This document shows positions 1 through 64,000 of a stretch of 64,000 nucleotides of DNA, one piece after another. Position 1 is the stretch's first letter; each line of letters begins with the position of its first letter. Location of the stretch: positions 11,014,634 through 11,078,633 of the forward strand of contig CAJINV010000002.1 of the NCBI GenBank assembly GCA_905178155.1. The letters run 5' to 3'. The DNA is from Amoebophrya sp. A120. Taxonomy: Eukaryota; Protista; Dinoflagellata. The notes beneath the pieces were generated by a model. It made no database searches, had not been told where the DNA came from, and saw only the letters and a list, made by a program, of their open reading frames with translations. The position numbers and the translations under genes are program-made.

Positions 1-213
1 ACGATGCTGGCACACAGCACGTCCGGCCAGCCCCTGCAGGGGAATCGGGGTAGAGCAGAAGCAGCACACGCAGGGGATTGGTGTGGCTTTTGTGGCACGG
101 TGCTCGAGTATGGGGCAGCAAGACGGTTCTGGCAGAGGAAGGTCGAGATGGGGTGGCGGCGGCAAGCGTCACAGGCGTGAACCCGTCTGGGGAAGGTTAT
201 TAATATCGAGCGC

Positions 214-450
214 TGAGATTTCGGAGCCCGGAATCTCATGCCCTTGGCCACAAGGGCATGAGATTTTGGAGCAGGCGACTCTCAGGCCCTTGGCCCCAAG
301 GGCATGAGATTTTGGAGCAGTCAAAATCTCATGCCCTCGGCACCAGGGCATGAGATTTCGAGGCCCGGAATCTTATGCCCGTGGCCACAAGGGCATGAGA
401 TTCGGGGGCAGACAAAATCTCATGCCCTCGGCACCAGGGCATGAGATTTC
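214..450. repeat. Tandem array (~5.5 units, ~46-bp period) of two alternating hairpins
   Basis: Units alternate TGAGATT-N-AATCTCA and TGCCC-tggccaca/cggcacc-AGGGCA; both halves are self-complementary. Confidence 0.9.
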
Positions 451-731
451 GAATGCGGGTCCGCAGAAGGGCAGGGCCGCCCTCGGTTTCGTCCGCGGCC
501 CGCACGTCGGGGAACCCCCGCTGCAGCGGGTCCCCTTCTAGCGGCTCTTGGGCGCGAGGCCTTTTGGGGGTTTCCGTGTTTCTCGTTCCTGTTCGGGGAC
601 GTGGGCATGTGCCCGCACGTTGCGCAAGCCCTCCCCGGCTTCCTTCGATGTGCTCCCGTTGGGCTCCGGGCGCGTTTTTCTATTACCCTGCCCAACGCGT
701 AGCACGCCCTTACAGGGCGTGCTGTAAGGTG

Positions 732-1758
732 GCACCACGAGGACCAGCAGCCGCCCTTACAATGCCTTTGCCCAACATTTGCCCCAACATTTGGTGCAAA
801 TGCCATTTGGTGCATTTGCCCAACATTTGCCCCACATTCGCAGGAGCTTGGGGGGTTGTGTTTCATTTTTCGCAAGAAATACGCCAAACCGCCCTGCACG
901 GAGGCGGCCCCCAAATTGCCCCGCAGGTCCCAGGCGTTCCGGGGGAACTTTGCCCGCTCTCTTGTCTTTTGAGCGCTGGCCAGGTTCTGCGTGCGCGCGA
1001 TAGATTTGGGCACCTTGTGCCAGGAAAGTGCCCAAATCTTGAAGCTTAGCACCCCCGCGAGGCTGTTGGCCTGCCGCGGGCCCTTTGTGCAAGCCGAGAC
1101 GCTGGCCATTGGGGTCGACGTGGCCGCCGCTCTCTCGTCTGCTGGGCGCCGGCCAGGTTCTGTGCAAGATTTGGGCACCTTTTGCCAGGAAAGTGCCAAC
1201 GTCTTGAATATTAGCAATCCCGCGAGGCTGTTGGCCTGCCGCGGGCCCTTTGTGCAGTGCAAGCCGAGGCGTTGGCCACTGGGGTCGACGCGGCCGCCGC
1301 TCTCTTCCGCATGCTATAACGCAACCCCAAAAAGAAGCAGCTTTTTGCTTCTTTCAAGGTCCCCGGTCTGTATCTGCCGCCCGGGCAGAACCGCTGGACG
1401 CCAATCACGACGGCACGGCGCCGCATCAGAAAGCTGCTTGCTTTTGTCACAAAACTGAATCCGCCTTCTACGGCGGTCCTCGCGGGCCACGCCCGTGAGC
1501 CATTCCGCATGCTATGGCGCATCCCATAAAAATACAACTTTTCGCCTTCCCACTCTGTATCTGCCGCCCGGGCAAATGCATTTTCCGCAAAACACACTTG
1601 CACGGCACACATTTTTTTGTTTTGTCTTTTTCAAATGTTTTCAAAAGAAACATTTGAAGTTTTTTGCTTTGCATTTGCTTTGACTGTCATTTGTTTTGAG
1701 GGTGGGGGGGTATTTTTCATTCTGATAGCACCACGAGGACCAGCAGCCGCCCTTACAA
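732..1758. mobile_element. ~965-bp non-coding insert (763-1727) flanked by a perfect 31-bp direct repeat
   Basis: GCACCACGAGGACCAGCAGCCGCCCTTACAA at 732-762 and 1728-1758. The interior has GCCCAACATTT repeats (~768-835) and a ~170-bp tandem duplication (~966-1305). Confidence 0.7.
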
Positions 1759-2458
1759 AAGGGGGTCGGACTGGAACTAGCGGTCCGCCGGCGTCGCTCG
1801 TAGTGGTTGCGTCAGCGTCGGGGGCCTCCTCGTCTTCGTCGTCTTCTGCGAAAGTAGAACCGGAAAAAATAAACCCAGCAACCACAATGATGTCGCGACA
1901 GGAAAGGCAAGCGCGTCCTTCCACAACCAACCCCAGTGCCAGCGCGGCGAGGAGTTACGCTCGGGCATTCGCAAATGCGGCGTCAAAAAACAAGGCCGTC
2001 CAATATCCACTGGAGGAATACAACTTATCCACGCTGCTTGTACGTTGTACAGGGATCATTTGCAACGGATGCAAGAGCACCAACACACCTACCGTGTTCA
2101 AAGAAGCAAAAAAAAATTGATATTTTACAGCTGTCCGTACATGCGCGTACGTTGTACTTTTGCGATGTATTTTCAGCAGCCGAAAGCGAGACCTAATGGA
2201 ACTTCCGCCTCGCCCGAGAAGCCCGCAAGTGCGAAACTTGCGGACCAGTACACGCAAGTGCAGCCACGGTACAAAGCGGTAAAGCCATCAGTTGACTCGG
2301 AAAAGGGTGACAGCGTCGCTGACAGTTCTGTGAACATATCTCAGCAGCGCGACGCCCGTAGCAGCGGTGTCCACCAGGGGCGGAAAGGAAAGCAAAATCC
2401 GAAGCAGCAGCAGGTATACTCTCCTCCCGCAAAGATGCGCAATCTACTTCATTCATAG
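1728..2458 (+). CDS. Exons of a hypothetical Ser/Ala/Gln-rich protein (incomplete gene model)
   Basis: ORFs 1617-2120 and 2045-2458 join in frame through a GT-AG phase-0 intron at 2040-2176. The outer exon boundaries are unresolved. Confidence 0.4.
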
Positions 2459-2461
2459 TAT

Positions 2462-3155
2462 GTAGTGAGGTCACGAACGTTCTATCCTAGCTGTTTTTTT
2501 GACACCTCACCTGCAAAACGACGGGCAGTTTTCAAGCGGCCGGAAGGCTTTTTTGACATAAAAAAATTCCAATTATCAAGCGGCCGGGGCTTTGATAGCA
2601 AACAAGCCCGGTTGAAAACTATCGACTCGCACTTGATAAAACGACGCAGGGGAGCCGGTAAAAGGGGCGCCCTTCTGAGGCGCCCACCGCCTTGGTTTCT
2701 GGCGATTTGGGGCGCCCAAAAAGGGGCGCCGCAAAAATGCCAAGACGAAAAAAAGCGCGAATCCGCATGGTATGGGCCCCATTTTGGTCCACTTTTGGAG
2801 GTCGCAAAGCCGGCCACCAAAATCGGGCATTTGTAAGGCGGGGAGCAGGGCAAAAGTTGCGACTTTTCATACAAAAAAACTAAAAAAAACAATGGCCGCC
2901 AAAGTCCGAGAGCTAACCCGCATGCTATGGGCCCGATTTGGGGCGCCCAAGGGGCCGGCCCGGGCGGAGGCCCTTGGGGGCCATAGCATGCGGGGAAGGT
3001 TTTTCATGTCGAAACCAAATGGAGGCCACCTCTGGATCGAGATTTTCAGCGACCGCCGTGCCGTCGTGCATAACATTACTCACGGCGGAACGGTGGGAAG
3101 GGAAGTCGCGTCGTTTTTTGGAGTGAAGACAAAAAAACCGCCATGACCTCACTAC
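2462..3155. mobile_element. MITE-like element with TIRs, possibly a TA target-site duplication
   Basis: GTAGTGAGGTCA (2462-2473) and TGACCTCACTAC (3144-3155) form a perfect 12-bp inverted repeat with weaker subterminal pairing. The palindrome TTGGGGCGCCCAA occurs twice inside. No credible coding content. Confidence 0.65.
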
Positions 3156-3260
3156 CCCCGCTGAGGCGGCTATTATTGGCATCTTGATGATGTAGTTCAC
3201 AATGGAATTGTTCATTGAGGACGAACTTGAAGTACAGGAAGGATAATCTTCAGGAACATC

Positions 3261-6230
3261 ATGACATTGAAAAAAACTTCTAACCGCGCACTGTTTTGGC
3301 AGGCATCCGGATCTTCGGCCGCCAAGCCGGCGACAGCCGTACGCAAGAGCTCCGTCACGAGCCCCGGTCGCAGCGGGGTGGAGCATGCTGGCACAAGTGG
3401 CACCGCTACTCGACCCGGACAAGTCCGACCCTCGTCGCCGGATTCGCCTTCCCTGGTCGAGCGTGCCAATGATGTTCTGCTCTCAACGGAACAACAGCCG
3501 CCGCCGTCCTCGCGCATGCTCGTCGTGTCAGCATCAGAAGAAGGCCAAGGAAGCGCACTACACTTGGTCTCCAAGAACGTCAGGTCGGGTGCCCAGAATC
3601 AACAGCACGCTCTTGTTTCGGACACTAAGCCAGACGAATACTTTGAGGCCGAAGCGCGGCAAATGGGATTGGGGAACAAATCTTCTAAGAAGGCGGGCCC
3701 GCAGCCGCATCTTCAGCAGGCCACTAGCGCCCTTCCTGGAACGAGCGCACCCAGCAAAGCGCGAAATAGTGTTGCTCAGCACGCCGAGATGACGAGGAAC
3801 AAGTCTGGTGGCAGCAGCACAAACTTTGTGGGAGTCGGTTCGACCGCAGCCGTGAGCCGCCGTGGCGCTAGTCGAGACGTCGACAATTCCCGACGCGCGA
3901 CTCCTAGTCGAAATGTTTCCGGTTCATCTTACTCGAAAAGTGGCAAAGGTGCACCAGCAGGAGCAAGCCGAAGTGCTTCTCCTGCAAAGGTGGAGAACAA
4001 TGCGCTCGACGAGCATCATGGTCCTCTTCAACAAGACCAGCTAATTACAGGCGGAGCGTCGAAAGCAGGCGATCATGCGCAGCAGGCAGCCGTCGTAGGG
4101 CCGGCACAAGTTATTTCTGTTGGACGACAAGATCCCCGCGCGAGTTCATCTGCTGAACCATCCCGGCAACGACCGAGGGCGGAGACCGGGGCCTCCTCCA
4201 CAACCCAGCTGCGGAGCAACGAGGGGAGTCGGAGCCCGCCCAAAGCTCCGCGCGGATCACCGTCAGCCGGAACTCGTGTGCGGAACAAGCTGCAAGTGGT
4301 CGATACCACCCCACCCCTGGACGAAGTGTCCTTTAACGACGCCATTCAAAACATTACCTCAGATTCCTTCAGTCGCCGGGCAGAGCTAGACCGCGAATTG
4401 CTCCTGTCAGCCGGCGGTGCTGGGGGGAACGGAATAAATGTGAATGAGAATCAGTTGTTGTTTCCGAGGAGCAACGTCGGGACGGGAGGGTCTACAGCGA
4501 TGACCACCTACTTGGCCTCGCGGACGAAGATTGCACAGATGAAATTGAATGATGTAGGAGCTGCAGGAGCACCAGGGATCGCCGTCGAGCAAGAGCACGG
4601 CGCCGGGCGACTTGAGACCTGCAACAAGAATCAGTCGAGCAGCGCTACCCTGGCTGTGCAAGATTTGAAGACGCAGAAGTACCTGCAGAATGTCGATTTC
4701 AACCCGATTTCTCTCGCCCGCATGCATCTAGACAACGAGCTTTCGAATTCCAAGGCCACAACGGATCCCGCTGCGCATCCGCACCAGCCATTTTCCCGGC
4801 GCGCCATTTCCCAGCCACCGCCAGTGCTCGTCCCCACTAACTCATCGCAGCGCGGAGGCTACCACTACGATCCGGCGGGCCAACATCAAGCTCACACTGC
4901 TTCCCTGTCGCAGATCTATCTGCCGTCGGAAAGGGTTCTTGCAAAAGACTACGACCAGCCGCCTCGCAGTTCCGGCGGCCAACAGTTTATTGTGCAGAAC
5001 AGAAGCGGGGGTGAGCATTTCGGTCCAGTGAACATGCAGCAGAGCTATGCGCCGCCTCGTGGCATGATGAGCCAGCACGGGGGCTACCCTCCCGAAGGTG
5101 CTCCGTACGATCTCTTGCCGCCACCGCCTGGTGCGGGCGGGGTACCGTTGACAACTTCTGCCTCAATGGGCAAGTATCTTCCAAACTCCTACGCCGGTGC
5201 GATGAACTCCGCGCAGCTGCACCACCACCGGCATTCCCTACCTGCGCGCACGGAGCAAGAGCAGTATCATCACGGGAGCTACACTGCTGGGCCACTGGCC
5301 CCGCCAAGCGGACAGAACAACATCCGCGCGGCGGTCGTCCACCAGCAGCCCGCGCCGCGACGAAACGCCGAGCAGCGGCAGCGCAGCGAGGATGTCGCTC
5401 TAATGCAGCAGAGCGATCACCACGCCATGAACCTCCCACTGTGGGCGACTCACGTGCCGGTCTCGGAGCACCGGCCGTTCGGAACAAGTGCCGCAAATAA
5501 CGGGACGTCGAGCTACGGCTACAACATGAACCCGTCAAGGTCCGTGCCACACCCCTCGACGAATGTTGTTCTGTACGAAGTAGATTCAGCTAGTCAACAA
5601 GTGTTTCGGGGCACACCAAGTAGGGCAGTGGTAGACCATGCTACTGGAAGAGGAACTGGGATCCTTCCGCCAGAGAACCGATTACATTACGATGTCACAA
5701 CTCTGAACATACAACCACCTCCAGCTGGAGTAGCTGCTCCAGGGTACTACCACGACTTTCGCAGACAAGACGGTGGTCGTATTCATGACGCATACAATCA
5801 TCTGAATTATGATCCTTCGAGTCGACAACGTCAGCAACATCCAAATGGTCCTCATTATTACAACGAAGAGAAGCTCCACAATCATCTTCCAAACCACCCT
5901 ATGGATTATCCGCACCTCCTCAACAATGCCCCCCACCAGCAGCCTCAGCATCCGCAGTCGATGCAGCAAGAGGGAGCGCAAAACCAGCCGTCAAGCTCGT
6001 CTCGTGTGCAGCTAGCACAGGAAGTTTCTCTGATGAAGGCTGCCAAGGACTTCTCGCTTGAGGAGCAACGTCGTAACCCAAAAGCCGCCACTGGTGCGCT
6101 GCCGTCCACGGCAATGATGGGAGCCTCGCGCGGCAACGGTCGCCACGCGAAACGAAGTAGAGGGGCTGACAGCAAGCCGGCTGGGGGGCCAACTACATTT
6201 GGCTCGGCCCAGCGGAAGCCCTTCGTGTAG
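3261..6230 (+). CDS. Hypothetical 989-aa low-complexity (S/Q/H/P-rich) protein; may be the last exon of a larger gene
   Basis: Long uninterrupted ATG-started ORF; no recognisable domain. Confidence 0.75.
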   Translation: MTLKKTSNRALFWQASGSSAAKPATAVRKSSVTSPGRSGVEHAGTSGTATRPGQVRPSSPDSPSLVERANDVLLSTEQQPPPSSRMLVVSASEEGQGSALHLVSKNVRSGAQNQQHALVSDTKPDEYFEAEARQMGLGNKSSKKAGPQPHLQQATSALPGTSAPSKARNSVAQHAEMTRNKSGGSSTNFVGVGSTAAVSRRGASRDVDNSRRATPSRNVSGSSYSKSGKGAPAGASRSASPAKVENNALDEHHGPLQQDQLITGGASKAGDHAQQAAVVGPAQVISVGRQDPRASSSAEPSRQRPRAETGASSTTQLRSNEGSRSPPKAPRGSPSAGTRVRNKLQVVDTTPPLDEVSFNDAIQNITSDSFSRRAELDRELLLSAGGAGGNGINVNENQLLFPRSNVGTGGSTAMTTYLASRTKIAQMKLNDVGAAGAPGIAVEQEHGAGRLETCNKNQSSSATLAVQDLKTQKYLQNVDFNPISLARMHLDNELSNSKATTDPAAHPHQPFSRRAISQPPPVLVPTNSSQRGGYHYDPAGQHQAHTASLSQIYLPSERVLAKDYDQPPRSSGGQQFIVQNRSGGEHFGPVNMQQSYAPPRGMMSQHGGYPPEGAPYDLLPPPPGAGGVPLTTSASMGKYLPNSYAGAMNSAQLHHHRHSLPARTEQEQYHHGSYTAGPLAPPSGQNNIRAAVVHQQPAPRRNAEQRQRSEDVALMQQSDHHAMNLPLWATHVPVSEHRPFGTSAANNGTSSYGYNMNPSRSVPHPSTNVVLYEVDSASQQVFRGTPSRAVVDHATGRGTGILPPENRLHYDVTTLNIQPPPAGVAAPGYYHDFRRQDGGRIHDAYNHLNYDPSSRQRQQHPNGPHYYNEEKLHNHLPNHPMDYPHLLNNAPHQQPQHPQSMQQEGAQNQPSSSSRVQLAQEVSLMKAAKDFSLEEQRRNPKAATGALPSTAMMGASRGNGRHAKRSRGADSKPAGGPTTFGSAQRKPFV

Positions 6231-7333
6231 TACGACTTGATATATCTACTTTGGCTTTGCTTGAGGATTTTTGGTTTTGCTACGATTCGCTTTGCGTTTT
6301 CAGTAGAAAATGGTGGGGAATTATTTCCAACCGAGCATGCATTCCGGCGAAAACTACAAAATTAATGAAAAACCAGAAAGATGAAGATGCCTAAATACAA
6401 CATAAATTGAGATATGACAACCGTGGGCGGTTGCGATAACACGACTTGCCTGATAGTGGTTGCAGCTGCGGTGGGACCGATTCCAATCCACATAACCTCC
6501 TCGATTAGACTGGAGGCATCAACGAGGTAGTTTGTTCAGGACGACTCCCAAGCCCTGGATACGAGGAAGTTCTTGCTTTTCTTTGTTTGTTTATGGATTT
6601 TTCCCCTATCGTGGGCTTGGAATTTACTTATTTTTAATTGGACGACGTTCTGCCTGTGCTCTTAAGAATTCTAGAGACCCGATCGTTGCGATCCGCTAAA
6701 CTATGATTTCCTTGTAGCTGCAGCTAAACCTAAAAGTAAGATGAAGACTTGCGTACAGTCGAGTTCGTGCAGCTCCTCGTCTAGAAAATCGTTTTCGTTG
6801 GGATGTTGACGTGCAGAGAAATCTTTATTTCGTATCGTTCGCATTGCGTCCTCGACGTCGTACTCAGAAGAAATGAAAATCGAGTAAACGTATTTTCTCG
6901 TTCTCGTTTTGCCCGAGCCCGTATGCAATGTCTGGTTTTCTTTTTGTATGATGATGTTGATGTATGAAGCTCGTACAATTTTTTCGTATGGTTTTCTGTG
7001 TTTGAATTCGATTCGAAGTCGGCTGCACAAGTGAAAAAAAAAAGCGTTACTAGGCCTCTTCGTCTCAAAATCATTTTCCTCCCGTGAAACACCAGTGGAA
7101 CTCGTAGTTGTAGAGCCCATCTACTTCCTCTTCCTCGAAGCTGTGATTACATATGCAATCACACTGCTAGAACTTCTTTTGGCAAGCCGTAGTTTGATCT
7201 TTTCCTGGCTTTTGCCGTAGTCAGAAAGCAGGATCGATCTGGTTGTACAGACTCTCTTTTGTCAGCACTTCGTCTAGCCGAACCCATCGTGATTGTGAAA
7301 AATACAAGAGAAAAGACGAGCACGCGATTGATA

Positions 7334-9842
7334 ATGGGGGCGAAAGGCAAGCACAGTAAAAGCTATGGGGAGAACGCTTTTACAGGCTCCTCGGCGTTTC
7401 TCGAGGCTGTTGACGACAACAACGACCGACGGATGGCGAACACCGCGGAGGGCAGCGGTTCTGGCACGAGCAAGGGGGGCGTGTCGTCCGTTTCGTTTTC
7501 TCTCGCGGTGTCCCCGACGGGATCAAGTGTGAACTTGGGAACGTACAACAAGCACGCGAACACGTTGAAAGCGGAGGTGTTTCACCCGGGTAGCGACCTG
7601 GCGCCGGTGGCCTCGGGCAACTACAAGTACATCTTCCAGGACCAGCGATTTCAGTACGAGCGCACGGACTGGTTTTTCCACTCGCGCACGGTGGAGTGCT
7701 CCGGCCGCAACCTGGCCTGGGATTTGAACCTGTTCTCGTCCGCGCACGGGAACAGCCTGGATCCGGGCAGCGCGATTCCCGCCGGGGCCGTCTACGGCAT
7801 CTACGGCGCCTGGTTTTTACTCCACGTGCTGCTGGTCGTCGTGTTCAATCGCACAGGGCCGTCCTCTTCGCAGGGAGGCAACAAGTACTATGCGGGCTAC
7901 AAGCCGAAACAAAAGTTCCGAAGCTCCTCCTCCTCGGCGATGGGACCCGGGGGTGGCGCTGCGCCGAGTGCAGCGACAACCGCGGCCGATCGTGGCGCAA
8001 ACGAGTCGACGCATTTACTGGGCGCAAAGGAAGCGTTGGGACGAGGAGGGGGCGAAGCCGCGGAACAGGGAAAACTGTTGCAAAACAAGGACAATAAAGC
8101 CTCCGCCGCGGTGGAGAACGGCAAAGCCGGCCGTCGGAGCAGCCAGCTGCAGCGGCCCCAACCCGCCTCCGTGGGCGAGGTGTTCCAAATTGCCTTCACG
8201 GGGTCCCCCGAGGTGAAGACGCAACCGCGGATGTACTACCTCGACTACACGTATGGAAGCGTCAGGTTTGAAATCGTCAAAGTTGAAATAATTTGTAATG
8301 CATAAAATGCATGACCCGAGGCACGTGTGTTGCAGAGCAGGCAAGTGAAGCCTGTTTGGGGTTACAGCTCGAGCTGCTAAAGTAACATGAGAAAATCGCT
8401 CTTCTTTGCGTAAACAGCATGACAAAGTGGATCTAGGGACCGCCGAAATTTGTCTTGCGCCACTTAGAAACTGGGTCCCAACTGGCATCCATTTTATGCA
8501 TGACAAATTATTTCAACTTTGTCGATTTCAACTCTGACACATCCATAACACGCGGTTCGTTTGCGTCGCGGCGACCATTTGCATGCATCTGGATGGGTAC
8601 CGGTACTCGGTGCGCAACACCGGGTTCGTCCTGTTCTGGGTGATGCCCTTCCTGTTCCTGGTGTCCGGCATCGGGCTCGCGAAGAGCCAGCGCGGGTTTC
8701 CGCTGTACGTCATCAAGCTGTGCGTGCTGGCGCTGGTGGGGATGGGCCTCAACGCGCTGGGGCAGCTGATCGAGTTCGGGTCTCTAACGGGCAATCCCGA
8801 CCTGTGCGTGACCAGTGCAACCATCGCGCAGATGTGGTACGTCCTGGCGGTGCTGGTGGCGTCGGTCGTTTGGTTTCCCTTCAAGCTGATGCTGCAGACG
8901 GTGCGTGAGGCCGACGCGGCGGCGGATGCTGCGCAGCAAGAAGCCCGCGCGGGGACCCTCACGGACACGGACCAGGAGGGGACTGGGACCGAGGACCAGA
9001 TGGTGAACCGGGCGCAACTGAATCCTGAGGCGACCGTGTCGCGCACGCCCGCACTGAGTGCATTCTGCGTCTCCTTTCTCCTGTTTGCCGGGCTGCTGTT
9101 GGCGTCCGCGTTTTTGCCCGCCGAGGACGGCGGTGCAGCCAACCGGGACGAACGGCTGAATTGGGGCACGGCCCGTCCCTACAAGGTCTTCGGCTTTTTG
9201 GGCAGCGAACTCGCCGCGGGGCTGGTGCTGGTCTCGCTCACCCTGCTTACTGGGGACCGCGGGTACTTCTCGTGGATCTTTGGCAGCTGGGTGTTCTTGA
9301 GTCCCATTTTTTTTCCAGCCGAGTACCAATTCTTCACCCAGACGGTATTGATGTTCTTCTGGGCGGCGGTGACCTTTGAGAGGCCGCTGTACCACACGGA
9401 CGCGCTCCGAACCTGGTTCCGCGCATATTGGTTCTTTACGGCCCTGATCGTGCTCGGCCTCGTGTACGTGGACCAGATCGGCCGCTGCGACATCTACCCC
9501 GCGCTGTACCTCTGGGAGCGTGCCCGGTGGTTCGCCGCTACCGCACTGTTGTGTGTGATGTTCATGACAGGCACGTTTGCCAGCGACGACCCCTGTGGGT
9601 GCACCCGGTGGACCAACTATTGGGCCCTGTTCGCGTACCTTTCGTGCCAGTTCGTCGGGAACGTGTTTGCCAAACTCGGCCCCGGGAAGTGGTTTGGCGC
9701 TCCCGTTCTGTACTTGAGCATCATTCCCTTCATCATTTACTACCATTTCCTGCCGGACCGGCGGACCGCTGCGGCGCAAACCGGAGTCACGCGGGCAGCG
9801 CGCCGCGACACGGGCGATACCGGAGCCGTTCACAGCGATTAG
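7334..9842 (+). CDS. Acyltransferase-3 (OafA/MdoC-like) multi-pass membrane protein, 2 exons (intron 8251-8551)
   Basis: Removing the 301-nt introner joins ORF 7259-8305 to ORF 8583-9842 and gives RMYYLDYTRFVCVAATICMH...VMPFLFLVSG...QMWYVLAVLV, matching the AT3 motifs R..LD.LR......H, MP.FF..SG and HLW(F/Y)L. Many hydrophobic segments. Start codon uncertain. Confidence 0.8.
8252..8547 (+). mobile_element. Introner element with ~58-bp TIR and 5-bp TSD ACACG
   Basis: TATGGAAGCGTCAGGTTTGAAATCGTCAAAGTTGAAATAATTTG... pairs with ...CAAATTATTTCAACTTTGTCGATTTCAACTCTGACACATCCATA. ACACG lies at 8247-8251 and 8548-8552. The implied intron is GT...AC. Confidence 0.92.
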
Positions 9843-11696
9843 CTTCTCTTTGAAGCAATGGGATCAGAAGCAAGAATCAATATGATTCGTTCAACATGAG
9901 CATGATCATGACGTCTGAGAACCACGGGCACCGAAAGATGTTGTATGTTTGACTACCTAGTAGGTGTGAGTGACCGCTTGAGTTGGACGAGAACATGCAA
10001 AAGCTGGCAATGGGCGCACACTTCTAAGATCTATATCATGTGTAGAGTTGTTTCTATATTGATGCGTCTGCTCCTTTTTCTGATAAAGATAAACGTATAT
10101 AAGCATTATGTATCGAAACTAGGAAAATAAATACGAATACCAAGTTATTAACAGTTGGTGCACATGATCATCAAACAAAAACTGCATGATGTACAAATGC
10201 TGCACCTATTTGTATTCTGGTTCTGGTGCTCACCACTAGCAAATAAATTTAGTAATCCCAGTGAATCTCTTGTACATTACGCTTCAAAGTTATTTCGCAG
10301 ATGCACAGCAAACGTCAATACGATATTCAGCAAGTTGTAGACGCGCGTCCGTTTCTATTTTCTAATTTCGCTACCCCATTCGCGGAAATACAAGCGGGAT
10401 GGCGAGAACACTGGCAATGGATCTGCTGCTAGTTCGCATTGCGGAATTGAAAACGGAAAGCTGGCAGGGGTTCCACCATCGGTGCGCCAACTGTGATTGA
10501 GCATTTCGGTAAAGCAAATGTATTTGACCGACATGATATCACAATTCTTGTTCTCGCTCAGTGCAAGAAGAGAAATCTAGAAGCATTTCGATATCTATGA
10601 CACATCAAGGCAGGAACCGCCAGAAAAAAAATACTCAGAAAAGGAGAGTGTTTTTTACATATTTTGTTCACTTCTGCATCTGCAAGTTGTCTTTCAGATT
10701 GATAATTATGACATGCAAGCCCGCTGACGCTTTCTTGTGTCGAACACGAAGAGTCTCTATTAGTCCCTCATTGCCCGCCCTGAACTGTGTCTGTGTCGAA
10801 ACAAAACACAGGCCGCTCGTGTCTCCCGCGGGTCTGAGTCGGTGGTAGTGATGCTGATGTGCCACCACGTTGCAAGAAGCGTCTCTCTCGACTTTAAACT
10901 CGAGGTACGGTATCGGTTTTGTGTATTATATATTTGATATTTTTCACTGTCCTCGTGCAAAGACTGATATGTATCTGTATGATCATAGTGGCAATCACGA
11001 CTGCATTCGGTTCCAAGCGGTCTCAGTCGGAGGCTTAGCAGAAAGATTGATATCGGTTGCAAATAATATTCACGGAGTATTTTATTCGCATCGGTTTCAT
11101 TGCCCAGCAGCAGGGGTTCGAGTTTCCGTGCAGAAACTCAATCGGTCTCTCTCTATGCGCCTTTGCCGTAAAGGTAGAAGATTTGCATTTGTGCCTGTAC
11201 TCCTGGCGAAGGCGAACGAAGCGAGCTAATTACGTTCATCGGTCAAGCTGGTGCCATAGTTGGCCAGCCATGACGAAACTTACACGTAAGCTTTGTAGTT
11301 TCATCGGTGTAGTCGCTATCGCTTTGGCTTTCTGAGTCGTCGTCCTTCTCATCTTGATATTGGTATTGAAACAAAAAGATATTTACTAGCTCTTGCAGTT
11401 TTGGATTGTCAAACTCTCAGGCTCGAACGCTACCAAGAAGAACCCAGTATTGGTGTGAACGTACCCGACTCAATAGTACGTGGGTGATAAAGTATTATCG
11501 AGATTATACAAAATTGTGGAGCTCATCAAGAAAAGGTTCTCTTGTTGCTGTAAGATCTCCAACATCGCTTTAAAGTTTAATTTTATTGTTCCTCTTCACT
11601 TTCTCGCACGTCGCCCTCGCCGAGGACTGCTTTCGCTTCATTTACTCTTGATTCTGCTCTTTTGCTTTCCAAGAATATCCATATCGCTCGCTCACG

Positions 11697-14600
11697 ATGT
11701 TGCGCATCAGAATCGCCGCGGTTTTGAACGGCGTTGGGCTTTCGCGCGCGGTCGGGGTGAACTACGGCCACCGCAACCAGCATTTCCTGCAGCAGGAACA
11801 AGGACAAGATCAATTACACTTGCAGCATGAGTTTCTGGCCGATCCTGCTTGTCCCGCCGGGGCGCCGAAAGTGTACGTGTATAATCTTCCGGACAAGGAG
11901 GTGATCATATGAGAGTGCACAACTCGTCTTCCCGCGTTGTTTTCCTTGCGAAAATAAAATGTTTTTTCACTTCCGTATTGATATATACATCCTTCTTAGT
12001 GCTACTTCCGATCATCTCTTGAAGACACAGTCTGCAGGACGGGTTCCTGAAGCTCAAGCAGTGGCTCAGTAGAGGCGCGCGAATTAGTCATGCAGAAAAC
12101 GAGCCACAGGGCTAGGCCTAGGGCTAGGCCAAGCCCGATGGCTCTGTAGGTGCACCAGCTGTGGTGGATCATGCCCTTCCAATGAGGGGGTTGTCGTTGT
12201 GCACTCTCATAGCCACCCAATCGGCGTGCCGAGATCGTTTGGCGGGAAGATGCGTACTGCGAAAGAGCCCACCCGTCTGGCTCGGCCGAGGAACGCGATT
12301 GCGTCTTTGGTCCGGAGTTCTCGGTTGCTATCGAGGGGCAGCCAACGAACGTGACGCTTCGCACCACTGTACCGAAGTGAACAGTGTTTCTAACCCAGGA
12401 AACAAAGCGAGCGAAGCTGTACGACGGATCTGTGGTTACCGCCATAGGGACGGAGGCACAAAGTGTGTTGAGTTTAGAATCTGTCTTTACAAGTTGGGAT
12501 GGTAAGTTACATGCTGGCACTCGTGATGCAAATCCTGCACGATTCGCATTTGGATTGACATGTCGCCGTCTTTGGAAAGAGAGTGCGGCTTCTGGTATGT
12601 CTTTCACGATAGAATTTTAGTTTGCCCAAACCGTTCCGAGATGATGCGCCAATGCATTCGATCTCAATAAAAGGCGGATTTATAAAGAAGACTACAGGTA
12701 GTTGGCTTTGAAGAGGTGTCAAAGGTCACAGGACGAGATAGCTGTAGCTGTATCTGATCCTGTCGTGTCATCTTGGTGTCGGCCGGGGGCTGCTGCGTTG
12801 CGGGGACCCTCTCTGCCCGTGAAGGTTCAATTGCGCAGAGGCCTTCCAAGCAAGCCATACAATCAATGTCAGCGACAGCTTTGCTCTCGCAAGAACTCCG
12901 GGTTACTAGAAGCCAGATTTATTCAGAATTTTATCCCTGACGGTGCCCAGGTGGCTCCAGATTTTTGCTCTGACAGTTTTACACTGTATACGGTAAGGAA
13001 TCGCTTATCTTCGGTGCCCCGGCCTGTCAGGGCAAAAATTTTGGAAAAATCTGCCGACCACCGCCGCAAAAATTTTGGAAAAATCCGGCTTGGCGGGCCT
13101 GCCCGGCTTCCGGGGGTAAGGCCGGGGGGGCCGCCGGGGGTCGGTTTGGGGGAGGGCGGGGCCCCGGGCCGGTAGCCTCCGGTCGGTGCGCCATGTGATG
13201 CCGCTGTTTCCTGCGGGCCAGGGCAAAGGCGCCCCGGGGTCGGCGAATGCCGGCCGCCCGCAAGTTTCCTGCGCTGGGGCCCGCGCGACAAAGCTGGCCG
13301 CCGAAGGCGGTGGCGGAAAGCTTGGTGGCCTGGTGTGCGGAACAGCGGCGGGGCCGCTCCACAGATTTCCCGAAAGGCGCGCCATTGGCGCTGTGTGCCG
13401 CCTGCTGCTTTCCTTGGAAAGCACAGCCGCCAGTGGCCACTGCGGTTCAGCGGCGCAGCACTTTCGCTGTGGGCAGGGCCGCAGGGCCTCTTTGGTTGTT
13501 GCCTTCGGCCGCGCCCTGCCCCCCCTCCGCGTGTCGAATGTTAGAGCTGGCGAGGCGCGCGGGCGATTGGCCCGGCCCTGGCGGGAGGGATTCGGCTTGG
13601 GTGGCTGCGCCGGGCGAGACCGCCCTGCTGGGGAGAGCGACCGCCCTTCGCCTCGGCGTGCGGCCCAGCCCTGCCCTCTTTCGGATGTGGCAAAAATACA
13701 CGGGCCCCCGGGCAGGAAACGTTTTGCCGGTGGGGCTACGGCCTCCCGTTTAGGCGGGGGGAGGTTCGGGGCTTTGCCATGCCCAATATCGGGGCTCGCG
13801 CTGGGGGCGCAAGAGAGTGTGGCTCCTCGGATGCCTACACTCAGCATGTGGCGCCCCGCTTGGGCGCCCCCTGGCGTCGCCAAAAAATTTTTTTTTTCTA
13901 GAAAAATAGCGCAAAACCAGAGTCCACATATCCATCGGGTCCGATCACTTCAACAATCAATGTCAGGGACAGCTTTGCTCTCGCAAGAACTCCGGGTTAC
14001 TAGAAGCGTGTTGCAGTTTGATTTTCACCACAGCGCGCTCGTGTTGGCTTCATTGAGGTAGGGCAGTCTGGCGCCTGGTAGGGTGTGTGGGTCTGTGGCG
14101 CCGCCAAGCCTCCCAGTGAGTCTGCGCTCATTGGTGTGCAAGCTTCTGCCACGATGTTTCCTCGTTTCTTGACACACCAAAAAAATTGGGCTTGCAGCAC
14201 CTGCCGGAAGCGTCTCAGCTCATGGCTGGGACTGTTTCTTCCAGAAGATGCGCAATTGTTGTGCCGCACACACCTTCACTCTACGAGGACGGGCCACAAT
14301 CCCATAGCGATTTGTTGTTTTTCCCGTGTTTGGTTGATTCGGGATTGAAAGCTGCCGGCCTCTGTTGATTCGCGTTTGAAATTGCCTCGACTTCTGTGAT
14401 TCACGTTTGAAATTGGTCCAAATGCCTTGATTCGCCACCATTCCAGTACTCTGGTTCCCCGGATCTTCGCTTCTATTGTTTCTTCTCCTTGTTGAAGTCA
14501 TGCGGGGGGGCCACTAGAAAAGGCCTTTGCTTGCCGGAGATCCCGCCGGAGTTCAGACTTTGGCGGCGCTATGGTGTGCGGTGCTTTTTTGGGGTGAGGT

Positions 14601-17226
14601 GGCAATTGACTCGGTAGCAGGCTTCCCACGTCCTAGGGATTAGCCATTGGAAGTTACAGAGGGCCCACTCCATGGACCAGAGACAGATCCTCGCCCGAGT
14701 GTGGACTGACAGGCGCACTTTTTTGGTAGCATGCAATGTGAAGCACCTCCCCACCCCTTTGAATCACCTCCCCACGCATTACCCCCCCACCCGGATCACC
14801 TACCCACCTCCCCTGCGTCACCTTGTGACGCGGCCGCATCACCGCCGTAACAAACGGCCGGAGGTGATGCAACAACAGAGCCTGCGGCGGCCTTGGTTGT
14901 TGGTTGTTAGTTTAGCCTATAGGATTCAGGGTTGGTTCGGGGTTTTTTTAGGGTCGTCGAGGCCAGCCGGCGCGATGCCGCCGGCGCGCCGGTATGGCCT
15001 CGGCGGTTCTTTCTTCGTGTTGTTCCCCCCGTGGCCCGCCTTTGCCCCTCATCCTTTGGGCCTCAGCTTCTTCCTGGTAGGTCCTTATCCGGTGCGCGAG
15101 TTGCAGCGCGCAGCAGGTTGCGGACTTATATATTGCCACGCACGTTGTGGCAGATATCTGGCCGCATGGCCGGGAGTAGATGGCGCAGCAGCAAGGCTGC
15201 AGTCCTCCGGGGGTCGTCGCGTTCTGGTCGGCACTCATCAAGAGCTTCGCCGACCACGAATCGAGGAGAACGACGTGGGGAAGTGCAACGCAGTGGGGAG
15301 GTGCTGGAAGACGGGGATGTGGGGAGGGTGGAAAATACCTCTCCACCACTGGGGAGGCACCTCCCCACACGCGGGGAGGTACCTCCCCAGGGTGGGGAGG
15401 TAGGGAGGTGGGGAAGTTGATCCGTGGGCAGGTGATTCACACCATAGCCCACTTTTTTTCTTCGAGGGCCGAGTCGCTGTAGGTGGTAAGCTCTTGAAAA
15501 ACGCATCAGGTGTGTGCTATTTGAACATGCCGCAGAAGGTTGGCGCAATTTCAAAACGCCGGCTTCGACTTTTTTTCGCATTGAAACGCCATGAGATTTG
15601 GTCAGTAGGCCGAAAGCCCAACATTTTCAAATTGGGTTGAAATTCGTTGAAACCGCCATGAGATCTGGTTTGGTTTGGAGTTAACAGCTTTGCTCTCGCA
15701 AGAACTCCGGGTTACTAGAAGCACTTTGCATTTTGATACACTGACCAGTTTCGAAACGGCCGCATCTTCCAGTCCCGCCTGACGCGCACGGCTTGCCGGG
15801 TGACCGATGCTACACTCGTATCACAGAAAAAAGCTAGTATGGCACCAGCAGAGTTTTTGCGGAGAAAAAAGATGCAAGAGTGACAAACCACTAGCACACA
15901 AGTTAGTATTCGAAGTAGCATTGTCCACGACCACGCCAGCACATGACACCAGGAACAAGCTTCATTTTTTGTGTCGCAAATGCTAACTTGCTCTTGCTAC
16001 TACTAGCTCGTTTCTGTGTGATAACTCGCCGATGTGTTTTTCGTGCCTATTTGGCGTGAGAACCGCCAACCGGACCCGGCCCAGTGCCCGACGGCCGACG
16101 AAGTTTTGGCTGCTCTTCCCCACTTGTCGGACGCCACGGCGAGCAAGCACTTTCTGATGTCTCCGCGTGTTGGGGGATTGTACGACGACGTCTGCGATTT
16201 TTGGAACAGCAAAAAGCCGCTGATCAAGAAAATCCGGAAGATGGCCCTGGAAGCCGTCTCGTGCGGCAAGGAGGACCGGCCGGAGCGTGATATTCCGTAT
16301 CCGACCCTGGGCGCCGGTTTGAGCGGTCCGCAAGTCGATCAACTGTTCGCCACCGTCGATGCGACGCAGGAAGCCGGCCGCACGGTTCTGGTTATGGGCG
16401 CGTTGGGAAAACGGGTTGGCATTGCCTCTGCGAGCGTCCGCGACCGCTGGAACGGACAGTGCGTATCCCCCGCAAAGGTAATATTTATCGTTTGCGCATG
16501 AAAATTAAATTCAACGTACTTCTTGGACCTTATGTATGCGCAGCGGTATTCGTTGTATAACCCTGGAGCTGCAGCTTCGTTCCAGTTGTGCAGCTGAAGT
16601 TCATACATGCAGACTTAGACATCACATGGAACAGGACAGGGCTGGGACGTGGTGAAAGAAAGGTGATCTGGTGACATCAAATTTGATGTATGTAGCTGTT
16701 CAAGTGGTGCAAATGTGACGCGCGATACCAGAAAAATATTATCCTTTGCACTGGATAGCGCGGCGACAGCGATGATTGCGTTTTGGTGGACCCCACGGTG
16801 AAAGGCATGCTCCCTGGGTTGGTCCAAGTCATGATGCGTTCCACGTTTTGCTTGCAGCCGGAGGGAGACACTCCGTCTCGCAAGGGGTTGCTGGACAGCT
16901 TGGCGCTGGGATGCATTCCGGTACTGTCGTCCGCGAAGCAGCAGGTGCTGTGGCGGTGGCATCTGGGAGACTGGGAAGATTTTTCTGTTCTGGCGCCAAA
17001 GTCTACCACGGGGAACGCTTCGTCCGCCTCTTGCTGCGGCGGCGGTGAGGGAGGGGATGAAAACTACAGCGTGGTCGACTTCCTGCGAGGGATCGACGCG
17101 ACCACGATCGCCAACCTGCAGGCCGGCGGCCGGATCGCGCGGTCGAAAATCATCTCGCACTGGACCGACACCGATTTGAACGACGCAATTACGGTCACGC
17201 TGCAAGCCATAAAGGATGGCAAATGA
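11697..17226 (+). CDS. GT47/exostosin-family glycosyltransferase (MUR3/KATAMARI-like), copy 1; exons 11697-11900, 12213-12368, 15743-15817, 16028-16462, 16759-17226 (~445 aa)
   Basis: Motifs KVYVYNLP, TDQF...IFQSRL...C...ADVFFVPIW and STFCLQPEGDTPSRKGLLDSLALGCIPV. All introns are phase 0. Differences from copy 2 in exon 3 are mostly synonymous. Confidence 0.88.
11901..12212 (+). mobile_element. GT-AG intron with a perfect 15-bp internal TIR (introner-derived)
   Basis: TATGAGAGTGCACAA (11908-11922) pairs with TTGTGCACTCTCATA (12197-12211); the same repeat is present in the paralog. Confidence 0.8.
12859..14007. mobile_element. GC-rich 1039-bp insert (12914-13952) flanked by a 55-bp direct repeat
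   Basis: ACAATCAATGTCAG(C/G)GACAGCTTTGCTCTCGCAAGAACTCCGGGTTACTAGAAGC at 12859-12913 and 13953-14007; the insert is absent from the paralog. Confidence 0.8.
13969..15722. mobile_element. 1676-bp insert (14008-15683) flanked by a 39-bp direct repeat
   Basis: ACAGCTTTGCTCTCGCAAGAACTCCGGGTTACTAGAAGC at 13969-14007 and 15684-15722; internal CACCTCCCCA/TGGGGAGG repeats; absent from the paralog. Confidence 0.8.
15819..16023 (+). mobile_element. Introner with TSD ACTCG; non-canonical GT...TC intron
   Basis: TATCACAGAAAAAAGCTAGTA pairs with TACTAGCTCGTTTCTGTGTGATA. ACTCG lies at 15814-15818 and 16024-16028. An in-frame TAA at 16022 argues against use of the upstream AG. Confidence 0.88.
16464..16757 (+). 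mobile_element. Introner (intron 16463-16758, GT-AG)
   Basis: TATCCCCCGCAAAGGTAATATTT pairs with AAATATTATCCTTTGCACTGGATA; flanks are GTGCG and GCGCG. Confidence 0.85.
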
Positions 17227-18953
17227 GCAAGCTGCTCACTATGAGACCTCTCCGCCGACGGCTTATTTCAGCCGCGCGTTCTTAGTATATGGATATGATG
17301 TGGGATATCCTATGTTTTTTTTATTAATTTTTGTCCGGCAGATGATGCTGTGGAGGAGAAAAATAAAACAGTGCTGCCAGATCTGATGTCTTCCTTTTGT
17401 TTTGCAGTCGAATCATGTTCTTTTGTTTTGTCGCTTTGATAGCTATTACAGTACCGAAGAAGCTTGCGCCATATTTATTGTTTTTATCTTTCCTCCTCGA
17501 AGCAGTAATACATAGTATGTATATGATGAACCTAATTTAATATCGTCATCGTGATTCTTCGATTTCTTTACACGATGAAGAAAATGAGTGGAGGTGACTC
17601 AGGTCCCTCCAGGTCCTGCGTTTTCTTCAATTTTCCATCAAGCTTTCTGTTGCTCTTATGCCTTTCGCGTTCATGCGGCAAGACGTAAATCTAAATGCAT
17701 GTTGACGTGAACAAGGCAGATTCATCGAACAATGCGAAGTTATTTTGTCATTTTTGTCGCACGACCACGAGCTGCAGCATGGCATGTAAATCATGATCAT
17801 GCCCTCGTGGTTAGGTTTTCCCATTCTTACCTAATAATGGTTCGTGATGGTAAAGCCAACATTTTCAACTTTAGTGACCGCCTATGCTTACACGGCTATC
17901 CAAAGATACACCCTGCCGCCTCCCTCAGTCAAATGAAATCCATGCGCCGTCACATAGTACCTGACGAGGTAGAAGAAGCGCTCGGGTGGATGCATCAGGA
18001 GCATGAGCTACCAAGATTTTATCACTTTTGTTTACGACCACAAAAGCATTCGGTAATTCTTCCCGGATCTACGAATTTGCCATTGCCTTTACATTCTGCC
18101 AGATCCAGCTGGTAAACATGTCAGGGCGCCAACGCTAATAAGAAGAACTTCTTCTCACTCAAGAAGACGAGCGTCCGTTTCTATTTTTGCTGCGCCGTTT
18201 GTATAATCATACACAAGCGGCATGGCCATCCCCATCGCCATGGCGAGGGGAGCGCTGGCAATAGAAGTGGATCTTCTGCTAGCTCGTGGGGCAAATTTTG
18301 AAACGAAAAGCCCGAAGTGGATCCACAGTCGGCGCGTCGACTGTGAAAGATAAAGATTGAGCATTTCTGATGTAAGCAAAAGTACCTGAAAAGAACCACG
18401 TTGACATGGCGGTCAGGATGAGAAATTCACAGAGCATAGGTCGTCTCGATCGTAGAACACCTCAAGGCAAGGAAGGGCAAAAAAAATTCTTTCTCTCCGG
18501 CAAAGGAGGGTGAAAGTGTTCAGATTTTATATCTTTCTCACTGCAATTTTGCTTGCAGATACTTACTACATTTTCACATGCACGTGCAATCTCGCTTCCT
18601 TGTATAGAAGTCGAACACGACGAACACGAACAGTTTGCGTGAGTACTACGTTGCCGCACTGTCTCGAAAGAATACACGGGCCGCTCAGGTCTTCCGCCAG
18701 TCTGAGTCGGTGGCGATGATGGGTACCCCGTCGCGAAAGACGCCAGAAACTAAACTCCCTGTCCCTTTCAACTTCAAATTCGAGTATCGGTTTTGCGTAA
18801 TTCCATATTGTTCGTGCAAAGGTCGGTATGTTAGTAGTAACAATTAACATTTTATCCAAAATGATAAATTGCCAATCGCCGCTGCACTGGGTTCGAAACG
18901 CCTTTAATTGGTGGAGGCTCAGCAGATGCAGAAAGACCGCGATCTTCGGTTGC

Positions 18954-21809
18954 AAATATTCACCAAGCATTTTTGCATCGGTTTCATCTTGTTGTTGTGT
19001 GGGAGCACATTTCGGCAAGGCCCCCACGTCGGATTTGTGCTCTGGCCGGCGACAGGTCTGAAGACCTCGCGCAAAATCATCCGACGTCGGGGAGATAAAG
19101 AAGTGCGCCCCTAGGATTTTCGCCGCGTCGAGACCTGGGATCATAGTTCTGCAAAGCCCCCGCCTAAGATGATGCTGTGCGGGTTTTTCTGTGTTTCAAG
19201 GTCAGAGCACAAACTCGGATAGCACTCTCGTGCCCTGGCCTGCAGAAGTGTGCTCCTAAGATTTCTTGATATCGAACTCAAATCCGAGAATTCCTCAGAT
19301 GCAAGCTCACATCCGAGAACTCCTCACATGTGAGCGCACATCCAAGAGTTAGAAGGTCAGAAGAACTGCGCAGCATAATCTTACGCGACAGGCTTACAGC
19401 AGTGCGCTCTTTGGATTTGTGTGTTGCGCCTCCAATTGCCTCACTTGGAGTCGCGGTTCAAACTTTCACACGCAGAGCGCGGCGATTCGCAAGTTTAGCC
19501 GAACCGGCGTAGCGATTTTGTTTCTGGTTTTCTGACATTGTGTGCCCATCACAGGACTCCTGTGATAAGTAGGCACGCAACACTTTGGGGGGGGCCAGAA
19601 ATAAAGCTGCCGTGCCACTTTGGCTGTACTTGCGAACTTTGTTGCCTTGCGCGTGACAGTTCGATCCGCGTGTCCAAGCGAGGTGTATGTAGACGCAACA
19701 CGCAAACCCTGGGAGCGAATTTCTGTGAGTCACCTGAATAAAATTGGCGCTCAGAGCGGTTTTGCTGGCCAGGGCACAAATCTTACGCAGGCAGCCTACA
19801 GAAATTAGGTCTCAGGACCCCACATCCGAGAACTTCTCGGATGGGGCTTCACATCCGAGGAGTTCCCGGACGTAGACTCACATCTAAGAACTCCTCGTGT
19901 GTCAGCTCACATTCGAGAACTTCTCGGATGTGCGCTGCCACCCCAGGAGGTAGTATTTGATGTGGCGAAAATCCTTGGGAACAAATTGCTGCAAGTCACC
20001 TGCGTAAGATTTGTGGTCCGATCGGCAATACCTATTGGAGCACAAAACCTACGCAGGTGAGTTACAGATATTAGCTCTCAGGATTTCCGCCGCATCACGA
20101 AATTCTTGACGCAGCGAAGATCCTGGAAATAATTTCTGAAAGCTACCTGCGTAAGATTTGTCTTCTCACTGGTAATACCGATCTGGGCACAAATCTCATG
20201 CAGGTGACTTACAGAAATTAGTTCCCAGGATTTGCGTGCTGCGTCTCCAATCGCCTCACTTGCACACGAGGATCATCAGTGTGTCCAAGTGTGGCGACTG
20301 GAGACGCAACACGCAAATCCCAGGAGTGCATTTCTTTGAGGCACGAACGCTGAAGCTGTAGGCGCGCGAGTTCTGATGTGCTCTTACGGAAGAAAGCTCG
20401 CGCAGCAGCTTTTTCCTCCTGGCCTTCTACAAGTGTGCTCCTGAACACATGTACAGAGCGATCTGCTTTTTCTTCTAGGGAGAAGACGCAGCTTCTGCTA
20501 GAAGCTGCGTTTTCTAGAAGAAAAAAAGTCTGCGTCTTCTACAGGAAGACCAGTCTTCTAGAAGAAGACAAAACTTCGCGCCTTCTTCTAGAAAAAGACG
20601 CAGCTTCTTCTAGAACAAGAAGCTGCGTTTTCTTCTAGGAACTCAGTTTCTAGAAGAAAACTTCCGGAAAAAGTGTTCGGAAAGGGGGTTTGCAAAGGGG
20701 TCTTCAAAGGGGTCGCGCAAAGTGCCTTAATCACGAGCTATAAAAGGGTCAGCGAAAGGGGTCAGCGAAAGGGTCTCTGGAGAGGGGTTTCCGCGAGACC
20801 TTTTCAAAAAGAAGTCAAGAAGACTTCTTTTAGAGTCTAAAAGAAATCCAACGGATTTCTTTTAGACTCTCAAAGGATTTCTTCTAGAGACTCTCAAAGG
20901 ATTTCTTCTTCTTCTATTGCACGCCCGGACGGATCAGAGCACAAGGCTTACTAGCGCTTTTTGAATGTAGATTTTACCTTACCTTCCTCTTGCTTGCCTT
21001 TTGTTTTCCCCGGGCCCTACTGGCACCAAGCAGTATTTTTTGGGATTGGGGCGCGACACCTTTCGGTGTTGTATTATCCTTTTCGGGTTGGGTATGTTCA
21101 CATAGAATTTTTAGGTTCAGAACATGCGTTTTGCGCGCTTTCTCTGATCAGGCCGTCCTACGCCCCACCGCCACATCTTCTTCCCTACGATTCTACGTCC
21201 TGTTTCCGCCCCTGTCCGACACCAGCGTCGATAGGGTTTTGAGGGTCTTAGGGTTTAGGATATTTGATTTTAGACTCTCAAAGGATTTCTTCTAGAGTCT
21301 CAAGGTGCCTCAGAGGCGCCTTGAGATTCTAGAAGAAATCCTGGGAACTAATTTCTGTAAGTCCGTTGCGTAGGATTTGCATTCAGGTCGGGATTACCGG
21401 TCGAAACGCAGATCCTACGCAACCTACTTACAGAAATTAGTTCCCAGGATCCCGCATACAAGACCTCCTCGGATGTCAGCTCACATCCGGGAACTTCGCG
21501 GATGTGAGCTGCCAGAGAACTTTCACACGCAAAGTGCCGAACTTTGGCGCTTTGCTCGTGGAAGTTCGATCCGCGTGTCCAAATGAGGCGATGTAGAAAA
21601 AAGTCGGAAATCCTGGGAGCTGATTTCTGTAAGTCGCGTGCGTAGGACGTGTAGTCAGACCGGGACTATCGGTCGAAACGCAGATCCTACGCACCTGCTT
21701 CAAAATTTTTGAAAGCCGAAGCTTTTAGGAACTGCTCTGGGAACTAATTTCTGAAAGCTCTAAAAATATTCACCAAGCACTTTTGCATCGGTTTCATCTT
21801 CTTGTTGTG
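18954..21809. mobile_element. ~2.76-kb palindrome-rich insert (19000-21763) flanked by a 46-bp direct repeat
   Basis: AAATATTCACCAAGCA(T/C)TTTTGCATCGGTTTCATCTT(G/C)TTGTTGTG at 18954-18999 and 21764-21809. The paralogous site (~11062-11100) is single-copy and uninterrupted. Confidence 0.82.
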
Positions 21810-22406
21810 GGTTCAAGTTCAACCCACGGACCCCAAAATCGGTTTCTCTATATGTTAGAGAAGGTTTGCATTCGGAATTCCTGTATTGGACAACGCACTA
21901 AGCGATGTACGTAGTTTTGTCGGTCACTCTGGCGTCGTAAGTTTTCTGGCCAAACATGGCGAAGCTTACTGGTGAGTGAAAGTTTTGGTCGGTGTAGTCG
22001 GTTTTTCGTTTGTAGTTGTGGCCTACGGGCCTTAGTTGGGATTATTATATGAAAAACAAAAAATGGATATGGATATGGAAAAAAGTTATGCTCTACTGAC
22101 GCCAGTCCCAGGCCCAGCTCGCAGTTGCACTTTTGCCAAACTCTCACTCAACACTACCAACAAGAGCCAAATTTTTGAAATGGATGTACCCGAATAAGCA
22201 CGTGGGCATTATCGACGAGATATAGCAGTGAGAGTCGAGGACGACCTTAAGAAGTAGTCCTCTCTTGCTGCAACATTATTTATTACCGATGTAATTAATG
22301 TTGTTCCTCTTCCCGTACACCGTCGAGAACTGCTTTTGCTTCATTTATTGATTTATTTTCTTGTTGTTTCCAAGAACTAGAATATCCATATCGCATATTG
22401 ATCAAC

Positions 22407-24771
22407 ATGTTGCACATCACAAGAATCGCCGCGGTTTTGCACGGCCTCAGGCTTTCATTTGTGGCTGGGGTGAACTACGGCCAACGCAATGAGCATTTCC
22501 TGCAGCAGGAACAAACTCAAGTACACGTGCAGCATGAATTTCTTGCTGTCGGCAGGGCCTCGCCAACTGGTTCTACTTGCCCGACCGGGTGGCCGAAAGT
22601 GTACGTGTACGATCTTCCGGACCAGGAAGTGCTGATATGAGAGTGCACAAACGGTCGTCTCGCGTTGATGTGATGTTCCATGCAGAAATAAGATGTTTCA
22701 CTTCGTCCATCACGCATGATATATACCAAAATCCCTCTGTGTGCCCCCGACATCACATTTATTTCAGGATGACGGGATCCGCCCAGGTAACGCCAGAATA
22801 GATGTGCGCGAATTTGTCATGCAGAAACGAGCTGCGTGCCGAGCGGGAGCCCCAGCCTGACGCTATAGTTAGTGCGCCAGTGGTGGGTCATGCCCTTGCA
22901 ATGAGCAATGAGGGGATTCATTGTGCACTCTCATAGCCACCCAATGGGCGTGAAATTGTTTGGCGGGAGGATGCGTACTGCGAAAGAGCCCACCCGTCTG
23001 GCTCAGCCGAGGAACGCGATTGCGTTTTTGGTCCGGAATTCTCGGTTACGATCGACTCGCCGCCAACCAACCTGACGCTTCGCAGCACTGTATCAACCTG
23101 AAAAGTGTGCCTGACTCAGGAGCGAGCGCGAAAGAATGTTTGCCATGGATTTATCACGACTGCCACACAGAAATAAAAGATGGCTCTAGAAGATTCTATC
23201 GGATTTTGCCTTGTCAACTTGGTTTCGTTCGGGTGAAGTGCCAAGCCCGGCGCAGAAGTATCTTCTCTTGAGCCATGCAACGAAGGCTTTGCTCTCGCAG
23301 TTCCGAGGTACTAGGAGCACTTTTTATTTTGATACACTGATCAGTTTCGAAATGGTCGCATCTTCCAGTCACGCCTGACCCGCACGGCCTGCCGAGTGGC
23401 GAATGCCACACTCGTATCACAGAGAAGAAAGCTAGTATAGCAGAGTGTTCGCAAAATCAAAAACAATGCAAGAGTAATTTATGCATGAAGATGACCACTG
23501 CTGCACGACGGCTCGTATTGTTCAGAACAGCACTTGGTCTGCACTTGCCGACGACACGAGATTACATTTTTTGCGTTGCACTTGCTCCTGCTTAATTCTG
23601 TGTGATAACTTGCCGATGTGTTTTTCGTGCCTATTTGGCGTGAAAACATCAATCCGGACCCGGCCAAGTGCCCAACGGCAGAGGAAGTTTTAACTGCTCT
23701 TCCCTACCTATCGGATGCAACTGCGAGCAAGCACTTTCTGATGTCTCCGCGTGTCGGTGGATTGTCCGACGATGTCTGCGATTTTTGGAAAAGCGACGAG
23801 CCGTTAATCCAAAAAATCAGAAAGCTGGCCCTGGAAGACGAATTTTGCTGCAAGAGGGAGGCGTGTATGGTGGACTTTTCGCGACCGGAGCGTGCGATTC
23901 CGTATCCGACCCTTGGCGGCGGTTTGACCAGTACGCAACTCGACCACCTGTTCGCCACCGTCGATGCAACGCAGCAAACCGACCGCACGGATTTGGTCAT
24001 GGCCGCTCTCGGGAAACGGGACTGCTGCAATGCCGCTTCGGGCGTCCGCGATCTCTGGAGTGCACATTGCGTATCCCTCGCAAAAGAAATGATTATTCGT
24101 TCTTTGCACGCAATCACGAAAATTTGAATTTCAATATGTAGTACTTGCACATCGTAGTTTTCAACTTGGTTCCGAGTCCAACTGTTCATGTAGACTGAGA
24201 CACGAATATGATTATGAACTGGAACTGGAAGATCGGTTTGGTGATACCAAATTTGATGTAGCTGTGTGAGTGCTGAAGATGTGACCACGCGCGTCGACAC
24301 CAGAAAATTATTATCTTTTGCATTGGATAGCGCAGCGACAGCGACCATTGCGTTTTGGTGGACCCCACGGTGAAGGGCATGCTCCCTGGGTTGGTCAAAG
24401 TCATGATGCGTTCCACGTTTTGCTTGCAGCCGGAGGGAGACACTCCGTCTCGCAAAGGGTTGCTGGACAGCCTTGCGCTGGGATGTATTCCGGTCCTTTC
24501 GTCCGAGAAGCAGCAGAAGCTGTGGCGATGGCATCTGGGAGACTGGAAAGATTTTTCTGTTCTGGCGCCAGGTTCTACCACGGGGCAATCCTCCTGCTGT
24601 GGCGGTGGCGACAGCGTGGTCGAGTTTCTGCACGGGGTAAACGCGACCACGATCGCAAAACTGCAGGCAGGCGGTCGGGTTGCCCGGACGAAAATCATCA
24701 CGCATTGGACCGACACCGACTCGAACGATGCAATTACGGTCACGCTGAAAGCCATACAGGATGGAAAATGA
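22407..24771 (+). CDS. GT47/exostosin-family glycosyltransferase, copy 2; exons 22407-22628, 22937-23089, 23339-23413, 23612-24070, 24331-24771
   Basis: Same motifs as copy 1 (KVYVYDLP, TDQF, FFVPIW, STFCLQPEGDTPSRKGLLDSLALGCIPV) and the same four TIR-bounded intron positions (22629-22936, 23090-23338, 23414-23611, 24071-24330). Confidence 0.88.
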
Positions 24772-26555
24772 GAGAGCTGTTGCACGACACCGACGGCTTA
24801 CTGATGATTTATCTCACAAGTAATAGAACAACTACAGCGGCACCGCGCGACGACTACACTGAAGCGGACCACGCTGAAGCGTTAGTTCCTCTAGGAGTTG
24901 AGACTTAATACGAAAGTTCTACTCGAAGTGCGTGCTGTCCTTTATTTCTAAGCATTTATGATTTATTAGCATTCAAAAAAAACAAAAAGTAAGAGGTATA
25001 ATCCAAGTTATTTTGTTAACATGTTCTCGGCATGATCAACATGATTGAACTACAGATTCAGGTACGTAAAAAAGTACATGGGGCTATGAACACGCTGACG
25101 CGTGAAGGACGAAGCACTAACATCACAGGTTTTTTTAGCATGCTCATATTGATCAGTACTAACAAGTAGAAGTACATAGCCTCAGGTTGTACTTGCGTGA
25201 ATCTATTGGTGATTTTCGTGGTCGACAGCTCGAGACCAATTTCTGATTCGTAACATGAGCCATCATGTAGCATTCGCGAGAGGAGGATTCTGGTTTTTTA
25301 ACCTGTAACTACAAAAGGTGATTAAAAAAGAGCGGCGACGAGGTAGACTTTCTTTCACGCACAAAAAGAGCGTCGACATGACGACTCAAGTACCTAGATG
25401 CTATATGCGGCGTTCTGAATCTGATGGAAAGCGAAAGAGAATAGAGAAGGGAAAGGGTGCCCCTGCTTCGCCGCCTGTAGGAGACCAACCTTGATGTCGT
25501 TGTCTAGTATTGCTGCTGCCCACGTGTTCTCCTCGTAGTTTTTGTTTGTCGTGCTTATCCTCGCCATTGCAGCTGTGACTTTCGCAGTCGTCATCGACTC
25601 GCTTCGAGGGGGATGGTTATTGGTATTATCGATCACGAAGACGATTGACGATGTCAGAGCCAGCTTTTCCATAGCAGCTGCAAGTTGAGCCGTCTACCAG
25701 ACGGAATTATCTGTCTGCCTCAGTGCCGTCTATTTTTTCGGAAAAAAAATGACAGGAGAGAAAATGAAAATCGAAGTCCTTGTCACGTTGATTGAGCGAG
25801 GACACAGAGACAGAATTATGTAGGCGGTCGTGATCTCTACTTGCGATGATGCCAAATGGCCATAATATAGTGTCGTGTTGTCTCGAAAAAATACGGAGTT
25901 CAGTATTGAATTTGGTAAATAAGTCGTCGAAGAAAGCTAAAGCAACTCGAAACAAGGAAGTTAGTTGGTAAATTGTTGTTACAATTATGATGAACGTCGA
26001 AAAAGTAGGCAACTTTCTTTCCCCTAGCAATGAAGTAGAAGTGGATGCCTGCGAGGTGCTGGGCTGCCGAAATAAAGCAGCACACCAGGCGGAAGTGAGC
26101 CATCTTAGGATCATCGTTGACCGCGCCGTGCCAACCGACACAAAAACGATTCCGTTTCCGGTTTCATCCCCGTGGTGTGCGAGCGCGATTGTTTAAACAT
26201 TCAGTATTCTCCCCAGGATTTCGATCTCCGCGCACCGCTGCTCCTTCTTTTTTCTCTTTCACGACCTCTGTCTACTATGCGCATGCCGCTGCTGCTACTT
26301 CTTCTGCTCTTCCGGTTGGGCCTTCTGAGTCTGTTACCCCGAGGACGAATCAAAACCTACCGCCATCCACCGGGCGCATCGTCAGCCTTTGACGTGTTTT
26401 TCGGCTTCGCATAAAATTAACTTTTGCATTATGTACGAAACTACAATTTCTACACGACCTGGTGTGGTAGACCAGTGCAGCAGATACAGATTCAGCAAGC
26501 GCATGATGTATGAAGATGCTGGGAAAGGTTTTGCAAGGCATAGTTCGGGGAGGCA

Positions 26556-27616
26556 GTGAGGGTGAAGACTGAAGAAACACAAGCTCCGACTGAGTCCGGA
26601 GATCGGTCACGCCCAGGAGGTGTACTGCGAGTGATGTCCTCTGCTCAACAAGATGTTGCTGCCGCCGCATTAGTGAACTCCGTTGACACTACTTATGGTC
26701 TGATGCGAATTATGAAGCTGCCACATCAACAGAATTTTGACGATGTCGATGTAGAAAAGGCAGGCACGCGATTGAAATTGGCGGACGTGGATGAGCTAGA
26801 AAACCCAGCAGCAGGCGACGGGAGGCGCAGTGCGTCTTTGCGTCGTGCAGTCAACGACCTCAATATCATGGAGGAGCACGAGCAGGACGGGTCACGCCAG
26901 CATCTGCATCAACCTGCTGAGTTTTCTGGACCCGCACCCGAAGTACGACAAGGGGCACCAGCACCACGACCTTCTCGGAACAGTTTTGCAGGTGCGTCTT
27001 CTCTCGTTAGCTCGAAACCCACTGCTGGGCCTCGTCCTGCCGTCGCAGCAACTTCCAGTGGTCAAAATGTTCTGAAGTCTACTGAGCCCCGTGGCGGCTC
27101 TGCTGGTGTTGAGATAATCTTCCGAAGAAGAGACAAAAGCATCGAGGAAACGCTGGATCGCCTCGTGCGGAGACGGCAGATTGCACTCGACGTGCAGCAG
27201 CAGCAACAAGAGGACAACAAAGTCAAATACCTTGATCGACGAGCACGAGATGTTGGTGAAGCTGATGGAGGAGAGCGACCTGACGCTGCGGTCAAGCACT
27301 CTGGCGGCGGAAATGATCCCAGTCACCAAGCAGAGCAAGAAGATCGTATCCTGTGTAAAAACGCACTTTTTTAGTCACGCTCAGGTAGAAGTAGAGTAGA
27401 AGTAGGAGTTGTGTTGCGAAGCTGCATGTAGTCCTGAAGCGTAAACGTACCAGAGACGCTTGCGTAAGTACGTTTTTACAGAGGATAGATCGTATCAAAT
27501 TCGCCGCAGGAGGAGAAGGCAAAAAAGCTGCAGAGAGGAACACGCAGGTGCTTTTACTAGCACATGATGATCAAGATGTTGCTGTTGGTCAAGATTTGGG
27601 CGGGAAAAACTTTGAG
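26556..27616 (+). CDS. Exons of a hypothetical protein (ORF 26556-27345 continuing after the introner at 27492); ends unresolved
   Basis: Removing the introner extends the 272-aa frame (…QEDR|IKFAAGGEGKK…) to a GT at 27617. It may splice onward to the 28450 ORF. Confidence 0.5.
27347..27487 (+). mobile_element. Short introner (141 bp) with TSD GATCG
   Basis: TATCCTGTGTAAAAACGCACTT pairs with AAGTACGTTTTTACAGAGGATA (20/22 complementary); GATCG at 27342-27346 and 27488-27492. Confidence 0.9.
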
Positions 27617-28449
27617 GTATCGTTAGAAGGTAGTTGTACAACTACTTCATGATAATACGTATCAGTGCTTTTTTTAAGTCATTATCACTGTGTGTTTATG
27701 GAAGTCACCAGAAGGCTCAGTGGAAATACGAGTTCGACTTGTTTGTCTTTTCCGTCCTAAGCTCGGTGGAGTTCTCGTTTCCGGTGCGCTTTACTGCATT
27801 CGCAAGAAGCAAGCCGCTGGGCCTTTCAAGCTTGGGGTCTTGTTTTCCTGTTCGACATCCACGGAACCCAAGAGGCGGCGGGTTCTGTGGCTGGTTCGTC
27901 GGGGGTTAAGGATGCTCTCCAGCTCTTAGGACTGCATCTTTTGAACACTGAGCGTGAGGGTGGTAGCGCGAGGTGGACCTCATTTGAGCTTCCCTTCACT
28001 GCTAAAACGGGTGGTGTTGCGTCGCTCGAATTGCCTGGCTCTCAATGCAATCCAGCGCAGACAATTAACATTCAGGAAACCAACGACAGGACGAGGGCAG
28101 CTCTTCAAGCTCGCCTGACAAAGAAATAGTTTTTTGTCTAAGAAGCTTGCACTACATTGTCTTTTCCGTCCGATTTGTTTGTCAGGACGAGGGCAGGTCC
28201 AGGTGGGTCGAAGATGAGTAACTTAGGAGATATGATTCCGTACACGTACAGGTTCAGAACCGCCGAGGACAGAGTTTCGACTCCAGCCTGCAACCGAGTA
28301 AGAACCAAACAACAAGCCCGACGAGTCACAAGTCTCTGCGGCGCGACGGTTCTCCCGCTTTTCTTGACCAGGAGATAGAGTCCCACCAGTCGGCCCTCCT
28401 CCAGGGAACGGCCTCCCGGAGCGCTGCTGCGACACGCACCAGTTCGACT

Positions 28450-30693
28450 TTGGTGTGGCTCCTGTTTGTGTGCGGCCTCGTTGTGTCAATGATTCTCGTT
28501 CTGCGCGTGCAGAACAAGAACTTCAATCCGACCGCCCTGCTTCTCAACACGACCCCGAGGTGGCCGACTAACTTGCTTCCTTCGTGGCCGCTTTTAAGAG
28601 GCACCTGGAAGATGACAACCGAGGCCAACGGGACGGGGTTCTTCGTTGCGTCTTTTCGGGAAAAAGGTGGTCAAAGCCCATACACGATCCATCGGAACAA
28701 ACAGCCCGACGGTGCGCAGCAACCCGTTGCAACACAGAGAAGAGAGGAAGATGAAGATGCACTCCTTCGCACACGAGCGTCCGTGTCAGGAAGAAGGAGA
28801 AGTAGGTTGGCGAACAGCACGTCAAAGTCGAGGAAGATGCGGCGGCAAAACAAAGCCGCGCCCCTGGTACCGGAGCGGGTTTCTCGCGCAACAGGCGCCG
28901 AGAAGCAAGGCGTTGCGGCTGGAAGCCGTGCCAATATTACGCCCTCTTGTAGTCTTCTTTGTGCGACGAAGGAGTATGAACATGGCGACTACGATGGTTT
29001 GCGTTCATTGCGCTTGCTTTCCTCGCCTGCGTTGCAAGTAGGCGGCCGCCGGCAGGTATGCAGGTTGCAAGGCGAGATCGTGGCGTTGCCGGAGACCGGG
29101 ATTTCTATTGCAGAGCATTCGACTTCTGGCGACCTCTTTGGCAAAACGCGGGCTGCCCCATTTTTCGATGAAGACGCTGCCCAGCAGGCCATTTGCAGCC
29201 CGTTTACAGAGACCGCCTGCCTTTTTTGGGAGGCAAGCATCATACAGGAGGGCGGGGCCGGAGGCTTCGAGGTTGGGTCACGGAGCCTTTGCCAGCGCCA
29301 CGCCTGCGTCTCTGGAGGATTCGGGATTCGGCTGGCGAACAGCGAGAAAGTTGTGCTCGTCAGCGAAACCGACGCCGTCTGCCTCATGGTGGAACAGATG
29401 AGGTTTTCGGAGAGGATTCCCCCTCATTCGTCGCATTCACGTGGTCCCGGCGCCATGGCTGCTCGTTCGGCGCCCCTCGTGGCGCCGAGAACAAAAGCAG
29501 CACACGGTCGGGTTTTACCTACGGAGCAGACCGCGCCAGAACAACATGCCTATGGTGCGACGAGCCTGGTCCTTCGGCCGGCTTTTCGGCCGGCGGTCCG
29601 CGAGGTGTTGGACCTAGATGCTGTCCGTTGGAAGCGGGAGCGGGAGGAACTGCGGGGACCTCATGATGTTGACAAGACACGAACGCCCTTCTCTACTACG
29701 ACTACTGTTCCTTCAAACTGCATTTCAACAACGTCTCGGGAAGTGCTCGAAGCCAGGGCCCGGGGGTTTTTCCAATTCGCCGATGCTCCTTTCCGCTCAC
29801 AACCGCGCGGAAGGAACCTTTGCCGGTACTATGACGATGGGGTCCATGAAGAAATCGACCTTTACGAAGATGATCGCGAATGCGAGTCGGAACAGCGTGC
29901 CGCTTCACTGCCACGGGTCGAGACCGGCTTCCAAGACTGCAACGCCGCACAATTTTATGCGCAGGGACATCAACTACTGACAGAGACAGAACGGGCGCGG
30001 GGCGAGCAGCTCTTCGGTCAAGAGTTCCAAAATGGCGCAACTCTGCTTTTGAAAGAACAGTGTCTTTGCGCAGGGATGACTGTAACGGCGGTGGGAGAGG
30101 TGCGAACTCTTAATAACGGACAGCTCGGGCTGTTTGGAGTCCGTCCCGAGGACATCAGTTCTCTTCGCGGACCATACAGAGACGAATGCAACACTTCGGC
30201 GGACGTCCATGATACTGCAAATCATCCGACTACATCAACAACAACCAGAACATCATCTGCAGCGGACCTGACATCCTGGGAGCGCGACCTGCTACTCCGC
30301 AACTGCTGTGTGCGGAAGGACGCGGCCGGGTTGCTCAAGAACTACGGGGAAGAAAGGCAGCGACGCCGCATTCTCCTTTCGGATCGGCAGGATTTCCACA
30401 GCGATGTTGAACATGCTAGACGAGTCAATACAACGAGCGGACTGTCAGTGTCCTCGCGTGTCGCTTCGTCGCGCAACAACGAGCAAAAAAGAGGTGGGCC
30501 GCAAAAAAACACCACCAAAAGCGGAGCGGATCGACTCGAGCAGTTGTCGCAACCGTCGCGAACCATTTCGACCAACACCACAGCCAAGGGTGGACAGGTA
30601 GAAGCGCCGGCTGGTGGGGGTGGAGAGAAGCCGGTCCCGGGCGTCCACATCCAGCAGACGAATCCGACACTCGGTCGCCAATTTTTTCTCTGA
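28450..30693 (+). CDS. Membrane-anchored protein with a possible GIDE (MUL1-type) domain; probably an internal or terminal exon
   Basis: N-terminal hydrophobic segment; ICSPFTETACLFWE and LKEQCLCAGMTVTAVGEV...GQL...ILLSD resemble GIDE motifs. The ORF does not start with ATG. Confidence 0.55.
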   Translation: MVWLLFVCGLVVSMILVLRVQNKNFNPTALLLNTTPRWPTNLLPSWPLLRGTWKMTTEANGTGFFVASFREKGGQSPYTIHRNKQPDGAQQPVATQRREEDEDALLRTRASVSGRRRSRLANSTSKSRKMRRQNKAAPLVPERVSRATGAEKQGVAAGSRANITPSCSLLCATKEYEHGDYDGLRSLRLLSSPALQVGGRRQVCRLQGEIVALPETGISIAEHSTSGDLFGKTRAAPFFDEDAAQQAICSPFTETACLFWEASIIQEGGAGGFEVGSRSLCQRHACVSGGFGIRLANSEKVVLVSETDAVCLMVEQMRFSERIPPHSSHSRGPGAMAARSAPLVAPRTKAAHGRVLPTEQTAPEQHAYGATSLVLRPAFRPAVREVLDLDAVRWKREREELRGPHDVDKTRTPFSTTTTVPSNCISTTSREVLEARARGFFQFADAPFRSQPRGRNLCRYYDDGVHEEIDLYEDDRECESEQRAASLPRVETGFQDCNAAQFYAQGHQLLTETERARGEQLFGQEFQNGATLLLKEQCLCAGMTVTAVGEVRTLNNGQLGLFGVRPEDISSLRGPYRDECNTSADVHDTANHPTTSTTTRTSSAADLTSWERDLLLRNCCVRKDAAGLLKNYGEERQRRRILLSDRQDFHSDVEHARRVNTTSGLSVSSRVASSRNNEQKRGGPQKNTTKSGADRLEQLSQPSRTISTNTTAKGGQVEAPAGGGGEKPVPGVHIQQTNPTLGRQFFL

Positions 30694-31068
30694 TTCTTGC
30701 ACACAAAATTAGGCAAAGCGGTACAAACTGACCATAGCAAGCAAAAATCTTCACTGTCCCATCGGTCATTTTTTTCCTATGCATCTCCCGTTTAGGCGTA
30801 TTAGCATCGTCATGAGTCATCCTCGCGAGTGAGCTTCCGCAAACGCTGCAAAGTGGCCCTCAATTCATCTTTCGCTAATATGCTTCAATGTCTCTGGCTC
30901 TTCCTTATGCGCCTCTTGCTGTTACGCATTTTATATCTGGCATTGCGATTTCCTTTAGCTCAAGAGCTTGCAGGTCTCTACGAATTCCTTGCAGAAAAAT
31001 CCCCAAAAGCATACCCCTAGCAAGTAGAATCAGAAAATCAATTGGTATCGCGACCCCAGCGGCCCAGG

Positions 31069-32202
31069 ATGACTAGATCGCTCTCCTCTCCGCCAACCTC
31101 CAGATCGCGACCACGGAAAATGGACGACACTGAGCACGAGGTTGCCCACCAGCCGCAGCTGACCGCCGTCCTCGTCCATTCGCATCAAGCAATCCGGATC
31201 AGATCAAGATCGACCCCACCCTCTATGCCGTCAAGCGAATTAAACACAAGGGATACGGAGATGGTCAACCTCCAAGATAGCGACATCCCGCCAGATACTT
31301 CGACGCAGAAAGAAAGACCAATTACGAGGGCAACCGCGATCGCATCCATGAGATCAGAATCAGCTCCACCAACCGCATTCTTCAAACAAAAAGCAATGCC
31401 GGCATCAACGTCCACGACATCCCCCCAAGAAATTACAATCCAAAAGAGGGACAGCGGCACTCTACCATCGAATCAAGTAGCTGTCAAAGCCGCTTTTCAT
31501 CCATCTAATGGCCGCGGCTGGAGCATCCTATCGACAGAAGACTTTCCGCAGCTCGTTACAGGTAGAAGCCGCGCCGCATCGAGTCATTATTGCGCCCCAG
31601 ACTTCAGCCGGCTGATTCCCGACCTCGCGAGATCAACTAGCAGAAAGCTGGCATCTTCATCCTCATCGAATTCGAGTGGCGCCATTACAAGCAAAAGTCG
31701 CCGCACATCAAGCAATAGTCCTCTACGAGTAGCATGGGGATCTATCCGGCTACAATTATCAAGCGGAGCAGCTGCATCCACCTCATCGAACTTTTCTCGG
31801 TCATCGAGCAAGCAAACTACCTCGACCTCAAATAGCGACCCCACGACGGTATCCGAAAAAGAAAAATTAATAACAGGAGGCAGCTCAAATCCGCATGTGT
31901 CAAGCTTCCCAGCAGCTGCGGCACTTTTCGCTGACACCTCTCCGGACGACGACACCATCGAAGAAGAAGAAGCCACAAATACGAGGAAAATCTCTTCGCC
32001 AAAGAAAAAGCGTCGAACAAAGAAAAAGCAGATAAGGAGTAGGTCGCTGATTTCAAACTGGCGTTGGCTGGAAGGTCTCTGGTGGGAAGAATTACTGATT
32101 AAAAAAGCCCAAGCCAAAGCCGAAAGGCCGCAGAAAAAGACGACAAAAGCCATCAGGACGTACCGTCACAGATCAGCGGATGGCTGCGCAGAAACCGCCT
32201 AG
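31069..32202 (+). CDS. Retroelement N-terminal ORF (Ser-rich, basic), in frame with the 3106-aa ORF
   Basis: First ATG at 31069; ends at TAG 32200-32202, after which the same frame stays open to 41613. Confidence 0.6.
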   Translation: MTRSLSSPPTSRSRPRKMDDTEHEVAHQPQLTAVLVHSHQAIRIRSRSTPPSMPSSELNTRDTEMVNLQDSDIPPDTSTQKERPITRATAIASMRSESAPPTAFFKQKAMPASTSTTSPQEITIQKRDSGTLPSNQVAVKAAFHPSNGRGWSILSTEDFPQLVTGRSRAASSHYCAPDFSRLIPDLARSTSRKLASSSSSNSSGAITSKSRRTSSNSPLRVAWGSIRLQLSSGAAASTSSNFSRSSSKQTTSTSNSDPTTVSEKEKLITGGSSNPHVSSFPAAAALFADTSPDDDTIEEEEATNTRKISSPKKKRRTKKKQIRSRSLISNWRWLEGLWWEELLIKKAQAKAERPQKKTTKAIRTYRHRSADGCAETA

Positions 32203-35200
32203 AGCATCCTCCTAGGATCATCCATCTGCAAAGCCGGCCAGGATATCAGCTGCGAGGAATTCGCAAATAAAATCGCCAAATCAGGAGGCTTCGTGTTGGT
32301 TTTCAAATCAGCAATATGGACGAGAAAGGGAGCGCTTTTAAGGCAGGACGAAGAAAAGCCGACTACCTGGGGAAACGTAAAAGGGGCCTACATCGGAGCG
32401 GTCGTTTACTCTCTTCCTCAATCCCCCGGCGGATCAGGACACATCGAAGTCATACGACCCGATTGCTGCGTCGCCTCGAAAATCAGCATCGAGTTCTTGA
32501 AGAAACGGCGACACCTTAGGACTCCGCTCCGAGCACTAGGCAGAAGAAGAAGCCACGCAGGCTTAGCCGGGAAAAAAGGAAAGAAAGCAGGCTCAATAAA
32601 GCTCAGTCAAGCGAAACTAGAGGAGTTCATTGCAAGACTAGCACAGAGCGCTCGGCTAAATACTTCTTCTGCGACCTGGTTCAGACAAGCGTCCCAGGGC
32701 AGCCGTCGGGTCATTCTAAAATTCGGCAACGACGACTTCCGCCACGTCATCCACTGGAAGTCGACAAACACGATCTTCATAGACGAGAAGAAAACCGAAA
32801 ATTTTTCTATCTCGGAGCGCCTACTAATCTGGAAGGAGTCGGGCCTAGTGAGGGGAAAATTGCCGCCCTTTTCCTTCGAATCAGCATGGGACAAGAGCGC
32901 CGACATAATAAGCTGGGAGTTCCCGAAGCTCGGCGAGGAGCCGTTTCCAGAGGAGCTCCACCCTCCAGACGCATCGAAGGATTCAAACAGCGATAAACCG
33001 GCGCCGGTGCTGTCTCCGCGTGACCTGAAGACCCTGCCCTCGACGATCTCGCAGCGCTCAGCCAGCTCCGCGGGCCAAGCCGCCCCCTCCTCCAGTGGCG
33101 CAAAGATATCTCGAGCACCCCCCGCAGGAAGCGCCTCAGCGGAGGCGTCGCAGATTCATTCAGACAGCGAGATCGTTAGGAACAAGCCCGCAGCGAGATT
33201 GGACAGCAGTAGCTCTCGTCGCGATCCCTTGTTCCTCGATCCCTCGGGAAGATCAGACCTCATCGGCAGTAGATCCAAGAATATCACCACGTCGCCACGC
33301 ACACATCTTCAAAAAAGTGAACAGCTATTCTCCGCTGATGGATTGGCAGATAGGTCCGACCCGGGGCGCAGAAAGACCAGCAGAAGTTCGAGCCGCGATT
33401 CCTTCTCTCAAGATTCCGACATCTACTACGATGAATTAGACGGCGTTTGGACATGCAAATGCTGTGTCGCGCGATTCGAGTCAATCAAGGACTTGCGATT
33501 CCACATGAACAAGGACAGGCATTCAAGAAACTCGATGTCGATCGGATGGTGCAAGGACAATGCGAGCAAAGTCGAGGAGTTCTGGTTCGACCCGTTGAGC
33601 CCGAACAGAGGCTGGAGTTGCGATCTATGCCGGAAAATCTATGGTAGCGGAAACAAGCTCAAGCTCCACTTCCAACAGGACGAGAATCATAAGAGGCTGG
33701 TCAAAAGAAGCAGGAAGCAAAATCAGGCGAGCACATCCACAAAAAAGGAGGAAAGATCGGATGAGAGTAGCACTTCTAGCAGTTCTTCATCGGATCCTTC
33801 TGCCGGTTCTAGCAGTTTTAGCGGTTCTAGCAGCTCTTCATCGGCAGTCAACCAGGTCCGGGAGCCCAAATTGCAAGAGCGTCATCCAGATATCGGAAAA
33901 AAAATGCAAGATTCGGCACCAGCTAGAGACAAGACTAGCAGCACCAGCCCCGCTAAAGAGAGCCACGCGCTTGCGTCCAAGATAAAGGATAATAATAACA
34001 ACGGAGAAAGTAAGAAAGCAGCCAGTTCCGCGCAATTTTCTCCCGTGCCGAAATCGAGATGGAGCTTGACGTCAGAAGATGATCTCCTGTCCCCCTTCAT
34101 ACGTCGCACAAATAAGCTCATCGACTACAGCTCGGAGCCCAGCAGCCCGGCAAGGATGTCGTCAGAAGTAAAGAAAGGGAAAAAACGTCGTCCAAGTTCC
34201 AGAAGAGAACTTCCGCATGCTCCAGCAAACGCGACAATAATACTAGAAAACGATAAGAAGAGGCTGAAGCTAGAATGTACGGATTGCGGTGCTATATTCT
34301 ACGACAAGACGGACTTCATCAACCACGTCTGCCTGTCAAACGGGGTGCCAGATGTAGGGCCCATAGTGCTAAGGGGCACGGGGTCAGTAGCCAGCTCCAA
34401 AAAGGTCCGATCTTCGGCTTCCACGGCCCGCCCAGCCGCCCCAGTTCCCAAAGTAGCCGCCTCTCCACCAGCCAGAGAAGACGACGTCTCGGACAACGAC
34501 CAAATGTCCTGTTTCAGCGACCTGGACCTCTCGGATAAAATGTCGGTATTTAGTGATCTCAGCGACATCCTGCTCCCCGAGGCGGAAGAGGAGGATCGTC
34601 CTTGCTATCCGAAGAAGCCAAGAAAGTCGACGCCTCGCCTCCAGCTGATTCTAAAAATGAGAACAATCGAAGGCAAAGACAAGAGCGTCTCGAAATGGCT
34701 GAAAGACTTGGAGAAATTCGCGAAAAAAGCCAAGATCCGGGCGGCTTTTCACGAAGCAGCAGAAGCAAGATTAGCAAGCCTCCCTTTCCCTCTACAGGAA
34801 CGAGTCATTTTCCTGTATTTAAGACTAGATAAGACCAATAAAGCGGCGCAGTGCAAGAAGGTCGGGGACGCAATCCAGACGGCAGCAAGAACAGTAGGCA
34901 TAAACTTCATAACAGGAATCCATGCGAAGGACTGGATCAAGCAAAAAGGGAAAAAGGAAGCAGTAGTAGATAGCGACGATGACGCCGAGGGCGCGTTTAT
35001 TGCTGCAGCATCCAAATTATCAAAACAAGCATCATCCGGCAAGTCTTCGGTAGCAAGAGCCAATCTGCTACTCTACGGAGAAGAGTCAGCGGAGCATATA
35101 TCAAATTTCGCGAAGGATGAAGATGCAAAAGATGCAGCGCAGGCTAAGTCCTTCTCGATAAGAATCGCAACAGCATTGTACGGGGAGCACAATAGAGTGA

Positions 35201-38200
35201 AGAAGACGCAAGATGAAAGCGGAATAATAAGCAAGATAGCATCGCGCTGGATATCTGCGCTAGCGAAAGCGAGCGGCATTAAAAAAAAAGAATTCACCCA
35301 GACGACGACGACATTAACCCGAGGCTCGGTTTTCGACGACAAAGTTGCTTTAGAGCGGGGATTGAGTCACGGAATGCCGGCGGAAGAAATTGCCGATTGG
35401 AACAAGAAAAGGAAAGAGGGTATCGAGCGCCTGTGCTCGACCCTTAGAGAACTAAGAAAAGAAGCTGCCGCGGAATTTTATAACGAGGACGGCGACGACG
35501 AGGATCCTTTGCTCAACTCCATCTTCATCAAGAAAAAGACAGAAAGCCACCTCTTCATCCCACAAAGACAAGCGATCGTGCTTGAAATCAACAGAGCACT
35601 GATAAAGTCGGAGAACAAATTCATTGCAGCCGCGGAGTCACTAGGATTCGGGAAGTTGCAGCTATTCCACGCCAAATCCAATTTCGACCTGGATTTGCGC
35701 GACAACAGGGAAATAGCAGCAAGGACGGAAATGAACAGGACTAATCATGAATGGCAGATCAAGTTGACCAGTCTCCGACAAAAAAAACTCTTCAAAGAAT
35801 CCGGCTACACCAACATGCTAGCAGCAAAAAGACCGAAGGGATCCGGAGCACTATCCCCGAAGATCAAAGCAAGCATCGGAATTGCTTCGTCAGCGGATCA
35901 GCTCGCCGCGGAAGGGGGCCCGCCGGCCAAGGTTAAGAAGAAGGTAGAGCAGCCAGTCTACATGATCCTGCCAGAAAAGGCAAAATCGCCTCAGATCCCG
36001 AAATGCACGCTGAAAGGTGCCGAAGAGTTCACGAGCCCTGCCAAGAAGATAAGGAAAAAAACTGGAAATGAAGCACGTGGGTGGAAAGAAAATCTGAAAA
36101 GAATAATAAGTAAATTCCTGGACGATGACGAAAAATGGATCAAGAAATTCTGGGAGGCGAAGAAAGTCAAGGACGACGAAGAGGCTACGTTCGAGAGATT
36201 TGTAGTTCTGTGTCACAAGAAAAGAGAAGAGAAGATAGGAATCCTGCGAGATTGCAAATCAGAACTGCAGCCGCTGCCGCCGAAGAATATTAGAGAGTTC
36301 AAAAGCAAGGTGATAAAAGCCTTCGAGAAAAGGTTAGAGAAAGAAATGTCACACATCTCCGAGCCTTGCCATCATCCCGTATCCTCCGCAGCAGAAATTG
36401 ATAGCGCTGCGTCATCATCTTCTTCCGCTGTAGCTCCGCGCGCGACCCCGCTCGCTCCCGCTGTACCAGCCACTAAAGGTCTTGCGTCGCCCGCGGCACT
36501 CAAGTCGATAACCGCCAAGCCAGGTATTAGCGGAGTTTCGTCAAAGCTGATGAACCCGGGAGAGGAGAGCAGAAGCAAGTGCGACTTCGTAAAAGTTAAA
36601 CCGGAAGAAAAAATAATGATCAAGGACATTCCGGAGCTTCGTAGGAGGAGAATAAAAGGAGAGCTTCCGACCGGCGTACTGTTTTGCGACGACATGAGTT
36701 CCGAAATCATCTTCAGATGCAGGAAATTCGACCCAGATCAAGGAATAAAACTAGCAGCGCGTTTCCTTCTTACAGCTCCTGCCAACGCCTGGACGGCGTA
36801 CTTCATTGATGCATCAAACGATCTTCGAATGGCAGCAGCAATCGACAAAGATATAGATGACGGAGAAGGGAAGACAAGAATAAAAATAATAAAATCAACG
36901 CAGATTCAGGACTTCTTCCTCTCCACTCCTCGTTCGGGCGTGTTCATTGCTGCGCAGCAACATTTAAGTAGCTCTGCGCGTGCTGCTGCAGGACCGCTCA
37001 TCAAAGTGGTGGAGCAGCTGCTGCGACAATCCGGTAAAGCGCTCCCAGCTAACAGCTTCTTCATCCACCCTGACGACCCGGAAGACGAAGGATTCACATG
37101 TGACAAGGTATCGATTAGAATCAGCGGGAGCCGTGCAGCATGGATTCTTCAGAAGGAAGGAGGACAGGGAAGAGCCGCGTGCTGGTCAAGATTGCTGATG
37201 AAGCAGCTGGCCGGCGACCCCGTTTCTGCTTGGTACAGCCACAGAGCGGAGATGGATGCGATGCTAGAGCAAGACGAGGAATCATGCGAGGCGTTCGAGC
37301 TAGCCCTAGCCGCAGTAAGCGAAGCGGTCGAGGACAAGTTGCTAAACGACGATAGTTCCTCGATGATCATGTTCTGCCACCTCAACATAAACGGCATATC
37401 ATCGAACCAGCGGAAACTAGAGAGCGCATTCTCCAAAGCACTAGACGCCGCAGAATTGCGGGAAGTAAAGCGGACGCAGCTTCTGGTAGGAGGATGCGAA
37501 CCCAAATCATTTAGCCCGCCCGAGGCGATTTCTGCAGAGCAGAATGAAGACACACAGTCATCGATAGAGCTGATCACCAAATCGTCCAACTCAAGCTGCG
37601 GCGGCCCCTCCGACGTAGGGATGACATTTATATACGCAGGATCAATCGAGCGTAATGAAGAAAAAGGAAGAGATCGATCAGCGACAGATTCGACAAGCGG
37701 CGTCAGCAAATTCGAAGTAGCGCAATCGTGGACAGTGATGGCAAGAAAATCCCCAAGCAGCAACACAATCGGCGAGCAGCTAATAGCAAACGAAATAAAG
37801 AAGGAGGACCTGTTTCTATGGGCATCTCTAGCCGCGGACGACAGTTGCAGCACGCTCGAGATATATGCGAGGCCGTTATCCAGCAGCAGCGCCCACCTGG
37901 ATATCCAGTATATTAAATCTCAACTGGATGAAATAGAGAAATCGCACCAGAAAACAGCAGCGGAAACTGCGATCAACTTCATAGCAGGGGACATCAACAT
38001 AAATCATTCCACGGATGATATGGCGCTGTTCGAGGAGAGTATCAAGAAGAACTACGGATCCAACTTTGCCAAGGAAATTGGGAAAATCTTCTGCGACTTC
38101 ATTATTGCAATATCAGCAGGGTTTCAAATAGTTCAATTCGAAGGGAGAAAGACTTACCGCGACATCAGCGCGCTGGACGTAATGTTTGTCAGGGACAGAA

Positions 38201-41200
38201 ATCAGCTAGTCGCATCCTGGGCGTCGTCGATCTCCCGATGGGACTCGGCAGGCGAGGTAGTGGACGATCCAGAGCTAGCAAGCGACCACGCCATGCTAGC
38301 GATCCACGGAGTAATCGCGGCGCCATCAGAACCTGAATCCCTATTCCGCAAATCAGACCCCGCTGTTGATCCAGGTCGTCGCTGGAGAGGAAGTGCATGG
38401 AGAATCAACGACACGGACTCGATTCGGAGCGGCTGGAGCGCAGCATGGAAAAACGATTCTTGGATCTACGCGAACTGGGAAGAATTTCAGCTGCCGAGCA
38501 GGATGCACCCGAGCCCTCCGGAGAGATTCAACTTCGTTCCAGAAGGAGACAAATTCAAAGGGATCTTCTACGCGCTCAAAATTCCCAGAGGCTTGAAGCT
38601 GATAAAAGACGAGATTGCGACCGCGCTGGAAAAGCAGAAAAGTCGTATTCTCCTGGCCAACAACAAAGACGCATTTACGGACGCAATCGCGAAGGCCGTG
38701 CTCGAGGACAAAAAGCTTGACCGCCGCATCTACTATAACCAGTTATCGCTTCCGGAAAAAATCACAGCCATCAAGAGCAAGCACCCAAGAGCAGGATCAT
38801 CGTCCGCACTAAGCAAAGCAAAAGAAAGCTTCATAGGAAAAGCAAGGGGCCAGCTGATAGAAAAAATCAAAGGAATCCGCACAGAATCAGGAGACGTAAT
38901 GGATTGCCCCTGGTCAGCCCTATTAGCAGTAGCCAGAGCGAACTTCTACAAGTACTCGGCGACGTTGGAGGCACTGCTGATCGACAACGATTTCTCCTGC
39001 CAGATCTACAAGAAGACGCTTACGGCGCTGCTAGCAGAAGCAAAAAAATGCCTGCCGCTGATTATAAATCCAGAATTATTCCAGAAGGAACTACAACTAC
39101 AAAGCGACGAGCTGCAAGGCCCTTCTGGAGTAAAAGGTAGCGTCTTCAAATGCCTACCCGACTGGGGCAAGGAGAAGCTGCGTATCATCTTCAACGCAGA
39201 GCTGGAAGCTCTTAGGTCGGAACAAGATGTAAAAAAGCTTCACGAAATCATCGGCGGAAGAGGCTCCAGATACACGACGGCCGCGCTAGGCAAAGGAGGC
39301 AGAGCTACGGAGATCCCAAAGTTAAGATTGACAGCTTCGCAGGAGTGTGTAGAAAGACTACTAGACAGCTGCCTCTTCGCGGACTTCGAGTGTCTAGCTC
39401 AAGGACGAGAACTACACCAAGGGGTAGCAGTCGGGGGCATGAAGAAAATCAACTTGCTGTGCGCCGAGCTTTTGAGGATAAAGGAACGGGAATGGCTGCA
39501 AAATTTCAGAAGTCGCTTAATTTTGAAACTAAGCTTCGACTGGAGACAGATGTTTAACTGCATCGGCAGGCCCACCGCGTTCGCTATCCTCAAGTCAGCA
39601 AAGCCGCACCCGACAGCTCTCGTCAGATGGCTCCTGAGACAAAGCAACAAAAAAATCTATCTGCAATCGGAGAAACAGCATCTAGTAGTAAAGCAAGTAA
39701 CCTCATGCATCCAAGGCACCCGAACAGCATTAGCAGTAGGAAAAATCTTATGTGCGGACTGGGTAGCTATGGCGAAAGCGGCAATCGCAGCAAGCATGGA
39801 CGATGACGACGCCCTATCGTCCAGCCGTATCGACGCGGCCGGCGAGTTGTTGCAGAATATGATAGCAGTATCAGCGAAGAAATTCGAAATTCCCTCAGCG
39901 GCTTCGTTCACCTCCGCGGACATCGACAGAATGTTTTTAGTCAACCATTTCAGGGCGGAGGGCGCGCCGGAGCCGGAGAAGGATCAAGCAAATGACCTGC
40001 AATCGCTGATAAATAAGAAGATCAAGGAAGGAGTGATCCGGGAGGACGCCTGGCGCAATCTGATGGCCGCGCTATGCATCGACGACACCGAGATCAGCAT
40101 AAAATTCACCATGGAGGACATAGAGAATGGCAACCTGGAGAGATTGTGCAAGCTTATCACAGACAGTCTTCTGCAGTGGTGCTACGCGACCAGAACCTTC
40201 ATTGCGGCAGATAAATGCGAAGCCGTGATCCTCAGCCACTTCTCCCAGCCGCACGACAGCACCATTACGAGCCAGAGCCAGTCGCCGGCAGCCTTCGGAT
40301 CCAGCTCGGCTGCGCGTCGGGACCTCGAGAAGAAAGTAGCCGGCTTCCTATCGCTAGCAGGGAAAAAAATAGAAGTCAAGGAATCGATCAAGCTCTTCGG
40401 ATTCCCGGTCGCTAGCGATATAGAAAAAGCATACAGAACCAGCTGCAGACAGAAGATATGGTTCGCGATGGCAATAGTGCGAGAAACACTAAGAAGAGGC
40501 GCGTCTACAATCCGGACTTCTGAGCACAAGCTGATCCCGCAATACGTGGCACTAAGTAGTATCCGCCACCTGCTGTGCCCGATGATATGTTTCGACCCAG
40601 ACGGCGTGAGTGAAATAATGCAGCAGGTCGCCAAGAAACTTCTAGCTTGCTACGGGATAGACGACAGCGAGGCGTCAACCCTGCGAAGATTACTAGAAAG
40701 AAAAAAGCTGCACGACGTATCCGACTCCGAACTATTATTCTCCGGAATTCTGCAGGATCCAGGTTGGAAAGAAAATATGTTCAGAACAGTAAGAAAGGCG
40801 GCGCTGAATCAGTCTTCCACATTCGGTAGGAGATTCCTCGCAGCATCAAACGGGGATCTCGGGCTACTGGATTTCTGCACGTGGGGGCTAGACGAGGACG
40901 AAAAAGAACCAAGATTGAGAATACTCAGGGACGATAGCATATCGATCTCTCAAACGAACTCCTACAGAGGGATCCGCCTCGCGTCGCAGCTAGCAAGAAA
41001 CAACATAGAGATAAAATGGATCTCGACAGACACCACCACAGACTTCTCCAAATTCACCACAATAGTACAAGCCGACGGCTCCTTCGCGCCAATTGACGCC
41101 GAGATGCTCAGCGACTACGTTGCAGGAGAATCAGCGCGCATCTTCTCTGCAGCAAAGTTTATAGAAAACAACCCCGAAGTAATATCCGCGGGGAAGCCGT

Positions 41201-41613
41201 TGTTGATTCTCGGATGCAGCCAGCGGATGATGGAGAAGAACTCAGCAGCTGCTGAGGCGTTCCTCGTAGCCCTGGTAGAAGCGGTAGACCTCGCTCCCAA
41301 TCAAGCAAGAGGCGCAAAGATCTTCATGGCGGGATCGACCCCGCATATAGCGCCACGAGGCTCCACAAAAACCTCCCAGCCAGGCCGAAGTCCAGCGATC
41401 GCAGACGTACCTCTGTGGGATTGTGACGTCCGCCTCCGCAGCAGCGAAAGAGACGACAGTATAGCAGAAGAAATCTGGGAATTGGACCTGTTTGACGAAA
41501 GATCAGGGGAGCAAAACGAAGAGATTAGTGCCACGAGGAGGAAAAAAAACACTAAAGCAAAAATAGAAAAAATAGAAAGAGTCCTACAGTCCGAAACGGA
41601 TGAAAGTAACTAA
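32203..41613 (+). CDS. Retroelement polyprotein: C2H2 zinc fingers, APE endonuclease, reverse transcriptase, RNase H-like C-terminus
   Basis: Zinc fingers: CKCC..F...DLRFHM...H (~33450), CDLC..Y....KLKLHF....H (~33620), CTDC..F....FINHVC (~34280). APE: HLNING (~37380), GCEPK, IYARP, AGDININH (~37985), TY...SALDVMFV, SDHAML (~38281). RT: GPSG, LRL, FDWRQMFNCI (~39535), IQG (~39710), CIDD (~40075), K.E, KLFG (~40390). RNase H-like: QADGS (~41070), GESARI, ILGCSQ. Confidence 0.85.
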   Translation, partial: SILLGSSICKAGQDISCEEFANKIAKSGGFVLVFKSAIWTRKGALLRQDEEKPTTWGNVKGAYIGAVVYSLPQSPGGSGHIEVIRPDCCVASKISIEFLKKRRHLRTPLRALGRRRSHAGLAGKKGKKAGSIKLSQAKLEEFIARLAQSARLNTSSATWFRQASQGSRRVILKFGNDDFRHVIHWKSTNTIFIDEKKTENFSISERLLIWKESGLVRGKLPPFSFESAWDKSADIISWEFPKLGEEPFPEELHPPDASKDSNSDKPAPVLSPRDLKTLPSTISQRSASSAGQAAPSSSGAKISRAPPAGSASAEASQIHSDSEIVRNKPAARLDSSSSRRDPLFLDPSGRSDLIGSRSKNITTSPRTHLQKSEQLFSADGLADRSDPGRRKTSRSSSRDSFSQDSDIYYDELDGVWTCKCCVARFESIKDLRFHMNKDRHSRNSMSIGWCKDNASKVEEFWFDPLSPNRGWSCDLCRKIYGSGNKLKLHFQQDENHKRLVKRSRKQNQASTSTKKEERSDESSTSSSSSSDPSAGSSSFSGSSSSSSAVNQVREPKLQERHPDIGKKMQDSAPARDKTSSTSPAKESHALASKIKDNNNNGESKKAASSAQFSPVPKSRWSLTSEDDLLSPFIRRTNKLIDYSSEPSSPARMSSEVKKGKKRRPSSRRELPHAPANATIILENDKKRLKLECTDCGAIFYDKTDFINHVCLSNGVPDVGPIVLRGTGSVASSKKVRSSASTARPAAPVPKVAASPPAREDDVSDNDQMSCFSDLDLSDKMSVFSDLSDILLPEAEEEDRPCYPKKPRKSTPRLQLILKMRTIEGKDKSVSKWLKDLEKFAKKAKIRAAFHEAAEARLASLPFPLQERVIFLYLRLDKTNKAAQCKKVGDAIQTAARTVGINFITGIHAKDWIKQKGKKEAVVDSDDDAEGAFIAAASKLSKQASSGKSSVARANLLLYGEESAEHISNFAKDEDAKDAAQAKSFSIRIATALYGEHNRVKKTQDESGIISKIASRWISALAKASGIKKKEFTQTTTTLTRGSVFDDKVALERGLSHGMPAEEIADWNKKRKEGIERLCSTLRELRKEAAAEFYNEDGDDEDPLLNSIFIKKKTESHLFIPQRQAIVLEINRALIKSENKFIAAAESLGFGKLQLFHAKSNFDLDLRDNREIAARTEMNRTNHEWQIKLTSLRQKKLFKESGYTNMLAAKRPKGSGALSPKIKASIGIASSADQLAAEGGPPAKVKKKVEQPVYMILPEKAKSPQIPKCTLKGAEEFTSPAKKIRKKTGNEARGWKENLKRIISKFLDDDEKWIKKFWEAKKVKDDEEATFERFVVLCHKKREEKIGILRDCKSELQPLPPKNIREFKSKVIKAFEKRLEKEMSHISEPCHHPVSSAAEIDSAASSSSSAVAPRATPLAPAVPATKGLASPAALKSITAKPGISGVSSKLMNPGEESRSKCDFVKVKPEEKIMIKDIPELRRRRIKGELPTGVLFCDDMSSEIIFRCRKFDPDQGIKLAARFLLTAPANAWTAYFIDASNDLRMAAAIDKDIDDGEGKTRIKIIKSTQIQDFFLSTPRSGVFIAAQQHLSSSARAAAGPLIKVVEQLLRQSGKALPANSFFIHPDDPEDEGFTCDKVSIRISGSRAAWILQKEGGQGRAACWSRLLMKQLAGDPVSAWYSHRAEMDAMLEQDEESCEAFELALAAVSEAVEDKLLNDDSSSMIMFCHLNINGISSNQRKLESAFSKALDAAELREVKRTQLLVGGCEPKSFSPPEAISAEQNEDTQSSIELITKSSNSSCGGPSDVGMTFIYAGSIERNEEKGRDRSATDSTSGVSKFEVAQSWTVMARKSPSSNTIGEQLIANEIKKEDLFLWASLAADDSCSTLEIYARPLSSSSAHLDIQYIKSQLDEIEKSHQKTAAETAINFIAGDININHSTDDMALFEESIKKNYGSNFAKEIGKIFCDFIIAISAGFQIVQFEGRKTYRDISALDVMFVRDRNQLVASWASSISRWDSAGEVVDDPELASDHAMLAIHGVIAAPSEPESLFRKSDPAVDPGRRWRGSAWRINDTDSIRSGWSAAWKNDSWIYANWEEFQLPSRMHPSPPERFNFVPEGDKFKGIFYALKIPRGLKLIKDEIATALEKQKSRILLANNKDAFTDAIAKAVLEDKKLDRRIYYNQLSLPEKITAIKSKHPRAGSSSALSKAKESFIGKARGQLIEKIKGIRTESGDVMDCPWSALLAVARANFYKYSATLEALLIDNDFSCQIYKKTLTALLAEAKKCLPLIINPELFQKELQLQSDELQGPSGVKGSVFKCLPDWGKEKLRIIFNAELEALRSEQDVKKLHEIIGGRGSRYTTAALGKGGRATEIPKLRLTASQECVERLLDSCLFADFECLAQGRELHQGVAVGGMKKINLLCAELLRIKEREWLQNFRSRLILKLSFDWRQMFNCIGRPTAFAILKSAKPHPTALVRWLLRQSNKKIYLQSEKQHLVVKQVTSCIQGTRTALAVGKILCADWVAMAKAAIAASMDDDDALSSSRIDAAGELLQNMIAVSAKKFEIPSAASFTSADIDRMFLVNHFRAEGAPEPEKDQANDLQSLINKKIKEGVIREDAWRNLMAALCIDDTEISIKFTMEDIENGNLERLCKLITDSLLQWCYATRTFIAADKCEAVILSHFSQPHDSTITSQSQSPAAFGSSSAARRDLEKKVAGFLSLAGKKIEVKESIKLFGFPVASDIEKAYRTSCRQKIWFAMAIVRETLRRGASTIRTSEHKLIPQYVALSSIRHLLCPMICFDPDGVSEIMQQVAKKLLACYGIDDSEASTLRRLLERKKLHDVSDSELLFSGILQDPGWKENMFRTVRKAALNQSSTFGRRFLAASNGDLGLLDFCTWGLDEDEKEPRLRILRDDSISISQTNSYRGIRLASQLARNNIEIKWISTDTTTDFSKFTTIVQADGSFAPIDAEMLSDYVAGESARIFSAAKFIENNPEVISAGKPLLILGCSQRMMEKNSAAAEAFLVALVEAVDLAPNQARGAKIFMAGSTPHIAPRGSTKTSQPGRSPAIADVPLWDCDVRLRSSERDDSIAEEIWELDLFDERSGEQNEEISATRRKKNTKAKIEKIERVLQSETDESN

Positions 41614-41814
41614 AAAACTTTAGAAAGTCGAAGAAATTCTTTTTGTTAAGATCTCCAGTCCGAAAGAGAAGAAGGTAATTAAAAAGAACTTTAGATAGCC
41701 ATTGAACTTTTTTTTAGTATCGCAAAAAAGAACTAGAATAGACCAAACCGAAATATCCACAACAACAAACGAGCGAACTACCTTTAGACAATACCATCTT
41801 TACCTCGATGATAG

Positions 41815-42306
41815 GGATATTTGTTTCTCGGTGCCTATCTCGACATCGCAAAAAAGAAGAGACTCGCAAGCGACAGCAAGCAGGCGGCAGGATCGACGTT
41901 ACGGATCAAAAAAAATACTCCTCGGAGGCTAATCGTCTATTGTGCGCTCTTCGGAGACTAGATCTTACCGATCCAGTGTCGATTCAATGAACAAACCGAC
42001 TTGTATTTTATTCTCTTCGGAGCCTAGCTGTTAATGCTTCTTCGGAAGCTAGATGTGATCTGGATATTTGATCCGCGGAGCATATCTCGACATCGCAAAA
42101 AAAGAAGCGACTCGCAAGCGACAGCAAGCAGGCGGCAGGATCGACGCTACGGACCAAAAAAAAATATGCTCTTCGGAGACTTTACGACTATTGTGCGCTC
42201 TTCGGAGACTAGATTTTACCGATCCAGTGTCGTTTCAATGATCAAGCCGATTTGTATTTTATTCTCTTCGGAGCCTAGCAGATATTGCTTCTTCGGAAGC
42301 TAGTTG
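41815..42306 (+). repeat. Two tandem ~247-bp units rich in C(UUCG)G hairpins; probable structured 3' UTR
   Basis: 41815-42061 aligns with 42062-42306. CTCTTCGGAG or GCTTCTTCGGAAGC occurs at 41947, 42013, 42036, 42169, 42198, 42264 and 42287. Confidence 0.85.
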
Positions 42307-44385
42307 TTACGATGCGCCGCGTCTAGCTATCTCGAGTCCTCGGATTCTATACGGTATCGGGCCTTCGGGCATCAATCGGCCAGTTATGCCTGGACGATCC
42401 CCACACTCGACCACGACCAGGACGACATCTTCAAAGCTCGCCACGGATGCAGGTTCAGTTCCCGCAGCGAGAAGACGACTGCACGAGGAGCCCGACACCT
42501 ACCCGCCTACCCAGCAGGCAAGCTACCATGAAAACGATTACCAAGGCAGCCAGGTTTTCCCGAGCAGCAGTGCGCCCCCCTCGTTTTTTTCCGATGGGGG
42601 CCGGCGCTTCGGTGCAGTTGCCGATCGCAGGCAAAAATCAAGTTCTACCTCTTCCGGGTGTTCGTTATTTAGCGGGTCCGGAAGTGGCTCGTCGACGGAA
42701 TCTACGCCATCTTCGAGCGTTTCTCCCGTCGCCAGGCCGCGCAGAACGGTATCCCGTGGAAACAATAAAACCAACTTTTGAGCAGGGCGCGCACGCGCAG
42801 CTTGTGCGGCGCTGGCTTTGTTACTGCTGCTCCAACACGATTTGCAATTTTAGGTAAAAGCATCAGCGATATAAGAAGTCAATTCGGATACGGATTGTTC
42901 GCCACAAAATGAGTTTAGAAGACAAGAAGAGTCAGAATGGAAATCGGACTTAGGGTAGGATCACGCCTACTGCGATTGGAATTCAATGACCAACAAATAG
43001 AAATCTATATTCTAAATCAAATGAAAACCCATGCTCAGGAAATGGAAATCGATGGCACACTGTCACTTGCGTGGTAGGGCCAGCATTAAAACAAAAATTG
43101 ATATCATATATACAAGGTTTCAGTTTGTCTATTACTATGTTTCGTTCGATTTAAGTTTCAAAATATTTCGGATGGTGGATGTGTTGGACAAGCAGAACCG
43201 CAAGGAACTCCTGGCGCTTACCGTTGTGGGCCGTCGATGATCTGCTACATCGTGATCCCCAAAAACAAAAAATGTATTTTTGATACAGGGATAGTAATTC
43301 AACAGTGCCTGGTGTATGTGTTGCTTCATGTGTAGTGTCCATCCGTCCTGTCTTCGCGGCAAGCTCGATGTGATGTTGCATCCCGACAGACGGGCGTTTC
43401 TTGAAAGTGTATGCTATCCATCTTGCGCTTGCTGTCAGACTTAGAGATAGAGGAGGTAGTAGTCTGCGTTTCATAACAATTGGGTTCATCAGAACCAGCA
43501 ATGCAAATGAACATGAGAAAACCTTTTTCTTGCCCGAATCTCGTCCTGTTTGATTTTGTTTCTTGACAAGTAATTCCGAACCACAACCACTTGCACCTCA
43601 TTGTGAATGTACCATAGCAGCTGCTTTTATTTCCAGTACCAGCTGAATCTGAAATTCCCCAGAATCAGAAAATGAGACGCAGTGGTGTAGTGATCTGGCA
43701 CGGTGACCGAGTCGCGTTTATCGTGGCAGGGGATTGTGTTCATTTTCGTCCTCTCGTGAACCCTTTTGCATTGCTCAGAAGGTCGGTGTCATGTCAACAG
43801 AAATGCCCGATAACATAAAGGTTAGAGTTGTCTACTATCGCAATCGCCACAGCGGCAGGGACAGCCCATGCCAGGTTCTATCGTTTTCAGTTTTTCGTGC
43901 TTGCCGGCCGGCGAAAGTCGACTTTGCTTCATATTCGTGCGCGTGTTATTTATTTTTCGCTATCGTCGAGCTCGAGATTGTGATTGTTTGAGATTCCCAC
44001 CAGAGCAGATGATTTCAAAAAATCGTCGCCGAGATCGTCGTAATAAATGAATCGCCAGTCAGACGCACTCTGCAAGAACGCGAGCCGCTGCACTTCCCAA
44101 CATCGATATTGCGTCTGCGTGATTTTGAAGAGTCGAACAGATGGGAGATGCTGGGTGAAGAAGATGAAGAGGGGCCGGGCTTTTTTGCTATTGAGAATAG
44201 ACTACTGCTCCGGACTGTCGACTTCATGCTTTCCGCATTTAGATTTAAACTTAGAGGCTGAGGATGTGCTTGTACTTGAGGTCGCTGTTCTGTTGCGCCA
44301 TCATATAGCAGTGCCGGCACTGGACATGAAAGTTAATATCGTGTTTATTGCTTGAGGTTGAGCATTGGCGTGTTTCCTGTCCCAG

Positions 44386-46932
44386 ATGCAAATGAGCACT
44401 AACGCCGGGGGCTCGGCGAACACGGTAGCACCCGGCTCGCACCCACCCCGGCGCGCAGATGAGCGGGAGCGCCGGCTTTCAACGGGCCGCGCGCTGCGGG
44501 AAGCCGGCGCCGTCGAAAGCCATGATGACCATGAGTTGCTCTGGCTTCCCCCTTCCGGGAGTGACATGATGCAGAGCGTCAGATCCTCACCACGCGTGAA
44601 GAAGGGCGCAACAAACATCTTCCTAGCATCCACGCCGGGCAGCTCCTCCGATCTTCGGGCCCGTGGGCCCGAAGAATCGCTGAGGCCACCCGCGACCGCG
44701 ATGACCAGCACTGGCCGAAAGTTGTTGCGTCGAAGCCCATTGCAGTCACGGGGGCCGCGCAAGACTTCATCGTCTCCATTGGGCAACATCTTCGCAGACC
44801 CCCGTCAGGAGCACGCTGTTTTTTCCAGAACCAGCAGAAGAACGGCGGCGGAGCAGAAATTTGCGGACTTCGGGAAAGAGTCTCCTCTCTTTGGGGCGGT
44901 CAGTTCTCCACACGGCAGTTCCTTTCCAGGATCAGATGCACTGCTTTCGCGAGTTAAAAATAAAGCAGTGTATCTAGCACAAGATTCCGATCGGGAGAAA
45001 GCGTCATCTTCCGCCTCTTCAAGTTTCCGTGCGTCAAGAAGTGACAGCAGTACTACGGTAATGCGAGGACAATTAGAGCAGGGCTTTGGTACCGCTGCAG
45101 CGGACAAGTTTGCAGCGGGAGCCGTGTCGACTACTCCACCCTTTTCGTCGTCTGCGTCGTCATGTTCCAGTAGCAGCAGAGGGAGCAGAGACTTCTTCGG
45201 CGGTGCTGCGCGTGGTGCCGCTGCAGCAACCGAACCACGCTTGCTCCCAGGCGAAAGTAGATCAAGCTGGACATCAAACAGGGCAGGCGCTTGTGCACCG
45301 GCGAACGCGGGGGCTGCTCCGTCGCACGACGAATATTCCAGCAGAGTTGACGAGCTTTCCGGAAGTTGTTCCCGTTTTTCTAGTACCTCAGCATCTGCTG
45401 CTTCTGCATCGCAATATCCTCGAAAGCAGCAGTTCGTACGTGCGGCGGAACCAGAAGCAGCATCAGCTGCCACGGGCGATGCGACGTTTCTGGACGGTGC
45501 AAGAACGTGGGGTGAGTCGACATCTTCTGCAGACCATGCGTATGGCTCAAAGCTGAAAGCTCCGGCCGCAACAGTTGCCTTCCCTGCTGCCGACGCATCA
45601 TCATTTTATTCCGTTCTGTCCGGCAGCTCCGCAGTGATCTCTCCGCACTGCAGTGTGTCCTCATCATCTTCTGTCAAGCGGCGGATGCAGGAAGGCAGGA
45701 GCCAGCTCTTGAACGCATCATCTGTTGTGTCGTCTCTGATCACTCAAGCCGGTGAAAGTGCGCGAACTGCTATGCGGACGTCCTTTTCGGCGCGTGTGCA
45801 CCGCTCGTTTTCACCCAACCATCGCCCCCCCGGTGCGTTCCGCAAAGGATCTTCTGTGTCTCCAGGTGGTGCAGTGCCAGGGGGAAATAAGTGGACGTCC
45901 TCGACGGCGGATCGAGCACGACGACCGCTCCTGCATACGAGAGTTGATGAAAAAGGAGAAAATAAAAATGCAGGCGAAAATAAAACAAGCCAAGGACTGC
46001 ATCTGTGGCTGCGTGAGGATGGAACAACGACGCAAGATAAACAAGATCTTCAACATATCAATGTGCCAGTACAAAATAAAGAACCTGCGCCGCGCGCGGC
46101 CCAAGCGCTTCCCGGATCGCGGGTGAATCTAAAATCTTTGCAGCTGCGGGACAAGGCGCAGCTGTTCGTCGAGCTCTTGGGAAGTCCGGAAAAACTGACG
46201 GAAAGTCTGCAGATTCGTGTCCCGCGAACAGGAACAACCGCATCGCCAGAGCACCGGGTCGAGCGGGCTTTGAGTGTCGCGCGGAATTCGCTGCGCAGTT
46301 CAACGAATAATCGCAGTGCCGAGATGGCCGATCAGCTGCGGCTTGTGCAGCGCTCATTCTCACCACGAAACTTTATCCGCAGATTCAAAGCCCAGCAGCA
46401 GCGACAGCACCATCTGCAGGGCGATTACCGCGTAGTAAAGTCCCTTCCTCATTCCAATTACGATGAGCGACCCGCGCATGCTCCTCCTCCTCTTGGAAGC
46501 CGAGCAGTAGCAACTACAGCAGAGTCCGCGACGAGACTGAAATCCTCACCCGCGTTCGAGGATCCATCGCTGTATGGCTTTCAGCATGAGGGGTGTCACG
46601 ACGGTATTGATCACGACCCCGATCACCACGCTGAAAGTCCAGCCTGGAGGGCGGATCTCTACACGGTAGGAGATGCGTTGCCGACGAACCCGCACACCCA
46701 CGATAGTTCTGGCACGAATGCTGCAAACCGAGGTATTATTGTGCAGGACGTCGACCAAGTAGCTAGTACATCAAAGCCACCTTACGTGGCACTTGCACTA
46801 AGGGAGGCTGCGGCTCTGCGCGCTGCAGAACGGGAGCGCGAGCGTAGAGTTGCCCAGCAAAAGCAAGAGAGTTTCTTGCTCCGGTCCACCCGCGTTTCTC
46901 GTTCTCCAGCTTCGCGTTACGAAAGTGGATAG
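44386..46932 (+). CDS. Hypothetical Ser/Ala/Arg-rich protein (~850 aa)
   Basis: Long open frame; no recognisable domain. Confidence 0.72.
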   Translation: MQMSTNAGGSANTVAPGSHPPRRADERERRLSTGRALREAGAVESHDDHELLWLPPSGSDMMQSVRSSPRVKKGATNIFLASTPGSSSDLRARGPEESLRPPATAMTSTGRKLLRRSPLQSRGPRKTSSSPLGNIFADPRQEHAVFSRTSRRTAAEQKFADFGKESPLFGAVSSPHGSSFPGSDALLSRVKNKAVYLAQDSDREKASSSASSSFRASRSDSSTTVMRGQLEQGFGTAAADKFAAGAVSTTPPFSSSASSCSSSSRGSRDFFGGAARGAAAATEPRLLPGESRSSWTSNRAGACAPANAGAAPSHDEYSSRVDELSGSCSRFSSTSASAASASQYPRKQQFVRAAEPEAASAATGDATFLDGARTWGESTSSADHAYGSKLKAPAATVAFPAADASSFYSVLSGSSAVISPHCSVSSSSSVKRRMQEGRSQLLNASSVVSSLITQAGESARTAMRTSFSARVHRSFSPNHRPPGAFRKGSSVSPGGAVPGGNKWTSSTADRARRPLLHTRVDEKGENKNAGENKTSQGLHLWLREDGTTTQDKQDLQHINVPVQNKEPAPRAAQALPGSRVNLKSLQLRDKAQLFVELLGSPEKLTESLQIRVPRTGTTASPEHRVERALSVARNSLRSSTNNRSAEMADQLRLVQRSFSPRNFIRRFKAQQQRQHHLQGDYRVVKSLPHSNYDERPAHAPPPLGSRAVATTAESATRLKSSPAFEDPSLYGFQHEGCHDGIDHDPDHHAESPAWRADLYTVGDALPTNPHTHDSSGTNAANRGIIVQDVDQVASTSKPPYVALALREAAALRAAERERERRVAQQKQESFLLRSTRVSRSPASRYESG

Positions 46933-47267
46933 GTCTTACCCCGCCCTCTTCTTGGCCGACGTGCATCTAACTTTGGCAAAAGATAGAAACGATTGCTAGG
47001 GCAAGATAAAGAATGCAGGAAATTCTGGTGCATAACTTTAACTACCTGTACCTAGACTTCTGTGGTTAGTTTTTTACTTGTGTCTTCCTCCGGAAACTGT
47101 CATACAAATAACACAGCCAAGTGCAAACGAAATCAAATGGGTATCATGGCAACCCAAAGTCACAGAAAAAGGTAGGACTATGCAAAAGAAGCGGAGGAGG
47201 AGCTGTTCACTAGCATACGCGTTCGCGACCGGAGACACCAGCCGGCGCGACTAGGAACGGCCTATCG

Positions 47268-47966
47268 TTGTTTGGGAATTCGGATTGTTTTTCATCTCAG
47301 CACCATCAAGAGCAGCACGAGGTGCTTGCACCGGGAAAGAACTTGGAGCCCCAAACGCGAAGAAGTTGCAGCAGTAGAAGGAACCGCCTTGACCCGGTTT
47401 TTTTACCGCCCAACTCGTCGCCCCAGTCAGCTTCTTCTCACGAAGGAAGCCTTACTGTGAGCGTTGGCGCGCAAGGGTCGACAGAGCGAGTCAATCTAAA
47501 GCGGTGGCGTCCAACCGACGGTACGCACGGCTTGAGCAGTCGTTCAGCGACTTCCGCCTCCGTACATGCATCCGTTTCCGGCACAACACTGCCAGCGCGA
47601 AGTGGCTCTCAACGTCGAGAGGGGCCGCCTCGCAGTGAAGTTGCAATGCCCAAAACTACTTCCGAGCTCCTAGAAGAGCGCAGTCGTCCGAGAGATCATG
47701 AGGAGAGGAAGCATCTTTTCTTGTCCAAGCCGCGACGGCCATCACAACTGCAACTCTCTGCACACGATGACGACTCGCATGCGCATTACATAGAAGACGA
47801 CCACCACGCAACCTCCTCAAAGACGCGACTGCGGACCGCTCCCCTGTTTGGGCACAATCATGCCAATGGACCAGCTGTTTTCGGCCCGGTACAAGTGTTT
47901 TTTTTATGTAACGCTGAAGGACAAGGCTTAGCCAGTTTCCGAAGCATAGTTCTGTCGAAGAAGTAA
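47268..47966 (+). CDS. Probable exon of a hypothetical protein, possibly spliced to the 48212 ORF
   Basis: 232-codon frame with host-like composition; a phase-0 GT (47889) to AG (48178) join would be in frame. Confidence 0.4.
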   Translation: MFGNSDCFSSQHHQEQHEVLAPGKNLEPQTRRSCSSRRNRLDPVFLPPNSSPQSASSHEGSLTVSVGAQGSTERVNLKRWRPTDGTHGLSSRSATSASVHASVSGTTLPARSGSQRREGPPRSEVAMPKTTSELLEERSRPRDHEERKHLFLSKPRRPSQLQLSAHDDDSHAHYIEDDHHATSSKTRLRTAPLFGHNHANGPAVFGPVQVFFLCNAEGQGLASFRSIVLSKK

Positions 47967-48211
47967 GTAGCACTGCAGCTCCTCTAACTGACTCCGTTGC
48001 AGAATCTTACGGAGAGATTCGGATCGTGCGCGGGCTAGTTATTGACGTCCGTTTTGGCGTCGATAGTCTCAACAAGCATGATGGGTATCCATTGAAAATA
48101 GTACGCAGGGATCGATAAATTTATATTCATGACGAACGGGCGTACGCGTAGAATTGATTTGATTCCATCTGTAAACAGCCCCAGCTATTTTACCCGCACG
48201 CGCACTTTGGT

Positions 48212-51088
48212 GTGGATCCAGCCGCTTCTATCTCCGAGAGCGAACATGCCGTAACCACCTGTACTGGCGGGGTGGAAGATTCATCGAATTTCGCGAACGT
48301 GCCAAGATTCACGACTCAGCGAGGCTCCTTCTCTGCATCTGCTTTCGCGCAAACACGGCCGCCCGACGCAGCAGAGAAGACACCTCTCTCGGAAAAGGCT
48401 GTTGACCACAAACACGCTTTTTTTCGGTCGATGAGCTGCAGCGAAGAAAACGAAGGAACAAGAAGTGCGAGCTCAAGCAGCTCTACAGTCGGTAACTTCA
48501 TCTCCACTTCCAGCAAAAACTTCGGCAGCGAGGCGGGGTGCGCGAAATCGTTACCACGTCCGTCATCTGCGTCCACCCGGCGAGAAAGTTCTTCCTTGAC
48601 GTTTCAGTTGCAGATGCTCCGCCCGCAAGAGAAGGAACAGAACAGCGAAGGGCGCCGCGGCAGTGATGCTGAAGCTGATGGAGGAACAGCGCACCAAGTA
48701 ACCAACGGGCTCCAGGAGCATTTGGAAGCCGTCCAGTCATCCTCCCTAACAATTCAGGAGCTGCAGGCGGAAAGCAATCGGCTGAAGTTCGCGCGCAGGC
48801 AGGACCAGGACACCATTGTGAAACTGCGGGCAGAGCTCTCTTGTCTTCGACAACAGCAAAAAGTGAAAGAGCAAGCAACTACGGAAGCTCCCCCTGCGAG
48901 TGCTAGCGTGGAACGACCTAACGCAGCAAACAAACCAGAACGAGCGAGCGCCGCAGGTACAGATGGCAATAGCTTTTTTTCTGAGCTGCCTGCTGGTGGA
49001 CCACGACCAGCGAGTCAAGGTCACGGGCACGGTCAGCCCGCGTTTGGTTCCAAGCTCCTTTCCACACAGGAGTTGCTGGAGCACGTAAAACGCGAGCGCG
49101 CGAATACTGCCGAAACGACGACTAACGGCGTATTACCATCTCGCGAAGTCGTCCCGGATGGCCCCGTCGACGTCACTTCTGAGTTCCAGTGCGGTACTAC
49201 CAGCAGGGACGGCACGACTACTACTGGCATAGTGCCATGCGGCCGGCGGGAGGAAAAGAACGAAACTCCGCTACAGCTGCTCGAGATAGAAAAGAACGAA
49301 AAAATTACCCTGAAAAGAAAAATAGTTTCGCTTTCGGAAGAATTAGCGGAAAAAAACCGGGAAAAGGAACACGTGGAGAGCACGTGGGCGAAGCAGATTG
49401 CGGCCCTTCGCGACGTGCTGCGAGCAAAGAGCCTAGAACTCGAGGGAAAAACGCAATTGCACGTAAAAGCCGAGTCCAGTTTTGTTCGCATCTCCACGCT
49501 GCTGCGGAACCTAGCATGTAGCGGCGGTTCTGGTAGTTGTTCGAACTACTCGCAGAGGACTAGCAATGGTCACGGTATAATATCCTCATCGGATGCCTGC
49601 ACACACAGCATAGAACTGCAAGATCATCAACTTTCCAGAATGCCTGCGCCGGCGCCGTCGATCGAGACCAACGACAAAGAAACAACAAGCATGAACGGTT
49701 TGGGATGCGAGAACTCTGTGGCCGGCACCGGCGCAGTGGTCCGGTCTACTGTAAACGAGTTGGTCGAACTAGTCTTGGAGGGATGTTGTGTTGCTGCTCC
49801 AGGGGAAACTGAGGCATCGTCCGGAGACCGTGAAACTACAAGGGATCAACTGTTAAGCCACTTTTTACATCTGCAGCAGCGACTGGGTTCTGGACGTGCA
49901 GATGCCAACGCGAAGGAAGAAGAAGAGCAGAACTCAACCAGTCCAAGTGGTGCTGCGTCGCCCGCTTGTCTTGCGGACCCATGGTGCTCCGCAGGGTTCG
50001 ACAAGAAGGACGTGATCGCTGCGACGCAACAAGTGGGGCCGGCTCCATTCTCTTCGGTAGCAGAGCGTCGGAAGCTCTTTGAAAGTCCGACCAAGCCAGC
50101 GGATGAGACGGCACTACAGGGACGAAAAAGTGCAACCCCGTCACCTTGGAAGCTGAAGAACAAAGGTGGCGTTTTTCCATGCGCCACTGTCGGAGACGAC
50201 GGACAGGATGCTTCCCCCCCTCTCGCTTCTCGTCTTGATCGCGAGCCATTGCGGTCGCCGCTGCCGGTGGTAGTAGACGACGCCGCTGCAGCACCTTCTT
50301 CACCAATTGTACATGCGGCGGCACGAGCAGTGGCGTCTTCAAGTCTACCAGAACAAGGCGAAGCACAAGGAGCCTTGAACCCTGCATCATCTGGCAGTAC
50401 AGATGACTCCACGGCCATCGTGGCTACAGCTGCGTCTCGTGCAGTAGTGCCTGCCGTAGAAGATGAAGTAGTCACGGTGGTATCAACTCCTAGAATCGAG
50501 CCCAGGTGTAACGACGGTGAGCGCAGTACTAGCTCCGGTAGCACACGCCACTGCGCTGGCCCAGAACAATCTGACGTTTTGCCAATCCACAGCAACAGCA
50601 AACCAGTCCACAGCATCGCTGGGGACAACGGGACTGCAACGGTGCAAGCAGGAGTTTCGTCTGAAGCTGGTCTGTTTGCACAGTCCCAGAGCACCTCCGC
50701 CTCCGGTGGCGCACCACCAGATGGAGCGACGAAGATGATGTCGACTACTTCCGAAGTAGACTTGTCGGCATTATCAACCCCGTCAAACAGCCGCCAAAAC
50801 CACAAGACTTCGGAGGCAGTGCGCGTGAAACGAAATAAAAACACGGAATCCACTGCTACAAAAGGAAAGTCAAAAAGATCCCTGTCGTTTCCGTCATCAC
50901 GGGCAGGATCCAAAAGCGATGCGAGCGCCGGCGGTGCGGCTACGAACCACGCCGAAGCGCTAGGCCTGCAACTGCTGGCGGACTGCCCGCTGGAGGGAGA
51001 CCTTTTATCTGTATCCTCAAATTCAACTCCCGAGATCGTCGACGAGGAAGCAGGAGGTTTTGGGAACCTAATTCGTTCGACGTCCTAA
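48212..51088 (+). CDS. Hypothetical 958-aa protein with coiled-coil segments
   Basis: Long ORF with heptad-like stretches (LQAESNRLK...KLRAELSCLRQQQ; LKRKIVSLSEELAEKNREKE). Confidence 0.75.
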   Translation: MDPAASISESEHAVTTCTGGVEDSSNFANVPRFTTQRGSFSASAFAQTRPPDAAEKTPLSEKAVDHKHAFFRSMSCSEENEGTRSASSSSSTVGNFISTSSKNFGSEAGCAKSLPRPSSASTRRESSSLTFQLQMLRPQEKEQNSEGRRGSDAEADGGTAHQVTNGLQEHLEAVQSSSLTIQELQAESNRLKFARRQDQDTIVKLRAELSCLRQQQKVKEQATTEAPPASASVERPNAANKPERASAAGTDGNSFFSELPAGGPRPASQGHGHGQPAFGSKLLSTQELLEHVKRERANTAETTTNGVLPSREVVPDGPVDVTSEFQCGTTSRDGTTTTGIVPCGRREEKNETPLQLLEIEKNEKITLKRKIVSLSEELAEKNREKEHVESTWAKQIAALRDVLRAKSLELEGKTQLHVKAESSFVRISTLLRNLACSGGSGSCSNYSQRTSNGHGIISSSDACTHSIELQDHQLSRMPAPAPSIETNDKETTSMNGLGCENSVAGTGAVVRSTVNELVELVLEGCCVAAPGETEASSGDRETTRDQLLSHFLHLQQRLGSGRADANAKEEEEQNSTSPSGAASPACLADPWCSAGFDKKDVIAATQQVGPAPFSSVAERRKLFESPTKPADETALQGRKSATPSPWKLKNKGGVFPCATVGDDGQDASPPLASRLDREPLRSPLPVVVDDAAAAPSSPIVHAAARAVASSSLPEQGEAQGALNPASSGSTDDSTAIVATAASRAVVPAVEDEVVTVVSTPRIEPRCNDGERSTSSGSTRHCAGPEQSDVLPIHSNSKPVHSIAGDNGTATVQAGVSSEAGLFAQSQSTSASGGAPPDGATKMMSTTSEVDLSALSTPSNSRQNHKTSEAVRVKRNKNTESTATKGKSKRSLSFPSSRAGSKSDASAGGAATNHAEALGLQLLADCPLEGDLLSVSSNSTPEIVDEEAGGFGNLIRSTS

Positions 51089-51773
51089 TGGAAGAAGCTG
51101 CAAGTTTTCACGGTGTGGAAGTGGTAGTTGCGATGTGATTCCGATTACGACAGGACGATCAAAATCATGATAAGTAAAGAAGAGAGATGTTGAGGAAGAG
51201 GATGATCTGCAAAGAAAGTAGAGACTCTAATTCATCCTCATGTCTTCCCCTTCCACCGATGTTTCGCCTTTGCTTTGATCCTGGTAGGAAAAAGACAGAA
51301 TTTTCGATTGTACAACTAGGCTGTACTACAACAACGTTTCATGATCTGTTTCACGCTTCGAGTTTCTATCGTGCTTGCGCGAAAATTGAATGAATATGAT
51401 ACTATTGCAACTTGGAATTCTGACACTGAACACGTATGAATATCAATATGGCAGATCGCCGCGAGCGTGGACGGCGACTCCGGTGACAAAGCTAAAAAAC
51501 CAATGAATAAAGACGACCAGCGATTTGTAGTAATGAGAAGTTGTAGAAGAAGACCGATTCCAAAAAAAACATCGAAGTCACAACCAAGAGATCGGCACAC
51601 GAGTTGTGTATATCGATCGGGCGTTAGTATTATGCTCGATCAGCTTTATATAGCGGCAGCGTCTACAACCCAATCCCAACCGGAACCGCCAGAATCAATC
51701 TGCGCTAGAGCGCAGGAGGTTTCTTGTAGCGACGAGGGTGAGAGAGGAGCGCCGCAATAAGAGCAATCATTCC

Positions 51774-51789
51774 GTGTGTGTGTGTGTGT
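51774..51789. repeat. (GT)8 microsatellite
   Basis: Read directly from the sequence. Confidence 0.9.
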
Positions 51790-52339
51790 TTGGAGTGGCG
51801 CACCTCTCTACTAGGCGGAGGCTGCGTAGCTTTGCAGCTCCCTACAACAGAACGCAAGGCCCAGCGCGAGCAGAACCAGACCAAAACACCGGATAGGGGC
51901 CTCCAACGCGAGGAGCCAAAATTTCATGTTTCGTAGGTGAAAATACAATCTCGGGGCCTGGCAAATTTTGAAAAATGACCCAAAAATATTTGTTGGAGAC
52001 GAGCGTGAGTGTGGTCCTAGCACCTAAACGTATAGCCTGGAACGTGAGTAGTTTGGAACTTCAACTTAGAAGACACGCTTCGCTCTTTTGGTAAGATCAT
52101 ACGAATATTATTGCATTGCCCTGTTCAACGAATGAATGTGACTGTGAGCCTCTGCCTCAGACAAGCAGCGTTGTTGTTCGTTGGACGTAGAACCGACGGC
52201 CCTGCCAAGCAGACGTGGCCCAGTGTGCCCCTTCCATACCGTTAGCTGAGAAGCTCTATGCTGGCAGTAGTTTCTCTTTATCGGATTCTCACGCCAGTCC
52301 CTGATTCTGCTTTCATTCGCATTCTACCGTGTAAGTAAA

Positions 52340-54211
52340 ATGGAAGTCGGGCAGCTTGTCGCCCCGGCTCCGGCCGCAACCGCACAGGTTTCTGCGAGCT
52401 CCCTCTTGAGCGCACTGCTGCGAGAGGAATCTGGGCGGTGCTATCGCATGCTCCTCCTTTCACCCACGACAACAGCTACCAGCTGCCTGGGCTTCGTGGT
52501 TCCCCGGCTGAACTCAGAGAATGCGCCGCCGCCGGAGCTGTTGCCCTACGTGCTGCAAACTGCGGCCGACTACGCCTCCGTCGCGCGACGCTGGTCGCAG
52601 GCTCTGACTGAGTGCAACAGCATCCTTCGCCGTTTCTTCCGCTTGGGTAGCTGGGTCTCCAGTCGCATGGTATTGGAAATCGAGACCGCGCTGCGGCGCA
52701 TTCTGCACCTCGAGAGTGTAGCCCCTCCGGTGCGATTGTTTTGCCTGCGAGAGCCGCGCTTCAGCGTCGTGTTCGCCCTTCCTCTTGAGCTGTCGGTGTC
52801 CCGAATCGTGTCACTGCCGCTGGTTCTAGAGACTAGCCAAAATAATTATGAACATCAAGGTGCAGAAACTACAACAAGAAAGAACGATAAAACTATCCGA
52901 CCTGAGAAAATTAAGCTTCGCGTTTCGGAGCGGTCTTTGATAACTAGGACACCGATACTCGGGACGTCAGGCAAGACAGCGAGCTTTCTGGAACCGATAG
53001 TACAACCATCAACGATAGGCGTTCAGGACCAACTGTACGGTGCGGTGACTGAGGGATCTGCTGGTGCGTTGGCCTCGAGTAGTGGTTGTATTAGCGGGCT
53101 CCGCTTCGATGACAGAGCAGAGCTTCTATTCCGTGTCGTCGGTCTGGTCAACGCTGCCGGCGGAGGGGACAGTCCGCTGAAACGCAGTACGGGTGCTGGA
53201 ACAAGCAAAGCTTTACTCTACAGTGCGCGCGGAACCAAGCACTTTGCCGCGTGTTTCCTGCCATACTTCACGAAGCCCGCCAACGATCCGCGGGAGCGCG
53301 TGTACGTCCATGCGGACGCGTCGGAGAACTTTGCGCTTGATCCGATGAACAAGCATCGTGACACGTCCGCCGGCGCGGGCTCGCACGACCACGACGAGGC
53401 GGATCTACAACACGAAGACACACCGGCATACTGCGCAAAGACGGGGCGGTTTTACAAGGTTCTGCGATCCGGGAAGGCCGTGCGGGGCGTCGTGCACGAC
53501 CGGAACTGGGTTGTGGTAGACTGTGACGTTTACGGAAAGCTGTACCTTCCACGCACGGATCATTTTACCGACGCGGCTTTTTTAGCACCCGAGGAGCGCG
53601 CTTGTGGTACCAGTGGTACCGACCTCATCCACGCCGGCACGACGAGGAAAAACAATGGCGCCGCGTCGGAACAAATTGTAGGAGACGAAACGGCAGCGGC
53701 GAGAGAGGCAAGTGGAAGAACTGGCACGCCATCTCCATGCGCGCCGCACTCACCTGTACTTTCTGCTGCATCGCCTCGCTCCGCGTCACCTCGACGCAGG
53801 CGGGGGTCCAGCTCGCCGGCCTCGCGTGCCGGCGGTGCGGCGACTGCCAGGGGACCCGTTACAAACTTTTTGTGCGTGTTGGACCTGCAAAAGGAAGCTC
53901 ACCGCATGGCACTGGAGAAAGCTGCCGAGCAGGAAAGGCAGCGAGTATCCTTGTGTCAACGAGTGCTTTTAGTCCCCTGGGCGAGCTGCACCCGGGTGGA
54001 AGAAGATTCTCCATGTCTGTGCTACTTAGCGTGGCACCGAGTGAATGAATTTTTTCTCCAACGAGGACCTCTTCCCTCTGCTTTGGTATACGCAGAGCTG
54101 AAAGTAAGTGGTAGGCTCATGCACTTGCCCTGTCATGATCATGAACTATCAACGCTGCGCCACACTGTGACAACCTCCAAGAGAGCAAGCATACGCATCG
54201 CATCAAGATGA
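52340..54211 (+). CDS. Hypothetical 623-aa protein
   Basis: ATG-started long ORF with globular-looking segments; no domain recognised. Confidence 0.7.
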   Translation: MEVGQLVAPAPAATAQVSASSLLSALLREESGRCYRMLLLSPTTTATSCLGFVVPRLNSENAPPPELLPYVLQTAADYASVARRWSQALTECNSILRRFFRLGSWVSSRMVLEIETALRRILHLESVAPPVRLFCLREPRFSVVFALPLELSVSRIVSLPLVLETSQNNYEHQGAETTTRKNDKTIRPEKIKLRVSERSLITRTPILGTSGKTASFLEPIVQPSTIGVQDQLYGAVTEGSAGALASSSGCISGLRFDDRAELLFRVVGLVNAAGGGDSPLKRSTGAGTSKALLYSARGTKHFAACFLPYFTKPANDPRERVYVHADASENFALDPMNKHRDTSAGAGSHDHDEADLQHEDTPAYCAKTGRFYKVLRSGKAVRGVVHDRNWVVVDCDVYGKLYLPRTDHFTDAAFLAPEERACGTSGTDLIHAGTTRKNNGAASEQIVGDETAAAREASGRTGTPSPCAPHSPVLSAASPRSASPRRRRGSSSPASRAGGAATARGPVTNFLCVLDLQKEAHRMALEKAAEQERQRVSLCQRVLLVPWASCTRVEEDSPCLCYLAWHRVNEFFLQRGPLPSALVYAELKVSGRLMHLPCHDHELSTLRHTVTTSKRASIRIASR

Positions 54212-55211
54212 ATGCTATGTGCAAAGCTAGCCAAAGTGAAAGTGTAGAACCAAAGGGGCACTCCTACACAGTCCGAGCGGTCACGATGTAATCATGAAGT
54301 TTAGTACTCCACCAATGGAGGTTGCTTGGCTCGTTCGTATGGGGACCGTTTTCCATCTCATACCGAGACCATGCAGAGCTTTTGTTGTCTTCGATGCTCC
54401 TCGGGGGAAGCGATTCTTCCGCGACGTTCTTCCGACAGATGAAGGATCCATAGGGAGGCGAGATACTGCTCTACTAGAAATGCCGTTGCGATGAAGACCG
54501 AAGAAACGCGGCAAGGAAGCAGGAAATCGGCACAATCCTTCAACTTCTACAGTAGGAGAAAGATATGATGATGTTGAGAAAGCACACTCAAGAACCACAT
54601 GAACGTACTATAGATCCTCCGGAGATGAACGGCGAGAGTCAGCAAATGGCTCTGGCCCTCCACCATTAGAATTACGCGGAGTCAGGGTGTGTAATATGAC
54701 GTACTACAAAGAAACACACGGCTCTACAACAGTCGGTCTTGCAAAAAGAAACGAAACGTAGTGAAGCCAAGATCATTTTGATCGAGCTGATCCTCGAACC
54801 AAGTCCAGCATGACGCTTCGCAAGGATGACAAGGGGGGCGCGGCTGCATGGCACGCGAAAACATGATGCCGCATGTCCATGTGTTCGCGTGGTGATCCTC
54901 AATTTTTTTTTATCGCTGTTTGATCTACTCTGCTTGTCGCATTTGGGTACTCACTGAGGACCACTGGATGTGGATCGTCGATAGGTTGTCTAGGCAATGA
55001 AGGACTTCTATGTGTATTTCCTACTTGTGTAGCCCTGCTTTTTCAAAGACAGGAGGGCCGCAGGCTAGGGAATTAGATAAAAAAGAAAAACAACAGAATC
55101 AATGCATGAGGAGATGACACGATCAGAAAACGCTTATTGACTCAGAGCAGCCTCGTCCGTGGTGATCAAGTATACATCATCAGAGGTACAACTAGGACGC
55201 GAGTATCGACG

Positions 55212-55712
55212 ATGAAGTTCCTGCTCTTGCTTGAGCGCTACAAACATCGTTGGTTTCTTTATCATCGAGGGGCTCGTTCAATATCGATGCTTCTGTGGAT
55301 TTGGGTCGTTGTAAATTTGTCGGCCTTATTTTTCCCTGCCTGGTTTGCCGGTACCTTAACCTTTGGTCCGGAAGGCCATACGTCAGATGCAACAATACGA
55401 GCTTCTGCTCCGATCCTTTTCGTCGCAGCGAGGTCACTCTTTCACCTTCCGAGCGCCTCAGCTGAATACTCCCGGCTGGGTTTTTCGGACGCACAAGAAC
55501 TGGTGGAGGCTTCCGGTGAAAATGATGATGTGGGACAGCGACAGAGGACTTCCCCGAGCGGGTTGCTGCAGCGGGGAAAGGGTAATGGGAGCCGAAGTTC
55601 GCATGGGGATGGGACAGCCGCTTTCAGGAAGCGAAGCCCCGATCTCGACGAGGAGAGCCAAAGTGGTGGTCGTTCTGCGTATCAAACAAAAGTTGAAAAG
55701 CGTCAAGCCTGA
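55212..55712 (+). CDS. Possible first exon of a membrane or secreted hypothetical protein
   Basis: ATG at 55212 followed by the hydrophobic stretch MLLWIWVVVNLSALFFPAWF. Confidence 0.4.
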   Translation: MKFLLLLERYKHRWFLYHRGARSISMLLWIWVVVNLSALFFPAWFAGTLTFGPEGHTSDATIRASAPILFVAARSLFHLPSASAEYSRLGFSDAQELVEASGENDDVGQRQRTSPSGLLQRGKGNGSRSSHGDGTAAFRKRSPDLDEESQSGGRSAYQTKVEKRQA

Positions 55713-55909
55713 TCAGTACTGCGAAGTGTTTTGGATGCAAATTTCATTAGTGATTGGAAACCAAATGGAAACGCCTTTTGTTGCACGAAAAGACTTCTAG
55801 GGGCCTGTTGTTTGTCTTAGGTTAAGGTTGATTCTCATTCATTGGGTACCTATGATTTCATTTTTCCTATCCTGTCATGTCAGGAGTCCGCGTTGCTAGC
55901 ATATGAATT

Positions 55910-57214
55910 GTGGGCAGCTCCTCCTTTGCCATGCATATATGTATTACAGAGTCCGGTTATTTCGCTTTTCCGGCTACGCGAATTTTTCAACACGATTCTA
56001 CTGCTTCTCGTTCTCTGTACTCCATGTTGATCGGAGGAGCGCCCGCAGCAATACAAGAAGAGCAACCGCGCCATGAAGAAAGTTTGTCAAGACGACCATT
56101 GCGTGGTTCGTCTTGGCACCCACTGGCCCTGAATGAAGCTGACGATCGAGAACATTTCTACGTCGACAGGAGCGCCAGACGTGACCAGCATCAACCACGA
56201 GAAGGCCGCGACGTTCCTCGCGAGCGGCGACACGATAGGAGAGCCGCCCGCTCTCCTGGTTCGCGCAGCCGCGCAGGAAGTACTAACAGGAAAAACGATA
56301 GATGGTTCGGGACGAACAGAAACAGTTGTGAGGAAATCGGCGAGGACTTTTCTGATTCGGATCTTGACGAAGATGAACAACAAGGCGAGCAATTGCCTTC
56401 CTGCTGTGCAAAATTCCATAACATTTGCGCACCTTCGGTTTCTGACGACGAGTATTTTGAGCAGATAGAACAGGAGGAGGCGTCGCTGCGAAATGGTTGC
56501 ACTAGCGCAGGGGGCGTAAACGCGGCACGGCCGATGCAACAGGCCTTTACCATGCGCTTTGATTCGTACGAAGTGGACCCCTCTTCGTCCATCAACCCCA
56601 AGCGACTGCGCGAGGTACAGTCAGCGCTCTTTCAGCTCTTCTGCGACGAGGAGGACGCGGTCGAGAGCAACACGACAACCACACCGGCGGGGGCACCCAG
56701 AAATATTGGGCAACACGGTGCCACTTCTCGACGTCCGTCTCCGCCGCCAGGAAGATCAGCTTCTGCGGAAGCGGGAAATGTGCAACCAGAGGAGGGTTCG
56801 TCGTATGTACCACCACGTGGCGTCGACACCGACACACCGATGGCCAATGCCCACCGGTACCGCGTCGAGCAGTTGCGCCGCGTCCTGGGAGGCCACTCGC
56901 CGACGGAAGCCGAGTTTTCGGCCCTGATCGCCAAGGTGCCATGGCTGGCGACGGAGGAAGGCCAGGCGTGGACGCGGCGATTGCCTTGGGCCGTGGACCT
57001 TGTGAAGGCTGAAATTCACCGGCGCCAGTTCCTGTGCGGTGCGATGAGTTGTTGCTGTCTGTTTTCGGGGCTCTGTGCCGCGCAAGCCGCCGGAGCGGGG
57101 CCGCACCTAGTCTGCATCAACATCGACTGTGGGTTGTGGGTATGCATCGCACAAATTGCATCGTGTCTGTTGGTAAGCTCCTACGCTACGCATGCCAGAT
57201 TCTCCTTGGAGTGA
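55910..57214 (+). CDS. Hypothetical protein (exon) with a Cys-rich hydrophobic C-terminal part
   Basis: 434-codon frame; a GTAAG donor-like site near 57173 suggests it may continue downstream. Confidence 0.6.
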   Translation: MGSSSFAMHICITESGYFAFPATRIFQHDSTASRSLYSMLIGGAPAAIQEEQPRHEESLSRRPLRGSSWHPLALNEADDREHFYVDRSARRDQHQPREGRDVPRERRHDRRAARSPGSRSRAGSTNRKNDRWFGTNRNSCEEIGEDFSDSDLDEDEQQGEQLPSCCAKFHNICAPSVSDDEYFEQIEQEEASLRNGCTSAGGVNAARPMQQAFTMRFDSYEVDPSSSINPKRLREVQSALFQLFCDEEDAVESNTTTTPAGAPRNIGQHGATSRRPSPPPGRSASAEAGNVQPEEGSSYVPPRGVDTDTPMANAHRYRVEQLRRVLGGHSPTEAEFSALIAKVPWLATEEGQAWTRRLPWAVDLVKAEIHRRQFLCGAMSCCCLFSGLCAAQAAGAGPHLVCINIDCGLWVCIAQIASCLLVSSYATHARFSLE

Positions 57215-57757
57215 AACATGCTGGATCTTCTCCTTGGAGTGGACATAGGTATGCGAATATGTTTATCATACATTTTTACGAATGGATATGGAAAAGCAAG
57301 GAGATATTCATATTTATGTTCGCTTTTCCTTTATTCGCTTTCGCACACGATTACAACGATGATTTTGTGCAGGATAGCGGGCGCGAATTGTTAGCGGTGC
57401 AACGTCACTCTGGTTGGCGCAAAGCACCGGCTACTGTCCCTTCTGTTTACAGGAAGAAAGCTATCATGCGATACAACTTTGCGGCTCATGCGCGCACCAG
57501 CATCCGCGCCACCTCAAAGTTTCGTGATCGAGACGCGTGCTTCGACAGATGTGCGTCGTCATCCTTACATTTTCATTCATCCGTAACCGTATCGCAATCG
57601 GTCTCTGAAAAAATGAAAAAGCGCCGTTGACCGGCGGTGTTTGGTCAACGAGCACTGCATGGTGGATGAAATTTGAATCAGGAATACATATGCGAGCGAG
57701 ATAAAGACATGTATGTCGTTTCTTTGAAAGTGAACTCTGAGTTCGAGGCGTGAAAAG

Positions 57758-59656
57758 ATGTATTTGTTGTTCACAAAAGCCGGCCCAAGCCGGCCCACGA
57801 GCATGCTGAGCAGGCATTCGGGAGACGAAATTCGCTGCCGCCGATTGCCGCACCCAGAGCGCAGCTTCGCGGGCTGTCAGGCGTGTTTGCGGGCCACCGC
57901 TGACGACTGTGCCAGCTCGCTCCCACTGGTTTGCACGGACTTGGTTTTGCGGGGGACGGGGGTCTGTTGCGGCTGTTGTCCGACGACGACGAAAAGTGCT
58001 GGCACTGCTGCAGCACCAGCAGGAACTCCTACGGAGCAACACCACCTTGGTGGGAGTGTGAGACGGCGTCCCTCTTTGTCGCTCGCATCTGCCACCCCTT
58101 CTGGCCTTCTTTCCGGGAACGAAACAGAACCCGAGCCGACCTTCTGCTGCTTCCGGAACGCCCTTGCTACCTGGTGTAGTCCCCTCACGACCGCGTTCGC
58201 TAGCACCTTGGCGAAAAATAAGTCGGCCGCTGCCAGCAGCTGCCCGTCGTGTCCTGGTATTTTTGCTCTACCCTCCTCTTCGACGCCGGGCGCCGGGGTC
58301 TGCTGTTGTTTCGGGGGGGTAGCAGGTGCAGGAGGTTCTTCAACAGGCGTACCCTGCTGTGGATTCAGCGACGCTTGTTGCTTGAAAGTCGTCGACCTGA
58401 GCACCGCCTGTGTGCGGAAGGTGTGGTCGCCTTGGCCCGAGTCCGCCGGCGCCGATTTGGTGCACCTCTATCGAGGGCTGTCGCTGGTGGAGGTATGAAA
58501 TGCAAAAGTGTCTGGGTCTGGAAACTTGTGATGCTAAAATGTCAATGTGCATGATGAAAACACTTCCGAATGCAGTCCGGCATGACAACTTCCCAAAGCG
58601 CTTTCTCATAGGCAATCCGCGTTAGAAACTGCGTTTTTGCATGACAAAAGAGGCTGCGACTTTTGTTGGTTATGCAATACAGATTGTCTAGGTATGGAAA
58701 GCTAGCATTACAAGTTCCAACCTTCCAGACCCAGACATTTGTACAATCCATAGGAGGAGTTTTTCCACGAAAACCGATGGCGGGACTTCATCCGGTCGCT
58801 CTGCTGGTGCTGCCGGCCCGAAAGCTCGCAGCGGTTCGAGTCCTTTCGCCGCGTCATTCTGGGTGGCTGCTGCAGCAGCAGTAGCGGCGTTGGTGCACAG
58901 GAACAGCAGGTCGGCGACACGGAAGAGGGTCTTCAGCAAGGAGACCCGTACACCATGTCTCCATCTGCAACTTCGGGCGGTTCCTTCTCTGGAAGTAGGA
59001 GATCTGGAAGACCGTCGCGACGCGGACGCTACAGGCCCAACGGAGAACCCCGGTCACGACGTGGGGGAAGGATCGACGACTCCACCGAATTGCCTGCCGC
59101 CGGTACTGACGTTGTTCCGGCTCCGCCGCTTATCGTGTTTCGCGACTGGCTTAGCGGCTGCGTCGGCACAAGTAGTTATCAAACCGTCGATGTCACAACA
59201 AGTGGAACACGAGAGCAGCCGCAGAGTTGCATTGGGATTCCATCAGCACGGCGAGGTGCAAGTCCAGAAGGTGACACCGGATTAAACCGCCAACCAGCAC
59301 CACGAGCGGAAAACGACGCAAGCAGTGAGATGTTGAATTTGTCGAATTTACACCCGTCCTTCCGCAGGTTCGCGCCGTTTCTTCGTACTAGCCAGGAGGC
59401 TGCGAAGGACTCGGACTCACCGGCGGAACAAGCGAACTTCGGAAATCCACCCAGGCGCACCATGTTGCTGCTCGCGCAGCAAGAAAACGAGCGGGGAGAA
59501 GGGCAATCCGCTGCTGGCCCGCGCGAGGACCTCTCGTATTCTTATTCTTCTGGCCGCGGTGGCGGGTCTTCGTCCCACGGCCCGTATCGAATGAAGAAAG
59601 CGAGCTCGGGTTTCTCGCTGTCCGACTTTTTTTCCTTTTCCACGCCGCTATCATGA
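57758..59656 (+). CDS. Cys-rich hypothetical protein, 2 exons (intron 58493-58756)
   Basis: Removing the 264-nt introner joins ORF 57758-58498 (…LSLVE) to EFFHENRWRDF…, which runs in frame into ORF 58955-59656. Confidence 0.7.
58494..58752 (+). mobile_element. Introner with ~45-bp TIR and TSD GGAGG
   Basis: TATGAAATGCAAAAGTGTCTGGGTCTGGAA pairs with TTCCAGACCCAGACATTTGTACAATCCATA; GGAGG at 58489-58493 and 58753-58757. Confidence 0.92.
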
Positions 59657-60019
59657 TGATCAAACCTCCCGTGGTCCGCGTTGGCATGTGACGCTAGCTA
59701 CAGAGTCGAATTGCATATGCATTGCCAGACCGTGTCAAGAGTTATTCCTTCATACACTTACACTTTTTGTACTAAAGAATGAAATGCATATCCCTTTCCT
59801 TTACTAGCCTTATCCCGCTTCCCGTGTCCAGTAACCTGCAGACTTAATAGTATTCCGCTAGATGAATAGCAGCACTCAGCGCGTCTCTGTAGAGAATCGC
59901 TGTCGGCGCTTCAGCACAGGCAGGCCCATCTGCCGGCGATTTTCAAAGCGTCAGAACGGCGTCGGCACGATCCGGCACCGGCCGGCGCGGCGGGCAGGTT
60001 GGCCTTTGCCGTCATCTTG

Positions 60020-61185
60020 CACGCTGGCACCGGCGTGGCCGCGATCTGGCGGCGGGGGGCGGGCATGGTCGGGCACCGGCTTGGCCAGGGCCCGACAGCG
60101 GCCGGCGTTGCCAGGGTCCGGCACCGGCTTGGGCATGATCGGGCACCGGCACGGTCATGCCCATGACCTGGCACCGGCGTGGCCACGACCTGGCACCGCC
60201 TTGGCCATGATTTGGCTGGCACCGGCTTGGCCGCGGCCTGGCACTTGCTGCCATGGCCATGATTCCGCACCGGTTTGGCTATGCTCTGGCACAGGCAGGC
60301 AGGCAGGCTTGGCCATGATTCATCTGGCACCGGCTTGGTCACGACCTGGCGCCGGCGGGCGCGGCTAGGCCATGATCTGGCACCGGCTTGGCTTTGTCAT
60401 GAGATGATCTGGCCCCGGCTTGGCCATGACTTGGCGCCGGCTTCGGCCTGGCCACGACCTGGAACGGGCCTGGCCATGATCTGGCACCGGCTTGGCCATG
60501 ATATGGCACCGGCTTGGCCATGGTCTGGCGTCGGCCTTGCCGCGACCTGGCACCGGGCGGCTTGGCCATGATCTGGCGCCGGGTTGGCTTTGATCTTTCT
60601 CATCAGGCGCTGGCCTGGCCATGATCTCTCTGGCACCCACCGGCTTGGCCACGATCTGGCACCGGCTTGGGCATGATCTGGCACCGGCTCGCCCACGACC
60701 TGGCACCGGCTCGACAGGCTTTGGTCATGATCTGGCCCCGGCTTTGCCTCGACCTGGCACCGGCTGGCTCGGCCCTGACTTGGCACCGGCTTGGCAGGCT
60801 TTGGCCATAATCTGGCACCGGCTTGGCCATGATCTGGCACCGGATTGGCCATGATCTGGCACCGGCTTGGCCATGATCTGGCACCGGCTTGGCCATGATC
60901 TGGCATCGGCTTGGCCACGACCTGGCACCGGGCGGCTTGGCCATGATCTGGCACCGGCTTGGCCATGATGTGGCACCGGCAGGCTTGGCCATGATGTGGC
61001 ACCGGCAGGCTGGCAGGCTTGGCCGTGATCTGGCACCGGCGGGCTTGGCGGGCTTTGTTCGGCCGTGATCTGGCACCGGCCTTGCCGCGACCTTGCGCCG
61101 GTTAGTTTGGCCCTGTTTGGCACCGGGTTGGCCATGATCTGGCACCGGCCTGGCAGGCTTCCTCTGGCCACGACCTGGCGCCGGC
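60020..61185. repeat. Degenerate 22-bp minisatellite (GGCCATGATCTGGCACCGGCTT)n
   Basis: Dozens of imperfect copies read directly. Confidence 0.95.
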
Positions 61186-61189
61186 TCGT

Positions 61190-61962
61190 GCTTCGAGGTT
61201 TCGTCTCGCACGTTGCTGCCCCGCCTCGAGGCTTCGCTGCTTCGGGTCTTCGCTGCTTCTGGGCTTCGCTGCTTCGGGGCTCCGCTGCTTCGGGGCTCCG
61301 CTGCTTCGGGGCTTCGAGGCTTTGGGGCTTCGAGGCTTCGGGGCTTCGCTGCTTCGGGGTTTCGCTGCTTGCTTCGGGGCCTCGAGGCTTCGGGGCCTCG
61401 AGGCTTCGTTGCTTCGAGGCTTCGCTGCTTCGAGGTTTCGCTGCTTCGAGGTTTCGCTGCTTCGAGGCTTCGCTGCTTCGAGGCTTCGCTGCTTCGAGGC
61501 CTCGCTGCTTCGAGGCTTCGCCGCTTCGAGGCTTCGGGGCTTCGCTGCTTCGAGGCTTTGCGGCTTCGAGGCGTTGCCGCTTCGAGGCTTTGCGGCTTCG
61601 AGGCTTCGCTGCTTCGAGGCTTCGCTGCTTCGAGGCTTCGCGGCTTCGAGGCTTCGCTGCTTCGAGGCTTCGCCGCTTCGAGGCTTCGTCGCTTCGAGGC
61701 TTCGCTGCTTCGAGGCTTCGCTGCTTCGAGGCTTCGCTGCTTCGAGGCTTCGCTGCTTCGAGGCTTCGAGGCTTCGCTGCTTCGGGGCTTCGCTGCTTCG
61801 GGGCTGCGCTGCTTCGCGGCTTTGCTGCTTCGAGGCTTCGCCGCTTCGAAGCTTCGCTGCTTCGAGGTTTCGCTGCTTCGAGGCTTCGCTGCTTCGAGGC
61901 TTCGCGGCTTCGCCGCTTCCTTCGGCGTTTCGAGGCCTCATCGTTTCGAGGCTTCGCCGCTT
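61190..61962. repeat. 8-bp-unit satellite (GCTTCGAG / GCTTCGCT / GCTTCGGG)n
   Basis: Read directly from the sequence. Confidence 0.95.
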
Positions 61963-61986
61963 AGAAGCTTGGGCACTTTGTCTGCA

Positions 61987-62220
61987 TTTCGTTGTTGTTG
62001 TTTTTCGTTTCTATTCTTTGTTTTTGTTTTTTATTTTCATTCTTTGTTTTCATTCTTTGTTTTCGTTTTTCGTTTCTATTCTTTGTTTTCGTTTTTCGTT
62101 TCCATCCTTTGTTTTCGTTTTTCGTTTCCATTCTTTGTTTCCATTCTTTGTTTCCATTCTTTGTTTGCGTTTTTCGTTTTCATTCTTTGTTTTTGTTTTT
62201 CGTTTCTATTGTTTGTTTTT
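61987..62220. repeat. T-rich repeat (TTTTCG / TTCCATTCTTTGT)n
   Basis: Read directly from the sequence. Confidence 0.9.
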
Positions 62221-64000
62221 ATTGCGGGATACTATTAAATAATGGGTTTTCTGACTTATAACTAGAGATTGCATGTTCTCCGTCGATCATGGTGTTTGTA
62301 TTCCTGATTCACTCGAGACTTGAAGCAGGCTTGACATCAAAATGAAGGCATCACTCACGATGCACGACTGAGGTTTCGGTGATATTATTGTCAGCTTCAC
62401 ATACTCGTATCGTACTCGTAGTAATGCTGCGCTTGTAGTAATCCTAATCCAGGGATCAGGGGCGTTTTCATCGTCACAGCAGGCTGGTGGGGAAGCAAAT
62501 CCGGTGGATGACGAAAGTTACTACTACGCGGGAGCCCGTGACCTGCTGCAACGAGCGTAGAAGATGAAGAGGTCTATTGAACCTTGCCGAGGAAGCAATT
62601 TGGATATGGAGATTTTACCATGGATGCATGTTTGCGCAGAGCGTAGTTTCTGTATCAAATTTATTGTCGCACTGTTACTGTTTCTGTAGCAGTAGCTGTG
62701 TGTAGCTGTTTTACGCTGCATGTGCGTCCGCCCTCTCTTGTCGACGAGAAATGAATCTTATGGTTAAGGAGGGGAAAGCGAAAGCACAAATGGAAATGCA
62801 TAAGATTGAAAATCTGAGGTTGAACTAGAACCGAGTCCCTCAAACAACATCGAAATTGATTCCGATGATTATTGTTTTGGGAGTCTCGAAGCCGAAACTG
62901 GTATACTATGTCCTCGTTTGGCGAAATGGAAATTCAACAAAAGTACGTACTTAGATGAATCCGGTATATTAGTTCGTCGAAAATGTAAATGAACAAGAAA
63001 GAGTGCACTTTGTATTACTTCGCACAAAAATCAAGTCTAAGTCTATCATGTCCATATCTCTAGCATAATCATATTCGATTCTTCTATTTTCTAGTGTAGT
63101 AGGAGATCTTGATCTTCTAGACCGCGTGGTGGCGTGCTCTATTTTGCAAATGACTGATGAAATAGAAACGAGTACAATTTTCTAGGGTGGATCACGAATA
63201 GCAGTAACGCTATTCTGTGACGTGTAACAAACAGTTTCGGTTTGAAAAATGCCACAACTACAATGCCATGCAATCTTTGCTGACTTCGAATTTTTCTTGG
63301 TACTGCGTGCTTTTGAGGTGGAAGCAACTACATGCAGAGCATTCACTGATTCGACGATCGCTTTGTGATGAGCCGCTATGGAGTTGATAGTAATTCGGAT
63401 TCTCTTCAACAAGAGATCGAGCTCCTGCAGAAAGGTTTTCCGGCCGACCAGAGCTAGTTTCTTGCCAGCAGCCAGGCACAAGGGTCATACTGACGGGTTT
63501 GGGGTCCGTCGGACTGAAAGCATGACACTTACTTACAGTTTGATGGTGCGCGCATGATTAAATGAAGTCATAGCACAACCAGGGCAACAGAAGTGAAAAT
63601 GTAGTAAGTAAGCAATCACGAGAAGTGAGAACTTCCGACTCACCTTGCTCGTAGGATCCTGGATCCCTTATCAAAGCGGAAACATGATCTATTAACGGTC
63701 TCACCAGGTATTGGGCTAGATTTTTTTGCTAGAACGATTCTCCTGGGCGACATTGCTCGACTTGTGCCCTCCCTAGCACTTTGCTTTTATGTTTTCTGGA
63801 AGATCGACACCAGCATCTTTGCGCGACAGCGAAAATGGCCTCCCGTGCCGGGGCGTCGAGCGCAGTGCCTCGATTGATTCGAGTCTTATTGAAGGTACTG
63901 CAACCGCGGCAAAGCTCAAGACTCTCTAGATCGTCGCTTTTCTTCTAAGAAAGTAGTCACCAGCCACGCATCTTCCGGTCCTGGTGCTAATCTTACTACA

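Follow-up and report, generated by a model that had tools for sequence, protein, structure and literature searches.

Two unrelated inserts with long target duplications stacked at one base in an introner-type intron of Amoebophrya sp. A120

The window, which is the whole 64,000-nt stretch of Amoebophrya sp. A120 DNA that was analysed, contains an exostosin (GT47) glycosyltransferase gene whose last exon matches Pfam PF03016 (E=2.5e-13) and whose second intron carries the insertion site described here. The features of this locus, in the coordinates of the window, are as follows.

11697-17226, plus strand: host gene, exostosin (GT47) glycosyltransferase, with an approximate start (codon read from the sequence), recognised by Pfam PF03016 and by splice joints in run X3
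12365-12420, plus strand: first CACTG (12365-12369) followed by the left inverted repeat of the introner-type intron, supported by the joint 12364>15739
12859-12913, plus strand: target copy A1 (55 bp), with the ancestral base C at 12873
12914-13952, no strand assigned: insert 1 (1039 bp), GC 0.65, apparently non-coding, single copy in DNA run X1 and absent from run X3
12914-13053, plus strand: hairpin of 140 nt, the stem of which starts at the first base of insert 1
13953-14007, plus strand: target copy A2 (55 bp), with a single mismatch, G13967
14008-15683, no strand assigned: insert 2 (1676 bp), GC 0.56, apparently non-coding, both ends single copy in X1
14008-14022, plus strand: first 15 nt of insert 2, 11/15 identical to the flank right of A3, which is the outer end of the introner inverted repeat
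14737-15441, no strand assigned: interior of insert 2, which lies between imperfect inverted repeats and has diverged relatives elsewhere in the genome
15684-15722, plus strand: target copy A3 (39 bp), exact
15723-15743, plus strand: outermost 16 nt of the introner's right inverted repeat, followed by the second CACTG (15739-15743)
23086-23339, plus strand: the same introner in the paralogous gene, with one target copy and no insert

The host intron is delimited by ~50-nt inverted repeats enclosed by a CACTG direct repeat. A transposase would cut at the end of an inverted repeat, whereas the insertion point here lies 16 nt inside the right one, which the target copies overlap; the preliminary description had placed the site within this repeat, and the distance from its outer end is now fixed. 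The inverted repeats, the 5-nt direct repeat and the non-canonical ends agree with the portrayal of Amoebophrya introners in passages of PMC7789003, as does the TAT-N7-A-run with which the repeats of the paralog begin. Singletons number tens of thousands among the introners of Amoebophrya (PMC7789003, in part), and some introner families have been assigned to non-LTR elements of unknown superfamily (PMC12130899, in part). Run X3 shows the complete intron removed by splicing (joint 12364>15739, depth 1236, 5 ambiguous bases), and for this reason the gene tolerates the added 2.8 kb. Within its inverted repeat, an introner-type intron has accommodated 2.8 kb without losing its splicing, since A3 restores the outer part of that repeat. 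The exostosin gene and its upstream region are tandemly duplicated (10340-17240 and 18165-24780, 60-75% identity), and DNA run X1 contains additional paralogs in which some of these introns are missing. Two more introner-type inverted-repeat introns are present at 58494-58752 and 8252-8547, the former starting like the repeat of the host intron.

Target copies A1 and A2 are identical at 54/55 bases (C12873 versus G13967), and A3 is a perfect match to the final 39 bases of both. All three terminate in TAGAAGC, so that the right boundary falls at one and the same base while the left starts differ, exactly as first reported from the sequence. The inserts that they separate show no BLAST match to each other, and no end-to-end terminal inverted repeat was detected in these two or in a third insert described below, which bears out the initial account of two dissimilar inserts of 1039 and 1676 bp. 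No terminal A/T run, poly(A) or simple-repeat tail was found in any of the four inserts of the window, loose short repeats at the left end of insert 3 being the only feature returned by this check. In shuffled sequence, direct repeats of at least 20 bp occurred in 0/10 shuffles (longest 18). The tandem paralog aligns across the empty site, where the single diverged target copy noted previously could be placed at 23278-23318 (75% identity), and this comparison identifies C at 12873 as ancestral. The three repeats overlap the right inverted repeat of the introner and are represented once in the uninserted paralog, and are therefore duplicated host DNA; they are a target duplication with one fixed and one variable boundary, and neither an LTR nor an att site travelling with the inserts. 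The likeness between A2 and A3 continues for 15 bases rightward past A3 (50/54 in total). A reading of the insert 2 duplication as a plain 54-bp repeat with four changes was rejected, as the change from 39/39 to 11/15 is abrupt and insert 1 joins exactly where the identity drops.

The contigs of DNA run X1, assembled from short reads, reproduce this structure. Those covering 12254-12903, 12884-13997, 13978-14773 and 15693-16054 show no differences from the window at depths of 36-50, and their ends coincide with the break points that a k=31 graph predicts for the window. As the window may have been assembled from X1 itself, this run is not fully independent evidence. The junction of insert 2 with A3 is missing among the X1 pieces listed (a further 154 are unlisted) and its bin has a depth of 44.9; the junction of A with insert 2 is seen independently in run X3. 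Insert 1 forms one unbranched X1 contig with a depth of 43.1, flat over four 200-bp bins, and no relatives of it at 85% identity occur among those X1 records that the alignment tool returned. Both ends of insert 2 are likewise single copy in X1 at 85% identity, and its internal part (14737-15441) reaches depths of 106-312 versus 42, with loose ends at 14737, 15176 and 15277.

Run X3, which we take to be RNA and which shows spliced joints, was aligned over 11500-17500. Introns of the host gene are covered at ~8-10x and insert 2 at 4-13x, while insert 1 has a depth of 0 in 5/5 bins. X3 contigs end at 12904 and start at 13969, as predicted for A1 joined directly to insert 2 and not for the full form; this prediction assumes that the low-depth edge to the exon is pruned. 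The X3 pieces listed at the locus show no differences from the window, indicating a very close line. X3, the one run in which this was observed, contains a form that has insert 2 and lacks insert 1; contigs can display neither the join itself nor its level, DNA or only RNA. This form retains the C allele at 12873. Run X7 has no intron coverage and is thus silent on insert 1.

The hairpin that opens insert 1 folds far better than expected from its composition (z = -6.38), and equally good folding was obtained in 0/200 shuffles. At the start of insert 2, the 11/15 likeness to the displaced flank stops one base short of the introner end. It is one of nine junction comparisons, the other eight of which reach at most 6/15, and random pairs reach 11/15 at P = 1.6e-4 per comparison. 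As judged from their reading frames, the inserts look non-coding. A first Pfam scan matched 2/26 ORFs (exostosin and one sub-threshold zinc finger), and a second matched 3/42, all below the cut-off and treated as chance; in all, the 42 scanned of 72 listed ORFs (at least 70 aa) and six more gave only sub-threshold, unrelated matches. No match to a reverse transcriptase, endonuclease, transposase or Rep was obtained in the scanned ORFs, Pfam being unable to recognise the Replitron Rep. Rfam searches gave 11, 33 and 6 matches, none at the gathering score and mostly hairpin look-alikes of microRNA families, and ARAGORN detected 0 tRNAs or tRNA-derived heads. The hammerhead core motif, a pseudo-LTR and an evident short terminal direct repeat are all absent from inserts 1 and 2, and a motif search for spliced leaders, telomeres, hammerheads and Pol III boxes returned nothing convincing.

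Two further inserts with the same type of flanking duplication are present elsewhere in the window.

732-1758, no strand assigned: insert 3 (763-1727, 965 bp) with exact 31-bp flanking repeats at 732-762 and 1728-1758
18954-21809, no strand assigned: insert 4 (19000-21763, 2764 bp) with 46-bp flanking repeats, 44/46 identical

The empty site of insert 4 was established by alignment with the paralogous upstream region at 10980-11300. Hairpin units in direct and inverted orientation make up insert 4 as a patchwork, and a similar motif occurs near both of its ends. A relaxed scan of the window (score of at least 16, 250-9000 bp apart, excluding the diagonal of the paralogs, the interior of insert 4 and the 60-62 kb satellite) yielded six pairs, five of which derive from the four inserts and one from a 250-bp tandem duplication; among five shuffles, one gave a single pair. 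Together the four inserts amount to 6444 bp, or 10% of the 64-kb window. Their duplications of 31, 39, 46 and 55 bp are identical at 168/171 paired bases, implying from sequence identity that the insertions would be young, and the target was intact, with no bases lost, wherever an empty paralogous site allowed comparison. The four inserts have no match to one another over 18 nt and no common ends, and no clear common motif was found at the right cut of the three target sites, where the bases preceding the fixed (left) insert ends are GC, AA and TG. A weak, post hoc pattern is that the last base of each of the four inserts is A and that R-C-A opens three of the four duplications. The right end of insert 3 (1712-1727, minus strand) begins with TAT-N7-AAA like introner repeats; counting both strands, the window has 34 occurrences of this motif, and it has no partner at the left end of insert 3.

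In the comparisons made with known families, the inserts did not conform to any of them. The traits of TIR DNA transposons, MITEs and introners were not found: inserts 1-3 have no end-to-end inverted repeat, and the duplications measure 31-55 bp. Orphan inserts are found here as singletons are among Amoebophrya introners, but in comparison with the introners of PMC7789003, as far as characterised in the sections consulted, the inserts lack terminal inverted repeats and have duplications ~10x longer, and so are not introners. Among non-LTR elements, R9 of rotifers (target duplication of 126 bp) and Dualen-4b_cRei (>50 bp) combine a long, variable duplication with one precise boundary, as seen here (PMC9977147, in part), and CRE/SLACS elements insert at the same site with variable duplications, a re-use of the site that is also seen here (PMC12278014, in part). 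The variable length of the duplications (55, 39, 31 and 46 bp) is thus shared with this class. However, R9, Dualen and CRE are coding families with a reverse transcriptase, an endonuclease and shared 3' ends in the portions of PMC9977147 and PMC12278014 that describe them, while the present inserts are apparently non-coding and unrelated, with no parent seen; CRE moreover has a poly(A) tail and a conserved multicopy target (PMC12278014, same portions), while here the inserts are tail-less and the three targets unrelated. A reverse transcriptase or endonuclease ORF, a remnant of one or a tRNA head was not detected in the scanned ORFs or by ARAGORN, and copies with a shared 3' end and truncated 5' ends were not found in X1 at 85% identity for insert 1 or for the ends of insert 2.

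Penelope-like elements, including non-autonomous Chlamys elements such as MRC1, are nick-primed and generate variable duplications, and their tandem and inverted internal arrangements resemble insert 4 (PMC8557442, in part). In contrast to the elements covered by those parts of PMC8557442, inserts 1 and 2 have no pseudo-LTR, and no hammerhead and no RT or GIY-YIG remnant was detected; the hammerhead ribozyme is absent from some Penelope-like clades. The 30-40 bp 'tail' of these elements is confined to a single end, and the same parts of PMC8557442 do not present it as a copy of the target. Replitron-1 and Replitron-N1 of Chlamydomonas have a fixed left end, a variable duplication extending leftward, non-autonomous forms of ~1 kb and a terminal hairpin, all as here (PMC10288648, in part), and the Replitron/Helitron combination of one precise end with a variable duplication is therefore present. 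The same parts of PMC10288648 attribute to Replitrons insertion after RG, many near-identical copies and a 6-bp terminal direct repeat; the first two were not seen at these loci, and no such repeat was evident in inserts 1 and 2. Bacterial restriction-modification insertions consist of unrelated cargo without mobile-element ends, flanked by unique duplications of 45-47 bp and matched by an empty site elsewhere, as in the present case; their cargo encodes a nuclease (PMC2853133, in part), whereas here the cargo is eukaryotic, apparently non-coding and stacked at one base.

The reading that we tentatively prefer, at a probability of roughly 0.45, is nick-primed insertion, likely through reverse transcription by a non-LTR or Penelope-type enzyme supplied in trans and acting twice at one nick. 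From the observed target duplication we infer two nicks and a fill-in. The plus strand would be nicked after TAGAAGC, and the 3' end at this nick would prime synthesis of the insert, the reverse transcriptase acting in trans on unrelated non-coding RNAs. The minus strand would then be nicked 39 or 55 nt to the left, and filling-in of the long 3' overhangs would duplicate the target. A fixed right and a variable left boundary would arise because the plus strand is nicked at one base while the other strand is cut 31-55 nt leftward. Because the sequence left of the nick is kept, it would outlive each insertion and the same base could be cut again; with insert 2 arriving first, the expected order is A1-insert 1-A2-insert 2-A3. 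Inserts 3 and 4 were likely made by the same activity. Of the processes that leave such boundaries, target-primed reverse transcription is the best known; its two separate nicks give rise to variable duplication lengths (PMC8557442, in part), and non-LTR retrotransposons have been reported from Amoebophrya genomes (PMC7789003, in part).

The fixed right and variable left boundary, the four clean, long duplications, the derivation of the repeat from the host introner and the X3 form with insert 2 only all speak for nick-primed insertion. Against it stands the missing parent of insert 1, as the 54/55 duplication implies a close parent if the insert was copied and pasted; if insert 1 arrived after the split of X1 and X3, this is even harder to explain. 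The parent could have been lost by segregation in an outcrossing population, or the DNA could have been moved or taken from outside. The lack of a tail, of shared ends, of a match to a reverse transcriptase, endonuclease, transposase or Rep, and of a ribozyme or tRNA head also weighs against this reading, the three targets without a clear right-cut motif are awkward for one sequence-specific nickase, and nothing in this model leads one to expect that the first 15 nt of insert 2 resemble the displaced flank. Of the earlier proposal of target-primed insertion with a specific first nick, the nick-primed geometry therefore fits, while the reverse transcription step finds no support in a tail, shared ends, an enzyme or a parent of insert 1.

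The missing parent of insert 1 favours instead the capture of DNA at staggered breaks, an explanation that we regard as unlikely overall but with a real chance of being correct. Nicks 30-55 nt apart would leave 3' overhangs, to which loose, relocated or foreign (host or viral) DNA would be joined, or from which it would be copied by strand invasion, and fill-in would duplicate the target. Such capture accounts for unrelated, orphan and tail-less inserts, and insert 2 would begin by invading a related introner end, in keeping with the 11/15 match of its start to the displaced flank, which stops at the end of the inverted repeat; the remaining eight of the nine junctions, at no more than 6/15, do not share this likeness. 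Tandem duplications are known to arise from breaks with 3' overhangs (PMC8355091, in part), and the bacterial cargo cited above has 45-47 bp duplications without a mobile element. Random breaks would not, however, strike one base twice, and X1 contains no donor at 85% identity for insert 1 or for the ends of insert 2. Four events with clean, long duplications and inserts of 1-2.8 kb are also unlike the repair captures described in the available part of PMC2671141, which in primates reach at most 619 bp (proximal cases) and have duplications of 4-21 nt in a minority. Break repair at a hairpin hotspot, also raised in the preliminary description, is not needed, as inserts 3 and 4 bear the same signature at unrelated, introner-free sites. 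We consider it rather improbable that an HUH/Rep enzyme transposed the inserts as single-stranded DNA, in the manner of Replitron-1 and the Helitrons of Chlamydomonas. In such a process a nick would set the exact position of one end, the other end being resolved with a duplication of variable length, and the Replitron-1 geometry of a left end at a fixed base with a variable duplication to its left (PMC10288648, in part), the strong hairpin opening insert 1 and the hairpin-rich insert 4 are all consistent with this; the bases before the fixed ends are nevertheless not RG, the inserts share no termini, a parent is expected of copy-and-paste elements and was not seen in X1, and the scanned ORFs include no Rep gene recognisable by Pfam.

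A compound event would remove the need for a second cut at the same base, and hence for a sequence-specific nickase, and has a small chance of being the correct account. A nick-primed polymerase would have made a copy of insert 1, switched to the target overhang as its template as far as the nick, switched again to insert 2 and then closed; insert 1 would later have been deleted in one line through recombination of the two 55-bp copies, or would be removed at the RNA or cDNA level. The sole mismatch lies in the middle copy A2, which under this model is wholly new synthesis, C being ancestral, and the C allele of the X3 form is that expected from a deletion within 40 identical bases. The X3 form nevertheless demands a second, rare event, template switching by the reverse transcriptase during library preparation would presumably not erase every trace of a 1-kb insert at 10x, and the parents are still missing. 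The integration of circles at an att-like site, or a repeat that is the LTR of the inserts, is very improbable and close to excluded, although one boundary is shared and 15 nt of insert 2 resemble the target beyond it. The repeat belongs to the inverted repeat of this very intron and differs by 25% from its paralog, so that an exact copy on outside circles is not expected; moreover, the lengths of the two duplications are unequal, the repeats around inserts 3 and 4 are unrelated, and in X1 the repeat connects only to its three local neighbours among the pieces listed. Mis-assembly, named at the outset as a possible source of the pattern, can hardly be credited. No single long read or contig spans the whole stretch, yet X1 contigs cross the listed junctions without differences, at single-copy depth and with the predicted break points, and the junction of A with insert 2 was recovered from X3 as well.

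Long variable duplications are already known from several retroelements, Replitron-1 and bacterial restriction-modification cargo. What is new here are the two further unrelated inserts with long duplications in the window, the orphan status of insert 1, the form without insert 1 in X3, the hairpin of insert 1 and the flank likeness of insert 2. In the papers searched, we found no account of unrelated non-coding inserts flanked by 30-55 bp duplications, either in Amoebophrya or in other dinoflagellates. Most repeats of Amoebophrya genomes are unclassified (PMC7789003, in part), and terms for transposable element classes are absent from the searchable text, figures excluded, of the supplement to that paper. 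It is possible, although doubtful, that a common, as yet undescribed insertion pathway places unrelated, parent-less, hairpin-rich DNAs of 1-3 kb into re-usable nick sites with duplications of 30-55 bp; such a pathway would be defined by its scar and not by shared ends, its DNAs would possibly be moved or host-derived, and it would have acted recently enough for cultures to differ and account for about a tenth of the window. Genome-wide searches can use a target duplication of 30-55 bp as a simple signature, and the class that it would define is one missed by homology tools. Should cultures of one strain indeed differ in insert 1, it may be possible to catch the activity in the laboratory, and this would reveal the template (RNA or DNA), the enzyme and the reason why one base was struck twice.

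Several other features of the window were recorded. A GC-rich, hairpin-like intergenic stretch at 2460-3130 is similar in style to the inserts, and no long flanking repeat was found around it. At 231-452 there are five near-palindromic units of ~35-45 bp, the core of which is similar to two motifs close to where insert 2 ends on the right; this palindromic motif had 0 matches in metagenome and viral contigs. A 3136-codon ORF (32203-41613) without a significant Pfam match is followed immediately downstream by the ~250-bp tandem duplication (41836-42307). The block at 59845-62240 consists of 22-, 8- and 13-bp satellites, with a 15-bp inverted repeat at its edges (14/15) that has a TTAA start on both sides, and possibly represents a non-autonomous TIR element that targets TTAA.

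Follow-up and report, generated by a model that had tools for sequence, protein, structure and literature searches.

The closest described systems are non-LTR retrotransposons. In human L1, the ORF2 protein (PDB 9hdo, 8sxt, 8c8j) of about 1,270 aa carries an AP-endonuclease (APE), a linker, the reverse transcriptase (RT) and a thumb/wrist in this order, next to a separate ORF1; its first catalytic Asp, D600, has a Phe at +5 (F605) and stands 102 aa ahead of D702 in the catalytic Asp pair (PMC10830420). Elements of the R2 group (R2Tg, 9dou; R2Bm, 8ibw/8gh6) encode, in one long ORF, zinc fingers at the N-terminus and a restriction-like endonuclease (RLE) at the C-terminus. Dualen/RandI elements (e.g. 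Dualen-1_GCr; PMC5029228) have very long protist ORFs with APE and RT, are defined by the combination of APE and RLE and also carry RNase H and a CCHC finger; a cryptophyte Dualen encodes 5,287 aa (PMC5029228), so the size of the element analysed here has, by itself, a precedent. In I-group, Proto1 and plant L1 elements, an RNase H with the catalytic set D-E-D-(H/R)-D follows the RT (PMC4640811).

In the window, i.e. the whole 64-kb stretch of DNA that was analysed, we found a strongly modified variant of the APE-type non-LTR retrotransposon (Table 1). With a probability of roughly 0.65 we read it as an APE-type, LINE-like retrotransposon that is likely the lone copy of an Amoebophrya-restricted family, is predicted to use target-primed reverse transcription and has likely been disabled by one in-frame stop. 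It is like L1 in the order of APE, linker, RT and thumb/wrist and in the catalytic triad, whose first Asp is followed by a Phe at +5; its candidate A-rich target-site duplication may be a further likeness. It is unlike L1 in its length of about 3,500 aa, in the missing separate ORF1 (as judged from the relative P0005), in a palm insertion of about 80 aa, in C-I/V-DD where L1 has FADD, and in that neither a C-terminal CCHC nor a poly(A) tail was seen. With R2 it shares the single long ORF and the N-terminal zinc fingers, whereas the Amoebophrya family has its APE upstream of the RT and the RLE pattern is absent.

Table 1. Features of the candidate element, in positions of the 64-kb window
Feature	Position	Strand	Basis
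Candidate target-site duplication at the 5' boundary: left copy of a 13-bp direct repeat	31026..31038	+	exact 13-mer
Element N-terminal frame, 377 codons, Ser/Thr-rich, with basic patch	31069..32199	+	codon usage, collinearity with P0005
Single in-frame TAG	32200..32202	+	sequence
Open frame of 3,136 codons	32203..41613	+	ORF listing
Three zinc-finger-like motifs (aa 796-818, 851-874, 1070-1088), low-complexity context	33454..34332	+	motif patterns
Lys/Arg-rich stretch, ~900 aa	34636..37356	+	no Pfam match
AP-endonuclease (APE/EEP-type) domain, predicted	37357..38313	+	family profile, motifs
Non-LTR-type reverse transcriptase, fingers and palm, predicted	38962..40419	+	AF2 model, Foldseek, VIA
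Helical insertion of ~70-80 aa between QG helix and DD hairpin	39820..40059	+	helices in AF2 model
Helical thumb and wrist-like region	40420..40941	+	inside VIA-aligned ranges with L1/R2 (model 1-660 up to 1-762)
C-terminal alpha/beta domain with DGS	40963..41334	+	model, alignment
Candidate 2-kb 3' untranslated region, with 251-bp tandem duplication (41815-42307)	41614..43660	+	RNA contigs
Candidate target-site duplication at the 3' boundary: right copy of a 13-bp direct repeat	43661..43673	+	exact 13-mer

The predicted fold supports an RT of the non-LTR type. When the AF2 model of the region (pLDDT 72.6, pTM 0.71) was submitted to Foldseek, a check that the preliminary description had proposed, ranks 1 to 13 were all L1 ORF2p or R2 (E 3e-7 to 1e-4). 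VIA likewise returned L1 or R2 at ranks 1 to 4 (Z 19.6, 16.9, 16.7 and 16.3), the best being R2Tg with Z 19.6, rmsd 4.3 and 481 aligned; L1 gave Z 16.0-16.7, and identity in the structural alignments was 8-12%. Since an RT from a group II intron practically equals L1 (Z 16.2) and one from a DGR follows closely (Z 15.5), the fold alone separates RT classes weakly. Atlas RVT_1 clusters scored 0.95, 0.93 and 0.91, and Foldseek against a viral library retrieved captured LINE-like RTs and RdRPs, none of them closer. In sequence searches the divergence inferred earlier for this RT proved extreme: Pfam gave no RVT_1 or RNase H match on the whole ORF, on nine segments or on 13 relatives, the PDB returned no significant match when searched by sequence with either the RT or family profiles, and a word-seeded protein search with the RT region had zero matches.

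The motifs read in the preliminary description are present, DWRQMFN at 39538, IQG at 39709 and CIDD at 40075, and correspond to D2824 with F2829, QG 2882-2883 and DD 3005-3006. The 12 relatives that cover the catalytic Asp pair all keep it, and the 10 that cover the first Asp all have it, with the Phe at +5. The long distance from QG to DD, noted before as about 120 aa (the motif starts are 122 aa apart), proved to be a trait of the family: first Asp and DD are separated by 181 aa in the query and by 165-182 aa in each of the nine measurable relatives. The thumb/wrist-like region is also conserved across relatives.

Upstream of this RT, in L1-type order, the sequence supports an APE-type endonuclease. 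The APE motif set claimed earlier is complete (37378-38290), and we take its residues to be N2106, E2144, Y2266, D2308-x-N2310, T2362, D2370 and S-D-H 2405-2407. A profile built from five relatives, with the query left out, matched the region at E 1e-33, and the relative P0017 passed the Pfam cut-off for PF03372 (28.2 vs 24.5 bits). Direct Pfam search of the query region gave zero matches, and the best match of the family profile in the PDB was a weak one to an exodeoxyribonuclease (E 0.45).

For the C-terminal domain, the DGS reported previously is present, but its assignment to RNase H is unsupported. The domain is like that of I-group, Proto1 and plant L1 elements in being alpha/beta and in following the thumb, where RNase H would sit, and unlike it in that the D-E-D-H-D residues (PMC4640811) are unconserved. 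In a low-identity alignment the DGS Asp was kept in one of six relatives, with Glu in one more, and an Asp ending a later strand was found neither in the query nor in any of the six; the other RNase H acids are missing, and the query also lacks about 20 aa that all six have. With the model (pLDDT 67.7, pTM 0.57), Foldseek gave nothing at E <= 1e-3, and matches to the helical N-terminal part took up the VIA list, with Z 5.0 at best.

The three C2H2-like fingers described before comprise two of the form C-x2-C-x12-H-x5/6-H and one C-x2-C-x12-H-x-C, and Pfam zf-C2H2 matches to them are weak, the best at E 0.002 being under the cut-off; P0005 has one finger of each type. The Lys/Arg-rich stretch that follows is without a Pfam match, Atlas gave no usable match for 36610-37362, and its alignment with P0005 is marginal, shuffled sequences reaching the observed scores 5 times in 100 and 21 times in 200. 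An OTU-like protease at P0005 aa ~440-545, possibly straddling the TAG, was considered and rejected; the pattern had been picked out by eye, and Pfam, PDB and pairwise alignment gave it no support. A word-seeded search with the P0005 N-terminus among shorter proteins had zero matches.

Fourteen relatives were recovered at 20-59% identity, and all 13 named ones are from Amoebophrya. The divergent paralogues number six in A120, six in AT5.2 and one in A25. On the RT tree, members from different strains intermingle, P0013 and P0014 being joined at 100/99. The paralogue sets are uneven: two A120 members pair up, three from AT5.2 form a trio, and a single pair across strains has support; several relatives are fragments. 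Several divergent paralogues per genome and interleaved strains are what would be expected of old mobile lineages. A search of 1.84 billion representatives with phmmer had zero matches beyond this Amoebophrya family, a word-seeded search with the family alignment gave three matches, one of them new, and metagenome scans yielded 127 and 322 pattern matches with zero confirmed. The family is likely old, genus-wide and missed by standard profile searches: the 13 named relatives are annotated just as 'unnamed protein product' or by a bare gene id, and Pfam recognized an RT in none of the 13 scanned, which makes the family a blind spot of profile-based surveys of transposable elements. Literature searches turned up no description of it.

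The unit may be bounded by the two copies of the 13-bp repeat, which enclose 12.6 kb (31039-43660). The 13-mer occurs twice on the + strand of the window and not on its - strand; repeats of at least 13 bp arose in 5 of 500 shuffles in a narrow window chosen post hoc and in 23 of 300 in a wide one, i.e. at a chance level of 1-8%. The left copy lies 30 nt ahead of the first ATG, near a change point of the A-over-T skew at about 30992. No poly(A) run precedes the right copy, at 43660. Between 29.5 and 45 kb, long direct repeats flanking the frame, i.e. long terminal repeats, are absent, and the sole long repeat is the internal tandem duplication. In each of the two DNA runs the ORF lies on one unbranched contig of 13,756 bp, and a near-identical second copy of it was found in the contigs of neither, so that mobility is predicted only. 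The recent activity suggested earlier from the open frame is therefore unsupported, as the frame also holds a stop.

This TAG divides the element frame of about 10.5 kb, and the intronless frame of about 3,500 codons described before stands for the 3,136 stop-free codons but not across the stop. Both parts belong to the element, since the first aligns with P0005, a continuous relative of 3,877 aa: it is collinear with P0005 aa 120-378 at a score of 96, reached by 0 of 300 shuffles (maximum 72), BLASTP by itself giving E 11. Its codon usage is element-like (LLR +14; all eight tested host ORFs are negative), and the whole frame is A-rich, with its own codon usage, and intron-free, whereas the neighbouring host genes carry introns. 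We considered whether 31069-32199 might instead be the final exon of the host gene upstream, joined by way of the 20-nt inverted repeat at 30678/31026, and rejected this on the codon usage and homology; no spliced joint for it is listed among the RNA contigs. At the element composition, about 161 stops would be expected in 3,514 codons, and the log10 probability of zero stops over 3,136 codons is about -64; such a frame with only one stop is also compatible with selection.

We regard the TAG as probably a nonsense mutation. The contigs of the two DNA runs carry the TAG as well, though the assembly itself may derive from these runs. The column aligned to the TAG is a sense residue in the P0005 gene model, and the 435 codons that follow the stop lack a Met. 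If instead the retrotransposon were intact and the TAG a programmed junction, by read-through or a non-canonical intron, translation would yield much of a 377-aa product and little full-length polyprotein. That there is one stop and no frameshift in 3,514 codons fits such a junction, as do the in-phase downstream frame with its next Met only at aa 813, 435 codons on, the RNA contigs over the 3' part of the ORF and the non-canonical introns that abound in the host (PMC7789003). We nevertheless hold it to be unlikely: P0005 is continuous across the aligned position at gene-model level, RNA structure around the TAG is nothing unusual (z +0.34 and +0.49) with no stable structure downstream, and no spliced joint is listed nearby, though the site is without RNA-contig cover. 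A gag-pol-like read-through switch in particular appears quite unlikely.

The single copy in two DNA runs, the paralogues just 20-59% identical, sublineages of which some are common to different strains, and the partial transcription of the locus would also suit a domesticated, non-mobile family of LINE-derived host genes, with an endonuclease-RT serving repair, retro-duplication or intron spread. The in-frame stop, the intron-free frame with codon usage unlike the host's, the candidate target-site duplication on both sides, the fragmentary state of several relatives and the uneven paralogue sets in place of one-to-one pairs make this distinctly improbable. Descent from Dualen/RandI or another known long-ORF clade, with the C-terminal RLE lost and the RNase H decayed, draws on the giant ORF, in which APE and RT are followed by an alpha/beta domain at the C-terminus, on the Dualen ORFs of up to 5,287 aa with APE, RT and RNase H (PMC5029228), and on the leading Atlas cluster, which is diatom-rich, the phylum being known for only three members. 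Regular expressions for the C-terminal CCHC finger and the RLE, however, found neither in the query nor in its 14 relatives, several of them partial, and there is no Cys-pair finger after the RT; the RNase H that Dualen carries is unsupported here, and phmmer led nowhere outside the family. We consider this descent very improbable. The APE-type non-LTR family is plausibly an unnamed clade, set apart from Dualen by these sequence patterns.

An intact APE-type element would make an RNA of about 12.6 kb (31039-43660), from which a single polyprotein of some 3,500 aa would be translated. By analogy with ORF1p in two-ORF LINEs, its basic, zinc-finger-bearing N-terminal half may bind and chaperone the RNA; the predicted APE domain would cut one strand of an A-rich target, the putative RT would use this nick as primer to copy the element RNA, and a second nick would give the 13-bp duplication. 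Target-primed reverse transcription itself is already known, and nothing about it is new here. The odds are about even for the joint reading: a deep-branching, unnamed APE-type non-LTR clade confined to Syndiniales, with ORF1-like and ORF2 functions fused in a single polyprotein of 3,500-3,900 aa, a new helical palm subdomain of ~80 aa in the RT, units of ~12.6 kb, persistence as numerous single-copy lineages that escape RT profiles, and a candidate role as RT source for the retro-copied genes and introns of these compact genomes. The conserved palm insertion is a testable structural adaptation of an otherwise very constrained polymerase core, and an APE-type lineage on a long branch among early-diverging dinoflagellates would add a data point on the time at which APE elements arose. 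Amoebophrya genomes contain invasive introns, some ascribed to non-LTR elements (PMC12130899), and the family is a concrete enzyme candidate for their spread.

RNA contigs leave 31.9-38.1 kb uncovered and extend over the candidate 3' untranslated region; their ends at 43610, 43630, 43660 and 43672, at or no more than about 50 nt from the right repeat, are a weak hint from one study. Three Rfam matches, all under the gathering score, were treated as chance. At 42242-42781 lies an ORF of 179 codons whose codon usage resembles that of the host (LLR -17), so that a host gene of its own may occupy 42.3-43.7 kb. Finally, short matches to 42056-42402 occur elsewhere in the DNA-run contigs.

Translation of the giant LINE-like frame yielded 3,514 codons with a single internal stop, whereas about 161 stops were expected from composition; the frame is therefore real coding sequence. 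A strong A-over-T skew runs across about 31.0 to 41.9 kb, and the codon usage of the element is unlike that of all eight host ORFs tested. The preliminary description had proposed one frame of about 3,500 codons: its long 3' part is indeed free of stops, but an in-frame TAG interrupts the whole. The motifs it had named were all found in their places. The codons 5' of the TAG have element-like usage and are collinear with aa 120-378 of P0005, the 3,877-aa gene model of a relative (score 96, equalled in none of 300 shuffles; none of 100 reached the score of this part against the whole of P0005). The alignment runs on across the TAG with a score of 57 (0/300 shuffles), a value partly driven by the upstream match; taken alone, aa 379-640 showed no significant similarity to P0005. 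The first Met after the TAG comes only beyond 435 codons.

Coordinates of the element and of neighbouring features in the window
Feature	Position	Strand	Remarks
LINE-like frame	31069-41613	+	
In-frame TAG	32200-32202	+	splits the region into 377 codons and a 3,136-codon open frame
13-bp direct repeat	31026 and 43661	+	two occurrences within the window
20-nt inverted repeat	30678-30697 / 31026-31045		right arm overlaps left 13-bp direct repeat
179-codon ORF	42242-42781	+	host-like codon usage; RNA contigs cover it; within the candidate 3' region
251-bp tandem duplication	within 41815-42402		
Inter-ORF intervals	8252-8547 and 58494-58752		flanked by 62-nt and 35-nt inverted repeats
Dispersed duplication, ~1.5 kb	15706-17234 and 23302-24779		83-92% identity; ~7.6 kb apart
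Spliced GT..AG intron, 635 nt	27615-28249		holds high-copy repeat 27830-28165, many variants in DNA run
Skipped interval, 305 nt	46913-47217		skipped by RNA contigs in two runs; non-canonical ends CG..TA
Satellite arrays, side by side	60025-62270		22-, 16- and 13-bp units; near window end

The upstream endonuclease claimed earlier is supported at the level of sequence. The pattern N, E, Y-x-x-P, GDxN, T, D, (S)DH, whose motifs we take to be of AP-endonuclease (APE) type, aligned across the element protein and five relatives (in P0002 the N-terminal motifs are missing), and a family profile built without the query matched aa 2097-2415 of the putative APE region with an E of 1e-33. The relative P0017 scored above the PF03372 cut-off and P0013 gave a weak Exo_endo_phos_2 match (E 0.017), while the top PDB match of the family profile was a weak one to an exodeoxyribonuclease (E 0.45).

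Pfam detected no reverse transcriptase (RT) in the query or the 13 relatives scanned. For the query the ESM Atlas gave RVT_1 clusters at 0.95, 0.93 and 0.91, of whose members 15%, 72% and 46%, respectively, carry RVT_1. An AlphaFold2 model of aa 2632-3484, built from a 14-row alignment, reached a pLDDT of 72.6 and a pTM of 0.71; D2824 sits where a strand ends and DD 3005-3006 within a beta-hairpin, the arrangement of a polymerase palm. Searched with Foldseek, this model matched nothing but human L1 ORF2p or R2 structures at ranks 1-13; group II intron RT, DRT9 and HCV NS5B came next. The best VIA match was R2Tg (Z 19.6, rmsd 4.3, 481 aligned), then R2Bm (Z 16.9) and L1 (Z 16.7 and 16.3). Since a group II maturase (Z 16.2) and a DGR RT (Z 15.5) score just below L1, the attribution of the modelled RT to the non-LTR type is based on the predicted fold and the upstream APE together.

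All 12 relatives covering the site retain the catalytic DD, and all 10 covering the first Asp retain it together with Phe at +5. According to PMC10830420, the L1 triad consists of D600, D702 and D703, with F605 as gatekeeper against ribonucleotides. From first Asp to DD, L1 has only 102 aa (same source), in contrast to 181 aa in the query and 165-182 aa in all nine measurable relatives. The spacing of about 120 aa between QG and DD noted from the sequence was measured as 122 aa and is 106-123 aa in all nine relatives in which it could be measured. The extra 70-80 aa, modelled as helices, is a family signature and not single-copy decay. The RNase H proposed for the C-terminus found no support: among six aligned relatives, one retains the DGS Asp and another has Glu in its place, the remaining RNase H acids are absent from the alignment of the query with these six, and a separate C-terminal model (pLDDT 67.7) gave no fold match. 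The query domain is also short by about 20 aa present in those relatives. The predicted order of strands and helices would fit an RNase H-like domain that has decayed, but for an active RNase H there is no support.

With aa 2296-3480 as query, phmmer gave 16 matches among 1.84 billion representatives (E <= 1e-3), of which 13 are relatives and three are fragments that match the window exactly; P0017 was gained by profile search. The 14 relatives comprise six from strain A120, six from AT5.2, one from A25 and one Logan protein, with pairwise identities of about 20-59%. All 13 named ones are Amoebophrya, which makes a host of this genus likely. P0005 has the layout of the element, both finger types included; its aa ~440-545 carry a Cys...His pattern that by eye resembles an OTU-type protease, a likeness for which no tool gave support. 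The P0014 gene model has a V-SNARE domain (aa 1-145, Pfam E 7e-8) N-terminal to the retroelement protein; wrongly joined annotation, or insertion beside a host gene, is the probable cause. In an RT-core tree of 11 sequences (four fragments omitted) the strains interleave on long branches, and the sublineages are therefore older than the strain split. The family is real, strongly modified and genus-wide.

The left copy of the 13-bp repeat lies 30 nt upstream of the first ATG, near the skew change point; such a repeat arose in 5/500 shuffles (narrow window, post hoc) or 23/300 (wide window). No splicing was seen at the 20-nt inverted repeat. RNA contigs end at 43610, 43630, 43660 and 43672 (four runs, two samples, one study). 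No poly(A) tail was found at this candidate 3' end, and an ORF with host-like codon usage lies inside, which leaves the 3' boundary no more than a candidate. In the DNA run, a contig of about 88% similarity and a 48-bp match within a 13-kb contig, both from elsewhere, correspond to the duplicated region and could represent the 3' portions of related elements. RNA contigs run from the upstream gene to 31.6-31.9 kb and cover 38.1-43.7 kb in pieces. Their depth climbs toward 43.6 kb in 4/4 runs (Spearman 0.96-1.0), a weak hint of one long 3'-biased transcript from contigs that carry neither strand nor level. In both DNA runs 28135-41890 forms one 13,756-bp contig, identical in the compared part, and element and flank depths are alike (43.2 vs 43.5; 22.8 vs 26.2), depth not being copy number. 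From these we infer that a near-identical second copy is absent, in runs that may be the assembly's own source.

We favor, with a probability of about 0.65, an APE-type non-LTR retrotransposon that would move by target-primed reverse transcription, this copy being likely disabled by one stop. Most simply read, an ORF that was once continuous would have acquired the TAG as a nonsense mutation. Read-through or splicing at the TAG, a site that no RNA contig spans, would leave an intact, recoded element; this is unlikely, as the gene model of P0005 has a sense residue in the aligned column and the RNA around the TAG folds no better than shuffles. A domesticated gene appears somewhat less probable still. 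Descent from Dualen or another named clade is the least plausible: no CCHC or RLE pattern occurs in the query or 14 relatives, and the element thus fails the defining feature of Dualen as described in PMC5029228 and PMC4640811. Its size is not unique, since Dualen-1_GCr measures 5,287 aa (PMC5029228). The consulted portions of PMC7789003, PMC12130899 and PMC11453091 mention non-LTR elements in Amoebophrya only generically, and classification is treated in PMC5718144. No description of this family was found in the literature covered, outside which lie Repbase, most subscription papers and the PMC12130899 datasets.

The neighbouring ORFs are low-complexity eukaryotic genes, all eight scanned being without a Pfam match. 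The two inter-ORF intervals resemble introner-type non-canonical introns of Amoebophrya; inverted-repeat-bounded intervals and non-canonical introns are described features of the genus (PMC7789003). Two introns are skipped by RNA contigs, a GT..AG one and another whose ends are non-canonical.
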